In this document: one piece after another, positions 1 to 44,108 of the stretch
How positions within the stretch are numbered: position 1 is the first letter of the stretch
Layout: every line of letters starts with the position of its first letter
The notes under the pieces: model-generated
What the model was told of the DNA's origin: nothing
What the model saw: the letters and a program-made list of their open reading frames with translations, nothing else
Database searches by the model: none
Source: a virus
Reading direction: 5' to 3' (one strand)
Length of the DNA stretch: 44,108 nucleotides
Virus genome (UHGV): UHGV-0106768
Translations under genes and position numbers: made by a program

Positions 1-104
1 TACTGACAACTTCGCCATCAACCCACTTCGCCACGATAGATATACAGAACAAGAGACTGGAGCTATGTTGGAAATACCATAAGTTGCGAAACAGGAGGGC
101 GTAA

Positions 105-1097
105 ATGACTATATATCTTGAAAGAGGACCGTTTCTCACCATTCCCGATAAGCTGCATCCGGGACAGTACAGAGTGATCCGTAACCCCGACTGGCACGGA
201 GAACTGCCGGAGATCGTGTCCTTCACCGATTTTCTCAAATGGAACTACACACTGGAGTACGGTCAGTATATCCGAAAACTGCACTGCTATCGTCGGCTTC
301 CGCTGCCGTGGGGCGTTCCACAGGATGCCGAGATCGAAACTGTCATCATCGAGGAAGGCAGATATGACCGCATTGATCACGATTCCTTTGATATGTATGT
401 GATATGCGATGTCGTGTTCGAGATGAACGGCTGCCGGCAATGCCAGAAGTATATCGTGCACGGCTTTTACTGCTCTTACGGCGGTTCAGACTTTCTGTGT
501 GATGCGGAGCTGTACGATGGGCAGTTTATCCGGCTGAACAATCCTCTGGATGAGTTTCTGGTTCCCGTTCTCTCAAAGAAAGACTTTGAGAGCATTGCAC
601 AGGATATCCTCAACAGCTACTATTCATATAAGTCGAATTATCCTTGCCGCATCAATACTGCTTCGATTGCAAAGGCTATGGGGCTTGACATCAAGTATGC
701 CCGACTGTCAAAAAACGGAAATGTCAAGTCCAAGCTGATCCTGGACAAGCGGGATACGACCGTCTATGATAAGGAATGCAAAGCTGTCAAAATGCGGATC
801 GACAGTCCTACGATCCTTGTGGACGAGTCATTGGAGGAGGATGAAGCGCAGAACGCCATTATTCATGAGTGCGTTCACGCTTACCTTCACAACCTCTTCT
901 ATGAGCTGCAGAGCTACTATCGGAAAATGGTCGGCAGGAAGATGCCGGAGTTCAATGACTACTTCTATTCCAAGACGCAGCGTAGCTGCCTGAAATGGAT
1001 GGAAACACAGGCAAATGCCATCCCACGCTTTATTCAGATGCCGGAGGAGCAGGCATCCGATGTCATCCTGAACTTCTTCGAGCGACTCCCCGGATAG
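105..1097 (+). CDS. HExxH zinc-metallopeptidase-like protein (ImmA/IrrE-like, tentative)
   Basis: 330-aa ORF with AGGAGG RBS 7 nt upstream of ATG 105; HExxH motif (IIHECVHAYLH) near C-terminus; ends at in-frame TAG 1095-1097 followed by open same-frame sequence. Confidence 0.55.
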   Translation: MTIYLERGPFLTIPDKLHPGQYRVIRNPDWHGELPEIVSFTDFLKWNYTLEYGQYIRKLHCYRRLPLPWGVPQDAEIETVIIEEGRYDRIDHDSFDMYVICDVVFEMNGCRQCQKYIVHGFYCSYGGSDFLCDAELYDGQFIRLNNPLDEFLVPVLSKKDFESIAQDILNSYYSYKSNYPCRINTASIAKAMGLDIKYARLSKNGNVKSKLILDKRDTTVYDKECKAVKMRIDSPTILVDESLEEDEAQNAIIHECVHAYLHNLFYELQSYYRKMVGRKMPEFNDYFYSKTQRSCLKWMETQANAIPRFIQMPEEQASDVILNFFERLPG

Positions 1098-1133
1098 CCT
1101 GACTGGGACGATTACAGAGAACTGATCGACCTT

Positions 1134-2033
1134 GTGAAATGGAAGTTCGGAGTATCCCGCAATGCTGCGAAGAAGCGTATCATTGAGCTTGGCTGGCCGG
1201 AGGTGCGCGGTGTGTATGTCTACAACACCACAGGATATGTTGAGGACTACGATGTCGAACTGAGATTCCCGGATGACTATACCTATACACTGTCATTCCG
1301 TCATATCTCTGATGTGTTCGCATCCTGCGAGACCTTTGCAGAGCTTGTAAGCTCCAAGAAGTTCATATATCTGGACGGTCATGTTGTCATCAACAGCGAC
1401 AAGTATATCCGTAAGGAACACGGCATCGCTATAGGCTTGACAGAGTATGCTAGACACCACATGGCAGAGTGCTGTCTGGATTTCAAGCGTATCTACGCAG
1501 AATTCGACTACAGCTATACCTATGGCGAGCTACACAAGGATGACCTGACCGAGATCACGGCCGAAAACCGTTCGTTCAGCGATGAACAGCGAAAGAAGAT
1601 CCGCATGGCAATGTATGAGATCACAGAAGAAAACGATAAACTGACCGTTCCTTCAGATGTCAACGAATTCGGCAAGGCGGTGCGTTTCCATATGGAGAGA
1701 TGCGGTCTCACCTCGGATCTGGTTGCAGACCGCAGCGGCATGGGTGTGAACACTGTCAATAAGATGCGCAGCGGTAAGAAAGTGAAGCTCGAAACGGTAC
1801 TGGCATTCTGTGTAGCTTTGGAGCTTGAGGAGTCGTTCCGCATTGACCTTATGCAGAAAGCAAAGGTCGATTATGATATGAACAATCCCGCCCACAGGTT
1901 GTATGTGACGATTTTTGAGCTTATGGAGAAGCCTAATGTGTTTCAGATCAACGAACTGCTGAAGGCAGAAGGCTTTACTCCGTGGACGAGAGACTGCGAG
2001 GAAAAGAAGCGGTACGCTAAGATAAGTATGTAA
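1134..2033 (+). CDS. HTH (XRE-like) DNA-binding protein; possibly the C-terminal part of the upstream ORF
   Basis: 299-aa ORF in same frame as 105..1097; nominal GTG start with no RBS; C-terminal region (GKAVRFHMERCGLTSDLVADRSGMGVNTVNKMRSG) resembles a helix-turn-helix. Confidence 0.5.
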   Translation: MKWKFGVSRNAAKKRIIELGWPEVRGVYVYNTTGYVEDYDVELRFPDDYTYTLSFRHISDVFASCETFAELVSSKKFIYLDGHVVINSDKYIRKEHGIAIGLTEYARHHMAECCLDFKRIYAEFDYSYTYGELHKDDLTEITAENRSFSDEQRKKIRMAMYEITEENDKLTVPSDVNEFGKAVRFHMERCGLTSDLVADRSGMGVNTVNKMRSGKKVKLETVLAFCVALELEESFRIDLMQKAKVDYDMNNPAHRLYVTIFELMEKPNVFQINELLKAEGFTPWTRDCEEKKRYAKISM

Positions 2034-2046
2034 TAACAGCATTTTC

Positions 2047-2072
2047 AGGAGGCTTTCGAGCCTCCTTTTTTT
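2047..2072 (+). terminator. rho-independent terminator
   Basis: Stem AGGAGGCT / AGCCTCCT with TTCG loop followed by a T6 run, 14 nt after the stop at 2033. Confidence 0.8.
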
Positions 2073-2095
2073 ATGCCCTGAAATATTTTCATGAA

Positions 2096-2130
2096 GCCCC
2101 CAGAAAAAATGGGGGGCGATTTTTGTTTTT
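2096..2130 (+). terminator. second hairpin plus T-rich tract (terminator-like)
   Basis: GCCCCC / GGGGGC stem with A-rich loop followed by GATTTTTGTTTTT. Confidence 0.4.
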
Positions 2131-2674
2131 GAAACAGTTTAGAAATAGAATATTTATAAAATATCCATTTAATTTAGATGATGTGAACAAGTGCAGATTA
2201 TATATCAAAGTTGAGATAAGCATAGTGCATAAAAAACAGCCCCCATTTTTTATGTATGTAAAAGAGAATTCGGATATGTTATGATATAGACACAGTCAAG
2301 GACAGGCACCGCCGCCCATGACTGGAAACAACCTCTATATGCCGGATGCATACGGCAGAGGACGGTCATATGAGAGCAGAACTGAACACCACAGGTATAT
2401 CCCGTGTTCGGAATCTGACATCATATGGCTACTCTGTGTCATGCATCCGGCTATTTTTCTGCCGCGGCATTCGGAGCATGGCAAATCGATCATTACATTT
2501 GTTAGTCAGGGCGCGCACTGGCGGACAGATGCTCATAACGGAAAACAATGCCTGTGGTCTGTATAGACCGGAACAGGTACCGAAAGATTTTCCGTGTGGA
2601 CATTGTCTGCCTGCGTGCCTTTTCGCAGTAAGAGCATCTGCCGCTGAGTGCGTTCCTTGCAGAAAGGAACGATT

Positions 2675-3397
2675 ATGGAAAACGTGAATGTTCAGAATGC
2701 TGCCGCTATTACCGATCAGACCACACTCGGAGAACTGCTTGCAATGCTTGACCTCGCTGATAAGGCAGGCAAGATGCCGACACCGAGAGAACTGTTTGAG
2801 ACCGCCGGTGAGACGATTGCCGACATGAACGGCTGCACGCTCTTCAGCAACGGGTTCGCTGTCTACCAGAATATCACCGGACGTACTGTTGTCTGGCTGC
2901 CTTACTGTAAGAGCTTCACCTATTACTTCGGCAAGCTCCGTGATTCCGAGAAAGACACGCTGACAGAGACCTATGAGCTGCCGGATGGATTTCTGGAAAC
3001 ACAGCCGTGGGTGATCGCAGTAACACTGATCGGCGACCATCGTGTGGAGGCAAACAGCATGAACCGCACCGGCAGCCGCAAGGATACCACAGATTATGAC
3101 AGCGCCGATAACGGCGATAAAGACGGTGATGCAGAGGAGGCTTTGGCAGATCCGTATCGCAGGGCATTCAACTGGTATGACGGACGCATGGGCGAGAATC
3201 CGCAGGATGCCGTGGAGCGCAGAGAGACACGCGAGGAGATGCTTGCAGACATGACGGACAAGCAGCGTGAAGCCTTTATTATGTACTTCAGGGATGGTAT
3301 GACGCAGGAAGAGATTGCTTCATATATAGGGGTAAGCCGTGATTCCATAAATGACAGGCTTGAAGGTGCATTGAAAAAAGCAAAAAAATATTTTTGA
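2675..3397 (+). CDS. sigma-70 region-4-like HTH protein (putative phage transcription factor)
   Basis: ATG 2675 with AAAGGA RBS (ORF track starts at in-frame GTG 2648); C-terminus (REAFIMYFRDGMTQEEIASYIGVSRDSINDRLEGALKKA) resembles sigma region 4; no region 2 recognised. Confidence 0.5.
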   Translation: MENVNVQNAAAITDQTTLGELLAMLDLADKAGKMPTPRELFETAGETIADMNGCTLFSNGFAVYQNITGRTVVWLPYCKSFTYYFGKLRDSEKDTLTETYELPDGFLETQPWVIAVTLIGDHRVEANSMNRTGSRKDTTDYDSADNGDKDGDAEEALADPYRRAFNWYDGRMGENPQDAVERRETREEMLADMTDKQREAFIMYFRDGMTQEEIASYIGVSRDSINDRLEGALKKAKKYF

Positions 3398-3442
3398 GGA
3401 TACCCACAAAAAGACCTCTCCCATGACAGTATATGAGAGGGC
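3398..3442. repeat. conserved ~45-bp element, copy 1 (GGATACCCACAAAA...hairpin)
   Basis: Near-identical to 17237..17280; CCTCTC/GAGAGG stem; lies immediately 3' of a stop codon after a T-run. Confidence 0.6.
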
Positions 3443-3529
3443 TTGAAAAGAAACCAAACCGCAAGCGGCTGCAAAGCCCTCGCAGCCGAACCATTATTAC
3501 ATCGGTCGAAAGACCTGAACAGAAAGGAA

Positions 3530-3895
3530 ATGCTTATGCCTATGGAAAACAGAGTCCCGAAAAACCGCTACAACGGCGGTGCCGCGCCCAATGCTGACAA
3601 ACAGGACAAGCCCGATGTGCTGAAGATGATCGAAACGGCAATGGACAAGCGTGCGGCTGGCATAGCACAGACGGTCACGGATATGTTCCGTTTCATGTCG
3701 ATGGCATCCGCCATGCTCCCGAATATGGAGATGGATGTCGGTGTGTTCCGTCTGAAGATCGACGATGACGGCGTGTTCTTTGAAATCCGCTACCCGTCCG
3801 GCTTCAGGCGCAAGCACAAGCCCGATGAGGACGGCGAAAAGCTGCCGGACAACTATGACGATAACGAGGAGGGACTGATCTATGACGGAGACTGA
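3530..3895 (+). CDS. hypothetical protein
   Basis: ORF with AGAAAGGAAA RBS; alternative in-frame ATG at 3536; no recognisable motif. Confidence 0.5.
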   Translation: MLMPMENRVPKNRYNGGAAPNADKQDKPDVLKMIETAMDKRAAGIAQTVTDMFRFMSMASAMLPNMEMDVGVFRLKIDDDGVFFEIRYPSGFRRKHKPDEDGEKLPDNYDDNEEGLIYDGD

Positions 3896-4376
3896 GAAGA
3901 AGTTCACTGTGCCGGGACCGGTGCCTGTGGACGCAAAGAAGCTGATCGATGGGCTTGGTACGATCTTCGGCGGCGTGATCCAGATTCTGGCGGCAATGGA
4001 GCCGGGCATGGCAAAGGAACTGGCAGACATGGCGTTGGGCGGTGTGCCGAAGGAGCAGGTGCCGGAGACCATTAATCCGGACGATTTCGAGGAGATCATC
4101 GCTGCTGACGATCTGCCGTGGGATACAGAGCCGGAGCAGCCTGAACCGCCCAAGCCTGCGGAAAAATCCAAGCCGAAGAAGGCAGCAAAGAAGGCGGAGC
4201 CTGCATCGGAGCTGACCGCCGACGATCTCATCCGTGTGGTGACGCAGAAGATCAAGAAGGACCGCACCAACAAGGACAAAGTGCTGGCACTGCTGAAGTC
4301 CTACGGTGCGGCAAAGGTCAGCGACATTCCGCAGGAAAAGTATGAGGCGTTCCTCACGGATGTGTCGCAGCTCTGA
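3882..4376 (+). CDS. hypothetical protein (Pro/Lys/Glu-rich centre)
   Basis: 164-aa ORF overlapping the upstream stop by 14 nt; GAGGAGGG RBS. Confidence 0.55.
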   Translation: MTETEKKFTVPGPVPVDAKKLIDGLGTIFGGVIQILAAMEPGMAKELADMALGGVPKEQVPETINPDDFEEIIAADDLPWDTEPEQPEPPKPAEKSKPKKAAKKAEPASELTADDLIRVVTQKIKKDRTNKDKVLALLKSYGAAKVSDIPQEKYEAFLTDVSQL

Positions 4377-4390
4377 TCGGGGGTGGCATC

Positions 4391-5638
4391 ATGCCTGACG
4401 TTCACGCACTGCTCAGTGCGTCCAGTTCAAAACAGTGGCTACACTGTCCGCCGTCAGTCCGTTTGCAGGAGGGATTTCCGAATGAGAGTTCAGTCTACGC
4501 CGCAGAGGGCACGTTTGCCCACGAGATCTGCGAATACAAGGTACGTAAGTACCTGAAGGAGCGTGTGAAGCGTCCGCAGTCCGAGGAATATGACACCGAG
4601 GAAATCGAGCAGATCACAGATGTGTATGCGGAGTTCGTGATCTCCATCATTGAGCAGATGAAGGAGAACGGCTGTGAGCCGCTTGCTTTTGTTGAGGAGC
4701 GTGTGGACTACAGCCACATTGCCCCTTCCGGCTTTGGCACGGCAGATATGCTCATCATCGGTAAGGACGAGCAGGGACGCGGAATCCTTCATGTATGCGA
4801 TTTCAAGACGGGTGCAGGCGTGTTTGTGGATGCAGACCACAACAGCCAGATGATGCTCTATGCGATCGGAGCTTTAGCCGCCTACGGCTTTTTGTATGAT
4901 TTTGAGATCGTGCGTATGAGCATCATTCAGCCTCGTCTGGATAATATCAGCACATTCGAGTGTAGCAGAGCCGAGCTTGAGGAATGGGGCGAGAGCATCA
5001 AGCCCATTGCGAAACTTGCCTACGAGGGCAAAGGTGAACAGCACCCCGGCGACTGGTGTCGGTTCTGCCGTGCAAAGCCTGTTTGCAAAGCGTGTGCCAA
5101 TGAAGCACTGGCACTCTGCCGTGAGGATTTCCTTGACCTCGATGCCGGAGCATTCGATGATACTGCGGAGGAAAGCGATATGACCGCACCATACGAAGCG
5201 GATATACAGACTGCCGTATTCAAGCAGCCGTGACTGATTCCTATCAGCGAACTTGCGGAGATCCTGCCGACTCTGAACCGCATCAGCTCTTGGATCGAGG
5301 CGGTATTCGCATTCGTATCCTCCGAGGCGATCAATCACGGTGTACCGATTCCCGGCTATAAGGTGGTCGAAGGGCGCAGCAAGCGTGTATTCACAGATAC
5401 AAAAGCTGTGGTCGATACCGCTGTTCAGAACGGGTACACCGACCTTTACAAGCAGACGCTCATCACGCTGACGGAATTTGAAAAGATGATGGGCAAGAAA
5501 AAGTTCAACGAGCTGCTCGGTGAGTATGTCGCCAAGCCACCCGGAAAGCTGGCACTTGTGCCGGAGAGCGATCCGAGAGAACCCGTTGATCTCACAACAC
5601 CCGGTCAGGAATTTGAAGTTCTCTCTGATGATGAGTGA
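4391..5638 (+). CDS. DUF2800-like PD-(D/E)XK nuclease (Cas4/RecB-like), interrupted by in-frame TGA at 5231-5233
   Basis: N-terminal MPDVHALLSASSSKQWLHCPPS and C-terminal Cys cluster CRFCRAKPVCKAC are as expected for DUF2800; same-frame continuation through the stop reads as protein (ISELAEILPTLNRISSWIEAV...GYKVVEGRSKRVF); downstream part has no RBS or ATG. Confidence 0.7.
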
Positions 5639-5711
5639 GGATCATACAATAATGCCGCAATTATTCTGTTTGGTGAATACGCAAAATTGAATGAAATATA
5701 GGAGGTATACT

Positions 5712-6287
5712 ATGGCAAACACAACACCCGCGACTAAAGTGGTTATTCCCTGTCGCATTTCTTTTGCGAACATCTGGGAGCCAAAATCAATTAATGGCAG
5801 CGAAGAGAAGTATTCCGTTTCCCTACTGATCCCGAAGGATGACAAGGCAACGCTCGCCAAGATCAAGAAGGCAATTGAGGCGGCAAAGGAAGCGGCGAAG
5901 GAGAAGAAGTGGGGCGGCAAGATCCCGCCGAACCTCAAGCTGCCGATGCATGACGGCGACATCGACCGTCCTGATGACGAGAACTATGCCGGTCACTTCT
6001 TCTTCAATGCCACGAGCAAGGATGCACCGCAGATCGTTGACCGCCATGTGCAGCCGATTCTCGATCCGATGGAGTGCGGCAGCGGTGACTATTGCAATGT
6101 CAGCGTGAACTTCTACGGTTTTGCAGCATCCGGCAACAAGGGCATCGCAGCAGGACTCCAGAACATCCAGCTTGTCCGCCACGGTGAGCGTCTTGCCGGC
6201 AGGCCGACCGCCGCATCCGACTTCGTTGAGGTCGAGGGTGATGATGCGGATGATCTCGCAGACGATGATCTGGATTTCCTGAACTGA
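5712..6287 (+). CDS. DUF2815-like ssDNA-binding protein
   Basis: ATG 5712 with GGAGG RBS 6 nt upstream; sits in the DUF2800 - DUF2815 - PolA arrangement typical of this replication module. Confidence 0.65.
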   Translation: MANTTPATKVVIPCRISFANIWEPKSINGSEEKYSVSLLIPKDDKATLAKIKKAIEAAKEAAKEKKWGGKIPPNLKLPMHDGDIDRPDDENYAGHFFFNATSKDAPQIVDRHVQPILDPMECGSGDYCNVSVNFYGFAASGNKGIAAGLQNIQLVRHGERLAGRPTAASDFVEVEGDDADDLADDDLDFLN

Positions 6288-6327
6288 CGCATAAGGGAGG
6301 CTTGCCTCCCTGTACATACACAAACAG

Positions 6328-9213
6328 GTGGTGATTTTATTGAGCAGACGTGTACTTTCTATCGACCTTGAGACCTACAGCGATGTTGACCTTCCGAACT
6401 GCGGTGTGTACCGCTATGTTGAGGGGGATTTTCATATCCTGCTGTTCGCATATGCATTCGATGATGAAGAAACAAAGTGTATCGACATGGCCTGCGGTGA
6501 ACAGCTTCCCGCAGAGGTTGTGGATGCCATACACAATGAAAATATCATCAAATCTGCGTGGAATGCGCAGTTTGAGCGCATCTGTCTGTCAAAATATCTC
6601 GGCATCAGGCTTTCTCCGGACTCGTGGCAATGCACGATGGTATGGGCGGCATCGCTGTCCCTGCCGCTGAAGCTGGCAACGGCAGCACAGGCTTTGAAAA
6701 CTGCACAGCAGAAAGACAGTGTCGGTGAACGGCTGATCCGCTACTTTTCGATTCCGTGTAAGCCTACCAAATCTAACGGCGGTCGCACACGCAATCTGCC
6801 GGAACACGCTCCGGAGGACTGGGCGCTGTTCAAAAGCTACTGTATTCAGGATGTGGAAACGGAACGGGATATCCGCCGAAGACTTGAAAAGTTTCCGCTG
6901 ATGCCGCAGGAATGGGATTTTTATCACATGGATCAGCGGATCAATGACCGCGGCATCCTGATCGACAGAGAGCTTGTGCAGCAGGCAATTATCTGTAATA
7001 TGGCAATGTCTGAGGAGATGACCAAACGCGCCTATGCACTGACGGGACTTGAAAATCCCAATTCTGTATCTCAGCTGAAGTCATGGCTGGAAGATCGCGG
7101 CATCGAGGTGGATTCCCTCGGCAAAAAGAATGTCGCTTCTCTGATCACAGACCTTGACAAGCACAGTGCGGACGGTGAAGCTCTGGATATGATGAAGCTG
7201 CGGTTGCAGATGGCAAAGTCCTCTGTGAAAAAGTATCAGGCGGCAGAGAGATACATCTGTCAGGACGGCAGGGCGCACGGACTGTTTCAGTTTTCCGGAG
7301 CTCAGCGAACACAGCGCTGGTGTCTTACCGGCGATCATGAAATACTGACAGATAAAGGCTGGCTCAGGCTTGATAATTGGCAGGGCGGTAAGATTGCTTG
7401 TTGGAATCCTAATCAGGAAATGGTCTCGTTCCAGAAAGCGAACGTATTGTGCTTTGAATATGACGGTCCTATCTACCGCTATGAGGACAAACGGATCGAT
7501 CAGATCAGCACGCCGGATCACAAAATGCGTGTAAAGAAACGGTATAACGGCGAGTGGACGGATGACACTGTTGGCAATATGGAAAAGTATCGTCCTTCTA
7601 TTCCGTTTACCGGACGCAGACAAACGATGCCCGGCTTGGAGCACGCAGAACTGAGGGTACTGGTGATGACGCAGGCTGACGGCAGCTATAAAGAAGATGG
7701 AATGCTCTGCTTCCATTTCAAGAAGAAAAGGAAAATAGAACGGTGCAAACATCTGCTCAGACAGGCGGGCATTTATTTCACAGTGAATGAATGCAGGACA
7801 GATGGAACAACGCAGATCAAGATTCCTTCCCGTGAGCAGCCGATGTATCTAAGAATGTTTCATAACAAGACATTTGGAATGTGGCTTCTCGATGAAAGCC
7901 CGGATGTTTTCTTTGATGAGCTTCGGTATTGGGACGGATCGCAAAGCGCCAAAAACAGTATCCAATATACCACAACGAACAAAGTGAATGCCGATATTGT
8001 TCAGGCTTTTGCTCATACAAGTGGTCGCTGTGCAAAAATGAAACCGGTCATCCGGGATAAAGAACACCCGAATTGGAGCGATGCATACTATCTCGATATA
8101 TGGCTCACTCCGAAAAACTGTCATGAAATCAGAGTGAAGCCGACTATCTCGCAATTCAGCGGCAAAATATACTGTGCTGAAACCCCAACCGGATACTTCC
8201 TTGTAAGACGTAATGGTAAAGTGTGGGTAACAGGAAACAGCGGGCGCGGCATTCAATTACAGAACCTGCCGCAGAACCACATCTCTACCCTCGATGAAGC
8301 AAGAGAACTTGTCAAAATGGGCTGCTTTGACATGATCGAAGCACTGTACGGCAATACGCCGGATATCCTGTCACAGCTTATCCGCACGATGCTCATTCCG
8401 AAGGACGGCTGTGAATTTATCGTGGCAGACTTCTCCGCCATTGAAGCGAGAGTACTTGCGTGGCTTGCCGGAGAACAGTGGCGGCTCGATGCCTTCAAGC
8501 GTGGCGAGGATATTTACTGTGCATCCGCATCGCAAATGTTCGGTGTTCCGGTCGTGAAGCACGGCATCAACGGTGAACTGCGGCAGAAAGGCAAGGTCGC
8601 AGAATTGGCCTGCGGTTACGGCGGCGGTGCCGGTGCGCTGATCTCAATGGGCGCACTGGATATGGGACTGAAAGAGGACGAACTTCCCGACATCATTTCA
8701 AGCTGGCGCGACGCAAACCCGGAGATCGTGAAATTCTGGTATGCTGTGGAAAAAGCCGCGATTGAAACAGTCAAGGATCACAATGACAGATCGGTCGGCC
8801 GGATCGGATTTCAGTTTTCAGCAAATACACTGTGGATCGTTCTTCCGTCCGGACGCAGGCTTGCCTACATCAAACCGAGATTACAGCCGAACCGCTTCGG
8901 GCGTATGGCACTGACATTTGAGGGGCTTGGTGCAAACAACAAGTGGGTGCGCGGCGAAACCTATTCCGGCAAGCTGACAGAGAACATCACACAGGCAACT
9001 GCCCGTGATCTCCTTGCAGAAGCAATGCGCCGTATAGAACTTGCAGGGCTTGGAATCGTCGGGCATGTGCATGATGAGGTCATTCTCGAAGTGCCGAAAG
9101 GACAATACACGGTCGATGATGTATGCAGCATCATGAATCAGAATCCGAAATGGGCGGAGGACTTACCGTTGTCAAGTGCAGGATATACGGGTGCATGGTA
9201 CTACAAAGATTAA
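6328..9213 (+). CDS. family A DNA polymerase with 3'-5' exonuclease domain, intein-containing
   Basis: Exo I motif SIDLETYS; pol motif A IVADFSAIEAR, motif B RQKGKVAELACGYGGG, motif C VHDEVI; NLQNLP-like motif; start ambiguous (GTG 6328 or TTG 6340). Confidence 0.85.
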   Translation: MVILLSRRVLSIDLETYSDVDLPNCGVYRYVEGDFHILLFAYAFDDEETKCIDMACGEQLPAEVVDAIHNENIIKSAWNAQFERICLSKYLGIRLSPDSWQCTMVWAASLSLPLKLATAAQALKTAQQKDSVGERLIRYFSIPCKPTKSNGGRTRNLPEHAPEDWALFKSYCIQDVETERDIRRRLEKFPLMPQEWDFYHMDQRINDRGILIDRELVQQAIICNMAMSEEMTKRAYALTGLENPNSVSQLKSWLEDRGIEVDSLGKKNVASLITDLDKHSADGEALDMMKLRLQMAKSSVKKYQAAERYICQDGRAHGLFQFSGAQRTQRWCLTGDHEILTDKGWLRLDNWQGGKIACWNPNQEMVSFQKANVLCFEYDGPIYRYEDKRIDQISTPDHKMRVKKRYNGEWTDDTVGNMEKYRPSIPFTGRRQTMPGLEHAELRVLVMTQADGSYKEDGMLCFHFKKKRKIERCKHLLRQAGIYFTVNECRTDGTTQIKIPSREQPMYLRMFHNKTFGMWLLDESPDVFFDELRYWDGSQSAKNSIQYTTTNKVNADIVQAFAHTSGRCAKMKPVIRDKEHPNWSDAYYLDIWLTPKNCHEIRVKPTISQFSGKIYCAETPTGYFLVRRNGKVWVTGNSGRGIQLQNLPQNHISTLDEARELVKMGCFDMIEALYGNTPDILSQLIRTMLIPKDGCEFIVADFSAIEARVLAWLAGEQWRLDAFKRGEDIYCASASQMFGVPVVKHGINGELRQKGKVAELACGYGGGAGALISMGALDMGLKEDELPDIISSWRDANPEIVKFWYAVEKAAIETVKDHNDRSVGRIGFQFSANTLWIVLPSGRRLAYIKPRLQPNRFGRMALTFEGLGANNKWVRGETYSGKLTENITQATARDLLAEAMRRIELAGLGIVGHVHDEVILEVPKGQYTVDDVCSIMNQNPKWAEDLPLSSAGYTGAWYYKD
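7321..8238 (+). mobile_element. intein (306 aa) with LAGLIDADG homing-endonuclease domain inside the PolA gene
   Basis: Begins CLTGDHEILTDKGW (block A), TPDH block B, two LAGLIDADG-like motifs (VMTQADGSY, LRYWDGS), ends ...VWVTGN followed by Ser; removing it joins RTQRW to SGRGIQLQNLP, restoring the conserved TGR-S/NLQN region. Confidence 0.7.
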
Positions 9214-9247
9214 GTGTATAAACAATATTTCAGAGGAGGATATCTTT

Positions 9248-10297
9248 ATGAAACAAGGCAGATCATTACCGGAAGTGCTGACTGAGCTTCAGCGTCAGAA
9301 TGCGGCAAAGCAGGACTACATCGGTGCAGCGGAGGCTTTCCGTCTGGACGAGGACGGCAGCACATTCAATATTGGCACCGACCACAGCTTCGGCACCACG
9401 CAGCTTTTTCATCGTCAGGTGGCATCGGCGCTTGGCATTCCGGCGAAATACTACGATATGATGCAGAAACAGAAGCCCGATCTTCTGGCAGACAATGTGA
9501 ATGCATGGTTCAGTGACAAGGGCAGCAGCTACATGGTGCGTACCCTTGATTACGGCAGCGGACAGGTTGCGAGAGCCTTTCTGTCTGACCGTTACCGCCG
9601 TATCGATAACCTTGAAATTGCCTCGGCTGTTCTCCCGATTTTCGCCGGACAGGAAGGCATGGAGGTCATGAGCTGCGAGGTCACAGAGAATAAGCTGTAT
9701 CTGAAGATCGTCAATCACCGTCTGGAAATGGCGTGTGTCGGTGACCGTGTGCAGGCAGGTGTCATCATCTCCAATTCGGAGGTTGGACTCGGTGCTGTGT
9801 CTGTTCAGCCGCTTGTCTATACACTTGCCTGCACCAACGGCATGGTGGTCAACAGTATGGGCGAACGCCGTACCCATGTGGGCAGAGCTGCGAAGGCGCT
9901 GGAAGACAGCTTCAATATCTACACAGATGAAACCCTCGAAGCCGAAGATAAGGCATTCATGCTGAAGCTCCGTGATACCACAATGGCAGCAATTGAAGAG
10001 GCTCGTTTCGCACAGATCATCGGTGTGTTGGAGCAGAGCCACGGCGCAAAGATCACAGGACGTGTGCAGGATGTCATCGAACTGACCGGCAAGGCGTATG
10101 ACCTGAATCAGCCGGAACAGGACAGCATTCTGAACTATCTCATCAAGGGCGGCGATCTTTCCCTCTATGGTCTGAGCAATGCCATCACACGCGCTTCGCA
10201 GGATGTAGATTCCTACGACAGAGCCACTGCGTTAGAGGGCATCGGCTGGCAGGTGGCGACCATGCCTGCAAATCAGTGGAAGGAGATCAACGCATGA
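9248..10297 (+). CDS. DUF932-like phage/plasmid protein (tentative)
   Basis: ATG 9248 with GAGGAGGA RBS; 349 aa; family assignment from memory of motif pattern only. Confidence 0.45.
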   Translation: MKQGRSLPEVLTELQRQNAAKQDYIGAAEAFRLDEDGSTFNIGTDHSFGTTQLFHRQVASALGIPAKYYDMMQKQKPDLLADNVNAWFSDKGSSYMVRTLDYGSGQVARAFLSDRYRRIDNLEIASAVLPIFAGQEGMEVMSCEVTENKLYLKIVNHRLEMACVGDRVQAGVIISNSEVGLGAVSVQPLVYTLACTNGMVVNSMGERRTHVGRAAKALEDSFNIYTDETLEAEDKAFMLKLRDTTMAAIEEARFAQIIGVLEQSHGAKITGRVQDVIELTGKAYDLNQPEQDSILNYLIKGGDLSLYGLSNAITRASQDVDSYDRATALEGIGWQVATMPANQWKEINA

Positions 10298-10527
10298 GCA
10301 GAACCTGGAAAGACAGAAAAGGATATAAAACACGCAGAAAACGACACGGATATCCTGTGCCGGAAATCTGCAATTACACACGCGGCAGCTATGAAGATTA
10401 TGACCACAGCGATGAGGAACTGTATGTCGATGACCAGTGCTGCGAGAACTGCCGCTTTTGCGGATGTTGCCGTCATACACCGTTCCCGTCGGGCTGGTGC
10501 GAATACTGGAAGGACGGCACACATTGA
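10294..10527 (+). CDS. small Cys-rich hypothetical protein
   Basis: ATG overlaps the upstream stop (ATGA); GGAAGGAG RBS; CCENCRFCGCC cluster. Confidence 0.5.
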   Translation: MSRTWKDRKGYKTRRKRHGYPVPEICNYTRGSYEDYDHSDEELYVDDQCCENCRFCGCCRHTPFPSGWCEYWKDGTH

Positions 10528-10964
10528 GAGAATATGTTGTCGAAAACGAGTTTATCAAGGCGGTAAAAGCGGCAGGCGGTGTGGCATACAAGCTGACATC
10601 GCAGACCGCAAACGGACTGCCGGACAGACTCGTTCTGTTCCCGGCGGCAAAGACGATTTTCGTGGAGCTGAAAGCACCGGGGAAAATGATGCGACCGTTG
10701 CAGCGTAAAAGACGGTATCAGCTTATGAAACTCGGCTTTCCGGTGCTGTGCATTGACAGGATGCCGCAGATCAAGCCGTTCATATCAGCAGCATTGTCAT
10801 GGACACCCGGTGAGCCGTTCCCGGAAGGCATCGGTGCGAAGATACCCGATCTGGAAAGGGCAACGCTGCCGACGGATATGGATAACTTCGGGGAAACGCT
10901 TGAACCCATCGATCCAGACAATCTGATAGAGTTTTATGAAATAGAGGACGGTGATGATGCATGA
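10524..10964 (+). CDS. VRR-NUC domain nuclease
   Basis: GLPDRLVLFP...FVELKAPG...LQRKRRYQ pattern; probable TTG start at 10524 (ORF track gives overlapping ATG 10437). Confidence 0.6.
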   Translation: MREYVVENEFIKAVKAAGGVAYKLTSQTANGLPDRLVLFPAAKTIFVELKAPGKMMRPLQRKRRYQLMKLGFPVLCIDRMPQIKPFISAALSWTPGEPFPEGIGAKIPDLERATLPTDMDNFGETLEPIDPDNLIEFYEIEDGDDA

Positions 10965-11458
10965 TTAACCCTAAACGCAGAGCTGTGAGAAAAAGCTGCT
11001 CATACTGCGGAACTGTCTTTACCTATGTCGGAAGTCATGGTACAAGAAATAAGCATTTTTTCTGTTCTCATGAATGCTATATTGCCTTTAAGACAAAGAA
11101 AGCAGAAGTGAAATGCGATTGGTGCGGCAAATCAATGCTGAAAAAACGCTCTGAAATATGGAGAACGGATCACAATTTCTGCTGCCCCGAATGCTGTTTA
11201 CTGTATAGGCAAAAGCAAGGCGAAACTTCATGGAATCATCGTGTGAATGGAATAACCGTACACAGGGGCATTTTGGAGAAGAAGCTCGGACGAGAACTGC
11301 GTGCGGATGAAGAAGTACACCATATCGATGGTAACCATTTCAATAATGATCCGGACAATCTCATCGCCCTTTCCAAATCGGAACACGCCAAAATTCATTC
11401 TTCTTGGAAAGCGAGGGACGAGTATGGAAAATACGTTAAAACGCAGTCAGATTCATGA
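10961..11458 (+). CDS. HNH endonuclease (free-standing, homing-endonuclease-like)
   Basis: Cys-rich N-terminus plus HNH motif EVHHIDGNHFNNDPDNLIALSKSEHAKIH; overlaps both neighbours. Confidence 0.75.
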   Translation: MINPKRRAVRKSCSYCGTVFTYVGSHGTRNKHFFCSHECYIAFKTKKAEVKCDWCGKSMLKKRSEIWRTDHNFCCPECCLLYRQKQGETSWNHRVNGITVHRGILEKKLGRELRADEEVHHIDGNHFNNDPDNLIALSKSEHAKIHSSWKARDEYGKYVKTQSDS

Positions 11459-12806
11459 ATACCAAAAATACTGTGTTGACTTTATTAAGTCTCATCCCGT
11501 ATCAGCACTCTTTTTGGATTGCGGACTTGGAAAGACGATCATTTCATTGACTGCAATATATGATCTAATGTTTGATGAGCTGAAGGTATTTAAAGTTCTT
11601 GTAATTGCCCCTCTAAGAGTGACAAATGTCTGGAAAGCGGAGGTTCAGAAATGGAGTCATCTGCAAGATGTTGATGTTGCGATAGTAGTCGGAACTGTAA
11701 AACAGCGGATTGCTGCGATTAACAGTAACGCTCTTGTTTACGCTGTCAACCGTGAAAATGTGAAGTGGCTCGTAGAGTATTACGAGAAAAACGGTCTTCG
11801 TTGGGATTTTGACATGATTGTCATTGACGAGCTGAGTTCCTTCAAAAACTACCAGTCACAGCGGTTCAAATGGTTGCGTAAGGTTCGGCCTTTCGTGAAG
11901 CGCTGGGTAGGCTTGACAGGTACGCCGACTTCCAACGGACTCATGGACTTATGGGCAGAGATCGGTATCCTTGACGGCGGTGAGAGGCTTGGACGATTTA
12001 TCGGGCGTTTCCGAGAGTCTTACTTCAAGCCTGCATCCATGAACCCAAGTACGGGTGTGGTGTTCTCATATACACCCCGTCCCGGTGCGGAGGAACAGAT
12101 ATATCAGAAGATCTCCGACATCACCATTTCTATGAAAGCACTGGACTATCTGGATATGCCTGAATGCGTGTATGTCAATCATGAGGTCGAGATGAATGCA
12201 GCGGAGCGAAAGCTCTACGATCAGTTGAAGCACGACCTCATTATCCCGCTTGAGGACGGCGACATTGATGCCGCCAACGCTGCATCGCTTTCCAATAAAC
12301 TGCTCCAGATGGCGAACGGCGCGGTCTATGATGAGAACAAGGAAACACGCACCATTCACAGCCGCAAGCTGGAGATGCTGGAAGACCTGATCGAATCGGC
12401 AAACGGACAACCTGTGCTGATCGGTTACTGGTTCAAGCATGACCGCACCCGAATTATAGAGCATCTGACCGCTTGTGGTTATGCTCCGAGGGATATTAAG
12501 GATTCCGACGATATCACTGACTGGAACGCCGGAAAGATCAGTGTTGCTCTGATACATCCGGCTTCGGCAGGACACGGACTGAATATCCAGTCCGGCGGTC
12601 ATATCCTGATCTGGTTTGGCCTGACATGGAGTCTGGAGCTGTATCAGCAGACCAATGCAAGACTCTGGCGGCAGGGGCAGCAGCACACTGTTACTATCCA
12701 TCACATCGTAACAAAAGACACAGTAGATGAAGATGTCCTGAAAGCTCTCGCTTCAAAGGACGTGACGCAGGAGAAGCTGATCGCAGCAGTCAAGGCAAGA
12801 TTGTAA
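11424..12806 (+). CDS. SNF2-family helicase
   Basis: Walker A-like LDCGLGKT, DEAD-like IVIDELSSFKN, motif III LTGTPTSNG, C-terminal helicase motifs; ATG 11424 with RBS. Confidence 0.8.
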   Translation: MENTLKRSQIHEYQKYCVDFIKSHPVSALFLDCGLGKTIISLTAIYDLMFDELKVFKVLVIAPLRVTNVWKAEVQKWSHLQDVDVAIVVGTVKQRIAAINSNALVYAVNRENVKWLVEYYEKNGLRWDFDMIVIDELSSFKNYQSQRFKWLRKVRPFVKRWVGLTGTPTSNGLMDLWAEIGILDGGERLGRFIGRFRESYFKPASMNPSTGVVFSYTPRPGAEEQIYQKISDITISMKALDYLDMPECVYVNHEVEMNAAERKLYDQLKHDLIIPLEDGDIDAANAASLSNKLLQMANGAVYDENKETRTIHSRKLEMLEDLIESANGQPVLIGYWFKHDRTRIIEHLTACGYAPRDIKDSDDITDWNAGKISVALIHPASAGHGLNIQSGGHILIWFGLTWSLELYQQTNARLWRQGQQHTVTIHHIVTKDTVDEDVLKALASKDVTQEKLIAAVKARL

Positions 12807-12902
12807 CAATATACAGTCTGTATGATCCACCCCTTATTGACGACAGGAAGACGGCAAAGCGGCGACAATTCGGTTACGCCGCAAACCACGGAGGTGAAAA
12901 CT

Positions 12903-13388
12903 ATGGCTCGTAAGAACAAACGCCTAAAAACAGAATACCACAGAGGGCTCGGCTTTGATCCGAGAAAATATATTACGGCACCGGTGCAGCACCACACCAT
13001 CGCTCACAAGCCGCAGCGCGGTGACATCTGGTTTGCGGATCTTGGCTGTCATCCGGATTCCAGCGTGCAGAGCGGCATCCGTCCGGTTATCATTCTCTCG
13101 AATGATATGGGCAATGCACACGCCGACACGGTCAATATCATTCCCATGACGCGGCATCTGAAAAAGCCGGAGCTGCCGTGCCATACGCATCTGTTCCCCG
13201 ACAGTATTTCCGATCTTCATCAGCATCTATATCCGTCCATGATCCTGGCGGAGCAGCTCACGACTGTCAGCAAGCATGCGCTTCGCAGCTATGCCGGACA
13301 TATCTCGGACGCCGATGCGATGAACCGTATTGAAACCGCTGTCATTGCACAGCTTTTCATTGAAAGGAGACATTCCGAATGCCTGTAA
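12903..13388 (+). CDS. MazF/PemK-like endoribonuclease-fold protein with ~38-aa basic N-terminal extension
   Basis: RGDIWFADLG...GIRPVIILSND...VNIIPMT pattern; GGAGGTGA RBS 5 nt upstream of ATG 12903. Confidence 0.65.
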   Translation: MARKNKRLKTEYHRGLGFDPRKYITAPVQHHTIAHKPQRGDIWFADLGCHPDSSVQSGIRPVIILSNDMGNAHADTVNIIPMTRHLKKPELPCHTHLFPDSISDLHQHLYPSMILAEQLTTVSKHALRSYAGHISDADAMNRIETAVIAQLFIERRHSECL

Positions 13389-15808
13389 ATTTCGTAAATA
13401 TCCCGGACGCACTGAAGCAGTCGGCATCCTTCTGTGTCTGGAAGCTGGAAAAGAGATCCGGACGCCCCACAAAAGTGCCGTACAATCCGAGAACCGGCAA
13501 CATGGCAAAAACCAACGAGCCGGACACCTTCACCGACTTCAAGACCGCTATGAAAGCGTATGCGATTGGCGGCTGGAACGGCATCGGCTACAGAGTTTCC
13601 GAGGGAATCGGTGCAATCGACATCGACCACTGTATCCGGGAGGACGGCAGCCTGAATGATGTGGCAGCATCCATTCTCGGTATCTTCAGCACTGCCTACT
13701 TTGAACGCTCTCCATCCGGCACCGGACTGCGCGGCTTCTTCAAACTCAGCCCTGAGTTTGCCTACGATAAGACTGTGTACTACATCAACAACCGCAAACA
13801 CGGTCTGGAGGTCTATCTGCCCGGAACGACCAACCGCTTTGTAACTGTTACGGGAGATATGTTCCGTCCCGGTACCGTTGAGCGTGATGATGATGCACTC
13901 CGCAATCTGCTTGACACCTTCATGAAGCGCAGCACCCGTGTATCAAATAAGACGATCGAGCCTGCATCCTATCTTGATGACGAGGGTGTCATCGCACACG
14001 CATTCGCCTCTGCTTCTGGTGATAAATTCAAAGCACTCTACGAGGGACACTGGGAGGAAGGCTATGATTCGCAGTCTGATGCAGACATGGCGTTCGTGTC
14101 CATGCTGTGCTTCTGGTGCGGCAATGTGGAGGAGCAGATCGACCGTATCTTCCGAACTTCCGGTCTGATGCGTGATAAGTGGGATCGTATGACCGGTGAC
14201 AGGACCTACGGTCAGATCACGATCCGCAATGCCATCGCATCGACATCCGAGATCTATACACCTATTGCGGACTCCTCCGCAGAGGATGATTTTGAAGATA
14301 TTGAGGGCGAGACAGATACAGAGCAGCTGATGTTTGAGCCGGATTTCACCCACATCACCCTGACGCTGGAACAGATGCAGCCGCACACAAATCCTCGCTA
14401 TCAGCGTGACGAGATCGGTATTGGCTATGCATTTGCGGATTACTATAAGCCAATCGCTCATTTCGACCGTGAGCGCGGTATCTGGTATGTCTTTGACGGG
14501 AAGGTGTGGCAGCCGGACGAAAATGCTCTCGCTGTGGCGGAGATTGCAAAGCGTCTGGCAGACAGGCTGTATACCTTCGCCCTTCAGATCAAGGATGAGG
14601 ATACTCGAAACAGGTATATCAAGCGTGTACAGAAGCTCCAACTCCGCAAAAACCGCCGCACCATGATCGAAGATGCGAAATCCGTGTATCCAGTGCCGCA
14701 CGCTATCTTTGACCGCAATACCGATCTGTTCAACAGTCAGAACGGCACGCTGAACCTCACCACAGGTGAATTCCGTCCGCACGATCCGGCAGACTTTCTC
14801 ACCATGATGTCCGGTGTCACCTATGATCCGAATGCCACCTGTCCGAGATGGGAGCAGTTCATTTCCGAAGTTATGTGTAACGATGCTGACCTCGCATTAT
14901 ACTTGCAAAAAGCCCTCGGATATGCGCTTACCGGCGACACATCGCTCGAATGCCTGTTCATCCTCTACGGTGCGACCTCCCGAAACGGAAAAGGCACCAC
15001 AATGGAGACATTTCTGAAGATCATGGGTGATTACGGCAAAACCTCCAATCCGGAGATGCTGTCTACAAAATTCGGCAACACCAATGCGTCCGGACCGTCT
15101 GAGGAGATTGCTCGCCTTGCGGGTGTGCGTTTCGTTAATATCTCCGAGCCGGAGAAGAAGATCACCTTCAATGCAGCACTGGTAAAGCGTATGACGGGTA
15201 ACGATACACTGAATGCTCGTTTTCTGCATGAGAACAGCTTCGATTTCAAGCCGAATTTCAAGATCTTCATCAATACGAATTACAAACCGTCCGTTTCTGA
15301 TATGACACTGTTTTACTCCAACCGTCTGAAGCTCATTCCGTTCAAACGCCATTTTGAGGAGCATGAGCAGGACAAAGGTCTGAAAGCATTTTTCAGTACG
15401 GATGTCTGCCTCTCTGCCATCTTTAACTGGTGCTATGAAGGATATAAGCGGTTTCGTTCCGAAGGTCTGGAGGATCCGGCTGCTGTTTCTCAGGCAACCA
15501 AGGAGTATCAGGAGGAGTCTGACCGCATCGGTCAGTTTGTGGATGCATGGCTCGAAGAAGGCGAAGCATTTGAAGTTCGTACCTCTGCGGCATATAAGCT
15601 GTACGGTGAATGGTGCGATAAGTATGGCTACCGCAAGGAGAACAGCACCAACTTCAATAATGCGATTCAGCGTTTCTTCCCCATCGTGCGTAAGCGTCCG
15701 AACGATACAAAGGGTGCGCAGAAAACAACAATGCTTGTGGGGTGCCGTTTCCTGGATCATGAAAACGGCGAAGCTGACGAACCGGATGAGTTTGCTGCCT
15801 TGGAGTAA
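13379..15808 (+). CDS. DNA primase/helicase (prim-pol-like N-terminal domain plus P4/D5-type helicase)
   Basis: 809 aa; Walker A GATSRNGKGT; N-terminal bifunctional primase-polymerase-like region; AAGGAGA RBS. Confidence 0.8.
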   Translation: MPVNFVNIPDALKQSASFCVWKLEKRSGRPTKVPYNPRTGNMAKTNEPDTFTDFKTAMKAYAIGGWNGIGYRVSEGIGAIDIDHCIREDGSLNDVAASILGIFSTAYFERSPSGTGLRGFFKLSPEFAYDKTVYYINNRKHGLEVYLPGTTNRFVTVTGDMFRPGTVERDDDALRNLLDTFMKRSTRVSNKTIEPASYLDDEGVIAHAFASASGDKFKALYEGHWEEGYDSQSDADMAFVSMLCFWCGNVEEQIDRIFRTSGLMRDKWDRMTGDRTYGQITIRNAIASTSEIYTPIADSSAEDDFEDIEGETDTEQLMFEPDFTHITLTLEQMQPHTNPRYQRDEIGIGYAFADYYKPIAHFDRERGIWYVFDGKVWQPDENALAVAEIAKRLADRLYTFALQIKDEDTRNRYIKRVQKLQLRKNRRTMIEDAKSVYPVPHAIFDRNTDLFNSQNGTLNLTTGEFRPHDPADFLTMMSGVTYDPNATCPRWEQFISEVMCNDADLALYLQKALGYALTGDTSLECLFILYGATSRNGKGTTMETFLKIMGDYGKTSNPEMLSTKFGNTNASGPSEEIARLAGVRFVNISEPEKKITFNAALVKRMTGNDTLNARFLHENSFDFKPNFKIFINTNYKPSVSDMTLFYSNRLKLIPFKRHFEEHEQDKGLKAFFSTDVCLSAIFNWCYEGYKRFRSEGLEDPAAVSQATKEYQEESDRIGQFVDAWLEEGEAFEVRTSAAYKLYGEWCDKYGYRKENSTNFNNAIQRFFPIVRKRPNDTKGAQKTTMLVGCRFLDHENGEADEPDEFAALE

Positions 15809-15846
15809 AAGTAGACTTTTCTCCGTATTTGCGCTGTTTTCCGCAG

Positions 15847-15936
15847 TTGGGGCAACGTGGGGCAAGTTTTTTCGGTGGTTATTATTATTACTTCTCTTTA
15901 TATATATTACTATTTTTACTTGCCCCTACTTGCCCC
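15847..15936. repeat. putative replication origin: two GGGGCAA repeats, AT-rich spacer, two inverted TTGCCCC repeats
   Basis: GGGGCAAG at 15859-15866 is the exact reverse complement of CTTGCCCC at 15919-15926 and 15929-15936; ~50 bp of >85% AT between; further CCTTGCC/GGCAAGG inverted pair at 16021-16076. Confidence 0.5.
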
Positions 15937-16114
15937 AAATAAATAAAAACAATAGAAAAGATAAGAAGAATAGAGGATTTTCACTGATTTGAACCATTAC
16001 CCATTTTGCACTGTTTTGAACCTTGCCCGATGCTGTCACTGACAAAGAGTGTGTAAGCGACAAAGCGTGGCAAGGTCAAAATCCAACGATCAATCATGCA
16101 GGAGGAACAAGAAT

Positions 16115-17209
16115 ATGAGAATCATCACTTCAGAACAGGTATCCGCAGGACACCCCGACAAGATCTGTGACCAGATCGCAGATGCTATCGTGACCGACTG
16201 CCTGCAGCATGACCACAACAGCCGTGTCGCCATCGAGTGCCTTTTCAAGAACCGCTTCCTTGTGATCGCCGGTGAACTGACCAGCACCCATGAGCCCGAC
16301 TACAAGGCACTGGTGCAGAGCGTGTTTGACCGCATCAACAACGGCGGAGCAGAGAGTACCGATGCAGGTTTTGATTACAAGCTGGATTTCACAGCCGATG
16401 ATCTGGACATTGCGATTCTGGTCGATCACCAGAGTAGCGACATTGCCCTCGGTGTGAATACCGGCGGTGCAGGAGATCAGGGTATGATGTACGGCTATGC
16501 GACCAACGAAACGCCGGAGATGCTCCCGATCCCCTTCGTGCTGGCTACCAGATTTCTGGAACTGCTGAAAGCCTACCCCTGCCGTATGCTGAAAGCCGAC
16601 GCAAAGGCACAGGTCAGCTATGACTATGACAGCGGTCGCATTACCACCTTCCTCTGCTCGGTGCAGCATACACACGATGTGGATGTTGAGGACTTCAAGC
16701 CCATCATCGAAAAGCTGATGGTGAGAACGGCAACCGAATACGGGCTGAATACAGACTTTGCAAAGCTCGTCAACCCGACCGGCAGATTTGTCATAGGCAG
16801 TTCCTTTGCGGACTGCGGCGTTACCGGACGCAAGCTCGCCTGCGATACCTATGGCGGTATCGGGCATATCGGCGGCGGTGCAATGTCCGGCAAAGATCCG
16901 TCTAAGGTTGACCGCAGCGGCGCATATGCAGCAAGAAAAATCGCAAGGGATATCGTCAGTGCCGGATATGCGGATATGGCAGAGGTGCAGATCGCATATG
17001 CCATCGGCGTGGCAGAACCCGTATCCGTGTATGTGGAAACCTTCGGCACGGAGCATCAGGATACGGAGTTCATCAGCCAGTATGTCCGTGAGAACTACGA
17101 CCTGACACCGAGAGGTATCATTGAAGGACTGCATTTGCTGGATGTGGACTACAACGCTGTTTCCGCATACGGACACTTCGGAAAACAGAACCTTCCGTGG
17201 GAACTATAA
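16115..17209 (+). CDS. metK: S-adenosylmethionine synthetase (MetK)
   Basis: SEQVSAGHPDKICDQIADAI N-terminus, GAGDQGMMYGYA and GGGAMSGKDPSKVDRSGAYAARKIA motifs; CAGGAGGA RBS. Confidence 0.85.
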   Translation: MRIITSEQVSAGHPDKICDQIADAIVTDCLQHDHNSRVAIECLFKNRFLVIAGELTSTHEPDYKALVQSVFDRINNGGAESTDAGFDYKLDFTADDLDIAILVDHQSSDIALGVNTGGAGDQGMMYGYATNETPEMLPIPFVLATRFLELLKAYPCRMLKADAKAQVSYDYDSGRITTFLCSVQHTHDVDVEDFKPIIEKLMVRTATEYGLNTDFAKLVNPTGRFVIGSSFADCGVTGRKLACDTYGGIGHIGGGAMSGKDPSKVDRSGAYAARKIARDIVSAGYADMAEVQIAYAIGVAEPVSVYVETFGTEHQDTEFISQYVRENYDLTPRGIIEGLHLLDVDYNAVSAYGHFGKQNLPWEL

Positions 17210-17236
17210 TAAATTTTTTGAAATTTTTTTTTGATT

Positions 17237-17280
17237 GGATACCCACAAAATGCCCTCTCCCACGACAGTATATGAGGGGC
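17237..17280. repeat. conserved ~45-bp element, copy 2
   Basis: GGATACCCACAAAATGCCCTCTCCCACGACAGTATATGAGGGGC; matches 3398..3442 with stem-preserving differences. Confidence 0.6.
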
Positions 17281-17360
17281 GTTGCTCAGACCGAACAACA
17301 CATCATTTGCGGGGCTGACCGTCCCTCACCAAATATCAACACAGGAAGGAGGCAGAGACA

Positions 17361-17720
17361 ATGCCGAGCAGACCAAAGACACCATGCCGTCACCCCGGCT
17401 GTGCGGCGCTCGTACCCTACGGTGCGAAGTACTGCGGCAAGCACCGTTCTCTCCATCCGGAGGATACACGCTCCGCAGGCAGTCGAGGCTATGGCACCGC
17501 ATGGAACAAGGCCCGCAAGCGTTACCTTGAGACGCATCCGCTGTGTGTGGAGTGCATGAAGCAAGGACGCTACGTCAAGGCGACCGATGTGGATCACATC
17601 ATGCCGCACCGAGGAGACAATGTTCTCTTCTGGGATCAGAGCAACTGGCAGAGCCTCTGCCACCGACACCACAGCATCAAAACCAGAAACGAGGATCACA
17701 CCCCTGAGTACAAGTACTGA
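17361..17720 (+). CDS. HNH endonuclease
   Basis: CxxC...CxxC plus VDHIMPH...N.Q.LCH..H..K motif; AGGAAGGAGG RBS. Confidence 0.8.
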   Translation: MPSRPKTPCRHPGCAALVPYGAKYCGKHRSLHPEDTRSAGSRGYGTAWNKARKRYLETHPLCVECMKQGRYVKATDVDHIMPHRGDNVLFWDQSNWQSLCHRHHSIKTRNEDHTPEYKY

Positions 17721-18177
17721 CTGCGGCTCACCAACTTACTCTGCGATTCAGACTCGGCTCAGGGGTGTACCTATGGGCGGGGCTGGGGGCTGGGGCTGCC
17801 CGCCGGGGCGGGTTCATTTCTCTGTGTGAAAGCGAACACAAGACCGTCGGCCCCTCTCGTGTGAAAAAACGCGAATTTGCAAGGGCCCCGGTCATTTGGG
17901 ACACTGACAGAGATATATTAGCTGTAAATGAAATACTGTGCAGAAAACAGAAAACGCAGATTTTTCGTGCTTTTCCATATGCTGCCGTAGGAAACTGCGG
18001 CCGCAGGATACATACAGAGTTTCGTTACAAAATGCACTGTAAAACGGCGAATTTACGTCAAAAAGCGATAGAATTAGCACATTTTTAGCGCCAAACCGCA
18101 TTTTACAGTTTTATTCTTGGCGGAGCCCGTGTGGATACCGAAAACCGCATAAAATCAGAAGTTTCGAGGTGAATCAG

Positions 18178-18471
18178 ATGACAGATTCTCAAAAATATCA
18201 AGTACGAATTATGCGGATGCAGGGCATTGGATATAAGGCAATAGCAAGGTCGCTGGGCTTGAAAACCAATCAGGTGCAGCTCTTTTGCAAGGCTCACGGT
18301 CTTGCAGGAGACAATCATCTGGTCGATGTCAACTATCAAATCTGGTGTCAGCAAAACAACCGCTGTCCGGTCTGCGGTGCAAAAATCGATCAGCCGAGAA
18401 TCGGACGCAGGAAGAGATTCTGCTCCGGTCGGTGCAGAACGAAATACTGCCGTGAGCAGAAAGGAGAATGA
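18178..18471 (+). CDS. small HTH / zinc-ribbon protein
   Basis: ATG 18178 with GAGGTGA RBS (ORF track starts at GTG 18169); CPVCG...CSGRC. Confidence 0.5.
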   Translation: MTDSQKYQVRIMRMQGIGYKAIARSLGLKTNQVQLFCKAHGLAGDNHLVDVNYQIWCQQNNRCPVCGAKIDQPRIGRRKRFCSGRCRTKYCREQKGE

Positions 18472-18473
18472 GA

Positions 18474-18647
18474 ATGCTTGTAACAGTTTTATGCCTTACC
18501 TACATGATGATCATTATCCTGATCCATGCGATCTGGATCAGCTCAATCATCAAGCATGACGGCAAATGCCACTTTGGTAACTGCAGCCGCTGTCCGTATG
18601 ACGGCTATTGCCCGATGCAGGAAGGAGATACACATGGAGACAAGTAA
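18474..18647 (+). CDS. small hydrophobic (membrane) protein with Cys-rich tail
   Basis: 57-aa ORF below the ORF-track cutoff; AGGAGA RBS 6 nt upstream; LVTVLCLTYMMIIILIHAIWISSII hydrophobic stretch. Confidence 0.35.
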   Translation: MLVTVLCLTYMMIIILIHAIWISSIIKHDGKCHFGNCSRCPYDGYCPMQEGDTHGDK

Positions 18648-18915
18648 TGGCAGCAGAGTAGCAGGTGCGGTAATCGCGCCGAAGGCAAATGATGAAATCA
18701 ACCATCCCTCACACTATACCGCCGGCAGCATTGAGGTCATCGACTTCCTCGAAGCATGGGACTTCCCTTTCCATCTGGCGAACGCGATCAAATATATCTG
18801 CCGCGCAGGGCGGAAAGATAAGAACGCTCTCGTCACCGATCTGAAGAAGGCAGTGTGGTATATCAACCGCTACATCGATTATGTTGAGAAGGGTGGCAAG
18901 GAGGGCAAGGCATGA
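18634..18915 (+). CDS. DUF3310-like phage protein
   Basis: ATG 18634 with GGAAGGAG RBS; NHPSHY...GSIEVIDF...NAIKYI.RAG.KD pattern. Confidence 0.5.
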   Translation: METSNGSRVAGAVIAPKANDEINHPSHYTAGSIEVIDFLEAWDFPFHLANAIKYICRAGRKDKNALVTDLKKAVWYINRYIDYVEKGGKEGKA

Positions 18916-19397
18916 CGCTGACTGAGAACTTCATTCAGAATGCCATCCATCTCGATGCGGGTGCGGAGGTCATGTACGGCAGCGATCAGATGTACGACAC
19001 CTACCCTTGCCGTTTTCCGGCTGTGGAGTTTCAACTTATGGCAACGGATGCTCTTGTTGAGGTTGCAGACCGCATCCGCATGGAGAAGGGCTACCTTCCG
19101 ATGCATCCGAGAGACGGCAAGACAGACGATGTGGACTGCGATGGTTTCTATGATTTTTATGTCGGGATTTCAAAGCTCCCCGGCGACCATCAGCAGTGCC
19201 AGCTTGACAGCAGCATCAGCTTTATGGTTGTCAATTCGGATTCGGATGACAACGAGGATATGTACAATATCGACTTGACAGAAGCAGAACGGGAATATGT
19301 GTATGAGATACTGAACCGACAGTGCCGGAGGTATCACGGCAAGGACTGCGCCGAACTTCTGGCAGAGTCTGAAAAGGAGCTGATGGATACAGCATGA
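18912..19397 (+). CDS. hypothetical protein
   Basis: 161-aa ORF overlapping the upstream stop (ATGA); RBS GGAGGG. Confidence 0.5.
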   Translation: MTLTENFIQNAIHLDAGAEVMYGSDQMYDTYPCRFPAVEFQLMATDALVEVADRIRMEKGYLPMHPRDGKTDDVDCDGFYDFYVGISKLPGDHQQCQLDSSISFMVVNSDSDDNEDMYNIDLTEAEREYVYEILNRQCRRYHGKDCAELLAESEKELMDTA

Positions 19398-21541
19398 GAA
19401 TTATCAAGCGAAACGGCGCAGAGGTGCCGTATGACTGTGAAAAGATCAGAGCCGCAATTACTGCGGCAAACGATGAGATGGATTCCGGCGACAGGATCAC
19501 AGATACAGTAATCGGCTTTATTGCTGGTAATGTAGAAAAGCGATGTGAGGCACTTGCAAGGCCTGTCCATGTCGAAGAAGTCCAGGACATGGTTCTTGAT
19601 GAACTGGACAGGGCCGAAGCGTACAAACTTGCACGGCACTACAGCGAGTACCGCCTGCGTCATGAACAGCAGCGCCGGATGAACACAACGGACGGCAAGA
19701 TTCTCAGTCTCCTTGAGAGGAACAACGAGGAGGCAAAACAGGAGAACGCCAACAAGAACCCGATCATCAACAGCACGCTCCGTGACTATATGGCGGGGGA
19801 GGTCAGCCGAGACATCTGCCGCCGATTCCTGTTTCCCGAAGATGTAATCGCTGCCCACGATGACGGCATCATTCATGTACACGATCTGGACTACATCGCA
19901 GAGCCGATGCATAACTGCTGTCTGGTGAATCTGGAGGATATGCTTCAGAACGGCACAGTGGTATCCGGTACTATAATTGAGAAGCCGCACAGCTTTTCGA
20001 CTGCCTGCAATATCGCAACGCAGATCATTGCACAGGTCGCCTCGAATCAGTACGGTGGACAGACCGTCAGCCTTGCACATCTTGCACCTTTCGTGGATGT
20101 GAGCAGAAAAAAGATCCGCACCGAGGTGTTCGAGGATGTGAACTGCGACTGCGGTGCAAAGCTGTCTGAAAAAGAACTGGACTACATCGTAGAAAAGCGT
20201 GTGCGACGGGAGGTCAAGCGTGGCGTGCAGACGATACAGTATCAGATCAACACGCTGCTCACTACCAACGGACAGACGCCGTTCGTCACAGTGTTTATGT
20301 ATCTTGATGAAGTGCCGGAGGGACAGACCCGTGATGACCTTGCGCTCATCATCGAGGAAACACTGCTTCAGCGTATCGAGGGTGTGAAAAACGAAAAGGG
20401 CATCTGGATCACACCGGCATTTCCGAAGCTGATCTATGTTCTTGATGAGGATAACATTCAGCCCGGTTCCAAGTATTACTATCTCACCGAGCTTGCCGCC
20501 AAGTGTACTGCAAAGCGCATGGTTCCCGACTATATTTCCGCAAAGGTGATGAAACGTCTGAAGGGTGATGTGTATGCCTGCATGGGCTGCCGATCTTTCC
20601 TGACACCTTCGGATGACCACAAATACTACGGGCGATTCAATCAGGGAGTCATCACGATCAACCTTGTGGATGTTGCGTGTAGCGCAGGCGGAGACGAAGA
20701 TAAATGCTGGCAGCTTCTTGATGAACGCTGCGAACTGTGCCGCAAAGCGCTTGTGTGTCGGCATGACCGCCTGAAAGGGACACCGTCCGATGTTGCACCA
20801 ATCCTCTGGCAGTATGGCGCACTTGCGAGACTGAAGAACGGCGAGGTCATTGACGATCTGCTGTATAACAACTACAGCACGATCTCGCTCGGCTATGCCG
20901 GCATCGCGGAAATGACCTATCACATGACAGGCCGTTCGCATACAGAGCCAGAAGGAAAAGCGTTTGCACTGAAGGTCATGCGATTCCTGAACGATAAGTG
21001 CAGCAAATGGAGAGCTGAAAGCAATATCTCGTTCTCGCTGTACGGCACGCCGATGGAGAGCGTCACCTACAAATTTGCACAATGTTTGCAGCGCAGACAC
21101 GGCATCATTCCTCATGTGACCGACAAGAGCTATATCACCAACAGCTATCATGTCCATGTGACTGAGCCGATCGATGCCTTCAGCAAGCTAATTTTTGAGG
21201 CAGAGTTTCAGGAGCTTTCTCCGGGCGGTGCGATCAGTTATGTGGAAGTACCGAATCTGCAAAACAATATCCCTGCAGTGCTGGTGCTCATGAGACACAT
21301 CTACGAAACGATTCTGTACGCCGAACTGAATACCAAGTCCGATTACTGTCAGGCTTGCGGCTATGACGGCGAGATCGGGATCGTGGAAGAAGACGGCAAG
21401 CTGATCTGGGAATGTCCGAACTGCGGCAACCGCGATCAGCGAACACTGAATGTCTGCCGCCGCACCTGCGGTTACCTCGGAACGCAGTTCTGGAATCAGG
21501 GACGCACTGCTGAGATCAAGGATCGGGTGATGCACCTGTGA
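19394..21541 (+). CDS. nrdD: anaerobic ribonucleoside-triphosphate reductase (class III, NrdD)
   Basis: 715 aa; C-terminal zinc ribbon (CQACG...CPNCG) and glycyl-radical motif RTCGYLG. Confidence 0.85.
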   Translation: MRIIKRNGAEVPYDCEKIRAAITAANDEMDSGDRITDTVIGFIAGNVEKRCEALARPVHVEEVQDMVLDELDRAEAYKLARHYSEYRLRHEQQRRMNTTDGKILSLLERNNEEAKQENANKNPIINSTLRDYMAGEVSRDICRRFLFPEDVIAAHDDGIIHVHDLDYIAEPMHNCCLVNLEDMLQNGTVVSGTIIEKPHSFSTACNIATQIIAQVASNQYGGQTVSLAHLAPFVDVSRKKIRTEVFEDVNCDCGAKLSEKELDYIVEKRVRREVKRGVQTIQYQINTLLTTNGQTPFVTVFMYLDEVPEGQTRDDLALIIEETLLQRIEGVKNEKGIWITPAFPKLIYVLDEDNIQPGSKYYYLTELAAKCTAKRMVPDYISAKVMKRLKGDVYACMGCRSFLTPSDDHKYYGRFNQGVITINLVDVACSAGGDEDKCWQLLDERCELCRKALVCRHDRLKGTPSDVAPILWQYGALARLKNGEVIDDLLYNNYSTISLGYAGIAEMTYHMTGRSHTEPEGKAFALKVMRFLNDKCSKWRAESNISFSLYGTPMESVTYKFAQCLQRRHGIIPHVTDKSYITNSYHVHVTEPIDAFSKLIFEAEFQELSPGGAISYVEVPNLQNNIPAVLVLMRHIYETILYAELNTKSDYCQACGYDGEIGIVEEDGKLIWECPNCGNRDQRTLNVCRRTCGYLGTQFWNQGRTAEIKDRVMHL

Positions 21542-22005
21542 ATTACTGCGGACTGAATAAAAACGATATCGCCAACGGCGAAGGTGTCCGTGTATCGCTG
21601 TTTGTATCCGGATGCCGGAATCAATGCAAGGGCTGTCACAACCCAGAGGCATGGGATTTCAGCTATGGACAGCCCTTCACAAAAGAAACTGAAGATGAGA
21701 TCATCGAAGCCCTGCGTCCTTCTTGGATACAGGGCATTTCCATACTCGGTGGTGAACCCTGTGAGCCGGAAAATGAAAAAACACTCCTGCCTCTGCTGAA
21801 AAAGATCTGGTGGGAGATGCCAGAAAAAGATATCTGGCTGTACAGCGGATACACTTACGAGCAGTTGCAAGGCAGAGCCATACTTCGGTATGTGGATGTT
21901 CTGGTTGACGGGCCGTTCCTAATCGACCAGAAGGATATCTCCCTTGCATTTCGAGGCAGTCGGAATCAACGGATCCTCCGATTAAGAAATGGGGTGCGGG
22001 TATGA
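21538..22005 (+). CDS. nrdG: anaerobic RNR activating protein (radical SAM, NrdG)
   Basis: CRNQCKGC radical-SAM cysteine motif near N-terminus; immediately downstream of and overlapping NrdD; GTG start. Confidence 0.75.
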   Translation: MNYCGLNKNDIANGEGVRVSLFVSGCRNQCKGCHNPEAWDFSYGQPFTKETEDEIIEALRPSWIQGISILGGEPCEPENEKTLLPLLKKIWWEMPEKDIWLYSGYTYEQLQGRAILRYVDVLVDGPFLIDQKDISLAFRGSRNQRILRLRNGVRV

Positions 22006-22319
22006 GAGCCAGACTGAAACCGCCGGGAGATGCCGTTCGCTGCGATGCCTGCGGATGTGCCTTTGTGCCGGAGCCGAAAATGCAGCGTGAGGGCGAGATC
22101 GAATACAGCTTCTTCAACTGTGATTACTGTGGCAAAGCGTATATCGTGTCTGTGACCGATGCCGCACTCCGCCGGAGCATCCGCAAGTACCGGACGCTTG
22201 CCGAAAAGCTGAAGGACAAGCCGCTGAGTGAAGAAACGCTCCGTGAAGTCACGGCGCTGAAGGATGCGAACACAAAAAGAGCCGCAGAGCTGCGGCAGAT
22301 GTATATACGGGAGGGATGA
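22002..22319 (+). CDS. zinc-ribbon hypothetical protein
   Basis: CDACGC...CDYCG; overlaps neighbours. Confidence 0.45.
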   Translation: MRARLKPPGDAVRCDACGCAFVPEPKMQREGEIEYSFFNCDYCGKAYIVSVTDAALRRSIRKYRTLAEKLKDKPLSEETLREVTALKDANTKRAAELRQMYIREG

Positions 22320-22320
22320 G

Positions 22321-23592
22321 ATGAAAACAGCAGAACTTCGCATGATCCCTGTCTCGGAACTGAAGCCTGCGGAATACAACCCGCGTAAAAAGCTGAAGCC
22401 CGGCGACAAGGAATACGAGAAGATCAAAAACAGCATCGAGGAATTCGGTTTTGCCGACCCTTTGGTAGTCAACGCCGATATGACCATCATCGGCGGACAT
22501 CAGAGACTGACCGTAGCGATGGCGCTCGGCTACACGGAAGTTCCGTGTGCGGTGGTAGACATCGACAAGGTTCGTGAGAAGGCACTGAACATCGCACTGA
22601 ACAAGATCACGGGTGCGTGGGACGAGAACCTTCTTGCTGAACTTCTGGAGGATATTCAGAACAGTGATTTCGATCTTGGCAAGACCGGCTTTGACCCGCC
22701 GGAGATCGAGCAGCTTTTCAATCAGGTACACGATAAGCAGGTCAAAGAGGACAGCTTCGATGTGGAGGAGGAGCTTCAGAAACCGACCTTCTCTCAGCCG
22801 GGAGATACCTGGATCCTCGGCAGGCACAGAGTCATCTGCGGCGACAGCACAGTTGCGGAGACATACACAAAGCTGATGGACGGACAGAAAGCAAATCTCG
22901 TCCTGACGGACCCGCCTTACAATGTGGATGTTGAGGAGACCGCCGGCAAGATCATGAACGATAACATGAGCGACAGCGATTTCTACAACTTCCTGCTTGC
23001 CGCCTATAAGTGTATGTATGACAGTCTTGCCGATGACGGCAGCATCTATGTATGGCACGCCGACACCGAGGGGCTGAATTTCAGAAAGGCATTCAAGGAC
23101 GCAGGATTCCAGCTTTCCGGCTGCTGTATCTGGAAGAAGAATTCGCTGGTGCTCGGGCGCAGTCCTTACCAGTGGATCCATGAACCGTGCCTGTTCGGCT
23201 GGAAGCAGAAGGGCAAGCATCAGTGGTACGCCGACCGCAAGCAGACGACCGTCTGGGAATACGACAAGCCGAAAAGCAGTCCCGATCATCCGACCACAAA
23301 GCCCATCCCGCTGATGGCGTACCCGATCAAGAACAGCACCATGACAAACGGCATCGTCCTCGATCCATTTCTCGGCTCTGGCTCTACGCTGATCGCCTGC
23401 TGTGAGACAGACCGTGTCTGCCGGGGCATCGAGCTTGACCCGAAGTTCGTGGATGTCATCGTGAAACGTTACCTCGCATGGTGTCAGGAGAAGCAGACCG
23501 CAGAGGTCGCATATGTTCTCCGTGACGGCCAGAAGCTGTCATACGAGGAAGCGATTGCAGTAATGCCGCAGGACGGTGATGCTGTTGAGTGA
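22321..23592 (+). CDS. ParB-like N-terminal domain fused to N6-adenine/N4-cytosine DNA methyltransferase
   Basis: ParB-N-like GGHQRL; MTase motif IV DPPY before motif I LDPFLGSGST (beta-class order); GGGAGGGA RBS. Confidence 0.8.
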   Translation: MKTAELRMIPVSELKPAEYNPRKKLKPGDKEYEKIKNSIEEFGFADPLVVNADMTIIGGHQRLTVAMALGYTEVPCAVVDIDKVREKALNIALNKITGAWDENLLAELLEDIQNSDFDLGKTGFDPPEIEQLFNQVHDKQVKEDSFDVEEELQKPTFSQPGDTWILGRHRVICGDSTVAETYTKLMDGQKANLVLTDPPYNVDVEETAGKIMNDNMSDSDFYNFLLAAYKCMYDSLADDGSIYVWHADTEGLNFRKAFKDAGFQLSGCCIWKKNSLVLGRSPYQWIHEPCLFGWKQKGKHQWYADRKQTTVWEYDKPKSSPDHPTTKPIPLMAYPIKNSTMTNGIVLDPFLGSGSTLIACCETDRVCRGIELDPKFVDVIVKRYLAWCQEKQTAEVAYVLRDGQKLSYEEAIAVMPQDGDAVE

Positions 23593-24352
23593 AGTAAAAT
23601 GCGTTCTCATACACGACAATTTCCAGAATTACAAGGGCTACAGCATTCCGAGGGCACAGCTCGTCATTGCGGATATCCCGTATAACATTGGCGGAGATTT
23701 TTACGCAAGTCGCCCGGACTGGTATGTGAATGGCGACAATCAGAACGGCGAAAGCAGCAAAGCGCACAAGGCGGCATTCCACACGGACTACTCTTTCAAC
23801 ATCGCTGAGTATTTCGCATTCTGCAACCGACTGCTCAAAAAGGAACCGTCCAAAGGTGAAAAGGATGCTCCCTGCATGATCATGTTCTGCGCCTTCCAGC
23901 AGATCCCGGAGGTCATCCGGCAGGCGGAGAAATAAGGCTTCAAGCACTACCAGTTTTTATGCTTTATGAAGAACTACAGTCCGCAGGTGCTGAAAGCAAA
24001 CATGAGGATCGTTGGTGCTACCGAATATGCGCTGGTGCTGTATCGGGGCAAGCTGCCGAAGTTCCGCAATACCGATGCGGACGGCAAGCGGCACATGATC
24101 TTCGACCATTTCGACTGGGTGCGGGACGGCAAAGATATCCCGAAGATACATCCAAGCCAGAAGCCGGTGAATCTGCTGAAGCGCCTGATTGGGATATTTA
24201 CCGATGAGGGCGATGTGGTCATCGACCCCTGTGCGGGTTCAGGAAGTACACTGAGAGCCGCAAGAGAAATGGGACGCAACAGCTACGGCTTTGAGGTCAG
24301 CAGGGATTTCTATACCAAAGCCCGTGAGCAGATGCTCGGAGGTGCGGAATGA
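23579..24352 (+). CDS. N6/N4 DNA methyltransferase interrupted by in-frame TAA at 23933-23935
   Basis: Motif IV DIPY upstream of the stop; HPSQKP and motif I IDPCAGSGST downstream; same frame, continuous protein-like read-through (AEK * GFKHYQFLCFMKN). Confidence 0.65.
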
Positions 24353-24594
24353 CGAAACAGGAATGTGCCATCGTGACAGCGTACACAGGGTTCGCTATGC
24401 TGAAGGGCAGCGACCTGAAATATCTGTACAATTATCTCTCCGGTCTCATCGGCAGGCCGGTGTATTCACACGAGATCCCTGCGGTCGCAGAAGCCTGCAA
24501 GGAACAAATACGAGAAGATTTCCTTGCCCTGTGCAGGAACGCAAAGGAGGCGGATGATGGATCATACAACAATGACGCTCGGCAGTCTGTTTGA
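24349..24594 (+). CDS. hypothetical small protein
   Basis: 81-aa ORF overlapping both MTase genes. Confidence 0.4.
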   Translation: MTKQECAIVTAYTGFAMLKGSDLKYLYNYLSGLIGRPVYSHEIPAVAEACKEQIREDFLALCRNAKEADDGSYNNDARQSV

Positions 24595-26848
24595 CGGCTC
24601 CGGGGGCTTTCCGCTTGGTGGCATCCTCGCAGGGATCGAGCCAAGGTGGAGCAGCGAAATTGAACCTTTTCCGGTGCTTGTCACGCACAAGCGGCTGCCG
24701 CAGGTGCAGCACTACGGTGATGTATCTACGCTGAACGGCGCAGAGCTTCCGCCGGTGGATATCATCACCTTAGGCAGTCCTTGTCAGGACCTGTCTATTG
24801 CGGGCAAGCGTGCCGGAATCCATGACGGTGATCGGTCGAACCTGTTCTTTCAGGCGATCCGCATCATCAAAGAAATGAGGGATGCAACAAATGGACGATA
24901 TCCGCGATACTGCGTCTGGGAAAATGTCCCCGGCGCTTTCTCATCCAACGGAGGAAACGACTTCAAGGCTGTCCTCGAAGCAGTTATCGGAGTTAAAGAA
25001 AAAGGGATCGAGGTGCCTGCGCCTGAAAATCACAGATGGGCAAAATCAGACGTATATCTGGGAGACGGATGGAGCGTGGCTTACCGAGTTTTCGATGCTC
25101 AATACTGGGGTGTCCCCCAACGCAGAGCAAGAATCTACCTTGTCGCAGATTTTGCTGGCGAAAGTGCCGGAGAAATACTATTTAAGTCCGAAGGCGTGTC
25201 TTGGTATACTCCGCAGGGCTTCCGTGCGTGGCAAGGAGCTGCCGGAGGTGCTGAAGAAGGCACTGGAGAAACAGGCGGGCGGTCTGACGCTGGAGGTGGA
25301 ACCCTCTGCCTGAATACACAGGGCAACAGCGGCGTCGGCATCACCGAGGACAAGGCTCTCGCACTGGTCGCACAGGATCACGGGAATCATCCTGCCGTTC
25401 TTGCCGCAGGTTTTTCCACAGAGCATAGTGCAAAAGCACGCAGCATCGGATACGAGGAGGAAGTCTCCCCGACACTGAGAGCAGGTGTTGTTCCTGCGGC
25501 ACTCTCGGTCGAAAACCATCCGACAGACGGTCGTGTGAAGATCCGTGAGGACGACACCTGCCAGACACTTTGCAGCAGAGCCGGGACGGGCGGCAACAAT
25601 GTACCGCTTGTCGCTGAACCGATCACGCTGAAAATCAGGTCAGGCTGCGAAGGCGGCGGCAAGGGCGCTCTCTGGCAAACTGATAAATCTGCTACGCTTG
25701 CTACCAACAACAACCAGACACTCTTTCAGCCAGAGATCAAAGCCTTCGGTGTATGTAGCAAGCATTCCAATGCGATGATGTCAGACAATCCGCACAGTGG
25801 CTTTTACGAAGCGACCACGAGCAGAACGCTTGACCAGAGCGGTGGAAACTCCGTAACATCGAATCAGGGCGGCATCTGCGTGGTAGCACCTGCGCCGGAG
25901 ACATTCGATGTGCGTTTCACATCGGACGGCACGAAAAATGCTCGTGGGCATTGTTACCCGACAGACATTTCCCGATGCCTTGATACGAGCGAGGGATCGC
26001 CAGACTCGAATCACGGCGGTGTCGCTGTGGTGGCTCTTGAACCGGGGGCTGCATCACGTGTCGGCGGTCATGTGTACAGTGACGGCAAAAGCGGTACGCT
26101 TCGAGCCAATGCCGGCGATAATCAGCAGGCTGTTGTGGTCGCCGAGCCGGAGACCTATGCTCTGCAAGGCTCGATGATCGGTCGTGCCGACAAGAACGGT
26201 CCGCAGGGTGACGGCATCAATGAGGATGTGTGCTTTACGCTCAATACTTCAGACAGGCACGCTATTGCCGCACCCGATCCGTCTTTCACGATTTCCCGTG
26301 ACAATCACTTCGCCGTTTCGGAAGATATATCTGTTACGGCAGTTGCGAGAGGTCCTGCAACGGTCGCAGCCCCGGCAGATCACTACTGCACAAGCAAGAA
26401 TTCACACCACACGGTCGCTGTGCATGAGCAGGCAAACACGCTGGTCGCATCCGACTGGAAGGATCCGCCGCTTGTGAACGACCTTCCGAATGACGAGCCG
26501 GTATATATCGTAAGAAGGCTGACTCCGGTGGAGTGCGCCAGATTGCAGGGATTCCCGGACTGGTGGTGTGCCGACCTTGCGATTCCTGATCCTTCTGACG
26601 AGGAGATCGCCTTCTGGATGGAAGTATGGGAAACTTGGAGACAGATCACAAATCCCAAGGGCAAACCGAAAACGGAAAAGCAGATCCGCAAATGGCTGGC
26701 TAATCCGTACACGGACAGTGCCGAGTACAAGTTATGGGGCAACGGTGTCTCAGAGCCCGTTGTGTTCTTCGTGCTATCCGGCATTGCCTGGGCGGCACAG
26801 AATTCTGAAACTAATGCAGCAAATTGTGAACATTCTGATACTATGTAA
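24557..26848 (+). CDS. DNA (cytosine-5) methyltransferase, unusually long, probably multispecific
   Basis: Motif I LFDGSGG, motif IV GSPCQDLS, motif VI ENVPG, C-terminal motif IX/X RRLTPVECARLQGFPDWW; ~450-aa variable region between catalytic and C-terminal motifs. Confidence 0.85.
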   Translation: MDHTTMTLGSLFDGSGGFPLGGILAGIEPRWSSEIEPFPVLVTHKRLPQVQHYGDVSTLNGAELPPVDIITLGSPCQDLSIAGKRAGIHDGDRSNLFFQAIRIIKEMRDATNGRYPRYCVWENVPGAFSSNGGNDFKAVLEAVIGVKEKGIEVPAPENHRWAKSDVYLGDGWSVAYRVFDAQYWGVPQRRARIYLVADFAGESAGEILFKSEGVSWYTPQGFRAWQGAAGGAEEGTGETGGRSDAGGGTLCLNTQGNSGVGITEDKALALVAQDHGNHPAVLAAGFSTEHSAKARSIGYEEEVSPTLRAGVVPAALSVENHPTDGRVKIREDDTCQTLCSRAGTGGNNVPLVAEPITLKIRSGCEGGGKGALWQTDKSATLATNNNQTLFQPEIKAFGVCSKHSNAMMSDNPHSGFYEATTSRTLDQSGGNSVTSNQGGICVVAPAPETFDVRFTSDGTKNARGHCYPTDISRCLDTSEGSPDSNHGGVAVVALEPGAASRVGGHVYSDGKSGTLRANAGDNQQAVVVAEPETYALQGSMIGRADKNGPQGDGINEDVCFTLNTSDRHAIAAPDPSFTISRDNHFAVSEDISVTAVARGPATVAAPADHYCTSKNSHHTVAVHEQANTLVASDWKDPPLVNDLPNDEPVYIVRRLTPVECARLQGFPDWWCADLAIPDPSDEEIAFWMEVWETWRQITNPKGKPKTEKQIRKWLANPYTDSAEYKLWGNGVSEPVVFFVLSGIAWAAQNSETNAANCEHSDTM

Positions 26849-26925
26849 GCTGTTCTGTATGGGCTTTCCGTGATATGCACAATCTCAGGGGCGTAAAAGC
26901 CCCGTACACTCTACGATTTACAGTC

Positions 26926-26954
26926 TTGATATATCCGCCGTAATGGCGTAATAT
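26926..26954 (+). promoter_or_regulatory. sigma-70-type promoter P1 (TTGATA-17-TAATAT)
   Basis: Consensus-like hexamers with 17-bp spacer ~55 nt upstream of ATG 27011. Confidence 0.6.
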
Positions 26955-27010
26955 GTGACTACCGCAAGGGAAAACCGAGCGGAATCAAAAACGAAACGGA
27001 GGATTCACAT

Positions 27011-28132
27011 ATGAAAACTTATGCAATGATCATTGGAAACCGCAAGGAACTCACAAAGAGAATCGAGGCACTCACCGGAGAGCGCAGCGTATACACCTTC
27101 ATGCCGAGATGCGCCTATGAGATCGGGGCATTCGCAGTCGAGAAGGACGGCACACTTACGGCACAGGACGATGCCGACCAGAGCGTGATCGACACCCTGA
27201 GAGCCGAGGGTATGATCGGTGGTGAGATCATCGCAGAGAGCATCAAGGCAGTCGAGCCGGAGCAGACCGATGAGACCGCAGAGCCGGAACAGCCTGCACC
27301 GCCCGTAAGCACCGATGAATGGGACGATGATGAGGATGACGACGATGAGAACAGCGTCGAGGGCGAGAATGCGGAAGCGGAAGAGCCGGAGGAGTCCGAA
27401 GAAAATGCCGATAAGTCGGAGCCTTCCGCAGAGCCAGAAGCCGCACCTCCTGCGACCGAGGATGCCTGGGATGATGAACCGGAGGATGAACCCGGCGACG
27501 AGCCGGAAGAAACCACCGAGCTTCCTGAACCGCTGACCGCAGAGATCAGCTTCCCGCTGAGCCATCACACGGTGCAGAGCCTTACAAACCTCATCTGCAT
27601 GATCCACTCCCGCGGCGCACTTCTCAGCAAGGCAACCGGCGGACAGTTTTACGCTGACAAGAGCCTCGCCGATGCGATCCTCGATGACAAGACCTTCCGC
27701 AGCATTCACGAGCTGATCGCCTACATCAGAGAATGGGAGGAGACGAATCCTGAACTGAAGGGCATCCGCTTCGCCGATGACAAGCTAATCTTTGACGGCT
27801 TCGGTGCAGCGCAGGATGCCGAAACGGTGCAGACCTTCACCAAGCTCGCCACAGCCATGAACAGGATGGCGATCACGCAGAAACGTGTGCAGGCAAAGGA
27901 TGTCGATGACAGCAACGAAAAGTACGCACTCCGCATCTGGCTGATCCGCCTTGGGCTGAACGGCGCAGACTGCAAGGTTGACCGCAAGCGCCTCATGGCT
28001 CCGCTTTCCGGACACACCGCATTCCGCAACGATGCGGAGCGTGTGCGCTGGGAGGCAAAGCAAAAGGCAAAGCGTGATGCTGCCAGAACCGAACTGACCG
28101 AGGAGGATGAAAACGATGCAGTTTCCGAATGA
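27011..28132 (+). CDS. acidic protein with amidoligase-like C-terminal module
   Basis: 373 aa; long D/E-rich tract (DEWDDDEDDDDENSVEGENAEAEEPEESEEN...); C-terminal ~70 aa align with the C-terminus of the 28562 amidoligase. Confidence 0.6.
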   Translation: MKTYAMIIGNRKELTKRIEALTGERSVYTFMPRCAYEIGAFAVEKDGTLTAQDDADQSVIDTLRAEGMIGGEIIAESIKAVEPEQTDETAEPEQPAPPVSTDEWDDDEDDDDENSVEGENAEAEEPEESEENADKSEPSAEPEAAPPATEDAWDDEPEDEPGDEPEETTELPEPLTAEISFPLSHHTVQSLTNLICMIHSRGALLSKATGGQFYADKSLADAILDDKTFRSIHELIAYIREWEETNPELKGIRFADDKLIFDGFGAAQDAETVQTFTKLATAMNRMAITQKRVQAKDVDDSNEKYALRIWLIRLGLNGADCKVDRKRLMAPLSGHTAFRNDAERVRWEAKQKAKRDAARTELTEEDENDAVSE

Positions 28133-28364
28133 AAGACAGCTCAGAGCCTTGCGGGAGCGTTATCCCGCAGGAACCCGCATCCGACTGAAGCATATGGATG
28201 ACCCTTATGCACCCGTACCGCCCGGCACGGTCGGAGAGGTTCAGATGGTCGATGACGGCGGCAACATACACATGGTCTGGGAGAATGGCAGAACGCTCTC
28301 CCTTATAGACGGTGTCGATGATTTCCAAGTCATTTCTGACCGCAATGGGGGCTCCGGAAAATAA
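28116..28364 (+). CDS. DUF4314-like small protein
   Basis: MQFPNERQLRALRERYPAGTRIRLKHMDDPYAPVPPGTVGEV...; GAGGAGGA RBS 9 nt upstream of ATG 28116. Confidence 0.5.
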   Translation: MQFPNERQLRALRERYPAGTRIRLKHMDDPYAPVPPGTVGEVQMVDDGGNIHMVWENGRTLSLIDGVDDFQVISDRNGGSGK

Positions 28365-28477
28365 GAGATCCTATTCCATTGTATCCGAGTATACCATAGA
28401 ATTTCAAGTATATCAAGTGTACACATACACCAGATATGAGCAATGTATTTTCCTCGATATTCTGTGGTTTTAGCGGC

Positions 28478-28506
28478 TTGCTATATCCTCCGAAAGACGG
28501 TAACAT
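28478..28506 (+). promoter_or_regulatory. promoter P2 (TTGCTA-17-TAACAT)
   Basis: Same architecture as P1; followed by conserved leader with GGGC-AAAC-GCCC hairpin. Confidence 0.6.
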
Positions 28507-28561
28507 GTGACACAACGGAAGGGCAAACGCCCACCGAAAAACCGAATCGGAGGATACCAAA

Positions 28562-29506
28562 ATGACTGAGAAAACCGCACAGCAGATCAACAGAATGAAG
28601 GAGCAGACCATCGGGGTTGAGATCGAGATGAACAACATCACCCGCAAGGCTGCCGCAAAGCTCGCCGCCAACTTCTTCGGCACCAGCCGCACCGAGTACA
28701 CCGCACACCGCAACGGCTACGAAACCTACAGCGCATGGGATGCACAGGGCAGAGAGTGGAAATTCCAGAAGGACGTCAGCATCGCAGGCCCCGACAGCGA
28801 AAAGTGCGAACTGGTCACACCGATCCTGCACTACGCAGACATCGAAACCCTGCAGGAGCTTGTGAGAAGGCTCAGAAAGGCAGGAGCGCGCAGTGATTAC
28901 ACGCGGGGATGTGGAGTCCACTGCCACATTGGAGCCCAGGGACACACACCGCAGACCTTGAGAAACCTCGCAAACCTGATGGCAAGCCACGAAACCCTGA
29001 TCGCCGAGGCAATCAGAGTAGACCAGAGCAGAATGCGCCGCTACTGCAGAACAGTTGACCCGAGATTCCTTGAACAGCTCAACCGCAAAAAGCCCACCAC
29101 GATGGCACAGCTTGCGGACATCTGGTACGGCGCACAGGGCTGCGAATACGGCAGAACCCACCACTACAACGACAGCCGCTATCACATGCTCAACCTCCAC
29201 GCTACCTTCACCAAAGGCACGGTCGAGTTCAGACTTTTCCAGTTCGCACCGCCTTCCAACGGCAAGCAGAACGGGCTCCACGCAGGCAAGCTCAAGAGCT
29301 ACATTCAGCTCTGCCTCGCAATGAGCCAGATGGCAAAGGACCTGCGGAGCGCCAGCCCCAAGGAACAGCAGAAGGAAAACAAAAAGTTCGCCATGCGGAC
29401 TTGGCTGATGAGAATGGGATTCATCGGGGACGAATTCGCAACCGCAAGGGAAACCCTCACCGAGAACCTTACAGGCGACAACAGCTTCCGCTTCGGCAGA
29501 CCTTAA
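28562..29506 (+). CDS. Amidoligase_2-family enzyme (glutamine-synthetase-like amidoligase)
   Basis: N-terminal IGVEIEMN motif characteristic of the family; 314 aa. Confidence 0.65.
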   Translation: MTEKTAQQINRMKEQTIGVEIEMNNITRKAAAKLAANFFGTSRTEYTAHRNGYETYSAWDAQGREWKFQKDVSIAGPDSEKCELVTPILHYADIETLQELVRRLRKAGARSDYTRGCGVHCHIGAQGHTPQTLRNLANLMASHETLIAEAIRVDQSRMRRYCRTVDPRFLEQLNRKKPTTMAQLADIWYGAQGCEYGRTHHYNDSRYHMLNLHATFTKGTVEFRLFQFAPPSNGKQNGLHAGKLKSYIQLCLAMSQMAKDLRSASPKEQQKENKKFAMRTWLMRMGFIGDEFATARETLTENLTGDNSFRFGRP

Positions 29507-29709
29507 AGCCTGCCCTGCGGGGCGGAAGAACAAGCGGAACGTCACGGCGGCGCACACAGCACCCTCATCGCCACGTGTGGGGCGGAAGGGTATCCTCCGA
29601 ACACATACCCAACTCAGTCAACCGAGCCACACAGCGCAAATGTAGGCAAGGCATAAAATGCACAACATACGGCACAGAATCGCCCTCGATGATCTGTTCA
29701 TTTACTCGC

Positions 29710-29738
29710 TTGATAATGCCGCCGAAAAGAGTTAACAT
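29710..29738 (+). promoter_or_regulatory. promoter P3 (TTGATA-17-TAACAT)
   Basis: 17-bp spacing; upstream of ATG 29778. Confidence 0.6.
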
Positions 29739-29777
29739 GGCACTACCGCAAGGAAAAAACGCAAAGGAGAACATAGC

Positions 29778-30239
29778 ATGAACAAGAAAAAATACTACAT
29801 AGCCTACGGCAGCAACCTCAACATCCGCCAGATGCGGTTCCGCTGCCCAGGCGCAAAGCCCATCGGCATTTCCGCGATTCCTGACTACGAACTGCTCTTC
29901 AAGAGCAGCAAGACGGGAGCGTACCTCACCATCGAGCCGAAGGACGGCGGGCTTGTTCCGGTCGCCGTGTGGGAAGTGACAGCCGACGATGAGAAGCACC
30001 TCGACATCTACGAGGGCTACCCGAACTTCTACTACAAAAAAGAAGTACGCCTGCCGATCAAGCTGGCAAACGGCAAGACCAAAAAGGTCACGGCATTTGT
30101 CTACATCATGCACGAGGAGCGTGAGATTGCGATCCCGTCAATGACCTACATCCGCACCTGCGAGGAAGGCTACCGCAACTTCGGATTTGATGTGAAGTAC
30201 CTTGACAGGGCATACATGAGAAGCACAAAGGAGGACTGA
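29778..30239 (+). CDS. gamma-glutamyl cyclotransferase-like (AIG2/GGCT family) protein
   Basis: N-terminal YIAYGSNLN motif and EGYP motif. Confidence 0.65.
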   Translation: MNKKKYYIAYGSNLNIRQMRFRCPGAKPIGISAIPDYELLFKSSKTGAYLTIEPKDGGLVPVAVWEVTADDEKHLDIYEGYPNFYYKKEVRLPIKLANGKTKKVTAFVYIMHEEREIAIPSMTYIRTCEEGYRNFGFDVKYLDRAYMRSTKED

Positions 30240-30241
30240 AA

Positions 30242-30445
30242 ATGAAAGAACAGGTTTTTGAGAAGCGTACATGTCCGCAATGCGGACGCACCTACACCGA
30301 GCGTCCTGCCCTATCCCGCTACGACAACGACACGATCATCTGCCCGGACTGCGGCACGAGGGAGGCACTCGAAAGCATGGGCATCAGCATCGAGGAACAG
30401 GACAAGATCCTCGGCATCATCCACGAGAAGTACAACGGCGAATAA
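30242..30445 (+). CDS. small zinc-ribbon protein
   Basis: CPQCG...CPDCG; starts 3 nt after the GGCT stop (same operon). Confidence 0.55.
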   Translation: MKEQVFEKRTCPQCGRTYTERPALSRYDNDTIICPDCGTREALESMGISIEEQDKILGIIHEKYNGE

Positions 30446-30453
30446 GGCGACAT

Positions 30454-30475
30454 AAAGGGGCGTTACAGCCCCTTT
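30454..30475 (+). terminator. terminator hairpin (AAAGGGGC / GCCCCTTT)
   Basis: 8-bp GC-rich stem 9 nt after the stop; weak U-tract. Confidence 0.5.
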
Positions 30476-30517
30476 CCGCATTCTCAGGGATAACTTTATC
30501 CCCCACTTTCCGGGCGT

Positions 30518-30553
30518 GACACGGCGCGTTCTGGCGCAAACTGTGGGCTTGTG
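30518..30553. repeat. cassette boundary repeat, partial copy (i)
   Basis: Core GACACGGCGCGTTCTGGCGC...TGTGGGCTTG shared with copies at 32212, 33081, 34408. Confidence 0.5.
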
Positions 30554-30617
30554 TATATGTACCTGTTCAGCTTGCTGAAAACGGCGATTCTTCTACGATT
30601 TATTTTGCATATAGGCG

Positions 30618-30646
30618 TGGACATATCGCCGGGATCATGGTAATAT
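30618..30646 (+). promoter_or_regulatory. promoter P4 (TGGACA-17-TAATAT with extended -10 TG)
   Basis: Upstream of ATG 30705. Confidence 0.6.
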
Positions 30647-30704
30647 GCTACACAACGGCAGGGGCAGACAGCCCACCGGAATTCATAACATGGAGGATAC
30701 GAAC

Positions 30705-31175
30705 ATGAACGAAAGCTACTTTGAGGAGATGACCTTCCAGTGCGCCGCCTATGAACGCGCCAAAAAGGAGCGCGCCGAGCGCAAGGCTCAGATTGCCGAA
30801 GCCCACGGCTACGACAGCCCGGAGATGGACGCTTGGTACGCTGAGGAGAAGGCGGCGGGTCCTTACCCCTACAGCGGCGGTGAGATGAAAGCCTACTGGG
30901 TGTACAAGATGCGCCGCGAGAACGACGGTGACGAGTTCGAGATGAGCGATTACTGCTGGGACAAGGAATTCCACGATTTCATCGAAACGCTCCGCAAGCT
31001 AGGCATCACCGAGTTCACGATCACCAATCAGAGCACGGCGCTGATGGAGAACATCTACGGATTTATTGCAGAAGGCTGCACGATGGTCGGAACGCACACC
31101 ATCACCAAGAAGAGCCTGCGCTGGAGCGAGGAAGAATACGAAACGGCACAGGGCATCCTTTTCAAGGTGAACTGA
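30705..31175 (+). CDS. hypothetical protein
   Basis: ATG 30705 with GGAGGA RBS (in-frame ATG 30690 sits inside the RBS). Confidence 0.55.
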   Translation: MNESYFEEMTFQCAAYERAKKERAERKAQIAEAHGYDSPEMDAWYAEEKAAGPYPYSGGEMKAYWVYKMRRENDGDEFEMSDYCWDKEFHDFIETLRKLGITEFTITNQSTALMENIYGFIAEGCTMVGTHTITKKSLRWSEEEYETAQGILFKVN

Positions 31176-31183
31176 TATCGACA

Positions 31184-31220
31184 GGAGCAGGGCTTCGGCT
31201 CTGCTCCCCCTCCCCCTTTT
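31184..31220 (+). terminator. rho-independent terminator
   Basis: 10-bp stem GGAGCAGGGC / GCTCTGCTCC with TTCG loop, followed by CCCCCTCCCCCTTTTCC. Confidence 0.7.
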
Positions 31221-31293
31221 CCTCATGTGTAACTCCTACAATACGAAAGGCTGAGATCGGCGATTCTTCTACGTTTTATTTTGCACATAGGCG

Positions 31294-31322
31294 TGGACTT
31301 ATCAGCAGGATCATGGTAATAT
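31294..31322 (+). promoter_or_regulatory. promoter P5 (TGGACT-17-TAATAT, extended -10)
   Basis: Upstream of ATG 31378. Confidence 0.6.
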
Positions 31323-31377
31323 GTGACACAACGGAAGGGCAGAACGCCTACCGAAAAACGAAACGGAGGATAACACC

Positions 31378-31698
31378 ATGAACCCCTACACACTGAGAAA
31401 GAGCCTGAACCTGATTGATGCCAACACGGCGATCACCCGCGAGGACTTCGAGAGCCTCTTCTGCAAGACTGCAGAGCGTGTCACCTTTACCTTCAACGGT
31501 TGGGACGGCAAGAGCTATGATGGCGAGAGCCGCAGCGGTTACGTTTACCGCACCATCATCGAGGGCTACGAGAATGTGAGATTCGTTAAGGTCGGCAAGG
31601 GACTGCATTACATCGATGAGGACAGCAGCATTACCGAGAAGGCTACGGGCATCGCCCACAAGGAAGCAGAGTGGCTGGTCGATGTGAAGAGAGCATAA
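31378..31698 (+). CDS. hypothetical protein
   Basis: 106-aa ORF with ACGGAGGA RBS. Confidence 0.55.
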   Translation: MNPYTLRKSLNLIDANTAITREDFESLFCKTAERVTFTFNGWDGKSYDGESRSGYVYRTIIEGYENVRFVKVGKGLHYIDEDSSITEKATGIAHKEAEWLVDVKRA

Positions 31699-31763
31699 GC
31701 AAAACAGCGGAGCCCTTCCTGCGGGGAGGGCTTACCGCAGAAAAAACATGGAGGTTTACGAAC

Positions 31764-32147
31764 ATGAGTACGAATTCAAGAGTCGGAATCCTGCATCAGG
31801 ACGGCGCCACGGAGACAATCTACTGCCATTGGGACGGCTACCCCGAACACCAGATGCCCATCCTCACCGAGCATTATAACACCGCCGAGAAGGTCAAGGC
31901 ACTGCTTGCCCTTGGAGACATCAGCATCCTCGGCGAGCGCCTTGCTCCCGATGCGGATGAGCCGCACAGCTTTGAAAAGCCTGCCGATGGTGTGACGGTT
32001 GCTTACCACCGCGACCGCAAAGAGCCGATGCAGCCTGCGGTCACCCACAAGAGCGTTGTTTCCCTGATGAGCGATGACTGGGGCATTCCGTATTACTACC
32101 TTTTCGATGAGGAAAAAGGAGCATGGCTTCCGCCGACCGAGGACTGA
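31764..32147 (+). CDS. hypothetical protein
   Basis: ATG 31764; translation-initiation region AACATGGAGGTTTACGAACATG nearly identical to that of the 30705 gene. Confidence 0.55.
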   Translation: MSTNSRVGILHQDGATETIYCHWDGYPEHQMPILTEHYNTAEKVKALLALGDISILGERLAPDADEPHSFEKPADGVTVAYHRDRKEPMQPAVTHKSVVSLMSDDWGIPYYYLFDEEKGAWLPPTED

Positions 32148-32211
32148 TAGGTTCAGCCCTGCGGTGCTGACTTGCCCCACGTTGTCCTTTGTGCGGTTTT
32201 CCTGCGATAAG

Positions 32212-32269
32212 CTTGCCCCTGCGGAAAGCCGCCTCACACGGCGCGTTTGTGTGCCTCCTGTGGGCTTGG
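32212..32269. repeat. cassette boundary repeat, copy (ii)
   Basis: CTTGCCCCTGCGGAAAGCCGCCTCACACGGCGCGTTTGTGTGCCTCCTGTGGGCTTGG. Confidence 0.55.
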
Positions 32270-32327
32270 TGCTATGTATACAACAAATGGCGCAGATACG
32301 CCGATTTTGTTCTGAACATTTAGCCGC

Positions 32328-32356
32328 TTGCTATTCCGGAAAGATCATGGTAATAT
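32328..32356 (+). promoter_or_regulatory. promoter P6 (TTGCTA-17-TAATAT, extended -10)
   Basis: Upstream of ATG 32413. Confidence 0.6.
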
Positions 32357-32412
32357 GCTACACAACGGAAGGGCAAACGCCCACCGAATACAAAACACGG
32401 AGGTAAACCACC

Positions 32413-32778
32413 ATGACAAAGAAGGAAATGAAAGCCGCAGTTGACAAGCTGAAGATGCTGCAGAACGGCAAAGCCGCCCTTGAGGGAATGACCGAAGCGG
32501 ACTGCCTTGAGCTTTTCGGGATCAGCAGAGCGCAGGCACTTGCAAACACAAACGCCGCCCTTGCCAAAACCGAGCAGGAGATTTTCAGAGCCGAGCATCC
32601 GCTGACAGGCATCGACAAACAGCTCTTCGAGATCGCAGCAAAGCACCTGATCACGGTGCAGGAGCGCGGAGACCTTGAAGCCCGCCACTGCGACAGCGAG
32701 GACTTCATCGAGGTTTCGGTCTGGGGGCTGGAAGCCGCCCTCAAGGATGCCTACGAGGCAGGACGCAAGAGCAAGTAA
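32413..32778 (+). CDS. hypothetical protein
   Basis: 121-aa ORF with ACGGAGG RBS. Confidence 0.55.
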   Translation: MTKKEMKAAVDKLKMLQNGKAALEGMTEADCLELFGISRAQALANTNAALAKTEQEIFRAEHPLTGIDKQLFEIAAKHLITVQERGDLEARHCDSEDFIEVSVWGLEAALKDAYEAGRKSK

Positions 32779-32843
32779 CCAAACGGAACAGCGCAGCCCT
32801 TCCGCAGGGAGGAGGGGCTGCCAATCCCGAAGGAGGAAAGAAC

Positions 32844-33023
32844 ATGGATACATACGCACAGCTTGAAATGCTGACCGCAGTCATCGCAAACCTGTCGGCC
32901 ACGGGAACATGGACGGAGCGAGAAGTGATGGAAACGCTGCTGGATGTCTTTGAACCGAAGGAGCTTGAACAGCTCGGCTACGGCGACTGCGTGAACGCAT
33001 ACTTGGAAGAGTACGGCGGATAG
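32844..33023 (+). CDS. small hypothetical protein (59 aa)
   Basis: Below ORF-track cutoff; GAAGGAGGA RBS 7 nt upstream of ATG 32844; ends TAG 33021-33023. Confidence 0.4.
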   Translation: MDTYAQLEMLTAVIANLSATGTWTEREVMETLLDVFEPKELEQLGYGDCVNAYLEEYGG

Positions 33024-33080
33024 CGACGACACACGCACCACGTTGCCTCGTGTGGGGCGGTGCCGGGGAGATGCGTACAG

Positions 33081-33124
33081 CTTGCCCCTGCGAAAAGCCG
33101 CCTTACACGGCGCGTTCTGGCGCG
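33081..33124. repeat. cassette boundary repeat, copy (iii)
   Basis: CTTGCCCCTGCGAAAAGCCGCCTTACACGGCGCGTTCTGGCGCG. Confidence 0.55.
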
Positions 33125-33193
33125 TCCTATACGATGTACAATTCCGCCCGACTTCCCGCCTCATGTTTGTCACATTTATTTTGCAGACAGACG

Positions 33194-33222
33194 TGGACTT
33201 TTCTGCGAAAAGACGGTAATAT
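33194..33222 (+). promoter_or_regulatory. promoter P7 (TGGACT-17-TAATAT)
   Basis: Upstream of ATG 33270. Confidence 0.6.
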
Positions 33223-33269
33223 GTGACTACCGCAAGAGAAGCGGAATCAATCAAAAGGAGCGAATCTAC

Positions 33270-33623
33270 ATGAAAATTCTGGTATGCGAACCCGGCAAGC
33301 ACCCCTACGTCAAGGACATCGAGTCGGGGCTGGAGAACCTTCAGCACGAGGTGGACGGACTGATTCAGGCCCTCTACCCATTTTCCGAAGAGGCGGCTGT
33401 TGTGTGCAACGAAGAAGGGCTGTTCCGCGATGACCTCGAATGGAACAGAACGGTCGATCCCTATGGTCCGATCAAGGGAACATTCTTCATTTGTGGGCTC
33501 GGCTTTGAAGATTTTACAGGACTGACCGATGAACAGATCGAAAAGTACACTAAGCTCTTCTGGCCTCCTGAGCTTTTCATCCCGACACCGAACGGCATGG
33601 TGGTGCTTCACATTGTGGAATGA
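33270..33623 (+). CDS. DUF3846-like protein
   Basis: MKILVCEPGKHPYVKDIESGLENLQHEVDG...VVCNEEGLF pattern; AAAAGGAG RBS. Confidence 0.55.
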   Translation: MKILVCEPGKHPYVKDIESGLENLQHEVDGLIQALYPFSEEAAVVCNEEGLFRDDLEWNRTVDPYGPIKGTFFICGLGFEDFTGLTDEQIEKYTKLFWPPELFIPTPNGMVVLHIVE

Positions 33624-33631
33624 CCGCAACA

Positions 33632-33655
33632 GGGGCAGGGCTTCGGCTCTGCTCC
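33632..33655 (+). terminator. terminator-like hairpin (near-duplicate of the 31184 stem)
   Basis: GGGGCAGGGC / GCTCTGCTCC with TTCG loop, 9 nt after the stop; no clear U-tract. Confidence 0.45.
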
Positions 33656-33726
33656 GCACCATTCCCCGGTCATAATGTACACAACTGAACGCCGAAAAAT
33701 GCAGAAATGATCGTGATTACTCACGC

Positions 33727-33755
33727 TTGATAATGTAGGCAAGAAGAGTTATACT
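33727..33755 (+). promoter_or_regulatory. promoter P8 (TTGATA-17-TATACT)
   Basis: Upstream of ATG 33813. Confidence 0.6.
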
Positions 33756-33812
33756 GTGTACAACGGAAGGGCGGAAAGCCCAGCCGAAAACGAAAATGCG
33801 GAGGTACACACC

Positions 33813-33992
33813 ATGAAAACGAAGCAGGAACTGATCGAGAAGGCAAAGAAAGAGTGGGGCGAGACTTGGAACGAGGGCATGATCGAGTACGATGCCGAGT
33901 ACAACGAGTACATCGTCTGGGTAGGCAAGCCGGACATCTACAAAGCCTTCTTCGATGCCGACACCCTCAGATGCATTGGCACGAAGTGCTGA
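33813..33992 (+). CDS. small hypothetical protein (59 aa)
   Basis: ATG 33813 with GCGGAGG RBS. Confidence 0.45.
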   Translation: MKTKQELIEKAKKEWGETWNEGMIEYDAEYNEYIVWVGKPDIYKAFFDADTLRCIGTKC

Positions 33993-34047
33993 GAACAACC
34001 GCCGCCCTTCGGGGCGGCACAACACCAATACTAAGGAGGACATTTAC

Positions 34048-34321
34048 ATGAGCGAGAACACAGAAAAGCGCGATGCAGCCGAAGAACTAAGAACTTACCG
34101 ATGCACAGGCAGACCGCAACGATGACATCTACGAGGCAGCTTTTGAATTCTGCAAGGTGCTGACCGAGAACCCCGACCTCGAATGGGACATGGCGTTCCT
34201 CGGTGAGATCGCCGACCTTGCCGCTGGCATCATGACCGAGCAGGGACACAAGGTGCGGTTCCCCAGTGTGGTCACCGAGCAGGACGGCACGCAGTACATT
34301 GAAGAATACTACGGCGGCTGA
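34048..34321 (+). pseudogene. small gene disrupted by a 7-bp tandem duplication (frameshift)
   Basis: ATG 34048 with AAGGAGGA RBS; AAGAACT repeated in tandem at 34082-34095 shifts the frame; removing one copy gives a continuous ~89-aa ORF ending at TGA 34319-34321. Confidence 0.55.
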
Positions 34322-34407
34322 TCGGCAAAACGGAGCAGTCCTTCTGCGGAGGGGCTGTTCCACGCCACGTTCGCTTGTGTGGGGGGCTTACGGCTTTCTG
34401 CGGATAT

Positions 34408-34464
34408 CTTGCCCCGCGATAAAAGCCGCCCACACGGCGCATTTGTGTGCCTCCTGCGGCAAGG
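34408..34464. repeat. cassette boundary repeat, copy (iv)
   Basis: CTTGCCCCGCGATAAAAGCCGCCCACACGGCGCATTTGTGTGCCTCCTGCGGCAAGG; flanked by CTTGCC/GGCAAG inverted ends. Confidence 0.55.
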
Positions 34465-34522
34465 CATAATATGTACAACAACCGACAAAAAATCACCTTG
34501 CACATTCTGGTAGTTTAGCCGC

Positions 34523-34551
34523 TTGATATATCTGCCGAAAAGAGTTATAGT
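34523..34551 (+). promoter_or_regulatory. promoter P9 (TTGATA-17-TATAGT)
   Basis: Upstream of ATG 34608. Confidence 0.6.
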
Positions 34552-34607
34552 GTGTACAACGGAACGGGAAACCGAGCCGAAAACTACGAAAGAACGAGGT
34601 AAACACT

Positions 34608-34844
34608 ATGTGGCACGAAGGCACGATTCTGGCACCGACCAAGGAAGGCAAGACGGTGGTTCACTACTGGGCAAAGGTCTACGACGAGGGCAGCCAGTAC
34701 GGCATCAACGAGGGCAGAATCAGTAAACTGACACTCAAGGAGAATGGCAAGGTCATCTACAACTACGACAGAGGCGAGGATGTACCCGAGCAGAACGAGG
34801 CTGCGGAGATTGCCCTTGCGATCCTGATGTACGAGTACAAGTAA
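34608..34844 (+). CDS. hypothetical protein
   Basis: 78-aa ORF; last gene before the packaging module. Confidence 0.5.
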   Translation: MWHEGTILAPTKEGKTVVHYWAKVYDEGSQYGINEGRISKLTLKENGKVIYNYDRGEDVPEQNEAAEIALAILMYEYK

Positions 34845-34932
34845 ATAGAACGGTCGGTGGGCGGTAGCATTAAGCCGCCCATCCAAACCAAGACGGACAC
34901 ACATATAAATTCAAGGTGGATATACATAGGAG

Positions 34933-34962
34933 AGGCTTGCAGTTTTGCAGGCCTTTTCTTTA
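34933..34962 (+). terminator. terminator-like hairpin plus T-tract immediately upstream of terS
   Basis: AGGCTTGCA / TGCAGGCCT stem (one G-U pair), GTTT loop, then TTTTCTTT; only ~25 nt before the terS start. Confidence 0.4.
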
Positions 34963-34992
34963 TGCACATTTTTATTGGAAGGAGTGATGCGG

Positions 34993-35466
34993 ATGGCTCA
35001 GAGAGGCAGAAAACCAACGCCTACGGCGATCAAAGAGCTGGAAGGCAATCCGGGCAAGCGTCCGCTGAATGATGCAGAGCCGAAGCCGGAACGCAAGGCA
35101 CCGCCCTGTCCGAAGTGGCTGGAGCCCGAAGCAAAAAAGGAATGGCGCAGGCTGTCAAAGCAACTGGAGCAGATTGGTGTGCTGACCGAGGTCGATCAGG
35201 CGGCATTCGCATCCTACTGTCAGGCATACGCACGATGGAAAGAAGCCGAGGAATTCATGACCCAGCACGGCACGATCGTAAAAACAAAATCAGGTTACTG
35301 GCAGCAGGTTCCGCAGGTATCCATTGCGCAAACTTATCTGAAGATCATGAACAAGATCGCAGAGCAGTTTGGCCTGACCCCGGCGGCAAGAAGCCGTATC
35401 ACTGCCGGCGCAGATATGAAAAACGCTGCCGTTGACGATATGGATGAACTTCTCGGAGGTGGCTGA
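34993..35466 (+). CDS. terminase small subunit (P27 family)
   Basis: GRKPTPTAIKELEGNPGKRPLN...AFASYCQAYARWKEAEEF...FGLTPAARSRI pattern; GGAAGGAG RBS; in-frame ATG also at 34987. Confidence 0.75.
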   Translation: MAQRGRKPTPTAIKELEGNPGKRPLNDAEPKPERKAPPCPKWLEPEAKKEWRRLSKQLEQIGVLTEVDQAAFASYCQAYARWKEAEEFMTQHGTIVKTKSGYWQQVPQVSIAQTYLKIMNKIAEQFGLTPAARSRITAGADMKNAAVDDMDELLGGG

Positions 35467-38132
35467 TGGCGAGAACGGCAAAGGCAAGAGAAAGACCTGC
35501 CAACTATCCGAAACTGAAGGATTATAAACCGACACGCTTTATGCTGCCGGAATCGCACTACGATGCGGCAAAGGCTGACCGAGCTGTGCGGTTCATCGAG
35601 AATCTCTGCCATACCAAAGGACGCTGGGCAGGCAAACCGTTCTGGCTGCTTCCGTGGCAGGAACAGATCATCCGGGATATTTTCGGCATCGTCAAAGAGG
35701 ACGATATGCGGCAATTTCGTACCGCCTATGTCGAAATTCCAAAGAAAAATGGGAAGCAGCTTGCACTGGATACACCGATCCCGACTCCGCAGGGATTCAC
35801 CAATATGGGAGATCTGAAGGTCGGAGATACAGTATTCGATGAAAACGGCATTCCGTGCCATGTGGTTGCGAAAAGTCCTGTGGATGATACAGAGCAAGCC
35901 TACAAGCTGACCTTCAAGGACGGCACCTCGATCATTGCCGGGGAAAGGCATCTGTGGAACTGTCAGTATATTTACGGCAAACGCAAGGATGTTCTCTGGA
36001 CGACCGGCGAGATCTATCGCAGGACAACGGAATACAGACAGCGTTTTTCCGACAGACCACAGACAAAGCGGGATTCCCTTATCCGAATTCCGGTGTGCGG
36101 TGTCCTTCAGACAGAAGCGGCAGTTTTACCGATTGATCCGTATCTGTACGGCTACTGGCTCGGAAACGGTAATGTGACCATGCCGGAGATCACTGTTCGG
36201 ACGGAGGATGTCGAGGATATCATCTCGAATATTCCGTATAAGGTACACAACCGTTATCCGCAGAAATGCGGCGGCAGTGAGATCATAAAGTACAATGAAC
36301 TGAAAGCAGTACTACTTGACAGCTTCCGTGAAAAGAAGATCCGACCAGAATATCTGAGGGCATCCGCAGAGCAGAGATGGGCATTACTGCAAGGGCTTAT
36401 GGATTCGGACGGCTGTATCGGTGAACGCAAAGGGCAAAGTGTGTATGTCACAACGCTGCGAGAGCTGGCGCTTTCCGTCAGAGAACTGCTGTGGTCACTC
36501 GGCATCAAAAATGCAGTGAAATGTGAGCCTTCTACACGGCATGGGTGGCCGACCGGCGAGATTTTGTATATCGTCCGTTTTACAACCTTTGATGACCAAC
36601 CGACATCAAGGCTTAAACGCAAAAATACACGCACACAGGCGCGGTTAAAGGAAACTCGCTCCTGTTTTCATTATCTGCTGGATATTCAACCTGTAAATCA
36701 TCCTGTAAAAATGCAGTGCATTCAGGTGGACAGTCCGAGTCACCAATATCTCGCAGGACCGTCATTTGTGCCTACGCACAACAGTGAGCTTGCAGCGGCA
36801 ATTGCACTGTATCTGCTCTACGCCGACAACGAGCCGTCTGCTGAGGTCTACGGCGCTGCTGCTGATCGTGGGCAGGCATCCATTGTATTCGATGTCGCCA
36901 AAAGAATGGTTGAGATGACACCGGCACTTCTGAAACGCTCAAAAATCATGGCGGCGACAAAGCGTCTGGTGAATTACAGTAATGTTGGCTTTTATCAGGT
37001 GCTTTCAGCGGAAGTCGGTACAAAGCACGGATTGAATGTATCCGGTCTGGTTTTGGATGAACTTCATGCCCAACCGAACCGCAGCCTTGTGGATGTTCTC
37101 ACAAAGGGTTCCGGTGATGCCCGTACTCAGCCGCTGTACTTCCTGATCACAACCGCCGGAACGGATCGCAACAGCATCTGCTACGAGTATCACACGAAAG
37201 CAAAAGATATTCTGGACGGCAGGCGCATTGATCCGTCCTTCTATCCTGTGATCTACGGCTTGAACGATGATGACGACTGGAACGCAGAGGAGTCATGGTA
37301 TAAGGCAAATCCCTCGCTCGGATACACTATCGCCATCGACCGAGTCCGCGATGCTCACCGGGAAGCCCTTACAAATCCCGCTGAAGAAAATGTATTCCGT
37401 CAGCTGAGGCTTGACCAGTGGGTAGGCAGTGCGGTGGCATGGATTCCGGAGCATATCTACGACAGGGGCAATCTTCCGATCGACCTCGAAAAGCTCCGGG
37501 GACGGGAGTGCTACGCAGGTCTTGACCTATCCAGCACATCGGATATCACGGCATTTGTGCTGGTGTTCCCTCCGCTGCATGACGGCGAGAAATACATCGT
37601 TGTCCCGCACTTCTGGCTGCCGAGAGAAACGCTCGATTTACGAGTACGGCGAGACCATGTTCCCTACGATGTATGGGAGCGCATGGGATTATTTCATATC
37701 ACCGAGGGCAATGTGGTCGATTACAATTTCGTGCGGAAAACGATCAACGAGCTGCACACGATGTACAACATCAAGGAAATTGCTGCCGACCGCTGGAATG
37801 CCACACAGCTTATCACAGACCTTGAGGGAGACGGATTTACCGTTGTTCCGATGGGCATGGGCTTCAAGGATATGTCCCCGCCGATGAAGGAACTGTACAA
37901 GCTCATACTCGAAGGGCAGTTTATCCACGGCGGCAACCCTGTACTCCGCTGGATGGCAGGAAATGTGGTCGCTGAAATTGATGCAGCGGAGAACATCAAA
38001 CCAAGTAAAAAGAAAAGTACAGAAAAGATTGACGGTATCGTGGCATGGATCATGGCACTTGACCGCTGCATCCGCCACGAAATGCAGGGCAGTGTCTATG
38101 ACGAACCCGGCCACGATCTTGTGGTCATCTGA
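35466..38132 (+). CDS. terminase large subunit, intein-containing
   Basis: Walker A KKNGK split from SELAAAIALYLLYAD by an insertion; downstream Walker B-like LVLDELHAQ, ITTAGTD, nuclease-domain motifs. Confidence 0.85.
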   Translation: MARTAKARERPANYPKLKDYKPTRFMLPESHYDAAKADRAVRFIENLCHTKGRWAGKPFWLLPWQEQIIRDIFGIVKEDDMRQFRTAYVEIPKKNGKQLALDTPIPTPQGFTNMGDLKVGDTVFDENGIPCHVVAKSPVDDTEQAYKLTFKDGTSIIAGERHLWNCQYIYGKRKDVLWTTGEIYRRTTEYRQRFSDRPQTKRDSLIRIPVCGVLQTEAAVLPIDPYLYGYWLGNGNVTMPEITVRTEDVEDIISNIPYKVHNRYPQKCGGSEIIKYNELKAVLLDSFREKKIRPEYLRASAEQRWALLQGLMDSDGCIGERKGQSVYVTTLRELALSVRELLWSLGIKNAVKCEPSTRHGWPTGEILYIVRFTTFDDQPTSRLKRKNTRTQARLKETRSCFHYLLDIQPVNHPVKMQCIQVDSPSHQYLAGPSFVPTHNSELAAAIALYLLYADNEPSAEVYGAAADRGQASIVFDVAKRMVEMTPALLKRSKIMAATKRLVNYSNVGFYQVLSAEVGTKHGLNVSGLVLDELHAQPNRSLVDVLTKGSGDARTQPLYFLITTAGTDRNSICYEYHTKAKDILDGRRIDPSFYPVIYGLNDDDDWNAEESWYKANPSLGYTIAIDRVRDAHREALTNPAEENVFRQLRLDQWVGSAVAWIPEHIYDRGNLPIDLEKLRGRECYAGLDLSSTSDITAFVLVFPPLHDGEKYIVVPHFWLPRETLDLRVRRDHVPYDVWERMGLFHITEGNVVDYNFVRKTINELHTMYNIKEIAADRWNATQLITDLEGDGFTVVPMGMGFKDMSPPMKELYKLILEGQFIHGGNPVLRWMAGNVVAEIDAAENIKPSKKKSTEKIDGIVAWIMALDRCIRHEMQGSVYDEPGHDLVVI
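35757..36782 (+). mobile_element. class-3-like intein (342 aa) with LAGLIDADG homing-endonuclease domain inside terL
   Basis: Starts QLALDTPIPTPQGF (Gln, not Cys/Ser/Thr); block B HLW; block F Cys (MQCIQVD); ends FVPTHN followed by Ser; LAGLIDADG-like LYGYWLGNGN and LLQGLMDSDG; excision restores EIPKKNGK-SELAAAIALY. Confidence 0.7.
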
Positions 38133-38147
38133 CAGGAGGTAATGTTT

Positions 38148-39530
38148 ATGAGCTTTTTAAGCTGGCTCGGCATCAGCAAGCCGAGAGATGCGCCGATGCT
38201 GCCTGATATTCAGGACAATGTCCGTGATTCTGGAAATCTGTTCGTATTCGGCATGACGCACAGCGGTGAACGTGTCGATGAGCGCACGGCGATGCAGATC
38301 GTGACTGTTTACGCCTGTGTTCGACTGCTCTCCAATACGATTGCTGGACTGCCGCTGCACCTATACAGATACACCGGCAAGGGCGATGATAAGGAATTAG
38401 CCATTGACCATCCGCTGTACAAAATACTCTATCGGCAGCCGAATCCCGAAATGAGTTCATTCTCGTTCTGGGAAGCACTGATGTGCCACCTTTTACTATG
38501 GGGCAACGCCTATGCACAGATTGTCCGGGACGGCAAAAACGGCATCCTCGGTCTCTATCCCCTGCTTCCCGAAAATGTCGAGATCGACCGTGATCCGAAA
38601 TCCGGCGACCTGATCTACACTTACCACGCCTACACCGACGAAAAGCCCGGTGAGCATGACAAGGATATTATCTTCCGCAGGGATGAAATCTTACACATCC
38701 CCGGTCTGGGATTCAATGGACTGGTCGGTTTCTCACCGATAGCGATGATGAAAAATGCACTCGGTGCGGTCATGGCAGTAGAGCGATACGGCAGCGCCTT
38801 CTTCAAAAACGGAGCGCAGCCTGCCGGAGTTCTCGAACATCCGGGCGTGCTGAAGGATCCGCAGAAGATCCGCGACAACTGGACAAAGGCATACGGCGGC
38901 GCACGGAACGCACACCGCATCGCAGTCCTCGAAGAAGGTATGCAGTATAAGCCAATCTCCCTGCCGCCGGAGGATTCGCAGTTTCTGTCCACAAGAGAAT
39001 TCGATGTGGAGGAAATCTGCCGGATGTTTCAGGTTCCGCCGCATCTGGTACAAGACCTCAAACGCAGTACCTTCAATAACATCGAGCATCAGGGTATTGC
39101 ATTTGTGCAGTATTCTCTTATGCCGTGGATCATTCGCATCGAAAAGGGCATCATGAAAGATTTGCTGCTTGAAGAGGAACAGGATGTATATTTTCCGAAG
39201 TTCAATGTGGACGGTCTCATGCGAGGTGATTATCAGAGCCGCATGAACGCCTATGCCATAGGTGTGGGTAACGGCTTTATGTCGCCCAATGATGTGCGCC
39301 GTCTTGAAAATATGGACTTGATCCCTGACGATCAGGGCGGCAACGACTACTACCTGAACGGCTCGTATAACAAGCTGGAGGATGCAGGTGCGGCATATGC
39401 TCTGAATCAGCCGCAGGAACAGCCGGATACCGAGGAACAGGATGAGCCGGACGAGAATCCGGGCGAAGAAACCGATGACAGATTCCTGCGAAAAAAGCGC
39501 AGGAAGAAATACAAGAATGGGGGTATGTAA
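38148..39530 (+). CDS. portal protein (HK97 family)
   Basis: Conserved VYACVRLLSNTIAGLP...GNAY...FFKNGAQP pattern; AGGAGGT RBS 7 nt upstream (ORF track starts at ATG 38142). Confidence 0.8.
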   Translation: MSFLSWLGISKPRDAPMLPDIQDNVRDSGNLFVFGMTHSGERVDERTAMQIVTVYACVRLLSNTIAGLPLHLYRYTGKGDDKELAIDHPLYKILYRQPNPEMSSFSFWEALMCHLLLWGNAYAQIVRDGKNGILGLYPLLPENVEIDRDPKSGDLIYTYHAYTDEKPGEHDKDIIFRRDEILHIPGLGFNGLVGFSPIAMMKNALGAVMAVERYGSAFFKNGAQPAGVLEHPGVLKDPQKIRDNWTKAYGGARNAHRIAVLEEGMQYKPISLPPEDSQFLSTREFDVEEICRMFQVPPHLVQDLKRSTFNNIEHQGIAFVQYSLMPWIIRIEKGIMKDLLLEEEQDVYFPKFNVDGLMRGDYQSRMNAYAIGVGNGFMSPNDVRRLENMDLIPDDQGGNDYYLNGSYNKLEDAGAAYALNQPQEQPDTEEQDEPDENPGEETDDRFLRKKRRKKYKNGGM

Positions 39531-40466
39531 ATGGAAAAGTTCTGGAATTGGATCCACGATGACAGCGGCGGCAGAGTTCTTCGTCTCGAAGGTCCTATCG
39601 ACTCGGAGAGCTTCTGGGGTGATGAAATTACGCCGCAATCTTTCCGCGATGAACTGTATGCCGAGGAGGGTGACATTACACTTTGGCTGAATAGTCCAGG
39701 CGGCAATGTGTTCGCAGCAGCAGAAATTTACACGATGATACGTGATTATCCGCACAGGGTAACGATAAAAATCGCAAGCATTGCAGCATCGGCGGCGAGC
39801 GTGATTGCTATGGCAGGAAATACTGTGCAGATGTCTCCGACCGCACTCCTGTTCGTGCATGATCCGTCCACAATTGCGATGGGAAACGCCAAGGACATGG
39901 AAAAAGCCATCGCAACACTGAATGAGGTCAAAGAGAGCATCATCAACGCATATGCCGCAAAAACCGGACTCAGCAGAAACCGCATCAGCAAGCTCATGTC
40001 GGACGAGACATGGATCAATGCGAAAAAGGCGGTGGAGCTTGGCTTTGCCGATGTGATCCTCTTTGACGAAAAGAAGCCCGAACAGCCTGATCCGGAAAAG
40101 AAGGAGGAGGAAGATCCGGACGAGCCTGAGAAGCCTGATCAGGAAGGCGGTGACGATGAGGGTGATGAAAAGAAAGAGACCGAAAAGAAGCCGTTCAAGT
40201 TGGACACCGACGATGCCCTTTGGGAGTACAGTACCCGTGTCATGGGACAGACCATTCTGGGAAAGATCACCGCTTCCGCAGCAACGGAAGGCACAGAGCC
40301 GTCCGATGACGGCAAGGCAGAGGATGCACAGAAACCTTCCGAGGAAGGGCTGACCGCACCGACAGTTACAGTGCCGGATATGCCTGTGATCGGCATGGAC
40401 GGTAAAACCGCAGACGGCGCAATGCCGTATGAAATTCTGAAACAGCAGCTTGCATTTTTGAGATAA
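39531..40466 (+). CDS. prohead protease (ClpP/S14 family) with acidic C-terminal extension
   Basis: LWLNSPGGNVFAAAEIY...IASIAASAASVIAMAG pattern; Glu/Asp/Lys-rich C-terminal region may be scaffold-like. Confidence 0.8.
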   Translation: MEKFWNWIHDDSGGRVLRLEGPIDSESFWGDEITPQSFRDELYAEEGDITLWLNSPGGNVFAAAEIYTMIRDYPHRVTIKIASIAASAASVIAMAGNTVQMSPTALLFVHDPSTIAMGNAKDMEKAIATLNEVKESIINAYAAKTGLSRNRISKLMSDETWINAKKAVELGFADVILFDEKKPEQPDPEKKEEEDPDEPEKPDQEGGDDEGDEKKETEKKPFKLDTDDALWEYSTRVMGQTILGKITASAATEGTEPSDDGKAEDAQKPSEEGLTAPTVTVPDMPVIGMDGKTADGAMPYEILKQQLAFLR

Positions 40467-40522
40467 GGCTGGCTGTATTTTTATGCGACACCGGATTTTA
40501 TCCGGAGAAATGGAGAAAAGAT

Positions 40523-41749
40523 ATGAGCAAGATCATGGAACTTCGCAGTAAACGTAATACCCTGTGGGAGCAGACAAAGGCATTCCTTGAAAAGCACCGT
40601 GGTGAGAACGGTCTCGTGGAGGCATCCGCAGTTGAGCAGTACAACAAAATGGCCGGTGAGGTGCAGGCTCTCGGTGCAGAGATCGAGCGTCTGGAACAGC
40701 AGGCAGCCGTGGATGCGGCACTTTCCGCACCGACCTCCAAGCCCGTCACCAACGCTCCCGGCGCAAAGAACACGCCGCCCACTAACCCGACCGCAACGGA
40801 CGAGTACAAGTGTGCGTTCTGGGATATGATCCGCAACAAGGGCGATCAGCTTGTAGTCCGCAACGCACTCTCTGTCGGTGAGGACACCGAGGGCGGCTAC
40901 ACTGTGCCCGACGAGTTCGAGCGCCGTCTGATTCAGGCGCTTGAGGAAAACAACATCTTCCGCCAGATGGCAACGGTCATCAAGACCAATTCCGGTACCC
41001 GCAAGATCCCGATCGCCAATGACACGATGGAAGCACAGTGGATCGATGAGGGTGAGGAGATCCCGGAGACCGATACTCGTTTCGGTCAGACCACGCTCTC
41101 CGCATACAAGCTCGGCACAATGATCAAGATCAGCAACGAGCTTCTGCACGATTCCGCCTTCGACCTCGCAAGCTATATCGCTGCACGTTTCGGTGTAGCA
41201 ATGGGCAATGCCGAGGAGCGTGCTTTCTTCACCGGTGACGGCGACAAGAAGCCTCTCGGTATTCTCGCAGACACAGGTGGTGCGGAGCTTGGTGTGACAA
41301 CGGCATCGCAGACAACGGTCACTTTCGATGAGATTTTCGACCTCTATTACAGTCTACGTTCTCCCTACCGCCGCAACGCTGTGTTCGTCTGCAATGAAAC
41401 GCTCCTTCTCCAGCTCATGAAGATCAAGGACAAGAACGACAACTATATCTGGAAGCCTTCGCTCGACATTGCAAAGCCCGATACTATTCTTGGCAGACCG
41501 GTTCGCACCAGTTCCTTTATGCCGGCAATTGGCAAGGGCGAACGTGTGCTTCTCTTCGGCGACATGAAAAATTATTGGGTGGCTGACCGTCAGAACCGCA
41601 CCTTCCGCCGCCTGAATGAGCTGTATGCCCGCACCGATCAGGTGGGATTTATGACCACCCAGCGTGTGGACGGCCGTTTGATTCTGCCGGAATCTGTGAA
41701 AGTACTGAAAATGGCAGGCACTAAGGTAGCCGCAGGCGGCAATGCCTGA
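40523..41749 (+). CDS. major capsid protein (HK97 fold)
   Basis: 408 aa; N-terminal coiled-coil-like delta region; position after protease; conserved core pattern. Confidence 0.8.
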   Translation: MSKIMELRSKRNTLWEQTKAFLEKHRGENGLVEASAVEQYNKMAGEVQALGAEIERLEQQAAVDAALSAPTSKPVTNAPGAKNTPPTNPTATDEYKCAFWDMIRNKGDQLVVRNALSVGEDTEGGYTVPDEFERRLIQALEENNIFRQMATVIKTNSGTRKIPIANDTMEAQWIDEGEEIPETDTRFGQTTLSAYKLGTMIKISNELLHDSAFDLASYIAARFGVAMGNAEERAFFTGDGDKKPLGILADTGGAELGVTTASQTTVTFDEIFDLYYSLRSPYRRNAVFVCNETLLLQLMKIKDKNDNYIWKPSLDIAKPDTILGRPVRTSSFMPAIGKGERVLLFGDMKNYWVADRQNRTFRRLNELYARTDQVGFMTTQRVDGRLILPESVKVLKMAGTKVAAGGNA

Positions 41750-41762
41750 TGAGGGCAGATAA

Positions 41763-42041
41763 GTGACTCTGATCTCACTGCCTGAAACAAAAAACTATCT
41801 CCGTGTAGATCATTGCGAGGATGACAAGCTCATCCTCACTCTGATCGATACGGCACAGCGGCTCGTGATGGATGTGGGGCGCATGACCGAAAAGCAGCTC
41901 GCGGAAAATGAGGAAACCTCCCGGCAGGCTATGCTGTATACTGTTTCGTACCTCTATGGAAACCGCAATACTGCTGATTATCATGCACTGACGCTGACAC
42001 TCAGGGCTCTGCTGTTCGCACAGAGGGAGGGCATTGTCTGA
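41763..42041 (+). CDS. head-tail connector protein (gp6-like)
   Basis: Conserved N-terminal pattern (ETKNYLRVDHCEDDKLILTLIDTAQ); GTG start; position. Confidence 0.65.
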   Translation: MTLISLPETKNYLRVDHCEDDKLILTLIDTAQRLVMDVGRMTEKQLAENEETSRQAMLYTVSYLYGNRNTADYHALTLTLRALLFAQREGIV

Positions 42042-42400
42042 TGGAGATCGGTAAACTGAATCAGCGCATCGCCGTCCTTGAAAATCATGTCAAAAAAGAT
42101 GCGATCGGCAATCACAAGGCTCAGTGGGAGGAGGTGTTCTCACTCTGGGCATCTGTGACTGTATCCAATAACGGTGCTTCTGAGGAGACGGATACCGGCG
42201 TGACCAGAGCGATTCAGAAGATTGAGGTCATCATCCGGCAAACTCCGCAGACAAAAAGAATGTCCTCAACGCTTTATCGCATCCGCTTTGACGGTCTGGA
42301 CTACGACATCAAAGGCATTGTGCCGAATTACCAGACGCAGGACTATATGAAGCTGATCTGCGAATCCAGAAAGGCAGGTGCGAAGGATGACATCTATTGA
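42041..42400 (+). CDS. head closure / head-tail adaptor protein
   Basis: Position and pattern (WEEVFSLWASV...RIRFDGLDYDIKGIV). Confidence 0.6.
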   Translation: MEIGKLNQRIAVLENHVKKDAIGNHKAQWEEVFSLWASVTVSNNGASEETDTGVTRAIQKIEVIIRQTPQTKRMSSTLYRIRFDGLDYDIKGIVPNYQTQDYMKLICESRKAGAKDDIY

Positions 42401-42755
42401 CGATCTGGCATCGGAGGTCATGAAAGGGCTGACGGAATACGCAGAGCTTGCCGATACAGCCATGAAAAAGGCTGTGAAAAAGACAGCGACCGCAGTCAAG
42501 AACGAAATTTCCGCCAATGCTCCGAAAAAGTCCGGCAGATACAAAAAGAGCTGGGCTACAAAAAAGGTCAAGGAAAACAGCCACAGCCTTGAAATGACCG
42601 TTCACAGCAAGAACCGCTATCAGATCGCACATCTGCTGGAACACGGTCATGCGAAAAGGGGCGGCGGCAGAGTTGCGGCTATCCCGCATATCGCTCCTGC
42701 CGAAGCAAACGGTGCAGATATGCTCGAAACGCTCATCAAGAAGGAGTTATCGTGA
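42387..42755 (+). CDS. HK97 gp10-like tail-component protein
   Basis: APKKSGRYKKSW...LLEHGH pattern; ORF track gives GTG 42378 as alternative start. Confidence 0.6.
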   Translation: MTSIDDLASEVMKGLTEYAELADTAMKKAVKKTATAVKNEISANAPKKSGRYKKSWATKKVKENSHSLEMTVHSKNRYQIAHLLEHGHAKRGGGRVAAIPHIAPAEANGADMLETLIKKELS

Positions 42756-43069
42756 GCTACGAAGAGATCAATGAGATGATGCAGGAGATCGGGCTGCCAT
42801 TTGCGTATCATCACTTCGCAGAGGGTGAAAGCCCCGATCCGCCCTTCACATTGTTTCTGTCTCCCGGCGAGGATACCTTTTCCGCAGATAATTTCATGTA
42901 CCACAGCTTCAAAGAGCTGCACATCGAGCTTTATACGGATGAAAAATCGCCGGATACGGAACAGCGTGTGGAGGAAGTGCTGACACAGCACAACATCTAT
43001 TACACAAAATCTGAGGTATGGATAGAGTCTGAAAAGCTCTACGAAGTCCTCTATATCATGGAGGTATGA
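42752..43069 (+). CDS. putative tail completion / tail terminator protein (by position)
   Basis: 105-aa ORF between gp10-like and major tail genes; AAGGAG RBS; GTG start. Confidence 0.4.
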   Translation: MSYEEINEMMQEIGLPFAYHHFAEGESPDPPFTLFLSPGEDTFSADNFMYHSFKELHIELYTDEKSPDTEQRVEEVLTQHNIYYTKSEVWIESEKLYEVLYIMEV

Positions 43070-43073
43070 AAAA

Positions 43074-43715
43074 ATGGCACTTCAGAAAAACAAAGTCAAG
43101 TTCGGTCTGAACAAGGTCCACTATGCGAAGATCACCGCATGGAGCGATGAGGGTGTGCCCACCTTTGCAACTCCGGTGCGCCTGCCCGGTGCGGTGTCGC
43201 TTTCTATCGATGCCAACGGCGAGAACGAGAACTTTTTTGCCGATAACGGCGTGTACTACGTCATCAACAACAATGCTGGCTACGAGGGTGACCTTGAGGT
43301 GGCGCTCATCACCACCGACTTTGCAACAGCAATTCTCGGTGAACAGCTTGATGCAAAGGGTGTTCTTGTGGAGCGTAACGATGCCGAGACCTCGCAGTTT
43401 GCACTGCTCTTCGAGTTCAACGGCGACAAGAACCACATCCGTCATGTGCTGTACTGCTGCTCGGCATCCCGTCCCTCGACCGAGAGTTCCACTACGGAGG
43501 AGTCCACTGAGGTCAAGACGGAGACTCTCTCGATGAAGGCAACGGCACTTCCTGACGGTCTGGTGAAGTCCAAGACCTGTGAAAGCACCGACCAAACAGC
43601 GTATGATAACTGGTACAGCTCTGTGTATATCCCTGTGGCGGCAACCACCAACAGCACAAGGTCGGCTGCAAGCAGTTCCGGCACATCGACTGCATCTACA
43701 AGCACAACGAAGTAA
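43074..43715 (+). CDS. major tail protein
   Basis: Position after head-tail joining genes; Ser/Thr-rich C-terminus; phi13-like N-terminal pattern. Confidence 0.65.
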   Translation: MALQKNKVKFGLNKVHYAKITAWSDEGVPTFATPVRLPGAVSLSIDANGENENFFADNGVYYVINNNAGYEGDLEVALITTDFATAILGEQLDAKGVLVERNDAETSQFALLFEFNGDKNHIRHVLYCCSASRPSTESSTTEESTEVKTETLSMKATALPDGLVKSKTCESTDQTAYDNWYSSVYIPVAATTNSTRSAASSSGTSTASTSTTK

Positions 43716-43727
43716 GGAGAGAATATC

Positions 43728-44108
43728 ATGGCTATCAAGAAAAATATCACAATCGACGGCATCGAGGTTCCTTTCAAGGCGAGTGCTTCCCTGCCCCGCA
43801 TTTACCGTGCAAAATTCCGCAAGGACATCTTCAAGGATTTCGCCGCACTGAAGGACTCTGTGGACGAGAGCGATGAGCAGGATTCCGGTCTCGGCATCGA
43901 GAGCCTTGAGGTCTTCGAGAATATCGCATGGACGATGGCGAAGCACGCCGATCCGGAGAACGTTCCCGACAGCCCGGACGACTGGCTCGAACAGTTCAAC
44001 TGCTTCTCGATCTATGAGGTGCTGCCGCAGCTTTTCGAGCTGTGGGGCATGAATCTGGAGACACAGGCAGAGTCAAAAAAAAATCTCGCCCAGTTGACCG
44101 CGAGATGA
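43728..44108 (+). CDS. tail assembly chaperone (by position)
   Basis: Immediately downstream of the major tail gene; acidic small protein; ends at the window edge. Confidence 0.5.
   Translation: MAIKKNITIDGIEVPFKASASLPRIYRAKFRKDIFKDFAALKDSVDESDEQDSGLGIESLEVFENIAWTMAKHADPENVPDSPDDWLEQFNCFSIYEVLPQLFELWGMNLETQAESKKNLAQLTAR

Follow-up and report, generated by a model that had tools for sequence, protein, structure and literature searches.

The window, a 44,108-nt stretch of the virus genome UHGV-0106768, is from a Ruminococcus/Oscillospiraceae siphophage and carries all its genes on the + strand. The factor gene (2675..3397, +) encodes a sigma-like protein of 240 aa, and its ATG at 2675 has the Shine-Dalgarno (SD) sequence AGAAAGGAA upstream. 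HTH/ImmA-like genes lie upstream of the factor gene, and terS (34945) stands 31 kb downstream. The protein begins with a novel alpha/beta domain, continues through a disordered, acidic linker and ends in a sigma-70 region-4 helix-turn-helix (HTH). The codons of the HTH recognition helix VSRDSINDRLEGA (3338..3376, +) are hypervariable between lineages (alignment A1, helix/block table).

A 45-bp element occurs twice on the + strand (3398-3442 and 17237-17280), with 40 specified positions identical between the copies. The pattern GGATACCCACAAAA-N3-CCTCTCCCA-N-GACAGTATATGAG matched 3398-3437 and 17237-17276 perfectly (+ strand); in 100 dinucleotide shuffles of the window it had no match at all. 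No third site was found elsewhere in the window at ≤3 mismatches, and the element halves searched singly, or the block TACCCACAAAA, gave no extra copies above chance. The original prediction had reported the two copies, each behind a T-rich run, and had proposed a search for more: the copies were recovered where it had placed them, the runs proved to be A/T-rich, and the window held only these two.

Copy 1 follows the factor gene and precedes the replication module. Upstream of it are phased A-tracts and a T-tract (3374..3393, +) that are UP-element-like and also encode the C-terminal KKAKKYF of the factor. The specificity block GATACCCACAAAA (3399..3411, +; idx 2-14 of the element) is the proposed site for the sigma-4 HTH of the factor, and the invariant core CTCCCATGACAGTATATGAGAGG (3418..3440, +; idx 21-43) is the proposed -10, melting and start region. 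A leader stem-loop (3435..3483, +) was predicted in minimum free energy (MFE) folds to pair GAGAGGGCTT with AAGCCCTC, 5'-proximal in the replication-module transcript. The replication module (3536..17209, +) is the operon behind copy 1 and encodes a DUF2800 nuclease, an Enc34-type SSB, PolA with an intein-like insert, HNH and SNF2 proteins, a MazF-like protein, a D5 primase-helicase and MetK.

Copy 2 lies between metK and the HNH, nucleotide-metabolism and packaging genes. Its A/T tract (17213..17232, +) is non-coding, its specificity block (17238..17250, +) has the same sequence as that of copy 1, and its invariant core is CTCCCACGACAGTATATGAGGGG (17257..17279, +). A leader stem at the predicted 5' end of the second operon (17273..17328, +) pairs TGAGGGGCG with CGTCCCTCA in the folds, with one G-U pair. 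The first gene past copy 2 encodes an HNH endonuclease (17361..17720, +), a homologue of which stands behind the "late" copy in relatives. The region 2600-3900 had no blastn match among 50,697 GenBank phage records.

For structural comparison of the factor, an AF2 model of pLDDT 82 was obtained from a deeper alignment (a shallow alignment gave an unusable pLDDT of 48). The modelled N-terminal domain includes a beta-sheet and has no Pfam family. The best structural matches were sigma-4/-35 complexes; the fold-search matches listed were almost exclusively sigma-4/HTH structures, with region 4 alone aligned at low rmsd. Only residues 114-188 aligned with RpoE by hhalign, and the variable recognition-helix residues align with the helix that contacts DNA in region 4.2 of E. 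coli RpoE. The HTH also had a weak match to PRK06930 (PBSX Xpf family). No sigma-2 domain was detectable in the factor by Pfam, NCBIfam, hhalign or fold search (no Sigma70_r2 match); the factor may therefore activate, stand in for sigma-4 or work in another way.

Element structure and placement across relatives

The comparison set comprised 74-89 distinct element copies from about 110 related contigs. Their alignment was gap-free and showed three parts whose spacing is constant: on the upstream side, phased A/T tracts, made up of two A-tracts (idx -23..-18 and -14..-9) and one T-tract (idx -7..-4) in the information-content profile of 74 copies; a 13-bp block (idx 2-14), lineage-variable and near-identical among copies within one genome; and a 23-bp near-invariant core, CTCCCACGACAGTATATGAGRGG, in which nearly every position was invariant or ≥90% conserved. 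The A/T tract was found in coding (copy 1) and non-coding (copy 2) contexts alike. Among the 16 contigs with at least two copies, blocks differed by 1.3 positions on average within a contig versus 6.5 between contigs, and idx 15-20 were free to vary.

Conservation in relatives, which the original prediction had suggested as a check, was strong: the core was detected behind every intact homologue of the factor gene that had retained downstream sequence. Copies were always co-oriented with, and 35-150 nt ahead of, a member of one of three gene families: the first replication gene, the HNH gene or an MGRPSK gene. On this placement, the element is part of the downstream operon and not of the upstream gene, because the same two or three gene families stand downstream irrespective of the upstream neighbour, and because an intrinsic terminator separates the factor gene from the element in the distant relatives L152, L154 and L155. 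The last of these carries three tandem copies.

The element had first been read as an RNA hairpin at gene 3' ends, and a hairpin, processing or stability site in the read-through transcripts of the factor gene and metK would be the corresponding function. Both window copies can form the short stems described (CCTCTC/GAGAGG and CCCTC/GAGGG). No terminator lies between the factor gene or metK and the element in the window, and read-through transcripts therefore include it; a processing site leaving a 5' stem-loop is conceivable, because sequence further downstream can often pair with the conserved GAGRGG. Against this, across 68 distinct copies the proposed stem was 87.3% paired versus 86.3% in column shuffles, and one pair only was altered on both sides. 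The outer pairs were unpaired in 18/68 and 7/68 copies and broken in about a quarter, and the supposed 14-nt loop was the most invariant stretch of the element. Rfam covariance models gave 0 matches over the whole window at gathering thresholds. No terminator-like site (G+C-rich stem followed by a U-tract) was found on the + strand at either copy, in agreement with the original observation that no U-tract follows. Relatives end upstream transcription before the element, and the block co-varies with a DNA-binding helix (see below). An RNA-level role is therefore very improbable: the original proposal of a conserved regulatory element, with a binding site among its options, stands, and the hairpin at gene 3' ends does not, given the lack of stem covariation, the invariant loop, the placement with the downstream operon and the helix/block co-variation. 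A minus-strand terminator-like reading of copy 1 was also rejected, since that strand has no genes and copy 2 fails to score.

Co-variation of recognition helix and block

About 12 recognition-helix classes were distinguished, each paired with one block class (60-78 distinct gene/element pairs from metagenomic contigs, among which independent helix/block events are fewer than sequences because classes spread by recombination). No permutation out of 5000 reached the observed helix-to-block correlation (Mantel). Helix distance was uncorrelated with divergence of the remaining protein (rho -0.006), and the block nonetheless tracked the helix. Where N-termini were ≥90% identical and helices differed, 5.5 of 13 block positions differed; where N-termini were <65% identical and helices were the same, 2.75 of 13 differed and ACCCACAAA was retained. 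The matching block at the second proposed promoter, about 14 kb away, stays in step with the first. Judged from these comparisons, the block follows the sigma-region-4 recognition helix of the adjacent protein independently of phylogeny, and helix and block are exchanged jointly as a cassette of about 115 bp. Co-variation of the upstream half with the DNA-recognition helix indicates that the element acts at the DNA level.

Helix/block co-variation and identity of blocks within a genome would be expected for any DNA-binding regulator, and comparable specificity swapping is a feature of phage immunity systems. The sigma-4-like protein could accordingly be a repressor that binds the block and silences two promoters otherwise used by host polymerase. 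This is distinctly improbable: the core is not a host-type promoter, and the protein keeps the ECF sigma-4 plus linker segment, i.e. polymerase-docking machinery. In addition, the factor gene lies downstream of the HTH/ImmA-like genes, which are more typical of a lysogeny switch, and its own promoter region has no copy of the element. We infer that the factor activates and does not repress.

Probable promoter function and transcription start

Each copy is probably a phage-specific promoter that heads an operon and depends on the phage's own factor. The factor would be expressed from a host-type early promoter, its sigma-region-4-like HTH would bind the lineage-specific block GATACCCACAAAA, and host RNA polymerase would thereby be recruited or redirected. 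Melting by the polymerase would take place within the invariant 23-bp core and initiation near GAGRGG at the 3' end of the core, and the A/T tracts upstream (idx -23..-4) would probably act in the manner of an UP element. Copy 1 would drive the replication module, and copy 2 the HNH, nucleotide-metabolism and methylase genes, with the packaging genes reached by read-through. The leader stem-loop may contribute to mRNA stability.

From the leader stems and SD use, we infer start sites at about 3435-3441 (copy 1) and 17274-17280 (copy 2). Short-leader copies offer no good SD other than GAGRGG(AGG) of the core, which stands 10-12 nt ahead of an ATG. A downstream CCYC pairs with GAGRGG in 73% of leaders versus 48% of shuffled controls; arm-to-leader duplex energies, compared with those of shuffled leaders, gave a modest signal (mean z -1.0), and the enrichment of predicted leader stem-loops over controls was likewise modest. 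Initiation near idx 38 would be consistent with the leader stems, with SD use and with where the A/T tract lies. Initiation near idx 43 would be consistent with a geometry like that of sigma-70 promoters, in which idx 30-36 would supply an AT-rich -10 and the block centre would lie 17-18 bp upstream.

A consensus scan found no sigma-70-type promoter (TTGACA/TATAAT-like hexamers, 16-18 bp apart) at either copy; the best -10 candidates were CAGTAT or TATATG, without a -35. The ordinary host-type promoters elsewhere in the window (TTGATA-N17-TAATAT) are unlike the element. They precede the CCCACC-GAAAA cassette leaders to which the original prediction had tentatively linked it; that link was abandoned, block-like matches elsewhere in the window also being at chance level. 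An ECF promoter composed of a GGAAC-like GATAC and CGAC was rejected, the spacing being 20 nt rather than 16-17.

The element could instead combine a weak constitutive promoter with a DNA site at which the factor boards RNA polymerase, which would then resist terminators in leader and operon, as with lambda Q at PR'. The factor gene stands directly upstream of copy 1 as Q stands to PR', and factor/site pairing is lineage-specific, as it is for Q and its binding element. Many early leaders contain a GC-rich hairpin with a T-rich stretch behind it, L155 has a terminator between its tandem elements and the next gene, the element in L155-type relatives comes near TTGTAA-N18-TATAAA, and one relative has a faint Phage_antitermQ match over its HTH. 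This Q-like loading is unlikely, in our judgement, on three counts: the window element and most classes offer no usable host-sigma -35 or -10, the leaders of both window copies have no terminator-like site, and the fold searches matched sigma region 4, with no Q structure among the best matches listed. Lambda Q differs from the factor in fold, and the strong constitutive sigma-70 promoter and the terminator of PR' (qut) were not seen at the window copies.

At exactly 23 bp, the core would span -17 to +6 if +1 were G38. As CTCCCACGACAGTATATGAGAGG, it may resemble promoters of the T7 class, such as TAATACGACTCACTATAGGGAGA for T7 and ATTTAGGTGACACTATAGAAGAG for SP6. That a phage single-subunit RNA polymerase uses the core as its promoter, assisted in specificity by the sigma-4 protein, is nevertheless exceedingly improbable: no RNA polymerase gene was found in the 44-kb window, its sole Pol-A-like ORF is the DNA polymerase, and the relatives are 33-60-kb siphophages of temperate type.

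The phage-specific promoter reading admits a more specific form, which we hold only tentatively and consider rather doubtful: the factor may represent an initiation factor of a new type, in which an ECF-derived sigma-4 plus linker is fused to an N-terminal domain that is not sigma-2. That domain would then read the 23-bp core (about -17 to +6) or help to melt it. If so, the factor would amount to a sigma with a substitute for its promoter-melting half, and at least 12 orthogonal helix/block specificities, swapped as a cassette of about 115 bp, would form a natural library.

Relation to known systems

Systems in which phage sigma-like proteins read phage-specific promoters are already known, and the modularity of -35/sigma-4 specificity is known for ECF sigmas. 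The C-terminal domain and preceding linker of the factor are homologous to sigma-4 and linker of the ECF (group 4) sigmas. As in ECF systems, the recognition helix of region 4.2 has its counterpart in an upstream promoter block that is specific to the lineage, and the CGAC motif of the element stands about 8-11 nt ahead of the putative start. Unlike ECF sigmas, the factor has a beta-containing N-terminal domain in place of sigma-2; the downstream half of the element is a 23-bp invariant block and not a short -10 motif. The element also lies downstream of the factor gene, with no copy upstream in the window that would make it autoregulatory, and no anti-sigma gene is evident.

With SPO1 gp28 and gp33/34, PBSX Xpf and RinA/ArpU/LtrC, the proposed system shares a sigma-region-4-type phage protein that redirects host polymerase, and phage-specific promoters that head later operons. 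No match at family level to the SPO1, Xpf or RinA/ArpU/LtrC regulators reached threshold, and the RinA, ArpU and LtrC families were absent from the NCBIfam and Pfam matches listed. The factor gene differs from those of RinA/ArpU/LtrC and kin in that it precedes the replication module and not terS directly, and in its unrelated N-terminal domain; to our knowledge, helix/block cassette swapping is undescribed for SPO1, Xpf or RinA/ArpU/LtrC regulators.

T4 MotA, which acts with AsiA in sigma appropriation at middle promoters, does not belong to the sigma-4 HTH proteins and requires AsiA and a normal sigma-70 -10. The likeness to MotA/AsiA is that a phage DNA-binding factor would read a box replacing the host -35: with a start at idx 38 the block would be centred near -29, compared with -30 for the MotA box. 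Unlike MotA/AsiA promoters, the element lacks a clear host -10, and one protein would have to do both jobs.

Full-text searches of the literature for sigma factors of Ruminococcus flavefaciens prophages, for late promoters read by sigma-70 region 4 and for DUF2800/DUF2815 together with sigma returned nothing relevant, and this family of factors and promoters appears to be uncharacterised. It is distinctive in that the factor retains the sigma-4 half only, in an unusually long invariant promoter core, and in protein and DNA specificity determinants that lie within about 115 bp and are exchanged jointly. The reason for such diversified transcription specificity is a question that the family raises; it possibly avoids cross-activation by co-resident phages or satellites. 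The helix/block pairs provide a clean natural data set for helix-to-DNA specificity rules and ready-made orthogonal promoter/factor pairs for Clostridia-type hosts, and the element can be used for annotation of operon starts and timing in many rumen and gut Oscillospiraceae phages.

Two copies of the element in the window

The pattern GGATACCCACAAAA-N3-CCTCTCCCA-N-GACAGTATATGAG matched the + strand of the window exactly twice, at 3398-3437 (copy 1) and 17237-17276 (copy 2); no third copy was found at ≤3 mismatches, and the pattern was matched in 0 of 100 dinucleotide-preserving shuffles. When the element halves were searched singly, or the 11-mer TACCCACAAAA was used, the window gave no extra matches above chance. 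Both copies are preceded by an A/T-rich run, and no U-tract comes after either. The original prediction of a two-copy element, with a T-rich run before it and no U-tract after it, was therefore borne out, and the further copies that it proposed to look for were found in relatives (89 distinct copies) and not in the window. The repeated element is real and functional. On the minus strand, copy 1 (3418-3439) also gave a terminator-like score, for a hairpin with TTTTT after it; this is probably incidental, since copy 2 did not score and that strand carries no genes.

The window is a siphophage-type genome in which the + strand carries every long ORF. Two phrog_4031 proteins (105-2033; the first matching the IrrE/M78 peptidase family only below threshold, the second with weak HTH matches) are followed by a strong intrinsic terminator (2047-2076), which ends the first transcription unit, by an AT-rich region of ~220 bp (about 2080-2300) and by the sigma-like gene (2675-3397), which directly precedes copy 1. 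The replication module (3536-17209: DUF2800 nuclease, Enc34-type SSB, PolA with an intein-like insert, HNH, SNF2 helicase, MazF-like protein, D5 primase-helicase and MetK) separates the two copies. Downstream of copy 2 are HNH, NrdD/NrdG, two DNA methylases and an accessory cassette array (from 17361), then terS, terL, portal, ClpP protease, capsid and major tail protein (from 34945). The copies lie between gene blocks, so that each heads one block as much as it tails another.

Several features of these modules were recorded. In the 961-aa PolA-type polymerase (6328-9213), residues ~332-657, which hit PHROGs with PhoH-like and ribonucleotide reductase annotations, are probably an intein-like insert. 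The replication module also holds a free-standing HNH gene (10961-11458) and a 188-aa protein (12822-13388) with a PemK/MazF-like endoribonuclease toxin domain and an N-terminal extension, for which no obvious antitoxin was identified. In the accessory array (26916-34574), an ordinary promoter of near-identical sequence (TTGATA-N17-TAATAT/TAACAT/TATAGT) and a conserved leader, ACAACGGAAGGGCAAACGCCCACCGAAAAAC, stand before each cassette; the last such copy (34513-34574) is upstream of a small ORF that precedes terS. The array encodes two amidoligase-type proteins (27011-28132, by PHROG; 28562-29506, Amidoligase_2) and a GGACT/AIG2-like gamma-glutamyl cyclotransferase (29778-30239). In the 888-aa large terminase (35466-38132), residues 303-370, after the N-terminus and before the ATPase domain, form a LAGLIDADG_3 domain, suggestive of an inserted intein or homing endonuclease.

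Conservation and placement of the element in related phages

Related loci (150) were gathered by the sigma-like protein or by the DNA core from Ruminococcus flavefaciens, other Oscillospiraceae genomes, and rumen and digester metagenomes. They yielded 89 distinct element copies, two to four per genome, in a gap-free alignment. Positions were numbered from 3398 (copy 1) and 17237 (copy 2) as position 1, and the information profile of 74 non-redundant copies resolved three parts. The first comprises phased A-tracts (positions -23 to -18 and -14 to -9) and a T-tract (-7 to -4), which at the early copy, before the replication module, are codons of the C-terminal KKAKK(F/Y)F of the sigma-like protein and at the late copy, before the HNH gene, are non-coding. 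The second is a semi-conserved block (positions 2-14: GATAC, a variable stretch, AAAA), which reads GATACCCACAAAA at both window copies. The third is a 23-bp core, CTCCCACGACAGTATATGAGRGG (positions 21-43), with 10 positions invariant and 10 more conserved at ≥90% in the 68-copy alignment, G32, A41 and G43 being less conserved; directly past position 43, conservation collapses. A T7-class promoter is an unlikely alternative: at 23 bp the core resembles the T7 and SP6 promoters, but the window has no RNA polymerase gene. In one relative (L014, about 3947, minus orientation), core and leader are intact and unrelated sequence replaces the block and the end of the gene for the sigma-like protein (the factor), suggesting that a rearrangement broke the sequence at the core's left edge.

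The element had been read as a conserved hairpin at gene 3' ends, possibly an RNA processing or stability site. Pairing of the stem (positions 18-23 with 38-43) was 87.3% in 68 distinct copies and 86.3% in column shuffles; changes on both sides occurred in one pair only, the outer pairs failed in 18 and 7 sequences, and no part of the element is more invariant than the supposed loop (positions 24-37). Rfam gave no match. Pairing no better than in shuffles, together with an invariant 'loop', argues for sequence-specific DNA recognition and not for an RNA stem.

The 3'-end placement fared no better. Every copy is co-oriented with, and 35-150 nt upstream of, a member of one of three gene families: the first replication-module gene (MENRxPKNRYNG...), the HNH gene (MPSRPNTPCRHPGC...) or, in some phages, a MGRPSK... 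gene. Five loci with distant family members (L151-L155, factors 36-45% identical) keep this architecture with a diverged core (CTCCC-RYGAC-WRT, an AT-rich stretch, G..GRGG); in L152, L154 and L155 an intrinsic terminator separates the factor gene from the element, and L155 carries the element as three tandem copies at intervals of about 95 bp. An element 3' of a terminator and 5' of an operon is a start signal and not a 3'-end signal, and the hairpin and gene-end reading is wrong in kind. An RNA site is further disfavoured because the block co-varies with a helix of the factor. In L155 (917-1278) the factor gene, the terminator and the tandem elements are followed by a 4-codon mini-ORF, a second terminator and a DUF7768 gene, a layout that looks like an attenuator.

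Co-variation of the factor and the block

The factor (240 aa from the ATG at 2675) does not qualify as a canonical sigma, sigma-70 region 4 being its only sigma match; it may nevertheless work like a sigma. In an AF2 model from a deeper alignment (pLDDT 82), about residues 10-130 form an N-terminal alpha/beta domain with one long helix and six short strands, and a disordered, acidic linker connects it to the sigma-4 HTH. The N-terminal domain family comprises 171 representative clusters; among ten distant members scanned, none had a Pfam model for this domain; 8 had a Sigma70_r4 match at the C-terminus, 1 matched only a UPF0122-type HTH and 1 had a RES domain instead.

Among homologues, the first ~200 residues are strongly conserved and the last HTH helix is hypervariable. 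When each factor gene was paired with the element just after it (60-78 distinct pairs), each helix class corresponded to one block class: SRDSxNDRLEGA with ACCCACAAA, [AS]KMSVNERLRYA with ACCCCTTACAAA, TKQSVNERLRSA with GAACCCTGACTTT, DQTTIRDHLRGA with GATACCCCTAAAACA, NHRAVGFRLEGA with GATACTACCAAAA, CRVSTVHQHMKYA with GATACCGAAAATTT, SRRTLREHLTCA with GACCCGCCATTT, TKPAVYVRLNNA with GACTTTAACTTTT, SQVGVKHHLDxA with GATAGTTAT, SQQDIYQTxxLA with CATATTGTT, SQRAVNYRLEGA with GATACTTCTAAAAC, and ARTTIMHRLEGA with GATACGGTCAAAAC. No Mantel permutation of 5000 reached the observed association. Helix distance did not correlate with how far the remainder of the factor had diverged (rho -0.006); with N-termini ≥90% identical and different helices, 5.5 of 13 block positions differed, and with N-termini <65% identical and the same helix, 2.75 of 13 differed and ACCCACAAA was kept. 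Phylogenetic inertia therefore does not explain the pairing. Copies in one genome share their block, with 1.3 mismatches on average versus 6.5 between contigs, and positions 15-20 are free to vary.

Loci L006 and L112 share 93-95% identity for several kilobases on each side of a stretch of about 115 bp in which all similarity is lost (L006:3639-3751 versus L112:10630-10756); this stretch comprises the final ~30 codons of the factor gene together with the adjacent block and has the 23-bp core as right boundary; L005 (3640-3775) and L080 show the same pattern. Helix and target thus move jointly as one small recombination unit.

In alignment with E. coli RpoE, the variable helix residues fall on the helix that contacts the -35 element, and the factor's best structural matches are sigma-4 domains, several bound to -35 DNA. 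Together with the co-variation, this argues strongly, if indirectly, for binding of the block on DNA by the sigma-4-like HTH. A repressor binding the block as its operator would fit the co-variation; the core, however, is not a promoter of host type. The factor is unusual in being sigma-4-only, and the specificity cassette is compact and co-varying.

Predicted transcription initiation and leaders

The best explanation of the element is a phage promoter that depends on the factor and combines a recognition block specific to the lineage with an invariant core; initiation, the direction of regulation and the start site are what we infer from sequence. Neither a host-type promoter nor a terminator scored at either window copy. 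The factor would probably be expressed from a host-type early promoter, a probable candidate being a TGnTATGAT-like extended -10 read by eye at about 2279-2287, within the AT-rich region, which would serve a small ORF and the factor gene. The HTH would then dock on the block, and host polymerase, aided by the A/T tract, would open the core and initiate, so that copy 1 would switch on the replication genes and copy 2 the following operon. A Q-like antiterminator loading site would fit the gene arrangement and some leader hairpins; the window copies argue against it, having neither a constitutive promoter nor a leader terminator.

For the proposed promoter, a start near position 38 (3435 and 17274) is modestly favoured. 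In short-leader copies the core GAGRGG(AGG) is the sole good SD for an ATG 10-12 nt downstream; in 73% of 83 leaders a downstream CCYC pairs with at least 4 of the 6 GAGRGG bases, versus 48% when the rest of the leader was shuffled; late leaders form 9-14-bp stems beginning at positions 37-38; and the A/T tract would fall at -60 to -41, the UP element position. Judging from what is established for 5'-terminal stem-loops, such a 5' stem-loop may shield the transcripts. A start near position 43, a credible if less favoured choice, would place an AT-rich -10-like hexamer at positions 30-36 (CAGTAT or CAATAT in the window, TATAAA in L155), 17-18 bp downstream of the block centre, and would coincide with the end of conservation.

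Early leaders (window 3445-3535; L011, L013, L057, L098 and other loci) are modular and gave no Rfam match. They consist of a long GC-rich hairpin, TTACATYGG, a small GGTC-N4-GACC hairpin and a AGAAAGGAAA SD, and could act as a riboregulator or attenuator. In some relatives the GC-rich hairpin is followed by TTTGTT and is terminator-like.

Follow-up and report, generated by a model that had tools for sequence, protein, structure and literature searches.

A premature TGA, most likely a recent point mutation, interrupts the DUF2800 nuclease gene of a temperate Oscillospiraceae phage

The window analyzed here, a stretch of viral DNA of 44,108 nucleotides, carries a gene for a DUF2800 / RecB-like PD-(D/E)XK nuclease whose reading frame is interrupted by a single TGA. 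We consider it very likely that this stop arose through a recent GGA-to-TGA point mutation at Gly281 of a normally 415-residue protein of a temperate phage. The gene lies in the replication module of a phage of Ruminococcus-type Oscillospiraceae, and the interrupted copy represents an unremarkable nonsense allele within a phage gene family that is already known. We call the mutation recent because nothing further has changed downstream of the stop and because the allele is restricted to one near-clonal lineage; both are tests of low power. For annotation, the ORFs 4391-5233 and 5363-5638 should be merged into one disrupted DUF2800 nuclease gene, rather than listed as two genes or as a candidate for recoding.

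A single DUF2800 nuclease gene is divided by one in-frame stop

The window reads AAG CAG CCG TGA CTG ATT CCT around the stop. The TGA is in register with the ATG at 4391, and 134 further codons remain open beyond it before the frame ends at a second TGA. The parts of the gene are as follows:

4391-5638, + strand: whole DUF2800 / PD-(D/E)XK nuclease gene, from the joined Pfam match
4391..5230, + strand: N-terminal 280 codons of the nuclease gene, matching DUF2800 positions 1-249 and PDDEXK_1
5231..5233, + strand: in-frame TGA, very probably a mutated GGA glycine codon (G>T at 5231), from the sequence and its relatives
5234..5638, + strand: stranded C-terminal 134 codons with the natural TGA at 5636-5638, matching DUF2800 positions 256-368
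4745-4747, 4799-4801 and 4805-4807, + strand: D119, D137 and K139, the PD-(D/E)XK residues
upstream nuclease part, + strand: Q153 and Y157, the QxxxY motif
4445-4447, 5057-5059, 5066-5068 and 5084-5086, + strand: C19, C223, C226 and C232, the cysteine cluster

When compared with the Pfam family DUF2800 (PF10926), the upstream 280 residues match positions 1-249 of the 368-position model (E 1.8e-93) and positions 256-368 are covered by the 134 residues after the stop (E 8.8e-35). Joined, the halves span positions 1-368 of 368 (E 5e-131) with 437.7 bits, well above the gathering cut-off of 21. Since the two halves match consecutive parts of one profile, the downstream stretch is no chance open frame and, judged from these alignments, 4391-5638 is one gene broken by one stop. 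This bears out the initial annotation, which had placed an in-frame TGA inside one DUF2800 nuclease gene. The full-length frame is not intact in this copy; with a TGA at codon 281, it is a nonsense allele of the family.

The nuclease core lies entirely upstream of the stop. Residues 8-233 cover positions 2-247 of the 247-position PDDEXK_1 model, with a score of 41-43 bits (cut-off 22), and D119, D137, K139, Q153, Y157 and the four cysteines are invariant in 21 homologues, down to 41% identity. The upstream part thus has both the catalytic residues and the cysteines of a Cas4/AddB-like nuclease. The pattern C19...C223-x2-C226-x5-C232 is typical of Cas4/AddB-type nucleases, and by analogy with those enzymes it may hold an Fe-S cluster. 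In the alignment, which reaches down to 41% identity, a clade-specific acidic insert (approximately residues 248-280) separates the nuclease core from the C-terminal domain, and the stop falls at the end of this insert. Pro280 is invariant and the VFKQPG motif is conserved across the clade; most genome copies have VFKQPG, and the most distant copies lack the insert that holds it. Structure prediction from the alignment of 21 close homologues gave a mean pLDDT of 34 and a pTM of 0.24, too low for the model to be used. A PDB sequence search, run with the single protein and with a 21-sequence profile, returned no match even at E <= 10, and phage GenBank records yielded three distant partial DNA matches (66-72% identity) annotated as 'exonuclease'.

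The position of the stop at a domain boundary would suit a natural gene fission, in which the nuclease core and the C-terminal domain are translated separately as two proteins. A library search with the C-terminal 134 residues also found many proteins of approximately 90-150 aa that consist of this domain alone; however, these short matches are indistinguishable from contig-end fragments or from halves of other pseudogenes. An in-frame scan found no canonical start codon between 5234 and 5362. The first in-frame ATG, GTG or TTG after the stop is a GTG at 5363, 44 codons downstream, and inspection by eye of the sequence before it (CCCGGCTATAAG) revealed no AGGAGG-like or other Shine-Dalgarno-like sequence. 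The claim that the downstream part has neither a start codon nor a ribosome-binding site thus holds as far as canonical starts are concerned. Moreover, initiation at GTG 5363 would cost a third of the C-terminal domain, and the protein is a single chain in every close relative and in 35 of the 39 genome copies. We therefore regard fission as highly improbable and favor a point mutation in a formerly continuous frame.

Relatives encode glycine at codon 281

To establish the residue expected at the stop, as the initial annotation had proposed, homologues were collected from a 5.8-billion-protein collection. The 120 closest proteins are 94-97% identical and 414-416 aa long, and the residue at the stop position is Gly in 119 of them and Asp in one. 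At the DNA level, the codon is GGA in 12 of 12 intact relatives compared, nine of which also have identical flanking codons (AAGCAGCCG GGA CTGATTCCT). In a genome scan that used one genome per species, the gene turned up in Ruminococcus flavefaciens (among others in the cultured strain 007c) and in numerous MAGs of Oscillospiraceae. Of the 39 genome copies translated, 35 encode the complete protein in a single ORF of 369-432 aa, two are cut off by the end of their contig, and two carry damage at other positions, a stop at Glu172 (locus L198) and a frameshift (locus L229). A stop at codon 281 was found in none of the 120 close proteins, none of the 12 DNA relatives and none of the 39 genome copies, and among the relatives examined at this position none ends naturally there with a separate gene downstream.

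Exact-pattern scans with N at the first base of the codon recovered only GGA in metagenome and viral collections, which do not contain the TGA contigs; the same scans around the stop returned nothing in a genome collection that likewise lacks those contigs. The G>T change at 5231 is unique to the window in a comparison with at least five relatives that all agree. Hence the TGA is one base away from the GGA of its relatives and confined to one lineage, the pattern of a pseudogene, and the proposal of a recent nonsense mutation is strongly supported. The stretch downstream of the stop is identical to that of the top-ranked homologue (P0001) except for the last seven residues, and no window-specific substitution was found downstream of 5231 within the gene.

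The beginning of the same gene has a different character. Positions 4396-4570 hold 32 substitutions specific to the window, almost all of which affect the third base of a codon, and the rest of the gene holds four. This patch looks like a recombination import from an unsampled lineage.

The stop is present in contigs from several assemblies

The exact 280-aa product was found on five contigs from JGI, ENA and Logan assemblies. These are the window's own contig (ENA ERZ1303852 NODE_435, 45,599 bp, its name giving cov 7.4), a Logan contig from run ERR1190833 that is 100% identical to the window, an 85-kb JGI contig (3300029559) and two further similar contigs. The JGI contig equals the window over the approximately 46.6 kb compared, except for 19 differences within a 105-bp patch (2803-2908). 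Judged from these comparisons, the TGA is confined to one near-clonal lineage.

In the case of a sequencing or assembly error, position 5231 would in truth be a G and the gene would be intact. The coverage of the window's contig is low, G>T belongs to a known class of oxidative-damage artefacts, and all five carrier contigs may go back to a single sample or person, the JGI contig possibly sharing its source material with ERR1190833. Against this, the same T appears in the NODE_-named ENA, JGI and Logan assemblies, which makes a mistake of one assembler or consensus step unlikely because several pipelines agree, and a consensus mistake would require the agreement of most reads. A second internal stop, TAG 1095 (described below), is certainly real, so stops of this kind do circulate in this phage. 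An error, which the initial annotation had listed among its explanations, is therefore very unlikely, and we continue with the reading of a genuine mutation.

The only stretch in which the carrier contigs differ is 2803-3268, which lies in a sigma-70 region-4-like gene (2648-3397). The 19 differences in 2803-2908 are seen in the JGI contig and in one ENA contig, the Logan contig of ERR1190833 begins exactly at 2909, and another assembly of ERR1190833 has 32 differences from the window in 2986-3268. The stretch looks like a hotspot of recombination or strain variation. Variants of this small region probably coexist within one run or sample, since the Logan contig breaks at the variable patch.

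Recoding of the TGA is not supported

A TGA within the frame of a gut-phage gene can bring recoding to mind, and programmed read-through had been offered as one explanation of this stop. Under this reading, the TGA would be decoded as Trp, Gly or Sec, or would be subject to regulated read-through, so that a short and a long nuclease are made. Several features of the site could be taken in its favor. As in some read-through genes of viruses, the stop stands between two domains. The base after the TGA is C, a weak termination context in E. coli, and the residue expected at this position, Gly, matches the meaning of UGA in genetic code 25. To our knowledge, that code is known solely from Gracilibacteria and relatives, and the Clostridia, to which the hosts (Ruminococcus/Oscillospiraceae) belong, use the standard bacterial code. 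Because GGA is one step from TGA, the ancestral glycine is a coincidence; the C at the +4 position, too, is merely inherited unchanged from the GGA CTG of relatives, none of which among those examined has the stop. UGA is also the leakiest of the stops (PMC11126739).

The codon usage of the element argues against reassignment. TGA is the commonest stop of long + strand ORFs (32 of 49 mapped, a count that includes the internal stop itself), and several of these ORFs show ATGA start/stop overlaps. This usage shows that TGA works as a true stop in the phage element. We also compared ORFs of at least 100 aa from approximately 170 related loci with the window, and found three stops that interrupt real + strand gene frames; the one at 5231-5233 is the only in-frame TGA in a gene frame. 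Neither many in-frame TGA codons nor a lack of TGA as terminator, the signs of reassignment as in codes 4 or 25, was seen in the window.

Searches for the machinery of recoding were negative as well. ARAGORN predicted no tRNA gene in the window or in the flanking same-lineage loci L001, L174 and L245, so that approximately 62 kb of the lineage are free of tRNA genes, and no Rfam family scored above its gathering score in the whole window. The RNA after the stop is not predicted to be unusually structured (minimum free energy -17.9 kcal/mol versus a shuffle mean of -19.45, z +0.46). Neither a SECIS hairpin after the UGA nor Cys/Sec at the homologous position was found; the homologues have Gly or Asp, and Gly rather than Cys argues against selenocysteine. 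Programmed read-through or recoding is thus not supported, and we consider it extremely unlikely. That every one of these tests fails here is a useful negative result for a site that invites such an interpretation. We return below to the sense-to-nonsense mutation as the preferred reading.

Two further genes carry in-frame stops

The other two stops that interrupt + strand gene frames are the following:

1095..1097, + strand: TAG (from GAG, Glu), splitting the 642-codon gene 105-2033 into 330 + 299 aa
23933..23935, + strand: TAA (from TAC, Tyr; C>A at 23935), splitting the methyltransferase gene 23576-24352 into 119 + 128 aa

At the site of TAG 1095, the relatives L004-L007 have GAG in an intact gene of 642-643 aa. 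The product has weak matches to Peptidase_M78 (IrrE-like) and HTH models, all of which are below the Pfam score cut-offs. The TAG allele occurs on 15 contigs, with nine different sample/run accessions among the ten listed, and both halves of the gene remain open in all contigs listed. Its occurrence across many accessions makes it certainly real, an established polymorphism rather than a private lesion. In the methyltransferase gene, a single N6_N4_Mtase match spans the TAA (E 3.7e-27), and 25 relatives have one ORF with a Tyr codon (22) or a His codon (3) at this position. This allele is on five contigs, and those listed are the same JGI and ENA records that carry the TGA allele.

All three stops (TAG 1095, TGA 5231 and TAA 23933) are G:C>T:A changes. 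This class accounts for 11 of the 45 isolated changes specific to the window and for 71 of 553 changes in relatives (Fisher p = 0.04). A mutator or oxidative-damage signature was considered and is too weak to claim; G:C>T:A is only mildly enriched and is also the commonest route to stops here, accounting for 38% of all possible nonsense-making changes. Among relatives, a first count of 21 nonsense singletons fell to nine after a codon check, and approximately 2-4 of these are convincing internal stops. The window lineage may be somewhat enriched in nonsense lesions, although the numbers are small. One of the convincing internal stops is that of the relative L004, where a DUF932 gene (13880-14929) has a TAG at codon 73, so that the gene calls give 72 + 266 aa rather than one protein of 349 aa.

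The initial annotation had associated a nonsense mutation with prophage decay, a suggestion that can be followed in part. The two further in-frame stops agree with it; general decay does not follow, since the ratio of synonymous to non-synonymous lineage-specific changes (102 to 61) is like that of the relatives (1019 to 805), which indicates that the element is still under constraint. The nuclease allele thus resembles the nonsense pseudogenes of prophages in that it differs from intact relatives by a single base and is restricted to one lineage, and in that other genes of the element are hit and other copies of the gene are broken elsewhere. It is unlike those of decayed prophages in the resemblance of the synonymous to non-synonymous ratio to that of relatives, and in that the packaging, head and tape-measure genes are intact. 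The result is a phage lineage with three separate nonsense lesions in a genome that otherwise seems constrained.

Predicted product and relation to known DUF2800 nucleases

On the preferred reading of a GGA-to-TGA mutation, translation would stop at codon 281 and yield a 280-residue product. This product would retain the whole nuclease core, the four-cysteine cluster and the acidic linker, and would lack the conserved C-terminal domain of 134 residues. Separate re-expression of this domain is not expected, since there is no canonical start for 44 codons and no Shine-Dalgarno-like sequence was seen. In E. coli, a premature TGA is the leakiest stop and is decoded mostly as Trp (PMC11126739); for this reason a trace of full-length G281W protein is conceivable, made by at most a small fraction of ribosomes that read through the UGA, probably with Trp. 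The lesion appears to be tolerated, which would be explained by persistence of the phage in the prophage state or by a nuclease, or a C-terminal domain of it, that the phage can do without.

A conserved module combines DUF2800 nucleases with a gp2.5-like SSB and PolA (PMC8093625). The gene described here belongs to the same family (PF10926) as those of the phage duf2800 - gp2.5-like SSB - polA systems (PMC8093625; PMC3424549), and the order of the module is also the same, with DUF2800 followed by an Enc34-type ssDNA-binding protein (PF10991) and then by a family A DNA polymerase. It shares with the DUF2800 RecB-like nucleases the motifs D...D-x-K, Q-x3-Y and C...C-x2-C-x5-C. In contrast to the known members, the window's copy is cut at codon 281 and only its nuclease core is predicted to be made.

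Premature truncation of a phage DUF2800 nuclease has a precedent in coliphage Bas14, whose DUF2800 nuclease, Bas14_0045 (B14T), is the trigger of a type IX retron (bioRxiv 10.64898/2026.07.14.737667). Escaper phages carried missense mutations and premature truncations in this nuclease and were viable (bioRxiv 10.64898/2026.07.14.737667). Hence the gene can be dispensable for plaque formation, and tolerance of the TGA is unsurprising; in both cases a premature stop in a phage DUF2800 nuclease is compatible with phage growth. The two cases differ in that the Bas14 truncations were selected in the laboratory, in E. coli under a defined defence, and in that the window's truncation leaves the catalytic domain intact, the activity of which was required for the retron to be triggered.

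This precedent raises the question of whether the truncation was selected, in that a shorter or down-dosed nuclease, possibly with full-length protein at the level of read-through, might evade a host defence that senses DUF2800 nucleases or might lower toxicity to the lysogen. The escapers of the type IX retron, the location of the stop exactly at the domain junction with the nuclease core intact, and the breakage of other copies of the DUF2800 gene would all fit such an account. However, triggering of the type IX retron needed the catalytic residues of the nuclease (bioRxiv 10.64898/2026.07.14.737667), and the truncation described here spares the catalytic domain. In addition, the allele is found in one near-clonal lineage alone, with no sign of spread or of recurrence at the site, and the two nonsense lesions in unrelated genes suggest unselected damage. 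We consider an adaptive truncation very unlikely. If it were adaptive, the allele would parallel in nature the truncation escapers of retron type IX obtained in the laboratory, and the three G:C>T:A hits would reflect an oxidative or mutator episode in the host lineage. Natural truncated DUF2800 alleles are perhaps worth examining in the context of retron defence, even where, as here, an unselected point mutation is the favored explanation.

Gene content of the phage

The early region encodes the sigma-like factor, the nuclease, SSB, PolA, a SNF2 helicase, a primase, SAM synthetase, NrdD/NrdG and several methyltransferases. Within it, an anaerobic ribonucleotide reductase (NrdD, 715 aa), a radical-SAM activase and SAM synthetase map to 19394-22005 and 16049-17209; these are followed by DNA methyltransferases, namely a ParB-N6_N4 fusion, the split N6_N4 enzyme and a 763-aa C5 enzyme. 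Genes for the small and large terminase, the portal, a ClpP protease and an HK97-type capsid protein come next.

Two of these genes contain apparent insertions. The PolA gene (6328-9213) has a 307-codon insert at 7321-8241 that is absent from relatives, so that PolA is 961 aa here and 650-665 aa in relatives. The insert begins with Cys (CLTGDHEILT...), ends ...VWVTGN and is followed by Ser; from these features it resembles an intein, the middle of which may be homing-endonuclease-like. The large terminase gene (35466-38132, 888 aa) has a LAGLIDADG_3 match at residues 303-370, upstream of the ATPase (442-580) and nuclease (589-872) model matches, which hints that this phage has a second insertion of the intein or homing-endonuclease kind.

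Immediately past the window's end is the tape-measure gene, for which the JGI contig has an intact 1359-codon ORF. An apparent loss of this gene from the JGI contig was rejected, as it reflects a difference in gene calling. Similarity to relatives ends after the tape-measure gene. Downstream of its ORF, at 16585-20642 of locus L245 on the JGI contig, are a minus-strand 552-aa gene, a dockerin-domain gene, a Dit-like gene and an IS110-family transposase gene; the tail region may have been rearranged here, or an IS may have been inserted.

Follow-up and report, generated by a model that had tools for sequence, protein, structure and literature searches.

An intein with a block F cysteine and a penultimate glycine in a gut phage family A DNA polymerase bears a probable footprint of recent homing

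Class 3 inteins, reportedly defined by Tori et al. in 2010, are said to lack Cys, Ser and Thr at position 1 and to combine Trp at B:12, Cys at F:4, Thr at G:5 and Ser or Thr at +1, with the F:4 Cys as the obligate first nucleophile. Later work considered the N-terminal nucleophile merely 'not required' in this class (PMC5222942). The AceL NrdHF intein (PDB 6ZGQ), found in an RNR beta subunit, presents a Met/Cys/Thr-Gly-Asn signature and was demonstrated to splice by the class 3 pathway via its block F Cys (Hoffmann et al. 2020, PMC7891396); it has Ala at position 1, is obligately class 3 and is naturally split, its two halves flanking a free-standing GIY-YIG gene. In the mycobacteriophage Bethlehem, an actinobacteriophage, the RDF intein (numbered gp51 by Kelley et al. 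2016, PMC5050341, and gp52 in GenBank) was shown to splice completely; splicing became slower when its Gly was replaced by His, and the endonuclease it carries proved toxic to E. coli. In that study the intein was filed as class 1, without a C1A test (PMC5050341). Both of these Gly-bearing inteins splice efficiently, and both are impaired by His at the Gly position (PMC5050341, PMC7891396).

The window analyzed here is a stretch of 44,108 nucleotides, the virus genome UHGV-0106768, from a Firmicutes-associated gut phage; the polymerase features described below all lie on its plus strand. The ORF at 6328-9213 encodes 961 aa and was identified as a family A DNA polymerase (Pfam PF00476, E 1.5e-21), which is split between ...RTQRW and SGRGIQLQNLP by a 306-aa intein at 7321-8238, extending from Cys1 to Asn306, beginning CLTGDHEILTDKGW (CLTGDHE) and ending VWVTGN. 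An earlier sequence-only reading had proposed an intein with precisely these boundaries, upstream of pol motif A; the boundaries were confirmed by translation and by intein-less homologues, and motif A (VADFSAIEARV) does lie in the C-extein. The N-extein (6328-7320, polymerase aa 1-331, ending GAQRTQRW) follows from the ORF list, has NCBIfam DpoZ/PolA N-terminal matches and is collinear with intein-less alleles. The C-extein (8239-9213) begins SGRGIQLQNLPQN and comprises motif A and the remaining palm and fingers, as indicated by Pfam DNA_pol_A at ORF aa 683-813 and by a phmmer alignment to Taq Pol I at about 590-678. In the translation, the terminal VWVTGN is followed by Ser (AGC, 8239-8241), the +1 residue and C-extein nucleophile, and then by GRGIQLQNLPQN. 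When mapping of the junction onto known polymerases was attempted, the Taq/Klenow alignment was found to begin only about 44 aa downstream of it, near motif A. The RW|S junction presumably corresponds to TGRL|SS of Pol I, as judged by eye from Pol I motifs. A megablast search of the polymerase gene against 50,697 phage records returned no match.

The same position is uninterrupted in 119 of the 120 closest polymerase homologues (94-98% identity), which read RTQRW|AGRGIQLQN and lack exactly the 306-aa segment. Alignment of the DNA with an intein-less allele showed that the insertion boundaries are precise, since only 7321-8241 is replaced, by a single Ala codon (GCA); the empty site of the L004 allele, at about 3955-4015, reads GCAGCGATGG^GCAGGGCGTGG, in the context ...GCAAACCGCACGCAGCGATGG^GCAGGGCGTGGTATTCAATTACAGAAT.... 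A native accessory domain of this polymerase lineage, the finding that the sequence-only reading had named as fatal to an intein, could be imagined from the many metagenomic PolA homologues in which the position is occupied; however, this idea is refuted by the empty alleles, and it retains practically no probability in view of the homologous segments in unrelated host proteins, the HINT plus LAGLIDADG fold and the natural mini-versions devoid of the middle domain. Many 'half' ORF homologues that break inside the intein had also raised the possibility of a split intein, a frameshift or recoding of a stop codon. These ideas were rejected because the checked examples (P0019, two assemblies) stop at contig ends and are assembly breaks; L008 and L009 also end or degrade inside the intein, which visibly breaks metagenomic assemblies at its insertion site. 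In the window the ORF is intact, and the identical 961-aa protein represents 106 member sequences. The polymerase gene is intact, and its proper annotation is PolA plus an intein, rather than a fused or odd polymerase.

The N-terminal splicing region (intein aa 1-101, 7321-7623) contains block A, with C1 (7321-7323), E7, L9, T10 and G13, and the block B motif TPDH, with T64 (7510-7512), H67 (7519-7521), K68 at B:11 and M69 at B:12 (7525-7527). It is followed by the LAGLIDADG homing endonuclease domain (aa 102-267, 7624-8121), with catalytic Asp120 (7678-7680) and Asp205 (7933-7935), and by the C-terminal splicing region (aa 268-306, 8122-8238), recognized from family column counts. The latter includes block F, IYCAE, with Cys285 at F:4 (8173-8175), P289, G291 and R296 (8206-8208), and block G, with T304 at G:5, G305 at G:6 and N306 at G:7 (8230-8238). 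The TxxH block, the LAGLIDADG-like motifs, the penultimate Gly and the block F Cys had all been noticed earlier and are present as described. The assisting residues usual in class 1 (Asp F:4, His F:13 and His G:6) are absent, with Cys285 at F:4 and Gly305 at G:6, and the intein sequence contains no His between C285 and N306, neither in block F nor at the penultimate position.

An AF2 model (pLDDT 92) comprises a HINT splicing domain and a LAGLIDADG endonuclease whose fold matches I-DmoI and I-Tsp061I. Both Asp of the two LAGLIDADG-type motifs, LVMTQADGS (D120) and ELRYWDGS (D205), lie at predicted helix ends and are conserved in 99% and 98% of the family, respectively, and the family consensus residue is found here at every endonuclease column with at least 80% conservation. 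Additionally, the natural mini-intein homologues P0033 and P0035 lack exactly the endonuclease stretch 7624-8121. In scans of the 306 aa, Pfam LAGLIDADG_3 scored 13.9 bits, short of its cut-off of 22.5 (E 0.068), and no Pfam or NCBIfam intein model appeared at E<=1; the domain is therefore assigned to LAGLIDADG by its motifs and predicted fold and by conservation within the family. An intein profile search, which had been proposed as a check, thus gave nothing with these curated libraries, whereas a profile of the family itself matches 7321-7626 with an E of 5.9e-34. The missing match is a sensitivity gap of the libraries and not a defining property of the segment, and because the family escapes their intein models, many of its members in phage and metagenome data probably lack annotation.

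Relatives of the intein segment numbered 6096 at E<=1e-3 in a library of 1.84 billion proteins, which together with the empty alleles puts the observation well beyond coincidence. Full-length alignments at 21-30% identity link the 306 aa to insertions carried by RtcB, RNR alpha and beta, PhoH, primase, DNA methylase, NAMPT and further polymerases from unrelated phages. Columns were counted over 162 related intein domains drawn from numerous host proteins. Cys at F:4 was present in 162/162 and H67 (B:10) in 100%, followed by E7 (98%), C1, T64 (B:7) and N306 (97% each), G305 (96%), R296 (95%) and T304 (84%, with Ser in a further 12%). B:11 was Arg or Lys in 70%, B:12 was Met, Ile, Val or Leu and never Trp, and the +1 residue was Ser in 68%, Thr in 19% and Cys in 13%. 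The junction residues C1, T64-P-D-H67, N306 and S+1 fit an intein, with 97-100% conservation in the family for C1, T64, H67 and N306. The same signature residues are likewise invariant in about 30 homologues at the PolA site (50-75% identity). As read from these alignments, the family signature is Cys1 / T-x-x-H-[KR]-[M/aliphatic] / Cys F:4 / Thr-Gly-Asn / Ser(Thr)+1. Within this large phage intein family Gly305 and Cys285 belong to the native active site, and the window intein is a new and ordinary member of the family, neither broken nor exotic.

The intein is under purifying selection, with a pN/pS of 0.13-0.36 that is similar to that of the exteins (raw values, the Jukes-Cantor-corrected dN/dS being saturated in distant pairs). 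Its GC is 0.459, versus 0.514 and 0.530 in the exteins. Its pS is only 0.05-0.09 relative to the intein of a polymerase gene that differs at 56% of synonymous sites. Compared with an empty allele, the window is about 100% identical except for some 300-500 nt around the insertion. Upstream, identity to the empty allele L004 is 79-93% at 0-500 nt from the site and 96-100% at 500-800 nt, while the diverged allele L009, which is occupied, matches at 90-97% over the final 120-150 nt and at 70-87% farther away; the two comparisons outline an approximate co-conversion tract at 6820-7320, extein DNA imported with the intein. Downstream, identity to L004 is 86-95% at 0-500 nt and about 100% at 500-1900 nt, which places a second approximate tract at 8242-8740. 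This DNA footprint points to recent homing by an intein much younger than the gene that hosts it, and it offers a textbook case of recent intein homing in gut phages. Ordinary phage mosaic recombination centred on the site by chance could in principle leave the same pattern. In a homing cycle, the endonuclease, which is probably active, would cut intein-less polA alleles, and repair of the break would carry over the intein plus some 300-500 nt of the donor DNA that flanks it. The copied flank would bring the Ala-to-Ser change that provides the +1 nucleophile, and the intein would then excise itself at the protein level, restoring the polymerase.

It had been suggested that the Gly and Cys might inactivate the intein. 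Under a decaying or splicing-impaired intein that has lost its penultimate His and F:4 Asp, the polymerase would be becoming a pseudogene or depend on slow, conditional splicing; the penultimate and block F His, the usual helpers of Asn cyclisation, are indeed both missing, and standard intein HMMs do not match. However, the same residues are near-invariant over thousands of relatives, including the F:4 Cys in every domain counted and the Gly in 96%, and the ORF is intact, under the selection described above and represented by many identical proteins. The homing footprint is fresh and homologues with the same residues splice, the Gly homologues doing so faster than their own His mutants (PMC5050341, PMC7891396). 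The suggestion is not supported, and decay is a very improbable explanation.

Homology to 6ZGQ was detectable with the family profile. A single-sequence phmmer search against the PDB found nothing beyond a weak match of block A to the Spl DnaX mini-intein and a spurious hit on Pol theta, and one with the C-terminal 45 aa, aimed at placing blocks F and G onto 6ZGQ, gave only chance matches to TATA-binding-protein repeats. AceL R69-M70, C124 and T144-G145-N146 (PMC7891396) correspond to K68-M69, C285 and T304-G305-N306 of the window intein, and both belong to the M-C-T/Gly-Asn type. Unlike AceL NrdHF, the window intein has Cys1, one continuous ORF and an internal LAGLIDADG domain, and it represents a natural Cys1-bearing, endonuclease-containing counterpart. 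The retained Cys1 is an unusual feature of this intein; its conservation in the family argues that Cys1 matters, and a plain class 1 start is possible. The Bethlehem RDF intein is also homologous (blastp 5e-10; family profile 1.8e-23), sharing Cys1, T-x-x-H-R-V, VWC (Cys F:4), LTGN|S, a LAGLIDADG domain and a phage source, but it resides in a metallophosphoesterase/RDF host at the site GNHD|C and is only about 23% identical. The canonical class 3 inteins of W-C-T type (MP-Be DnaB, Msm/Mch DnaB1 and the window terL) share Cys F:4, Thr G:5, Ser or Thr at +1, the phage link and a LAGLIDADG domain with the polymerase intein. The one in terL, at 35757-36782, is the second intein that had been announced for this genome; no relatedness between it and the polymerase intein was detectable. 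In contrast, the class 1 inteins with endonuclease PI-SceI, PI-PfuI and TliVMA carry Asp, or some residue other than Cys, at F:4 and end in His-Asn; they are 8-15% identical in sequence.

Of the class 3 traits, the window intein has Cys at F:4 (C285), Thr at G:5 (T304) and Ser at +1 (S307, Ser or Thr in 87% of the family), whereas it has Cys at position 1 and Met69 instead of Trp at B:12. The earlier suspicion of atypical chemistry was fair, but the type is a known one, as the combination of Cys(F:4), Thr(G:5) and Ser(+1) is a class 3 signature that had been missed. Our preferred reading, with a probability of about 0.55, is a functional, recently mobile bifunctional intein in which a HINT domain carries an inserted single-chain LAGLIDADG endonuclease; its nature as an intein, the exact boundaries, the fold, the signature of the family, the purifying selection and the homing footprint come from the analysis itself, whereas competence for splicing, activity of the endonuclease and the initiating Cys are inferred. 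The same weight is given to a thioester chemistry in which Cys285 would be the covalent branch point, modelled on the homologous AceL NrdHF intein. Cys285 would accept the N-extein, either straight from the scissile peptide bond or by way of a Cys1 thioester, before handing it to Ser+1. Asn306 would cyclise without any His, probably aided by Lys68 (B:11, equivalent to AceL Arg69) and perhaps by Arg296, with Gly305 needed sterically.

A less probable, though substantial, alternative is a functional mobile intein of strict class 1, where Cys1 would form the linear thioester, Ser+1 would attack it directly, Cys285 would only stand in for the usual F:4 Asp, assisting without covalent participation, and Gly305 would merely tune the rate. 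The 97% conservation of Cys1, the class-1-type TxxH block with T at B:7 in 97%, a B:12 that is Met or aliphatic as in class 1 rather than Trp (PMC7891396), and the finding that Cys ranks second in frequency among F:4 residues over all inteins (PMC4031507) are consistent with it, as is the treatment of the Bethlehem homologue by Kelley et al., a label assigned without a C1A experiment. On the other hand, conservation of the F:4 Cys exceeds that of Cys1, both Thr G:5 and Ser/Thr +1 are typical of class 3, and in the characterized relative that is closest by sequence and structure the F:4 Cys serves as obligate nucleophile. Moreover, the family has dispensed with Cys1 at least twice while retaining the other residues: Pro1 members with all else kept occur at the same PolA site (P0212, P0213 and P0215) and in another host protein (P0289).

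Returning to the preferred reading with Cys285 as branch point, a tentative extension is that of a two-cysteine hybrid, in which Cys285, not Cys1, may be the real or an alternative initiating nucleophile and the family would repeatedly seed class-3-type inteins apart from the W-C-T clade. If so, class-3-type members (AceL NrdHF with Ala1; P0212, P0213, P0215 and P0289 with Pro1) would have arisen repeatedly, contradicting a single origin of class 3. Current concepts are unchanged by these results. The window intein, the W-C-T terL intein of the same genome and the Pro1 relatives at the identical site form a comparative set suited to questions of class 1/class 3 interconversion and of Asn cyclisation without His; the three Pro1 members at the PolA site are 50-59% identical to one another.

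The PolA intein is real, well delimited and recently mobile. Its translation runs without stops from 7321 to 8238 (+ strand; 306 aa, CLTGDHEILTDKGW...GKVWVTGN), in frame within an ORF of 961 aa (6328-9213) that was identified as a family A DNA polymerase by Pfam DNA_pol_A (E 1.5e-21) and by several NCBIfam PolA models. The insert is preceded by ...GAQRTQRW and followed by SGRGIQLQNLPQN..., and polymerase motif A (VADFSAIEARV), which aligns to Taq Pol I, lies ~55 aa downstream of the junction. All the intein residues quoted in the sequence-only reading were found at their places in the translation. When the conceptually spliced extein (655 aa) was used as query and the best 120 hits were examined, 119 were proteins of 650-669 aa with 94-98% identity, and the other was P0058, a 961-aa protein identical to the window ORF and representing 106 member sequences. 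The insertion site was uninterrupted in all 119 shorter polymerases, reading RTQRW/AGRGIQLQN in 118 and RTQRW/AGHGIQLQN in one. At the DNA level, the empty allele L004 aligned with the window at 3301-7320 and 8242-12211 and carried one GCA (Ala) codon in place of 7321-8241 alone, which sets the intein at 7321-8238. The occupied allele encodes Ser (AGC) at +1 where empty ones have Ala, so the splicing nucleophile comes in with the element.

The segment is a mobile intein and not a polymerase domain. It matches in-frame inserts over its whole length (100% coverage, at 21-30% identity) in 341 phage records, where the hosts are RtcB, RNR alpha, RNR beta, PhoH, DNA primase/TOPRIM, DNA methylases, NAMPT, thymidylate synthase and other polymerases, and HMMER, run exhaustively over 1.84 billion representatives, recovered 6096 relatives at E<=1e-3, including 155 at E<=1e-30. 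The AlphaFold2 model (41 homologues) was confident (pLDDT 92.4, pTM 0.90), with a central domain resembling the single-chain LAGLIDADG enzymes I-DmoI and I-Tsp061I. The limits of this endonuclease domain could be set because two PolA homologues, P0033 and P0035, are natural mini-inteins lacking exactly intein residues 102-267. D120 and D205, conserved at 99% and 98%, terminate the two LAGLIDADG helices, and the window copy carries the consensus residue at every endonuclease column conserved at >=80%. The GC content of the intein is 0.459, versus 0.514 and 0.530 in the exteins. Pfam and NCBIfam scans of 7321-8238 returned no intein model at E<=1 and LAGLIDADG_3 only below threshold; as the intein part of most database relatives is also without Pfam annotation, the family is probably widely unannotated.

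Gly305 and Cys285 had been taken as possible signs of inactivation, a suggestion that family frequencies (162 domains from the 150 best representatives, in many host proteins) contradict. Cys1 is found in 97% of the family, Thr64 (B:7) in 97%, His67 (B:10) in 100%, Cys285 (F:4) in 100%, Arg296 (block F) in 95%, Gly305 (G:6) in 96% and Asn306 (G:7) in 97%. At B:11, where the window copy has Lys68, Arg or Lys occurs in 70%; B:12 (Met69) is Met, Ile, Val or Leu and never Trp; G:5 (Thr304) is Thr in 84% and Ser in 12%; and the +1 residue, here Ser, is Ser in 68%, Thr in 19% and Cys in 13%. The terminal triplet is TGN in 117 of 143 full-length domains and SGN in 14. Selection has thus kept Gly305 and Cys285, which are no lesions, and an impaired or decaying intein is very improbable. 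Across ~30 homologues at the PolA site (50-75% identity), the C-junction VW[VI]TGN followed by SG[RK] and the [YF]-C of block F are essentially invariant.

The reason for these unusual residues is that the intein belongs to a phage intein family which is known and has been validated by experiment but is poorly annotated. The RDF intein of mycobacteriophage Bethlehem (gp51 in the paper, gp52 phosphoesterase in GenBank) is homologous to the PolA intein (blastp 5e-10, family profile 1.8e-23) and has the layout GNHD/C...VWC...LTGN/S. It was demonstrated that this intein splices completely in a reporter, that replacing its penultimate Gly by His (G316H) slows splicing (>5 h for about 50%) and that its endonuclease is toxic in E. 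coli (Kelley et al. 2016, PMC5050341); it was filed there as class 1 from sequence, and no C1A mutant was reported. The AceL NrdHF intein is an unusual class 3 member with Ala1 and S65-x-x-H68-R69-M70, so that 'MCT' replaces the WCT triplet; it carries Cys124 at F:4, a P128-G129 kink and T144-G145-N146/S, lacks both the block F and the penultimate His, and has a splicing half-time of about 3.8 min (PMC7891396). In that study C124A and C124S were dead, T144A was ten-fold slower, and G145H was dead owing to a clash with Arg69, the hydrogen-bond partner of the C-scissile carbonyl. The counterparts in the PolA intein are K68-M69, C285, P289...G291 and T304-G305-N306/S, and the spacing fits too, with Cys-to-Pro +4 in both, His at position 67 versus 68 and a Cys-to-Asn distance of 21 versus 22 residues.

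We infer that the PolA intein splices. The reaction would be thioester-based with Ser+1 as acceptor; Asn306 would cyclise without a His, with help from Lys68, the basic residue at B:11, and perhaps from the family-specific Arg296, and Gly305 would be required sterically. Covalent participation of Cys285, either as in class 3 or in a relay from Cys1 to Cys285 to Ser+1, is favoured with a probability of about 0.55. It is supported by the absolute invariance of Cys285, by the presence of the class-3-type Thr at G:5 and Ser/Thr at +1, by the use of the F:4 Cys in the nearest characterised relative, and by members which have Pro for Cys1 and keep all other catalytic and endonuclease residues. Three of these (P0212, P0213 and P0215) occupy the same PolA site (GRW/P...TGN/[ST]GAG) and one (P0289) a different host protein; all retain the F:4 Cys, TGN, Ser/Thr +1 and the endonuclease motifs, and are candidates for natural inteins of the class 3 type that lack Trp at B:12. 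Pairwise identity among those at the PolA site is only 50-59%, so they have been maintained since Cys1 was lost. A strict class 1 route, started by Cys1, is a tentative second choice, in agreement with the 97% conservation of that residue, the class-1-like TxxH of block B and an aliphatic B:12. Whichever residue initiates, the PolA intein fails the original class 3 definition twice, having Cys1 and no Trp at B:12, so it is not filed there; it belongs to the AceL/Bethlehem-RDF-type family as a member that carries Cys1, and its remaining interest lies in the occurrence of Cys1 together with a class-3-type Cys.

The second intein announced for terL by the sequence-only reading was confirmed. It lies at 35757-36782 (+; 342 aa, KKNGK/QLALD...ERHLW...MQCIQV...VPTHN/SELAAA), in the Walker A loop of the ORF at 35466-38132 (+), and contains a LAGLIDADG_3 domain (Pfam E 1.4e-6). 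With Gln1, and hence no N-terminal nucleophile, Trp at B:12 (ERHLW), Cys at F:4 (MQC) and a Thr-His-Asn end before Ser+1, it is a canonical class 3 (W-C-T) intein. No similarity between the two inteins was detectable, and the PolA intein family profile missed the terL intein (score 0.2), which separates the AceL/Bethlehem-RDF-type family from canonical class 3.

Comparison of alleles points to recent homing. Window and L004 share ~100% identity over +500 to +1900 nt downstream of the site and 96-100% between -500 and -800 nt, but only 79-95% within roughly 300-500 nt on each side of the insertion. The reverse was observed with L009, a diverged occupied allele, in which the N-extein differs (pS = 0.56, 70-87% nucleotide identity), the final 120-150 nt ahead of the site are 90-97% identical, and the intein is 97-100% identical (pS 0.05-0.09). 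Taken together, these patterns indicate that the intein recently entered this phage backbone by gene conversion from a diverged donor, with flanking extein co-carried. Against more distant copies, the intein parts gave pN/pS of 0.13-0.36, similar to the exteins, which shows purifying selection on both splicing and endonuclease regions. Further short low-identity patches versus the otherwise near-identical L004 (73-75% in 100-nt bins) were seen at ~5300-6500, some 800 and 1500 nt upstream of the site, and suggest that mosaic recombination also affected other patches around the ssDNA-binding/nuclease genes.

Among metagenomic homologues of the intein-bearing polymerase, most are 'half' proteins that start or stop inside the intein, because contigs end within it (loci L005, L006, L008 and L009, and protein hits); the same break point occurs in two independent assemblies, and the fragmentation of assemblies seems to be caused by the intein or by its presence/absence polymorphism. 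In Escherichia phage Mangalyan (L003, OR449013.1), an annotated 1132-aa 'DNA-directed DNA polymerase' carries an intein of the same family (C...VYC...VCGN, family profile 2.6e-32). After it come a gene for an HNH homing endonuclease and a separate 'DNA polymerase A' fragment, which means that the polymerase gene of this phage was invaded more than once.

The window is phage-like, with genes for PDDEXK/DUF2800, ssDNA-binding protein, PolA, DUF932, HNH endonuclease, SNF2 helicase, D5-type primase-helicase, NrdD, two DNA methylases, TerL and portal. The empty alleles have source names that indicate Oscillospiraceae and Ruminococcus MAGs, and a human gut metagenome is the origin of one relative. 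In the C-5 cytosine DNA methylase ORF at 24524-26848 (+; 774 aa), a long Gly/Ser/Ala/Thr-rich middle region splits the Pfam match into three stretches; this region gave no HINT or endonuclease signal and is hence not intein-like. At 10961-11458 (+), flanked by the DUF932 gene and the SNF2 helicase, a free-standing ORF of 165 aa contains an HNH motif (EVHHIDGNHFNNDPDNLIALSKSEHAKIH); its syntenic counterpart in L004 was called PF13392 HNH_3, and it probably encodes a further endonuclease of the homing type within the replication module.

Follow-up and report, generated by a model that had tools for sequence, protein, structure and literature searches.

The whole stretch of phage DNA analysed here, 44,108 nt long and called the window below, carries on its plus strand an open reading frame of 161 codons that encodes a protein of the MazF/PemK family (Table 1). 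It lies between a gene for a SNF2-family helicase and one for an 809-residue primase/helicase, as an earlier note made from the letters of this DNA had correctly placed it. The ATG at 12903 has a strong Shine-Dalgarno sequence at a spacing of 6 nt, while an in-frame ATG further upstream, at 12822, has none, and 12822-12903 is unconserved as protein among relatives. The start codon in relatives may be ATG, TTG or GTG, and in 21 of 21 cases checked it is preceded by a GGAGGTG-type Shine-Dalgarno sequence, either exact or with one or two bases different. Because a start codon that varies is always preceded by such a site, we take the N-terminus to be genuine.

Table 1. Features of the MazF/PemK-like locus and its neighbours in the window
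Feature	Coordinates	Strand	Evidence
SNF2-family helicase gene	11421..12806	+	Pfam SNF2-rel_dom, E 1.4e-19; phrog_62 DNA helicase, E 9e-172
Conserved 96-nt non-coding leader	12807..12902	+	80-89% identity in relatives
Shine-Dalgarno GGAGGTG	12890..12896	+	Read from sequence, 6 nt 5' of the start codon
MazF/PemK-family gene	12903..13388	+	PF02452, phrog_1936, PDB matches, AlphaFold/Foldseek, dN/dS
Conserved N-terminal peptide, residues 1-25, MARKNKRLKTEYHRGLGFDPRKYIT	12903..12977	+	Conservation, pN vs pS
Variable linker, residues 26-37	12978..13013	+	Hypervariable sequence and length
MazF/PemK catalytic core (predicted), residues 38-149	13014..13349	+	Pfam envelope; model pLDDT >94 over most
Codon Arg60	13080..13082	+	Alignment with Arg25 of B. 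subtilis MazF
Codon Thr83	13149..13151	+	Alignment with Thr48 of B. subtilis MazF
MazF stop/primase start overlap, 10 nt, ATGCCTGTAA	13379..13388	+	Read from sequence
Primase/helicase gene (NrS-1 polymerase helix-bundle domain, D5_N, Pox_D5)	13379..15808	+	Pfam, PHROGs

The assignment of a MazF/PemK core, first made from the motifs RGDIW, GIRPVIILSND and IIPMT, each of which is found in the reading frame, was upheld by profile search, by a search of solved structures and by structure prediction. The Pfam family PemK_toxin (PF02452) matches residues 38-149 over profile positions 1-107 of 109 (E 6e-20; 71.9 bits, with a curated gathering score of 23.1 bits), and phrog_1936, "MazF-like growth inhibitor", places residues 33-156 on its positions 5-124 of 188 (E 1.1e-23) and leaves the N-terminal 32 residues uncovered. 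A sequence search of the PDB matched the MazF proteins of S. aureus and B. subtilis with E values of about 1e-14. An AlphaFold model built from 32 diverse sequences has a pLDDT of 87 overall and mostly above 94 in the core, whereas an earlier run on 63 close homologues had given a poor model with a pLDDT of 55. The top Foldseek matches of the better model are all MazF, among them the chain in a B. subtilis MazF-RNA complex (4mdx_A; TM 0.90, rmsd 2.1 Å over 120 columns), and the predicted fold has the beta-barrel core and C-terminal helix of the MazF/CcdB type. In a phmmer alignment to 4mdx, Arg60 falls on Arg25 (GIRPV on GVRPV) and Thr83 on Thr48 (IPMT on AAIT), the two catalytic residues of B. 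subtilis MazF. Both are invariant among 63 family members; in 32 diverse relatives the threonine is kept in at least 90% and the arginine in all except one, P0125. Conservation extends to the LAEQ segment, which reads LLEQ in B. subtilis MazF. Whole-gene dN/dS among relatives is 0.09-0.24, and the gene is under purifying selection. Its product is apparently an intact, catalytically competent MazF/PemK-family endoribonuclease.

The surroundings of the gene are conserved as well. All genes lie on one strand and keep the order SNF2 - MazF - primase - MetK, and in the close family the SNF2 helicase gene stands directly upstream of the MazF gene. The stop codon of MazF and the start codon of the primase overlap in ATGCCTGTAA, ATGCCTGTGA or ATGTCTGTAA in 17 of 19 distinct close-family loci, which suggests translational coupling of the two genes. 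Among distant viral loci, a D5/NrS-1-type primase follows the extended MazF immediately in 46 of 52. The candidacy of the primase as an obligatory partner is weakened by three loci that have MetK, not the primase, directly downstream: L042 and L158, whose MazF proteins carry the N-terminal motif, and L133, for which the gene order alone was read and the N-terminus is unconfirmed. Nor does the primase need MazF, since cultured phages with the same primase (about 31% identity) lack a MazF gene and have a gene for a single-strand DNA-binding protein in its place. Other phage lineages have a phrog_36/248 transcriptional activator gene before MazF, and in two loci an HNH endonuclease gene comes after it, followed in one of them (L129, not L130) by a gene for a ParB-like methyltransferase. 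To us these contexts suggest that the gene lies close to the boundary between early and late genes, as would fit a role in timing. The closest host genome is that of the isolate Ruminococcus flavefaciens 007c, which carries the phage, and the lineage consists of phages or prophages of siphovirus type whose hosts are Oscillospiraceae and Lachnospiraceae of the rumen and gut. The word "orphan" used in the earlier note, in the sense of a stray gene, has to be given up: judged by its selection, its conserved order and its overlap with the primase start, the MazF gene has a fixed place in the replication (early/middle) operon and is conserved vertically.

What sets the protein apart is its N-terminus. 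The Lys/Arg-rich extension of about 38 residues described before is indeed basic (residues 1-37 have a pI of 10.7 and a net charge of +6.8, against -3.4 for the core), but there is more to it, namely a strictly conserved peptide on a hypervariable linker. The peptide consensus, M-[G/A/P]-R-K-N-[K/R]-R, usually followed by Y.R.LGF[N/D]P.KYI, is near-invariant in relatives down to about 37% identity. Residues M1, R3, K4, N5, R7, K9, E11, Y12, F18 and K22 do not vary among the 63 family members, and a set of 32 relatives at 37-56% identity still shows M1 and N5 without exception and keeps R3, K4 and R7 at 90% conservation or more. Codons 1-25 have a pN of 0-0.10 against a pS of 0.25-0.49, and the peptide is as well conserved as the catalytic-loop segment; overlapping coding or an RNA constraint on these codons was rejected, as they vary at synonymous sites no less than the other codons of the gene. 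The linker, often of low complexity, measures about 8-81 residues in the diverse members measured and is longer still in P0147. Residues 1-25 carry a net charge of +2.5 to +10.5 in every diverse member, with a core near neutral, and many members end in an acidic C-terminal tail; the pairing of an acidic tail with a basic region that binds nucleic acid is known from other proteins. The peptide resembles nothing in the PDB (E up to 10), Pfam or NCBIfam, and its motif occurs in no other reading frame across 2.0 Mb of related phage DNA. In the model from 32 diverse sequences the pLDDT is about 70 for residues 11-30 and 86 for residues 31-40, with a helix at 9-15, whereas in the first, shallower model the N-terminus was below 50. 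The value of about 70 may mean packing of the peptide against the core, and that would speak for autoinhibition. The conserved peptide and its linker define a large MazF subfamily. Our literature searches turned up no work on MazF-like genes of phages or on MazF proteins with an N-terminal extension, and the tagged, primase-linked form appears to be previously undescribed.

The leader in front of the gene keeps its 80-89% identity in relatives whose MazF synonymous sites differ at a pS of 0.43-0.70, and this conservation at the nucleotide level hints at regulation. It contains a palindrome, ATACAGtCTGTAT, three GRCGRCA repeats 11-12 nt apart (12839-12868) and a hairpin, GCGGCG-N12-CGCCGC (12860-12883). 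Neither a CGGTWACGCC motif nor the GRCGRCA cluster recurs elsewhere in the window. The leader as an RNA element was considered and rejected: its predicted RNA fold is not stable (z 0.51), Rfam has no match in the window, Tandem Repeats Finder at a minimum score of 30 reports no tandem repeats in 12500-13600, and the leader shows no promoter of the sigma-70 type.

No partner gene adjoins that of the predicted nuclease. The observation that no small antitoxin reading frame lies beside it holds at this locus and in more than 70 related loci. The 96-nt gap has no open reading frame of at least 20 residues wholly inside it; the region has two antisense frames, of 99 and 25 residues, the shorter one mostly inside the SNF2 gene. 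A conserved antisense frame was dismissed as an antitoxin candidate, the longest antisense open stretch ranging from 74 to 180 residues among relatives with no fixed length. The further thought that a cognate antitoxin might be encoded elsewhere in the genome was followed up within the window, where none of the 46 reading frames belongs to an antitoxin family (MazE, PemI, AbrB or RHH). With 44 kb in the window out of a phage genome that may measure 60-75 kb, there is room for an antitoxin further away. Neither of the usual module types describes the locus: the adjacent co-transcribed antitoxin gene of a type II module is absent, the downstream gene being the primase, and the tandem RNA antitoxin repeats that stand upstream in type III (ToxIN-like) modules are absent as well.

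Markov-corrected statistics of 4-, 5- and 6-mers on the coding strand gave no sign that the phage spares its own transcripts. UACAU, the canonical site of Firmicute MazF, is not avoided there (30 observed, 34 expected), and no strand-specific depletion of any k-mer was convincing. What avoidance there is falls mainly on palindromes, which suggests that restriction sites are being avoided, and the idea that the phage avoids its own cleavage site was set aside. The late region holds 2 UACAU sites in 9.2 kb, too few to carry meaning. If the specificity is UACAU, phage mRNAs would be cut too, which would fit a role like that of T4 RegB and not a simple shut-off of the host alone. PADLOC-DB 2.0 has no match for MazF or the primase, and the SNF2 gene finds generic helicase matches only.

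The reading we favour, held at about even confidence and by analogy, is that the gene encodes a solitary phage endoribonuclease for lytic growth, a counterpart of T4 RegB, with the N-terminal peptide as a targeting arm for RNA, the ribosome or a partner. The gene would be silent during prophage repression. In lytic growth the MazF-like protein would dimerise and cut single-stranded RNA at a short sequence, and the cleavage would shut off host translation, clear early transcripts as the programme advances, or both. A dedicated antitoxin would be unnecessary, since the infected cell is doomed anyway. The solitary MazF-mx of Myxococcus (PMC4803016) offers a second precedent besides RegB. The invariant basic peptide on its freely variable linker would most likely be an Arg/Lys-rich arm that directs the nuclease or adjusts its activity by binding RNA, the ribosome or a partner protein. 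Among the three functions proposed in the earlier note, a domesticated RNase for host shut-off fits best and an abortive-infection module is the least supported, with no PADLOC match and no moron-like context. More tentatively, the peptide could target or regulate the core and so make a directed nuclease out of a generic MazF, acting either as an arginine-rich RNA-binding arm of the lambda N kind or as a releasable built-in inhibitor that replaces the antitoxin. An arm would steer cleavage to particular RNAs, for example rRNA, tRNA, RNAs of host defence or early transcripts of the phage itself, and either version, if true, would make these proteins a new single-polypeptide class of phage MazF nucleases, primase-linked and widespread in phages of rumen and gut Clostridia.

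Two other explanations keep the toxin and look for its restraint. Neutralisation in trans, which we consider unlikely, would make the locus part of an unconventional toxin-antitoxin or addiction module whose antitoxin lies beyond the window, is an unrecognised phage protein such as the overlapping primase or a transcriptional activator, or is a host MazE. Single-chain fusions of toxin and antitoxin are known in other families, as in CapRel and EzeT, and a restraint in cis of that style, with the peptide folding back through its linker to block the RNA groove of the dimer until proteolysis, a partner or nucleic acid releases it, seems to us distinctly improbable. The trans explanation gains from the solitary MazF-mx, for which neutralisation by an unlinked transcription factor, MrpC, has been reported (PMC4803016), although later MazF-mx work disputes that role for MrpC. 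The primase linkage in the distant loci and the stop/start overlap in the close family resemble toxin-first operons, yet the loci with MetK in that place show that the primase is no universal partner; the activator reading frame just upstream of MazF in other lineages is likewise a candidate, but the window lineage has no such gene beside MazF. The window being a part of the phage leaves room for an antitoxin further off, whereas its 46 reading frames hold no antitoxin-family domain. Inhibition in cis would explain the lack of a separate antitoxin, and the layout of conserved peptide, freely variable linker and core would suit it, as would the LGF[N/D]P.KYI half of the peptide, hydrophobic and aromatic as expected of a segment that docks in a groove. 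The peptide is strongly basic, however, whereas the known MazE tails that occupy the RNA groove of MazF are acidic RNA mimics, and it has no sequence similarity to any MazE or PDB chain. The pLDDT values and the short helix of the better model are unlike those of a disordered tail, but the shallower model had scored the N-terminus low.

Two more explanations change the task of the protein. Prophage defence by abortive infection or superinfection exclusion, with expression from the leader in the lysogen and activation by another phage, is very unlikely in our view. MazEF and other toxin-antitoxin systems can act against phages, and phages encode MazF inhibitors (PMC10769878); the conserved leader could hold a dedicated promoter or operator, and the phage is present in an isolate genome. 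Against this, the gene sits inside the replication operon and overlaps the primase and is no moron with its own promoter and terminator, the leader has no sigma-70-type promoter, PADLOC offers no model for it, and a toxin expressed in the lysogen without an antitoxin would be lethal. We give hardly any credence to a domesticated fold that has no RNase role and serves as a blocker of a host replication or defence protein or as an accessory subunit of the primase. The MazF/CcdB superfamily does include members that are not RNases, and CcdB blocks gyrase; the position in the replication module and the tight primase linkage would suit such a protein, as would the loss of the catalytic arginine from P0125. 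But arginine and threonine are kept in almost every member, together with the LAEQ segment, every one of the closest solved structures is that of an active MazF RNase, and the cultured phages mentioned above run a related primase without a MazF gene.

Most work on toxin-antitoxin RNases treats them as bacterial modules of two genes or as defences against phages, and here the situation is reversed, with a phage that keeps an intact predicted MazF nuclease under purifying selection in its replication operon without a recognisable antitoxin. This raises the questions of how phages may use toxin-fold RNases for host takeover or for the timing of their own expression, how a lysogen keeps such a nuclease harmless, and whether a MazF can be targeted or gated by a short tethered peptide. 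Members of the family abound in phages of Clostridia from the rumen and the human gut, where knowledge of host shut-off is almost nil, and a MazF with a new specificity or a built-in control could become a useful tool.

The locus has partial likenesses to several known systems. The type III systems ToxIN and AbiQ also place a Kid/MazF-like RNase toxin after a conserved non-coding region with no protein antitoxin gene, but they need upstream tandem RNA repeats, whereas the phage locus has neither repeats nor a stable leader fold, and PF02452 is not the ToxN family. MazF-mx of Myxococcus xanthus is solitary too, with no adjacent mazE, and belongs to a developmental programme, its antitoxin being debated (PMC4803016, PMC2701414). 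It is chromosomal and not in a phage, and its proposed partner MrpC is unrelated to anything found at the phage locus. To our knowledge MazF-mx has no conserved N-terminal peptide.

Phage MazF-like genes as such are already catalogued, in phrog_1936 and in 99 phage records found by tblastn. The members of phrog_1936 and phrog_35650, among them those of Ca. Heliusvirales NatCom phages, Faecalibacterium phage FP_Brigit, Lactobacillus phage LpeD and Enterocloster phage PMBT24, likewise have no recognised mazE-type antitoxin annotated beside them, and the Heliusvirales genes likewise come just after a SNF2-type helicase region. Their proteins differ in being about 118-122 residues long without the N-terminal peptide, at 33-44% identity to the window protein, and their genes follow a phrog_36 transcriptional activator or lie in other modules and not directly upstream of the primase. 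No experimental study of these proteins is apparent in the literature, and the Heliusvirales paper makes no mention of MazF.

T4 RegB is a model for the proposed function, a sequence-specific phage RNase of toxin-type fold for which no antitoxin is known; it inactivates early mRNAs and hastens the change in gene expression (PMC3014915, PMC1702504). The likeness is one of proposed function alone, between non-homologous proteins: RegB has a RelE/YoeB-like fold and depends on ribosomal protein S1, whereas the window protein is of the MazF type. In sequence the nearest relatives of solved structure are B. subtilis MazF/EndoA (NdoA) and S. aureus MazF (4mdx, 4me7, 4mzm), which share the Pfam family and about 30-32% identity over roughly 115 residues. 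They are proteins of 113-120 residues with no N-terminal extension, and their genes come right after mazE in chromosomal operons of two genes, whereas the phage protein has a 37-residue peptide and linker and its gene has no mazE, stands in a replication operon and overlaps the primase start. The loops differ as well, SSVQSG in the phage protein for GSEQGG and LPCH for LPTH, so the cleavage specificity may differ from that of the B. subtilis and S. aureus enzymes.

The gene at the centre of this analysis looks, from its sequence and predicted structure, like that of a maintained, catalytically competent MazF-family RNase, because the nearest structures, the fold, the active site and dN/dS all agree. 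Residues 38-149 of the protein match Pfam PemK_toxin (PF02452; E 6e-20, 71.9 bits, cut-off 23.1), the protein matches phrog_1936, “MazF-like growth inhibitor” (E 1e-23), and among solved proteins S. aureus MazF and B. subtilis MazF/EndoA come nearest (E about 1e-14). An AlphaFold model built on a diverse 32-sequence alignment has a pLDDT of 87, with the core above 94, and the leading Foldseek matches to it are MazF toxins throughout, beginning with B. subtilis MazF with RNA (4mdx_A; TM 0.90, rmsd 2.1 A). Profile searches and predicted fold thus agree with the MazF/PemK-like core that the earlier note had read from the sequence. R60 and T83 align with Arg25 and Thr48, the catalytic residues of B. 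subtilis MazF; neither changes in any of 63 family members, and among 32 relatives of 37-56% identity both are conserved with hardly an exception. Compared pairwise with relatives, the gene has a dN/dS of 0.09-0.24, indicating purifying selection. Among the homologues P0149, P0161, P0174, P0177, P0184 and P0250 of the representative library, some carry two or four MazF domains in tandem on a single chain. P0149 has four in 471 aa, and P0250 joins a MazF bearing the N-terminal motif to a P-loop-containing C-terminal part that looks primase-like, by eye alone; read-through or a frameshift may have produced it.

Pfam and PHROGs also identify the flanking genes as the SNF2 helicase and primase between which the gene had been placed. 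Its stop codon and the start codon of the primase overlap (ATGCCTGTAA), and an overlap of this type is found at 17 of 19 distinct close-family loci. An in-frame upstream ATG at 12822 lacks a ribosome-binding site, and no protein-level conservation was found in relatives across 12822-12903. Relatives start MazF with ATG, TTG or GTG, each time behind a GGAGGTG-type Shine-Dalgarno sequence; because the start codon varies yet the Shine-Dalgarno sequence stays fixed, we take this to be the true N-terminus. The leader before it keeps 80-89% identity in relatives that differ at MazF synonymous sites by pS 0.43-0.70; its conservation far exceeds that of synonymous sites in the flanking gene, and some regulatory information is probably encoded there. 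It contains a palindrome right behind the SNF2 stop codon, three GRCGRCA repeats spaced 11-12 nt, and a hairpin (GCGGCG-N12-CGCCGC) immediately 5' of the ribosome-binding site; no sigma-70-type promoter, stable fold or RNA family was found in it, and no further copy in the window. Upstream, an HNH endonuclease gene (HNH_3; 10961-11458) lies between the VRR-NUC and SNF2 genes, its 3' end overlapping the SNF2 start. Present in the related locus L003 and missing from L006 and L007, it looks like a mobile homing-type insertion.

Features of the MazF locus, and regulator-type ORFs directly upstream of MazF in related loci
Feature	Sequence	Coordinates	Strand	Remarks
SNF2-type helicase gene	window	11421-12806	+	upstream neighbour; Pfam + PHROGs
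Non-coding leader	window	12807-12902		96 nt
Shine-Dalgarno GGAGGTG	window	12890-12896	+	6 nt before ATG of MazF gene
MazF/PemK-family ORF	window	12903-13388	+	161 aa
NrS-1/D5_N/Pox_D5 primase-helicase gene	window	13379-15808	+	downstream neighbour; Pfam + PHROGs
S-adenosylmethionine synthetase (MetK) gene	window	16049-17209		just after primase; kept in relatives
phrog_36/248 ORF	L001	5500-5985
phrog_36/248 ORF	L002	5493-5984
phrog_36/248 ORF	L129	3473-3979
phrog_36/248 ORF	L126	4278-4757
phrog_36/248 ORF	L042	5-334

The N-terminal extension is basic, as the earlier note had it (residues 1-37: pI 10.7, net +6.8; the core is slightly acidic, net -3.4), but this describes it only in part: residues 1-25 (MARKNxRxKTEYHRGLGFDPRKY) form a conserved module, nearly invariant within the family, and the stretch of residues 26-36 differs in both sequence and length from member to member. 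In the N-terminal codons synonymous change is as frequent as elsewhere in the gene (pS 0.25-0.49) and non-synonymous change is nearly absent (pN 0-0.10), so the constraint is on the protein, not the RNA. An exhaustive search of representatives gave 4531 homologues (E<1e-3). Those in the nearest 50%-identity clusters are mostly 150-290 aa long and carry the MazF core C-terminally; they share a layout of M-[G/A/P]-R-K-N-[K/R]-R, then usually Y.R.LGF[N/D]P.KYI, a linker and the core. The linker is hypervariable and often low-complexity, at 8 to 81 residues in members measured and longer in the homologue P0147; the first 25 residues carry a net charge of +2.5 to +10.5 in each diverse member measured, and many distant members have acidic C-terminal tails (-5 to -11). 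In 2.0 Mb of related phage DNA no other ORF carries the motif, and neither the PDB nor NCBIfam contains a match to the peptide. In the better AlphaFold model pLDDT is 57 for residues 1-10, about 70 for 11-30 (with a helix at 9-15) and 86 for 31-40; with such values the peptide may have some order, packed against the core.

A word-indexed search with the protein gave 291 clusters; identity is 63-95% in the 120 listed, nearly all of which span the full length, extension included. On metagenomic and viral contigs the order of SNF2, a gap of ~96 nt, MazF, primase and MetK is conserved. The best genome match is Ruminococcus flavefaciens 007c (95% identity), and further matches are metagenome-assembled genomes of rumen and gut Oscillospiraceae, Lachnospiraceae and Clostridia. 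The phage is probably temperate, given this presence in an isolate genome and the weak ImmA-like and XRE-like ORFs at 105-2033. Of 52 more distant viral loci (MazF identity 34-57%), 46 have the extended MazF directly upstream of a primase that is 56-85% identical to that of the window, even where one to three extra ORFs part MazF from SNF2. MetK lies directly downstream of MazF in L042, L133 and L158, and the short MazFs of L129 and L130, which have no N-terminal motif, are followed by an HNH endonuclease gene, behind which L129 has a ParB-like methyltransferase gene. Cultured Listeria PSA and Bacillus phi105 (primase about 31% identity) have a single-strand DNA-binding protein gene in the MazF position; since phages with the same primase type have another gene there, MazF is an accessory gene fixed in one lineage and not required by the primase.

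At L006 (10489-14795 of a 131-kb JGI contig) the primase gene, 91% identical to that of the window over residues 1-130, ends after codon about 130; next come a large serine recombinase gene and, beyond it, EAL-domain and AAA_14 genes. Either another element has inserted into the primase gene or a prophage junction lies inside it. L007 has an identical MazF and an intact primase. Elsewhere in the window, MetK may supply several phage methyltransferases, and methyltransferase genes or fragments lie at about 22.2-24.4 kb. Anaerobic ribonucleotide reductase genes at 19394-22005 (NrdD, identified from its position and from ATP-cone, NRDD and Gly_radical domains in relatives, and the activase NrdG, Fer4_12/radical SAM) fit a strictly anaerobic host. 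The DUF2800/PD-(D/E)XK nuclease gene (4391-5638), a single 416-aa gene in relatives, is split into pieces of 280, 43 and 91 aa, the outer two matching positions 1-249 and 294-368 of the Pfam profile; it may be a pseudogene, or frameshifts or assembly errors may have broken it up. On the window's + strand, short palindromes are strongly avoided, a pattern typical of restriction-site avoidance: GGCC (28 observed, 176 expected), CGCG (52, 162), ACGT (37, 101), AAGCTT (1, 22), CTCGAG (0, 11) and likewise GGWCC and CCWGG.

Phage MazF-like “growth inhibitors” are already catalogued, and tblastn found such genes in 99 phage records. In Ca. Heliusvirales, MazF has 118-122 aa, lacks the extension and follows an SNF2-type helicase and a 160-aa ORF. 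That ORF, and those directly upstream of MazF in L129, L126 and L042, are phrog_36/248 transcriptional regulators/activators (that of L042 is also a match to sigma-70 region 4); the recurrent activator-MazF pairing in several phage lineages may be meaningful. The paper describing Ca. Heliusvirales makes no mention of MazF, and we found no experimental study of phage MazF-like genes in the literature. The N-terminally tagged, primase-linked subfamily, and how strongly it is conserved, appear to be undescribed.

That no antitoxin ORF adjoins the gene was borne out: none of at least 20 aa lies wholly inside the upstream gap, and the overlapping primase follows downstream. The only other ORFs at the gap are antisense, of 99 and 25 aa; as a conserved feature the antisense ORF was rejected, its longest open stretch ranging from 74 to 180 aa across relatives. 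The earlier note suggested looking for a cognate antitoxin elsewhere; 46 ORFs across the window were scanned with Pfam, and none matched MazE, PemI, AbrB, RHH or any other antitoxin family. Neither a type III-like tandem repeat array at the locus nor an Rfam match was found. An antitoxin encoded elsewhere in the phage or host could act in trans, with MazF-mx and MrpC as the reported precedent, and the window takes in early, replication, accessory and head genes only; we think this unlikely. That the N-terminal peptide autoinhibits MazF in cis seems rather improbable. A defence function in the prophage is a long shot, given that no PADLOC model matches either MazF or the primase, and a role other than as an RNase is very unlikely.

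The reading to which we give roughly even chances is a solitary MazF RNase of the lytic programme; the interpretation offered in the earlier note was right in part. MazF would be active in lytic growth, in host translation shut-off, early transcript clearance or both, and prophage repression would silence it in lysogens. The tethered basic peptide would most likely target or tune the nuclease by binding to RNA, the ribosome or a partner protein. UACAU is not avoided in the window (30 observed, 34 expected), so host-only shut-off does not fit if the specificity is that of B. subtilis MazF; the count is compatible with a different specificity or with a role like that of T4 RegB. RegB, a phage RNase whose fold is of the toxin type and for which no antitoxin is known, works in the way proposed here (PMC3014915), and the phage MazF, by analogy, would likewise act in the lytic programme.

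Follow-up and report, generated by a model that had tools for sequence, protein, structure and literature searches.

The closest described counterparts of the locus analysed here are the replication origins of Staphylococcus aureus pathogenicity islands (SaPIs). In these elements, the winged helix of the Rep initiator recognises penta- or hexanucleotide iterons located directly 3' of rep, which flank an AT-rich centre with at least two copies per side in opposite directions, and each initiator is specific for its own iteron sequence (PMC9371898). The virus genome UHGV-0106768, whose 44,108 nucleotides constitute the window of this study, contains a block at 15848-15976 that, judged by comparison with relatives, is very probably a phage replication origin working like the SaPI/PriRep-type origins. 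As in SaPI1, SaPIbov1 and SaPI5, the block is preceded directly by the ORF of a Rep/PriRep homologue, in which an AEP primase is joined, as in PriRep5, to an SF3 helicase ending in a winged helix. The hexanucleotide iterons of the block, one pair of GGGGCA cores on the left and an inverted pair on the right, enclose an AT-rich centre. The total of four is the minimum of the range for this type of origin, whereas SaPIs carry six to twelve iterons. The window also differs from the SaPIs in that it represents a full phage, with PolA (6328-9213), an Enc34-type single-strand-binding protein (5691-6287) and an SNF2 helicase, rather than a satellite island, and in carrying an A-rich tract and a conserved hairpin 3' of its putative origin.

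Other well-known systems share part of this organisation. The alpha protein of satellite phage P4 unites primase and helicase with origin binding by a C-terminal winged helix, whose targets are short repeated octamers, and residues 451-759 of the window protein match TIGR01613 ("phage/plasmid primase, P4 family"; primase_Cterm) with a score of 234 bits, the cut-off being 108.7. The primase domain of P4 is of the DnaG/Toprim type and its replication needs a second cis region, crr, located kilobases away from ori; in contrast, there is no second iteron cluster in the window. SV40 large T and papillomavirus E1 are SF3 helicase initiators that assemble as head-to-head hexamers at origins where inverted short sites are flanked by a readily melting stretch and by an A/T tract, and the right iteron pair of the window likewise lies between T-rich and A-rich tracts; however, their origin-binding domains are unrelated and they serve eukaryotic viruses, so that the resemblance is one of mechanism only. 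Finally, the iteron plasmids (pSC101, RK2, F, P1) also place repeated initiator sites beside an AT-rich unwinding element, but their iterons are direct tandem repeats of 17-22 bp, while the window has sites of 6-8 bp in two inverted pairs. Their Rep proteins, with paired winged helices and no helicase, depend on host DnaA and DnaB, while a self-loading helicase is predicted here. The window block falls outside the RepA/pi/TrfA type of origin, its sites being short inverted pairs and the window having no convincing DnaA box (best TGTG-type match, 5 of 9 positions). The TGTGG motifs were considered as DnaA boxes and rejected: the window copies match at 5 of 9 positions, and those of some relatives at 7-8 of 9.

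The features of the locus are the following (coordinates of the window):

13379-15808, plus strand: primase-helicase gene (candidate initiator), 809 amino acids
15695-15724, plus strand: codons of wing loop W1, residues 773-782 (RPNDTKGAQK), in the C-terminal RFX-like winged helix
15848-15855, plus strand: iteron 1, TGGGGCAA, with the core GGGGCA at 15849-15854
15858-15865, plus strand: iteron 2, TGGGGCAA, 10 bp from iteron 1
15868-15917, no strand: AT-rich spacer of 50 nt, about 80-83% A+T, T-rich on the plus strand
15920-15927, minus strand: iteron 3, an inverted copy, AGGGGCAA when read on the minus strand
15930-15937, minus strand: iteron 4, TGGGGCAA when read on the minus strand, 10 bp from iteron 3
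15939-15976, no strand: A-rich tract ending in GATAAGAAGAATAGAGG, a conserved part of the putative origin cassette
15978-16031, plus strand: 27-nt tandem duplication, copies 15978-16004 and 16005-16031, 78% identical
15988-15995 and 16015-16022, plus strand: copies of TTTGAACC, both inside the tandem duplication
16014-16081, plus strand: conserved imperfect hairpin with the stem TTTTGAACCTTGCC / GGCAAGGTCAAAA
16021-16027 and 16069-16075: CCTTGCC and GGCAAGG, in the stem of that hairpin
16041-16047 and 16059-16065: GACAAAG units, enclosed by the hairpin stem
16100-17209, plus strand: metK with its ribosome-binding site (AGGAGG 16100-16105, ATG at 16115, coding sequence 16115-17209)

A preliminary description of this DNA had reported the same motifs, and all of them, the iterons, TTTGAACC, CCTTGCC/GGCAAGG and GACAAAG, were confirmed in the places it indicated, as were the flanking genes that it named, primase-helicase (13379-15808) and metK (16115-17209). 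These two genes are transcribed in the same direction, and the metK product contains all three S-AdoMet synthetase domains. Iteron 1 starts at 15848, which places the block 38 nt 3' of the primase-helicase stop codon (ending at 15808); its position is kept across related loci, with a class-specific sequence. Centre-to-centre distances between successive iterons are 10, 62 and 10 bp, which would set all four roughly on one face of the helix. The two 21-nt arms that contain them (15847-15867 and 15918-15938) are 86% complementary, and the 21-mer occurs twice in the window with up to three mismatches, against 0.01 occurrences expected. TGGGGCAA itself is found six times (1.6 expected), three of them in this block, and its remaining copies are isolated and at chance level. 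A generic detector of two direct and two inverted k-mers around an AT-rich spacer returned this site as its sole match in the 44 kb, and none in 20 block-shuffled windows. Within the spacer, presumed to be the DNA-unwinding element, the core TTTCTTTATA is conserved and the left edge, TTTTTTCGGTGGTTA, includes a GTGG. Primase recognition sequences reported for the NrS-1 enzyme are TTTGGTTA and GTG(G/A) (PMC8718748), and by analogy this GTGG may be taken, as a lead only, for an NrS-1-like recognition site. The A-rich tract and the right-hand part (half) of the spacer are approximate reverse complements (inverted repeat I1). The hexamer GAATAG is enriched, with 15 occurrences where 0.5 would be expected; it is strand-specific and present in 14 of 23 loci.

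The candidate initiator is organised as an AEP prim-pol with an NrS-1-type HBD, a D5_N domain, an SF3 helicase and a C-terminal winged helix. It matches D5_N, NrS1-1_pol-like_HBD and Pox_D5 in Pfam (RFX_DNA_binding weakly), and its PHROG annotation is DNA primase. The best sequence match in the PDB is 7OLA (E 1.4e-39), with residues 5-318 and 450-767 aligned, the second stretch extending into the winged helix. The structure 7OLA is that of PriRep5 from SaPI5 (PMC9371898), and by this alignment the window protein is a full-length homologue of PriRep5. Over the helicase and the winged helix, the sequences resemble each other only weakly (28.8 bits), and a PDB profile search with the C-terminal domain gave one marginal match, again 7OLA. 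Modelling of this domain with AF2 yielded a pLDDT of 47.7 from the last 120 residues and an 18-sequence alignment, and a usable model (domain pLDDT 75-93) from 105 sequences. The predicted topology is H1-S1-H2-H3-S2-W1-S3, with H3 at 756-763, S2 at 769-772, the loop at 773-782 and S3 at 783-791, so that Lys782 stands immediately before S3. The model resembles the DNA-binding domains of RFX1 and RFX5 (TM 0.73-0.77); for RFX1 (PDB 1DP7), the TM is 0.77 and the rmsd 2.2 Å over 74 columns. RFX1 differs in being a eukaryotic transcription factor that binds the palindromic X-box as a dimer, and its sequence identity to the window domain is 18%.

The phage probably infects a member of the Oscillospirales from the rumen or gut. 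A DNA search of GenBank phages found no close relative, metK being the sole match. The layout of two direct hexamers, an AT-rich spacer of about 50 nt and two inverted hexamers is found 3' of a homologous primase gene in about 36 of 44 IMG/VR viral loci and in 67 of 76 metagenome loci, as well as in Bacillus phage phi105 and Listeria phage PSA, whose retrieved stretches contain no annotated origin. The hexamer is GGGGCA, GTAGCA, GTCGCA, GTTGCA or another sequence depending on the lineage, and the four copies of each locus shift in concert. Spacing inside an arm is 9-10 bp in nearly all relatives (11 bp in one metagenome clade), and the spacer measures 48-50 nt in 21 of 24 distinct relatives. 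The block always lies 3' of the primase-helicase gene, short contigs and remnants included. One clade of four loci (L021, L023, L024 and L040) has the parts in mirrored order with respect to the flanking genes, as composition and multiple alignment show, and the A-rich tract moves together with the iteron pairs. An inversion and the relocation of a single iteron pair both fit these data; pairwise alignment scores for the two are blurred, the T-rich and A-rich tracts being near reverse complements. Such a mirrored order fits an element that acts at the level of DNA and does not fit a transcript element. Some of the genes are split; stop-codon recoding was rejected as the cause, since the two cases, one TAG and one TGA, do not show recoding of any one codon.

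The relatives also connect the repeats with the protein. Among 933 columns of the primase alignment, the most informative on the iteron class are residues 782, 780 and 775, with a normalised mutual information of 1.00 for residue 782, and residue 778 ranks seventh. All four belong to one loop, and the rest of the winged-helix domain is nearly invariant. The wing was also used for prediction. At L014, a proline wing predicted GTAGCA, which was located 1.4 kb downstream, beyond an insertion; among loci obtained later, the prediction held for lysine with GGGGCA (L049, L050) and for proline with GTAGC (L054, L056), and a further locus taken for blind prediction (L053) proved to be a truncated remnant without an origin. 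In the wider set, lysine is associated with G in 10 of 10 wing contexts, proline with A in six of seven, methionine with A in four of four, and alanine, cysteine or valine with T in six of six. A strict one-residue code was valid for the first 34 loci and was broken in the wider set by glutamine, found with GTCGCA in two clades and with GTAGC in a large third clade, and by threonine, which is likewise context dependent; two loci (L052, L055) have mixed iterons. Since a shared wing goes with shared ancestry, the association is partly phylogenetic, a concern that is reduced, although not to zero, by the successful predictions and by the interleaving of iteron classes with respect to the N-terminal identity of the primase. 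With the exceptions of glutamine and threonine, the co-variation corresponds to the matching of iteron and cognate winged helix that characterises SaPIs. RFX1 uses its wing and not its helix to read the major groove (PMC4333399), in agreement with a co-variation concentrated in the wing, and loop 773-782 seems to be the iteron-reading element.

The origin-like character that the preliminary description gave to the block directly 3' of the primase-helicase gene is strongly supported by a layout conserved in well over a hundred related loci, by the co-variation of repeats and wing loop, and by the PriRep5 homology. Among other explanations, the one that retains most credit, although unlikely, is that the block mainly controls transcription, with a promoter in the spacer and flanking operators through which the primase winged helix or another regulator would govern metK and the genes downstream, no replication starting there. 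The block does lie between two genes of the same direction, weak TATATT-type hexamers are present in the spacer, and initiators often autoregulate at their own iterons. However, a scan of 15000-17000 for sigma-70-like promoters (-35 and -10 elements with 16-18-nt spacing) gave none, against 2.2 expected in shuffles, so that the possibility envisaged earlier, that the repeats are the metK promoter/operator only, is left unsupported. The phage has its own sigma-like gene (2648-3397), and a different repeated promoter-like motif is found at 3398-3445 and 17238-17285. The layout is moreover kept where the next gene is not metK (L017, L019, L049) and where an insertion parts the block from the primase gene (L014), and it is the same as the one established by experiment for SaPI origins. 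A sigma-54 reading of TGGCA was discarded for its wrong spacing.

It is very improbable that the inverted arms act through a hairpin of the transcript or of single-stranded DNA, as terminator, processing site or structural signal, instead of as protein-binding sites. The arms can indeed pair (single-stranded DNA fold of -17.55 kcal/mol, z = -5.0), they shift in concert between lineages, as a stem would also predict, and sub-threshold microRNA-precursor-like matches in Rfam mirror the hairpin shape; these were the only four matches at E up to 10 (E 0.45-9.5), all of them to microRNA-precursor models and far below the gathering threshold. Yet a stem does not require two hexamers per arm that change in concert as copies, and complementarity between the arms across loci is 100% at 11 iteron-core positions and 94% at the twelfth but falls to 17-28%, the chance level, at the three linker positions between the hexamers. 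The non-complementary linker and the concerted hexamers point to four equivalent protein sites rather than to a selected stem. Such a hairpin would also have a loop of 50 nt with about 80% A+T and no T-run after it; a scan of 15809-16114 for intrinsic terminators, defined by a short GC-rich stem, a loop of 3-8 nt and a subsequent T-run, gave none, and the T-run at 15867-15872 follows the left arm, not a completed stem. Finally, one clade has a layout mirrored with respect to the direction of transcription, and the hexamer co-varies with a protein loop. That the repeats form a packaging (pac/cos) or centromere-like partition site for another phage protein can scarcely be credited, for although short-repeat clusters are found at such sites and the phage encodes a ParB-like domain (22264-23592), the hexamer varies with the wing of the neighbouring primase-helicase rather than with any distant gene, the site invariably follows that gene, even in short contigs and remnants, an AT-rich centre between inverted pairs is the layout of an origin, and neither a terminase nor a partition gene is adjacent.

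The replication-origin reading does not extend to the whole of the single cluster (15847-16077) originally proposed: the iteron, AT-rich and inverted-repeat block stands on the comparative evidence, while TTTGAACC and the CCTTGCC...GGCAAGG pair drop out of it, the former as part of a duplication and the latter as part of a conserved hairpin. The 27-nt unit is doubled in the window and in one relative only (L004) and single in six others (L001, L002, L003, L005, L008, L016), a distribution by which the duplication is lineage-specific and recent, and not a conserved origin feature. RNAalifold recovers the hairpin stem in both subfamilies. In alignment A5, 91.6% of the cells pair, against 84.8 ± 1.5 in shuffled alignments and 34-51% in slid controls, two-sided changes occur at eight pairs, against 3.4 ± 1.2, and none of 500 shuffles reaches either value; the RNA fold of the window's own hairpin is not unusually stable (z = -1.06). 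Its G-U pairs fit the plus strand only. The hairpin stays unchanged when the iteron class shifts and, next to the gene that follows, retains its plus orientation even where the origin layout is mirrored. It is an element distinct from the iterons, either an RNA structure in the metK leader or a priming signal in single-stranded DNA; the Rfam search gave no SAM or other riboswitch 5' of metK. The GGCAAGG/GACAAAG block was ruled out as a set of extra iterons, being constant across all iteron classes, and GACAAAG...GGCAAG as a repeated promoter motif, the pattern being unique in the window. For annotation, the intergenic block comprises three features: the putative origin, a recent duplication and a separate hairpin.

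The anatomy and conservation of the block, the way in which its repeats vary jointly and in step with the wing loop, and the homology to PriRep5 are matters of direct observation. From them, we infer initiator binding, melting, helicase loading and priming at 15848-15976 in the following manner. The PriRep-type fused primase/SF3-helicase/initiator, encoded directly 5' of the block, would use its RFX-like winged helix at the C-terminus, and chiefly wing loop 773-782, to bind the four hexamer iterons, and the two opposed iteron pairs would position initiator assemblies on both sides of the 50-bp spacer. The spacer would then melt, the helicase would load itself and the N-terminal prim-pol would make the first primers, after which the PolA and the Enc34-type single-strand-binding protein of the phage may take over. 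Initiator binding at the block would also fit autoregulation or copy control there. Cumulative GC skew has no inflection at the block, a result that weighs little either way, because the 44-kb genome is apparently transcribed mostly from one strand according to crude ORF calls.

A bolder proposal, possible rather than probable, is that origin specificity is set by a few wing-tip residues in an RFX1-like manner (lysine for G, proline or methionine for A, and alanine, cysteine or valine for T at iteron position 3), and that the conserved plus-strand hairpin and the TTGTGG motifs on the right side of the origin, which are strand-specific, are single-strand priming signals for the NrS-1-type prim-pol and not mRNA features. 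If so, a single substitution, when accompanied by corresponding changes in the four hexamers, would generate new, mutually incompatible replicons among co-infecting phages, and the origin would consist of two parts, a duplex-opening site and a dedicated priming signal. The block itself seems to be an ordinary element of an already known type, but its relatives point to the protein loop that seems to read the repeats. It offers a concrete, testable pair of candidate origin and initiator for widespread uncultured gut and rumen phages of Oscillospirales-type hosts, and the minimal primase and origin cassette may provide a starting point for vectors in anaerobes that are hard to engineer. The natural pairs of wing and iteron variants constitute a dataset on how RFX-like wings read DNA and on how replicon specificity diverges.

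The 306-nt gap between the primase-helicase stop codon (15808) and the start of metK (16115), with a G+C content of 39% vs about 52% for the window, contains a putative replication origin at 15848-15976, well supported by a recurrent layout, by co-variation with the wing of the initiator and by likeness to the origins of SaPIs. The preliminary description had proposed an origin-like cluster over 15847-16077; every one of its motifs was found at its coordinates, and the origin reading has good support for 15848-15976 but is unsupported for the remainder. The gap comprises the following features:

15848 and 15858, + strand: iterons 1 and 2, TGGGGCAA octamers 10 bp apart, 38 nt past the primase-helicase stop codon
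15868-15917: spacer of 50 nt, about 80% A+T, T-rich on the + strand
15920-15927 and 15930-15937: iterons 3 and 4, inverted copies of TGGGGCAA
15939-15976: A-rich tract, terminating in GATAAGAAGAATAGAGG
15978-16031: 27-nt tandem duplication, source of both TTTGAACC copies
16014-16081: inverted repeat TTTTGAACCTTGCC / GGCAAGGTCAAAA, with two GACAAAG units inside
roughly 16030-16075: zone of TTGTGG, TGTGGG and CAAAGG

Chance is a very poor explanation for the double pair: a generic detector finds one site in the 44 kb and none in 20 shuffles, and the 21-mer arm recurs against an expectation of 0.01. Relatives were collected with the primase as query, giving 48 viral loci (25-95% identity) and, later, 80 metagenome loci. 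Among loci with sufficient sequence, a set of two direct hexamers, an AT-rich spacer and two inverted hexamers lies 3' of the primase stop codon in about 36 of the 44 viral and 67 of the 76 metagenome ones. The direct hexamers are spaced by 9-10 bp (11 bp in one metagenome clade). Of 24 distinct viral loci, 21 have a spacer of 48-50 nt between the 21-nt arms. The hexamer itself varies by lineage (GGGGCA, GTAGCA, GTCGCA, GTTGCA, GTGGCA, GGGGAG, GGGAAAG or GTAAAAG). The layout also follows the 31%-identical primases of two classical temperate phages, Bacillus phage phi105 and Listeria phage PSA. In phi105 (NC_004167, 3659-3772), two TGTTACT copies, an 82-nt AT-rich spacer and two AGTAACA copies are found, and the 16-nt arms (TGTTACTTTTGTTACT and its complement) are 100% complementary; PSA (NC_003291, 3493-3726) carries copies of GGTGGATAGTT and AACTATCCACC, several of the latter. 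The retrieved stretches of these two records hold no rep_origin annotation.

Contigs that bear copies of the cassette come from rumen and gut samples and are binned to Oscillospiraceae, Clostridiales and Ruminococcus. Several relatives have, in the stretch from primase stop to left arm, an extra cluster of 3-6 iterons of their own class (L006 2659-2705, L022 3070-3110, L038 6690-6750 and L056 2400-2430, all homologous primase loci), and none of these extra iterons is present in the window. In locus L014, an insertion of about 1.4 kb (6412-7890) with an HTH_3 gene on the opposite strand separates the primase stop from the origin; L053 (3029-3743) has this insertion too, there behind a truncated remnant of the primase that lacks an origin.

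The inverted arms could instead represent a hairpin stem, as they fold as single-stranded DNA (-17.55 kcal/mol, z = -5.0) and co-change between lineages, which a stem would also predict. Three observations, however, favour four equivalent protein sites. The hexamers inside one arm are mutual copies that change together, for which a stem has no need. Compared over 18 distinct loci, 11 iteron-core positions are complementary between the arms, and a twelfth is so in 94%, whereas the three linker positions are complementary in only 17-28%, the chance level. Finally, in the clade formed by L021, L023, L024 and L040, whose flanking genes are the same, the order is T-rich tract, pair, A-rich tract, pair; relative to those genes this mirrors the window (pair, T-rich, pair, A-rich), and the element is therefore independent of transcription direction. 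This mirrored layout reflects either inversion or relocation of one pair; as the T-rich tract is nearly the reverse complement of the A-rich one, the two events look alike.

Regarding its kinship, the whole protein finds its best solved-structure match in 7OLA (E 1.4e-39), PriRep5 of SaPI5 (PMC9371898), aligned at residues 5-318 (prim-pol domain) and 450-767 (helicase plus winged helix), and it exceeds the cut-off of the curated P4-family primase model. SaPI Reps are SF3 helicases that load themselves and use a C-terminal winged helix to recognise penta- or hexanucleotide iterons, and SaPI origins have six to twelve iterons immediately 3' of rep, at least two per side and in opposite directions, with a central AT-rich region (PMC9371898). 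All sequence-level features of this definition are present in the window, the iteron count being the minimum, which therefore places the element in a known kind of origin; on its sequence it appears ordinary, a SaPI-like origin. Prim-pol and helicase are fused in the window protein, as in PriRep5, while most SaPIs have separate pri and rep genes. These are resembled by the loci L058 (257-2724), L051 (651-3127) and L054 (310-2733), in which the prim-pol and D5_N-helicase-winged-helix parts are separate ORFs, with a 4-nt overlap in the first two and an 84-nt gap in the third.

Residues 541-809 were modelled from 105 homologues, and the predicted C-terminal domain (pLDDT 75-93) has a winged-helix topology with these elements:

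H1: residues 716-724
S1: residues 725-734
H2: residues 735-749
H3: residues 756-763
S2: residues 769-772
loop: residues 773-782
S3: residues 783-791

When the 933 columns of an alignment of 34 distinct primases were ranked as predictors of iteron class by normalised mutual information, residues 782 (1.00), 780 (0.75) and 775 (0.71) came first and residue 778 (0.60) seventh. All four fall within one ten-residue stretch, RPNDTKGAQK, and the remainder of the C-terminal domain is nearly invariant in close relatives. Since the loop sits between S2 and S3 of the model, the co-varying residues are assigned to the predicted wing W1. Structural matches from Foldseek include the RFX1 DNA-binding domain on its X-box (1DP7; TM 0.77, rmsd 2.2 A), RFX5 and the ASFV primase-helicase, and a weak match to RFX comes from Pfam. 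RFX1 uses its wing to read the major groove, with its helix placed on the minor groove (PMC4333399), an arrangement that fits a specificity signal in the wing combined with a constant helix H3.

Predictions from the wing were checked in loci outside the set from which the rule was derived. L014 has a Pro wing tip and no origin beside the gene, and the predicted GTAGCA double pair lies 1.4 kb downstream, past the inserted gene; Lys tips correspond to GGGGCA in L049 and L050, Pro tips to GTAGC in L054 and L056, and a Val tip to GTTGCA in L058. In the metagenome loci, counted as distinct wing contexts, tip residue and base at iteron position 3 correspond as follows:

Lys tip: G, 10/10 contexts
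Pro tip: A, 6/7 contexts, one mixed
Met tip: A, 4/4 contexts
Ala, Cys or Val tip: T, 6/6 contexts
Gln tip: context-dependent, GS-Q with GTCGCA and GG-Q with GTAGC
Thr tip: context-dependent, GN-T with GTAGA, GS-T and SSST with GTTGC

A simple residue-base table is valid across the first 34 loci; given the context dependence of Gln and Thr in the wider set, the wing rule is a strong tendency and no strict code. Shared ancestry contributes to the association. That it is not the whole story is argued by the successful predictions, by recurrence in distant backbones (L034 combines Lys and GGGGCA at 58% identity) and by the interleaving of classes relative to identity over the first 700 residues, which to the window is 0.94 for L006 (GTAGCA), 0.92 for L004 (GGGGCA), 0.90 for L010 (GGGGCA) and 0.89 for L012 (GTCGCA).

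Two downstream components previously included in the origin do not belong to the iteron system. The 27-nt duplication is confined to the window and L004; close relatives are single-copy, so the TTTGAACC direct repeat is recent and no conserved origin feature. The CCTTGCC...GGCAAGG pair is the core of a longer, separate stem, recovered independently by RNAalifold in two subfamilies, which is constant across iteron classes and retains its orientation beside the downstream gene in the clade with the mirrored origin. In the more diverse alignment, 91.6% of cells pair (vs 84.8 +/- 1.5 in shuffles) and 8 pairs are changed on both sides (vs 3.4 +/- 1.2), values attained by 0/500 shuffles; slid controls pair in 34-51% of cells. 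The stem uses G-U pairs, which fits the + strand only. The window's own fold has no unusual stability (z = -1.06), and matches to Rfam families are absent. In the interval from the origin to the following gene, taken over 22 loci, TTGTGG occurs 16 times (1.2 expected; reverse complement 1) and TGTGGG 13 times (0.9 expected; reverse complement 0); CAAAGG, also strand-specific, occurs 14 times (1.4 expected). Recognition of GTGG has been reported for the NrS-1 prim-pol (PMC8718748). Some relatives read TGTGGATA(T/C), which agrees with the DnaA box at 8/9 positions (5/9 in the window). The hairpin at 16014-16081 may be an RNA structure in an intercistronic leader, for example for processing or stabilisation, or it may act as a priming signal in single-stranded DNA, on the strand that a rightward fork displaces. 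Because no terminator lies between them, the primase gene and metK probably share a transcript.

The window is a phage genome without a close relative among the GenBank phages searched, its genes probably lying mostly on one transcribed strand, as crude ORF calls suggest. The replication module encodes an exonuclease, an Enc34-type single-strand-binding protein, PolA, a DUF932 protein, an SNF2 helicase, a PemK/MazF-like protein, the 809-aa primase-helicase, metK and NrdD. The PemK/MazF-like toxin-domain gene (12822-13388) overlaps the primase start by 10 nt, and a similar gene neighbours the primase in L058. A 48-nt intergenic motif, GGATACCCACAAAA..CCCTCTCCCA(T/C)GACAGTATATGAG(A/G)GG, with an inverted repeat around GACAGTATAT in each copy, occurs in near-identical form directly 3' of a sigma-factor-like gene (2648-3397) at 3398-3445 and of metK at 17238-17285, as well as upstream of the gene following the origin in L017, L019 and L049; these motifs may be promoters for the phage's own sigma factor, or operators. 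Two genes are each broken by a single in-frame stop codon, both halves contiguously matching one PHROG family: a phrog_4031 protein (105-2033; TAG at 1095) and a phrog_69 exonuclease (4391-5638; TGA at 5231, with a 129-nt gap where part of the profile is absent). Assembly error, pseudogenes or read-through could account for them; single-codon recoding is not demonstrated because the stops differ. The 336-nt 'gap' at 10965-11300, between an endonuclease-like ORF and the SNF2 helicase, resembles, when read in another frame, the coding sequence of a Cys-rich (CxxC) zinc-finger or HNH-type protein for which no start is called, and may be a missed or degraded gene.

In the proposed mechanism, the initiator would bind the four hexamers via its wing, the iteron centres, 10, 62 and 10 bp apart, placing the sites roughly on one helix face. 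The opposed pairs would set assemblies on either side of the 50-bp spacer, which would melt, whereupon the helicase would load itself and the N-terminal prim-pol would prime. The left edge of the spacer (TTTTTTCGGTGGTTA) includes GTGG, and TTTGGTTA and GTG(G/A) are the reported recognition sequences of the homologous NrS-1 enzyme (PMC8718748); this GTGG is a lead only. What the element adds is evidence from natural variation for which loop would read the iterons.

Follow-up and report, generated by a model that had tools for sequence, protein, structure and literature searches.

Phages that carry a gene for S-adenosylmethionine (SAM) synthetase alongside DNA methyltransferases (MTases) have been described before. 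In Phi1207.3, orf29 encodes the SAM synthetase, orf30 an HNH protein, orf32 a ParB-domain DNA methylase and orf33 a C5 methylase, and in 2014 the synthetase of this homologous module was proposed to provide the C5 methylase with its methyl donor (PMC4260502). The available text of the paper on 'Candidatus Heliusvirales' reports a SAM synthetase in 58.9% and a C5-MTase in 67% of genomes, and reads the common DNA MTase as a defense against restriction-modification (R-M) (de Jonge et al. 2024, PMC11283538). There, MetK and Dcm are assigned to Cys/Met metabolism as 'auxiliary metabolic genes', and in the same text we found no analysis of MetK–Dcm linkage or of a modular C5-MTase. For a homologous prophage metK, genetic work exists only on the S. 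agalactiae (GBS) prophage 12/111phiA, and the phenotypes recorded there were host aggregation and biofilm formation.

We analyzed a human-gut metagenome contig of 44,108 nucleotides (ERZ1303852 NODE_435; UHGV-0106768), hereafter the window. Its closest annotated phage records belong to the order 'Ca. Heliusvirales', and the window phage is a 'Ca. Heliusvirales'/Phi1207.3-type siphophage, probably temperate, infecting an anaerobe, probably a member of the Oscillospiraceae or a Ruminococcus. Phi1207.3 and the Javan, phiD12 and 12/111phiA streptococcal prophages carry the same families as the window, and in the same order: primase/SNF2 helicase, MetK, HNH, ParB_N–N6_N4 MTase, C5-MTase and TerS/TerL/portal/ClpP/capsid. 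The combination of MetK with DNA MTases is common in this phage group, is already described and is in that sense ordinary; only the modular variable region of the C5-MTase is mildly new.

Organization of the metK–Methyltransferase Block

A preliminary description of this DNA proposed a phage SAM economy between positions 16115 and 26848, both of which are exact gene boundaries. The block and the spacer preceding it comprise the following features.

15809..16114, no strand: non-coding primase–MetK spacer of 306 bp with origin-like or regulatory repeats
16115..17209, plus strand: MetK, SAM synthetase of 364 aa, phage-type clade (Pfam, TIGR01034, phrog_1569)
17361..17720, plus strand: HNH endonuclease of 119 aa, the next gene after MetK (phrog_144, E = 4e-36; Pfam HNH; ENA-record gene call; synteny)
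17765-18088, plus strand: small conserved hypothetical ORF
18169-18471, plus strand: small conserved ORF, zinc-ribbon-like (phrog_2308)
18526..18915, plus strand: DUF3310 protein (Pfam PF11753, E = 6e-17; phrog_236)
18912..19397, plus strand: conserved hypothetical ORF of 161 aa, no family match
19394..21541, plus strand: NrdD, class III anaerobic ribonucleotide reductase (Pfam NRDD, E = 1e-189)
21538..22005, plus strand: NrdG, radical-SAM activase of NrdD (TIGR02491; Pfam Fer4_12)
22002..22319, plus strand: Cys-rich small ORF (phrog_1315) bridging NrdG and the ParB-MTase
22264..23592 (gene-caller start 22321), plus strand: ParB-N-fused beta-class amino-MTase (Pfam ParB_N and N6_N4_Mtase)
23576..24352, plus strand: second beta-class amino-MTase (MT2; DIPY ... 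CAGSGS), disrupted by an in-frame TAA at 23933-23935
24349..24594, plus strand: DUF7736 small protein between MTases (Pfam PF24875, E = 5e-17; gene call)
24554..26848, plus strand: C5-cytosine MTase of 764 aa (motifs I, IV, VI, VIII, IX and X)

Besides MetK, NrdDG and the MTases, the block thus holds an HNH endonuclease, DUF3310 and DUF7736 proteins and four small hypothetical ORFs. From the DUF3310 gene through the C5-MTase gene, all lie on one strand and are linked by 4-nt overlaps, including one that translationally couples the 161-aa ORF to nrdD directly downstream. From its layout, the block is a conserved DNA-metabolism and DNA-modification operon, part of one same-strand module. Its order is shared with Phi1207.3 and NatCom_34192 (primase/helicase, MetK, HNH, ParB-MTase, C5-MTase, TerS/TerL), where the MetK–HNH pairing is also found. 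The DUF3310 domain occurs in phage 'nucleotide kinase' PHROGs. An ORF at 17197-17559 that overlaps the HNH gene was rejected as spurious.

Within the spacer, two copies of TGGGGCAA at 10-nt phase are followed by a 50-nt AT-rich core and two inverted copies of TACTTGCCCC; 27-nt and 18-nt tandem pairs are also present. A gap of 280-1000 bp with an 80-90% AT core is kept at this position in all relatives, and the iteron words occur mostly in relatives whose primase is at least 89% identical. Probably the spacer is the starting point of the MetK...MTase transcription unit, a replication origin, or both. An Rfam search returned neither a SAM riboswitch nor any other Rfam family.

MetK Belongs to a Phage Lineage

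The SAM synthetase gene is complete, as had been claimed. Its ATG is preceded by an AGGAGG site, Pfam recognizes all three domains (N/M/C), the product passes the TIGR01034 equivalog cutoff (387.6 bits against 309.4) and scores 436 bits against phrog_1569, and the catalytic motifs GHPDK, GAGDQG, GGGAMSGKD and DAKAQV are all intact. E. coli MetK structures are about 50% alignable with it (E = 1e-90), and its dN/dS is 0.07. Phage-type MetKs share 53-75% mutual identity across prophages of Clostridia and streptococci, the Phi1207.3 protein being 57% identical to that of the window, and at most 47% with host chromosomal MetKs; by these comparisons, MetK is a member of a phage-specific lineage.

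Such a gene might serve lysogenic conversion, with MetK mainly altering host physiology (SAM-dependent AI-2 and polyamine pathways, envelope, aggregation, biofilm) to the benefit of the lysogen and its proximity to MTases being historical. Deletion of prophage metK or relB-metK in S. agalactiae reduces flocculation, chain length, glycocalyx and biofilm, and plasmid-borne metK partially restores these phenotypes, although this incomplete complementation is confounded by secondary mutations (PMC8223999). Of the 'auxiliary metabolic genes' counted in gut phages, metK is one of the commonest. A regulator region of lysogeny type, with HTH and weak ImmA/IrrE matches, is present in the window phage, and a promoter of MetK's own could lie in the 306-bp spacer. 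However, no convincing sigma-70 promoter or terminator was detected around MetK, counts being those expected from shuffled sequence. Moreover, MetK sits on the same strand within a replication and DNA-modification block, whereas a moron would sit at the prophage end, and its adjacency to or overlap with MTase genes is repeated with divergent MetKs. We consider lysogenic conversion possible but unlikely.

Conservation of the MetK–MTase Association

Among 47 MetK-positive IMG/VR contigs, an MTase lies no more than 10 kb downstream of MetK in 45, and none lies within that distance in 2. The ParB-MTase is present in 45, the C5-MTase in 33 and all three MTases in 24, while 8 have a single MTase. 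Values of dN/dS of 0.04-0.09 for MetK, NrdD, NrdG and both amino-MTases indicate strong purifying selection. In a Mycoplasmopsis phage, NatCom_35866 and Erysipelothrix phi1605, whose MetKs are 33-41% identical, metK likewise abuts or overlaps an MTase gene. The coupling is not obligatory, since two MetK-less relatives (L097 and L102) retain their MTases and some MetK-positive contigs have only one.

The preliminary description included NrdG as a radical-SAM activase, an assignment that stands (TIGR02491, 179.7 bits against a cutoff of 126.1; CxxxCxxC cluster motif CRNQCKGC at aa 26), and omitted the full NrdD that accompanies it, with an ATP-cone, an RTCGY glycyl-radical site, a C-terminal Zn ribbon and 890 bits against NF006732 (cutoff 657). 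The place given to NrdG in a SAM economy fares less well: by established radical-SAM chemistry, NrdG spends only about one SAM per activation event and, its SAM use being limited to activating NrdD, adds negligible demand; NrdDG is moreover absent from 20 of the 47 MetK-positive relatives.

The same genes bear on the idea that MetK is a general cofactor booster for replication in a starved anaerobic host, serving, for example, NrdG activation, polyamines for packaging or RNA/protein methylation, with no specific link to DNA methylation. MetK does share its block with NrdDG and the kinase-like DUF3310 gene, NrdG is a radical-SAM enzyme, MTases persist without MetK, and in a Microcystis jumbo cyanophage the genes around MetK are for replication and none close by is annotated as an MTase. 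Yet it is MTases, far more than NrdDG, that accompany MetK among the 47 relatives, NrdG is a trivial SAM sink, and the window contains no polyamine or SAH-recycling genes, making a general booster role improbable in our estimation.

Two Intact Methyltransferases and One Disrupted Gene

The ParB-N-fused beta-class MTase was correctly described: both domains are present, and DPPY (aa 216) precedes FLGSGS (aa 369), the beta-class motif order. Among solved structures, those closest to it are adenine MTases of the DpnA type, so that it is probably an N6-adenine MTase. It has no partner endonuclease and is accordingly an orphan, with a dN/dS of 0.04.

The second N6/N4 MTase gene exists as described, but is cut here by its in-frame TAA, which separates motif IV (DIPY) from motif I, at a codon that specifies Tyr in 49 of 49 relatives. 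The count of three MTases in this genome was therefore overstated; only two are intact. A further private nonsense codon, a TGA, interrupts the DUF2800 PD-(D/E)XK nuclease where 42 of 45 relatives have Gly. The lesions appear recent, since MT2 is otherwise conserved (dN/dS 0.06), and together they suggest relaxed selection on this copy, which may be partly defective. Whether the module belongs to a decaying prophage in which the economy no longer operates was weighed accordingly. A second assembly also carries the MT2 TAA. Every other gene is a complete, uninterrupted ORF, among them those for MetK, NrdDG, the two remaining MTases, terminase, portal, protease and capsid, and we judge such decay improbable. 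The contig has no host flank, and its 7x coverage is known by contig name only.

The long C5-MTase is confirmed, with a complete catalytic core containing all six motifs. Its variable region of 465 aa (nt 25118-26512) consists of about nine modules of 33-68 aa, each containing a T-L dipeptide, which is typical of target-recognition domains (TRDs). These modules are shuffled among homologs, resemble one another weakly (hhalign P 0.003-0.02), and include one, M9, that resembles the M.SPbetaI block preceding motif IX (E = 3e-4). C5-MTases of 600-765 aa occur in about 20 NatCom genomes, and variable regions reach about 580-700 aa in relatives. The roughly nine shuffled TRD-like modules suggest, from architecture only, that the window enzyme is putatively highly multispecific.

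A Proposed SAM Supply for Self-Methylation

The conserved module, recurrent MetK–MTase adjacency and strong purifying selection lead us to favor a phage-made SAM supply that serves orphan MTases in anti-restriction self-methylation, within a conserved operon of an anaerobe-infecting, probably temperate siphophage. This appears to be the most economical reading, and we hold it to be reasonably likely; the anti-restriction strategy suggested earlier is thereby supported in outline, tempered by the non-obligatory coupling and the disruption of MT2. The module would be expressed after the replication genes, beginning behind the AT-rich, iteron-bearing spacer. MetK would convert methionine and ATP to SAM, raising or buffering the pool at peak methyl demand, while NrdD/NrdG would provide dNTPs without oxygen. 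The orphan ParB-N amino-MTase and the many-TRD C5-MTase would use this SAM to methylate new phage DNA before packaging, and the methylated DNA would withstand Type II-like restriction on entering another host. We infer active enzymes, a limiting SAM supply in the infected cell and protection from restriction by methylation.

Site frequencies are compatible with methylation protecting some sites: GATC, AGCT and TCGA show no avoidance and GCNGC is plentiful, whereas other palindromes are strongly avoided (GGCC, CGCG, ACGT, CTAG, CCWGG). Methylation would not be a blanket shield, as site avoidance is also at work in the phage or its host lineage.

The further suggestion of resistance to SAM-dependent host defenses runs in the wrong direction, as phages evade these by eliminating SAM or preventing its synthesis. 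That surplus SAM somehow neutralizes Type I/III R-M, BREX or other SAM-using systems draws on the general fact that several defenses use SAM, and is highly implausible. SAM is a cofactor required by Type I R-M and BREX, so more of it should favor them, and the T3 SAM lyase does the reverse, degrading SAM and inhibiting host MetK to disable both (bioRxiv 10.1101/2023.02.27.530186; PMC11842806). No description of a defense acting via SAM depletion turned up in the literature searched.

Comparison With Described Systems

The SAMase of the T3/T7 group resembles the window MetK in being a phage enzyme whose target is the SAM pool of the host, in connection with R-M and BREX. The two share no homology, and their reactions and logic are opposite: SAMase destroys SAM to disable defenses, whereas MetK would make SAM for phage MTases. 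Relative to Phi1207.3, the window additionally carries NrdD/NrdG, a third (disrupted) MTase, DUF3310 and DUF7736, and its host would be a gut Clostridia anaerobe rather than a streptococcus. Expansion of the variable region makes its C5-MTase, at 764 aa, double the length of the Phi1207.3 enzyme (388 aa). The single core with tandem target-recognizing domains is shared with the Bacillus phage C5-MTases M.SPRI, M.Phi3TI, M.Rho11sI, M.H2I and M.SPbetaI/mtbP and with M.(phi)BssHII. In these multispecific enzymes, short tandem TRDs lie between motifs VIII and IX, each conferring one specificity, according to the available text of PMC8936443 (citing Wilke 1988; Sethmann 1999). The variable region of M.SPbetaI (443 aa in total) spans about 180 aa, compared with 465 aa in the window enzyme.

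Identity and layout of the phage genome

The 44.1-kb window is identical, with matching coordinates, to the ENA metagenome contig ERZ1303852 NODE_435_length_45599, and the Logan assembly of run ERR1190833 matches it at 100% identity over 16.4 kb. Judged by its gene content as a whole, the window comes from a temperate-type siphophage. Upstream of 16115-26848, the interval of interest, lie HTH/ImmA-like regulators, a sigma-like factor, a DUF2800 PD-(D/E)XK nuclease, an Enc34-type SSB, a family-A DNA polymerase, DUF932, VRR-NUC, an SNF2 helicase, a MazF-like protein and a D5-type primase; downstream come an amidoligase/GGACT cluster, TerS, an intein-containing TerL, portal, ClpP protease and HK97 capsid, then head-tail genes up to the window end. 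Minus-strand ORFs at 28481-34904 and 42309-43946 were rejected as lacking family support; the real genes are on the plus strand. In megablast and tblastn searches against annotated phages, the window falls among human-gut 'Ca. Heliusvirales' (the NatCom genome records) and related streptococcal prophages. Its placement in Heliusvirales rests on gene set and order, and on the nearest annotated records being classified as Ca. Heliusvirales. The gene set and order typical of this group and of the Streptococcus prophage Phi1207.3 were found in the window, comprising DUF2800 nuclease, Enc34-type SSB, PolA, SNF2 helicase and D5 primase, and likewise the packaging part with TerS, TerL, portal, ClpP protease and HK97 capsid.

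Several genes outside the interval have features of their own. The large terminase (35466-38132, 888 aa) contains a LAGLIDADG homing-endonuclease domain at residues 303-370, N-terminal to its ATPase domain, which indicates an intein; the TerL of Erysipelothrix phi1605 is likewise annotated as intein-containing. The family-A DNA polymerase (6328-9213) has 961 aa against ~650 aa in Phi1207.3 and the NatCom records, with a Pfam match to residues 683-813 only. Its residues 324-453 resemble the insert splitting an NrdD-like gene in two related viral contigs, L053 and L054 (about 4082-4492 and 12569-12979), suggesting a shared intein-type element. The SNF2 helicase and primase genes flank one for a MazF/PemK-like toxin-domain protein of 188 aa (12822-13388), for which no obvious antitoxin was noticed, and NatCom_34192 features a 'MazF-like growth inhibitor' at the matching position. 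Directly 3' of the methyltransferases (MTases), a conserved cluster present in many relatives (27011-30239) encodes a 373-aa protein (phrog_2443, 'amidoligase' N-part), DUF4314, Amidoligase_2 (28562-29506) and a gamma-glutamyl cyclotransferase-like GGACT protein (29778-30239), which together could form a putative peptide- or amide-ligating modification system.

The spacer between the primase and MetK genes (15809-16114) looks like a putative replication origin or control region, with two copies of TGGGGCAA spaced 10 nt apart, a 50-nt AT-rich core and two inverted copies of TACTTGCCCC, as well as 27-nt and 18-nt tandem pairs. This gap is kept in all relatives at 280-1000 bp, with a core of 80-90% AT. 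The iteron words occur mostly in relatives whose D5 primase is at least 89% identical, and this tracking of primase identity suggests that initiator and iterons co-evolve.

A SAM synthetase lineage maintained in phages

The preliminary description proposed a phage-encoded S-adenosylmethionine (SAM) economy built from MetK, a radical-SAM activase and three DNA MTases. Both 16115 and 26848 are exact gene boundaries, and the genes it named are real.

Principal genes of the interval 16115-26848
16115-17209, plus strand: MetK, with an ATG start behind AGGAGG
17361-17720, plus strand: HNH endonuclease, the gene next after MetK (phrog_144, E = 4e-36)
18912-19397, plus strand: acidic 161-aa ORF with no family match, translationally coupled to NrdD
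19394-21541, plus strand: NrdD, with an ATP-cone, a C-terminal Zn ribbon (CQAC...CPNC) and an RTCGY glycyl-radical site; above the equivalog cutoff
21538-22005, plus strand: NrdG, with CRNQCKGC (CxxxCxxC radical-SAM cluster); above the equivalog cutoff
22264/22321-23592, plus strand: ParB-MTase, with ParB_N at aa 24-104 and N6_N4_Mtase at aa 211-400
23576-24352, plus strand: MT2, a second beta-class amino-MTase gene, with DIPY (motif IV) at aa 33 and CAGSGS (motif I) at aa 219
24554-26848, plus strand: C5-MTase of 764 aa, PF00145 / TIGR00675 class

The remaining genes comprise two small ORFs without known function, DUF3310, a small Cys-rich ORF and DUF7736, and from DUF3310 through the C5-MTase the genes are chained via 4-nt overlaps. 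The Rfam search gave neither a riboswitch nor any other family. An ORF at 17197-17559, considered as a partner of MetK, was rejected as a spurious alternative frame of the region in which the HNH endonuclease is the real gene.

MetK is complete, as had been claimed, and is predicted to be a canonical SAM synthetase (Met + ATP -> SAM). All three S-AdoMet_synt domains (N, M and C; Pfam PF00438, PF02772 and PF02773) score above cutoff, and the NCBIfam equivalog TIGR01034 is matched at 387.6 bits against a cutoff of 309.4. The motifs GHPDK (aa 12), GAGDQG (aa 118), DCGVTGRK (aa 233) and GGGAMSGKD (aa 253) are intact, and the protein aligns end to end with solved bacterial (E. coli) MetK structures (E ~1e-90), the loop preceding GAGDQG being 5 aa shorter than that of E. 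coli. Of the 137 phage records with a homolog, 90 are Streptococcus prophages, whose gene already carries the annotation SAM synthetase, and 443 IMG/VR stretches encode relatives. Prophage-borne MetKs of Clostridium fessum, Oribacterium parvum and Streptococcus cristatus share 57-69% identity with the window protein; those encoded on the chromosomes of plausible hosts (Ruminococcus, Oscillospiraceae, Faecalibacterium and Acutalibacteraceae) share only 42-47%. The phage protein belongs to an old lineage, maintained in phages. Upstream of metK, no SAM riboswitch or other RNA element matched Rfam at the gathering threshold, the single hit being a chance miRNA match (E = 0.65), and a consensus scan for a moron-like promoter and terminator around the gene returned no more sites than shuffled sequence.

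Amino-methyltransferases and ribonucleotide reductase

The ParB-N-fused enzyme is present as described, with motif IV (DPPY, aa 216) before motif I (FLGSGS, aa 369), the beta-class order, and it is closest to DpnA-type adenine MTases. The count of three MTases holds for two intact genes, those of the ParB-MTase and the C5-MTase; MT2 is disrupted by an in-frame TAA at 23933-23935 (codon 120), between DIPY and CAGSGS. The codon encodes Tyr in 49/49 relatives and the TAA is also found in a second assembler's assembly; the nonsense mutation is recent. A second gene, that of the DUF2800 nuclease (4391-5638), belongs to the core replication/recombination set of this phage group; a private in-frame TGA at 5231-5233 interrupts it at a codon that specifies Gly in 42 of 45 relatives. 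Taken together, the two codons hint that this genome copy is partly defective. Stop-codon recoding was rejected, because the two codons differ, both terminate normally elsewhere in the window (TGA 24, TAA 13, TAG 2), relatives have sense codons at both positions, and neither a suppressor tRNA nor any other tRNA is present in the window.

The radical-SAM activase NrdG was correctly recognized, without mention of its partner NrdD. The two genes overlap by 4 nt, and their products are predicted to form a full class III anaerobic ribonucleotide reductase (RNR), with NrdG as activase. Since NrdG spends SAM on activation only, it cannot drive a need for MetK. The 161-aa ORF is always directly 5' of NrdD in NrdD-positive relatives and may be a candidate RNR accessory factor. 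In four close relatives (L017, L023, L024 and L025) the NrdD gene is broken at aa 174/175 by an insert of ~880 bp, an intein or group I intron with a homing endonuclease; the NrdD of the window is free of it. Five of the genes were compared pairwise with those of relatives, and all five are kept by selection, with dN/dS of 0.07 (MetK), 0.04 (ParB-MTase), 0.06 (MT2), 0.06 (NrdD) and 0.09 (NrdG).

Conservation of the module among phages

Phi1207.3 carries a module homologous and syntenic to that of the window, and it shares with NatCom_34192 the order primase/helicase, MetK, HNH, ParB-domain MTase, C5-MTase and TerS/TerL/portal/ClpP/capsid. Co-occurrence was counted in 47 distinct MetK-positive IMG/VR contigs with at least 8 kb downstream. 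The ParB-MTase is found in 45/47, the C5-MTase in 33/47 and an MT2-type amino-MTase in 28/47, with all three in 24/47; only two lack any MTase within 10 kb. NrdDG is present in 27 of the 47 and absent from 20. The complete arrangement seen in the window is therefore common in a phage lineage that is itself very abundant. For association between MetK and MTase number, a neutral primase anchor yielded only ~4 MetK-less relatives, too small a number for statistics and not independent of one another.

Beyond synteny and selection, the strongest comparative argument is that MetK and an MTase are neighbours again and again, even where the MetKs have diverged widely. In Mycoplasmopsis phage vB_Mfe_PMF329, which has another genome layout (MetK 33% identity), and in NatCom_35866 (41%), metK runs into the 5' end of a DNA MTase gene, and in Erysipelothrix phi1605 (41%) the two are one small gene apart. 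The coupling is not obligatory, because two MetK-less relatives (L097 and L102) retain MTases, some MetK-positive phages have one MTase only, and a Microcystis jumbo phage encodes MetK without an MTase nearby.

A proposed SAM supply for self-methylation

The best-supported simple model, plausible on this comparative backing, is that of SAM supply for self-methylation. MetK would top up SAM while the orphan MTases of the phage methylate its replicating DNA, methylation would shield progeny from restriction, and NrdDG would independently supply dNTPs in an anaerobic host. The interpretation first proposed is thus partly supported. No SAH-recycling genes (Pfs, AhcY or LuxS) were found in the window. 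The main rival is lysogenic conversion by a prophage metK: S. agalactiae with the homologous prophage gene deleted differed in aggregation, glycocalyx and biofilm, and complementation was only partial (PMC8223999).

A further proposal, resistance to SAM-dependent host defences, is not supported. Type I R-M and BREX need SAM, and the phage strategy on record is SAM destruction together with inhibition of host MetK, as by T3 SAMase (bioRxiv 10.1101/2023.02.27.530186; PMC11842806). T3 SAMase destroys SAM or inhibits its synthesis, whereas the window MetK, as a canonical SAM synthetase, is predicted to have the opposite activity and does not belong with SAM-targeting anti-defence proteins of this type.

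Phage SAM synthetases adjoining orphan DNA MTases are recurrent and already published in streptococcal prophages and the widespread Ca. Heliusvirales, and the 'methyl-donor supply' reading is some ten years old. In the Heliusvirales paper, 58.9% of genomes have a SAM synthetase and 67% a C5-MTase, and the common MTase is read as anti-restriction (PMC11283538). A 2025 gut-virome survey attributes 22.8% of all phage auxiliary genes to dcm and 8.6% to metK (PMC12180181), and both genes rank among the auxiliary functions reported most often from gut phages. The preliminary description thus correctly reads an arrangement that is known and common, and adds little as stated. The searched literature contains no experimental test of MetK-MTase coupling, i.e. 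of whether full methylation or restriction evasion needs MetK.

A modular C5-methyltransferase

The one component beyond the textbook, and a modest residual lead, is the long C5-MTase, whose motifs I (FxGxGG), IV (PCQ), VI (ENV), VIII (QxRxR), IX (RxLTxxExxRLQGF) and X (GNG/A) are all present in canonical order. It scores 121.1 bits against the dcm profile (cutoff 100.65), and several ENA and Logan assemblies contain copies at 100% identity. Between motifs VIII and IX lie 465 aa (nt 25118-26512), where ordinary C5-MTases have ~100-200 aa. The length of homologs above 82% identity varies between 719 and 866 aa, and alignment of the phage homologs reveals blocks of 35-45 aa gained or lost like cassettes. 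Searched alone against 1.84 billion representatives, the variable region gave 3,413 matches (1,391 at E <= 1e-10), typically in 2-9 separate stretches. Stretch ends are concentrated at positions 52, 94, 127, 167, 206, 258, 304, 343, 387 and 455 of the region, by which we defined modules M1-M11, with the breakpoints of 150 homologs clustering at module borders. Each of the nine modules M2-M10 contains a T-L dipeptide (C-L in M7), a conserved element of C5-MTase target recognition domains (TRDs) known from Thr250 of M.HhaI. Module subsets differ among 13 complete enzymes, with M9 in all 13. A proof of internal repeats by hhalign profile self-comparison was dropped, as inter-module similarity is weak (P 0.003-0.02).

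M9 resembles the block before motif IX of M.SPbetaI, a characterized multispecific enzyme (E = 3e-4), and that of the normal-sized Phi1207.3 Orf33. Across the window several palindromes are avoided (observed/expected: GGCC 28/180, CGCG 52/162, ACGT 37/110, CTAG 2/28, AAGCTT 1/22, CCATGG 0/12), and CCWGG is likewise strongly avoided; GATC (300/315), AGCT and TCGA are not, and GCNGC is abundant. Site avoidance therefore operates beside methylation, and the deficit of GGCC is of note because M.SPbetaI, a block of which M9 resembles, is specific for GGCC/GCNGC.

The searched literature contains no description of a modular C5-MTase family in Heliusvirales-type gut phages. The family has thousands of members, and putative TRDs are exchanged like cassettes between proteins more than 82% identical; it would be well suited to work on the adaptation of temperate gut phages to shifting host restriction repertoires, and is a possible source of novel methylation specificities. 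A bolder reading, which we consider rather unlikely, is that the enzyme is 'hyper-multispecific': most of its approximately nine shuffled TRD-like modules would be active, one protein would methylate at least five unrelated motifs, and the resulting demand would be the selective reason for an ancient MetK of the phage's own. If so, methyl demand (hundreds of sites per genome times burst size) would be of about the same order as the cell's SAM pool, ~1e5 molecules as we estimate from published E. coli concentrations, and module gain and loss between near-identical phages would amount to rapid tracking of the restriction repertoire of gut hosts.

In multispecific MTases of Bacillus phages, tandem TRDs each add one recognition sequence (Wilke 1988, Sethmann 1999, as cited in PMC8936443). 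The window enzyme has a like tandem-module architecture between motifs VIII and IX as phage C5-MTases of the SPR / Phi3T / SPbeta / BssHII type. From this fit we infer that it is multispecific, its modules being putative TRDs; we go no further, because the modules resemble one another only weakly and specificity is not readable from sequence. Recognition of five or more motifs by this single C5-MTase, were it true, would exceed that of any characterized multispecific MTase.
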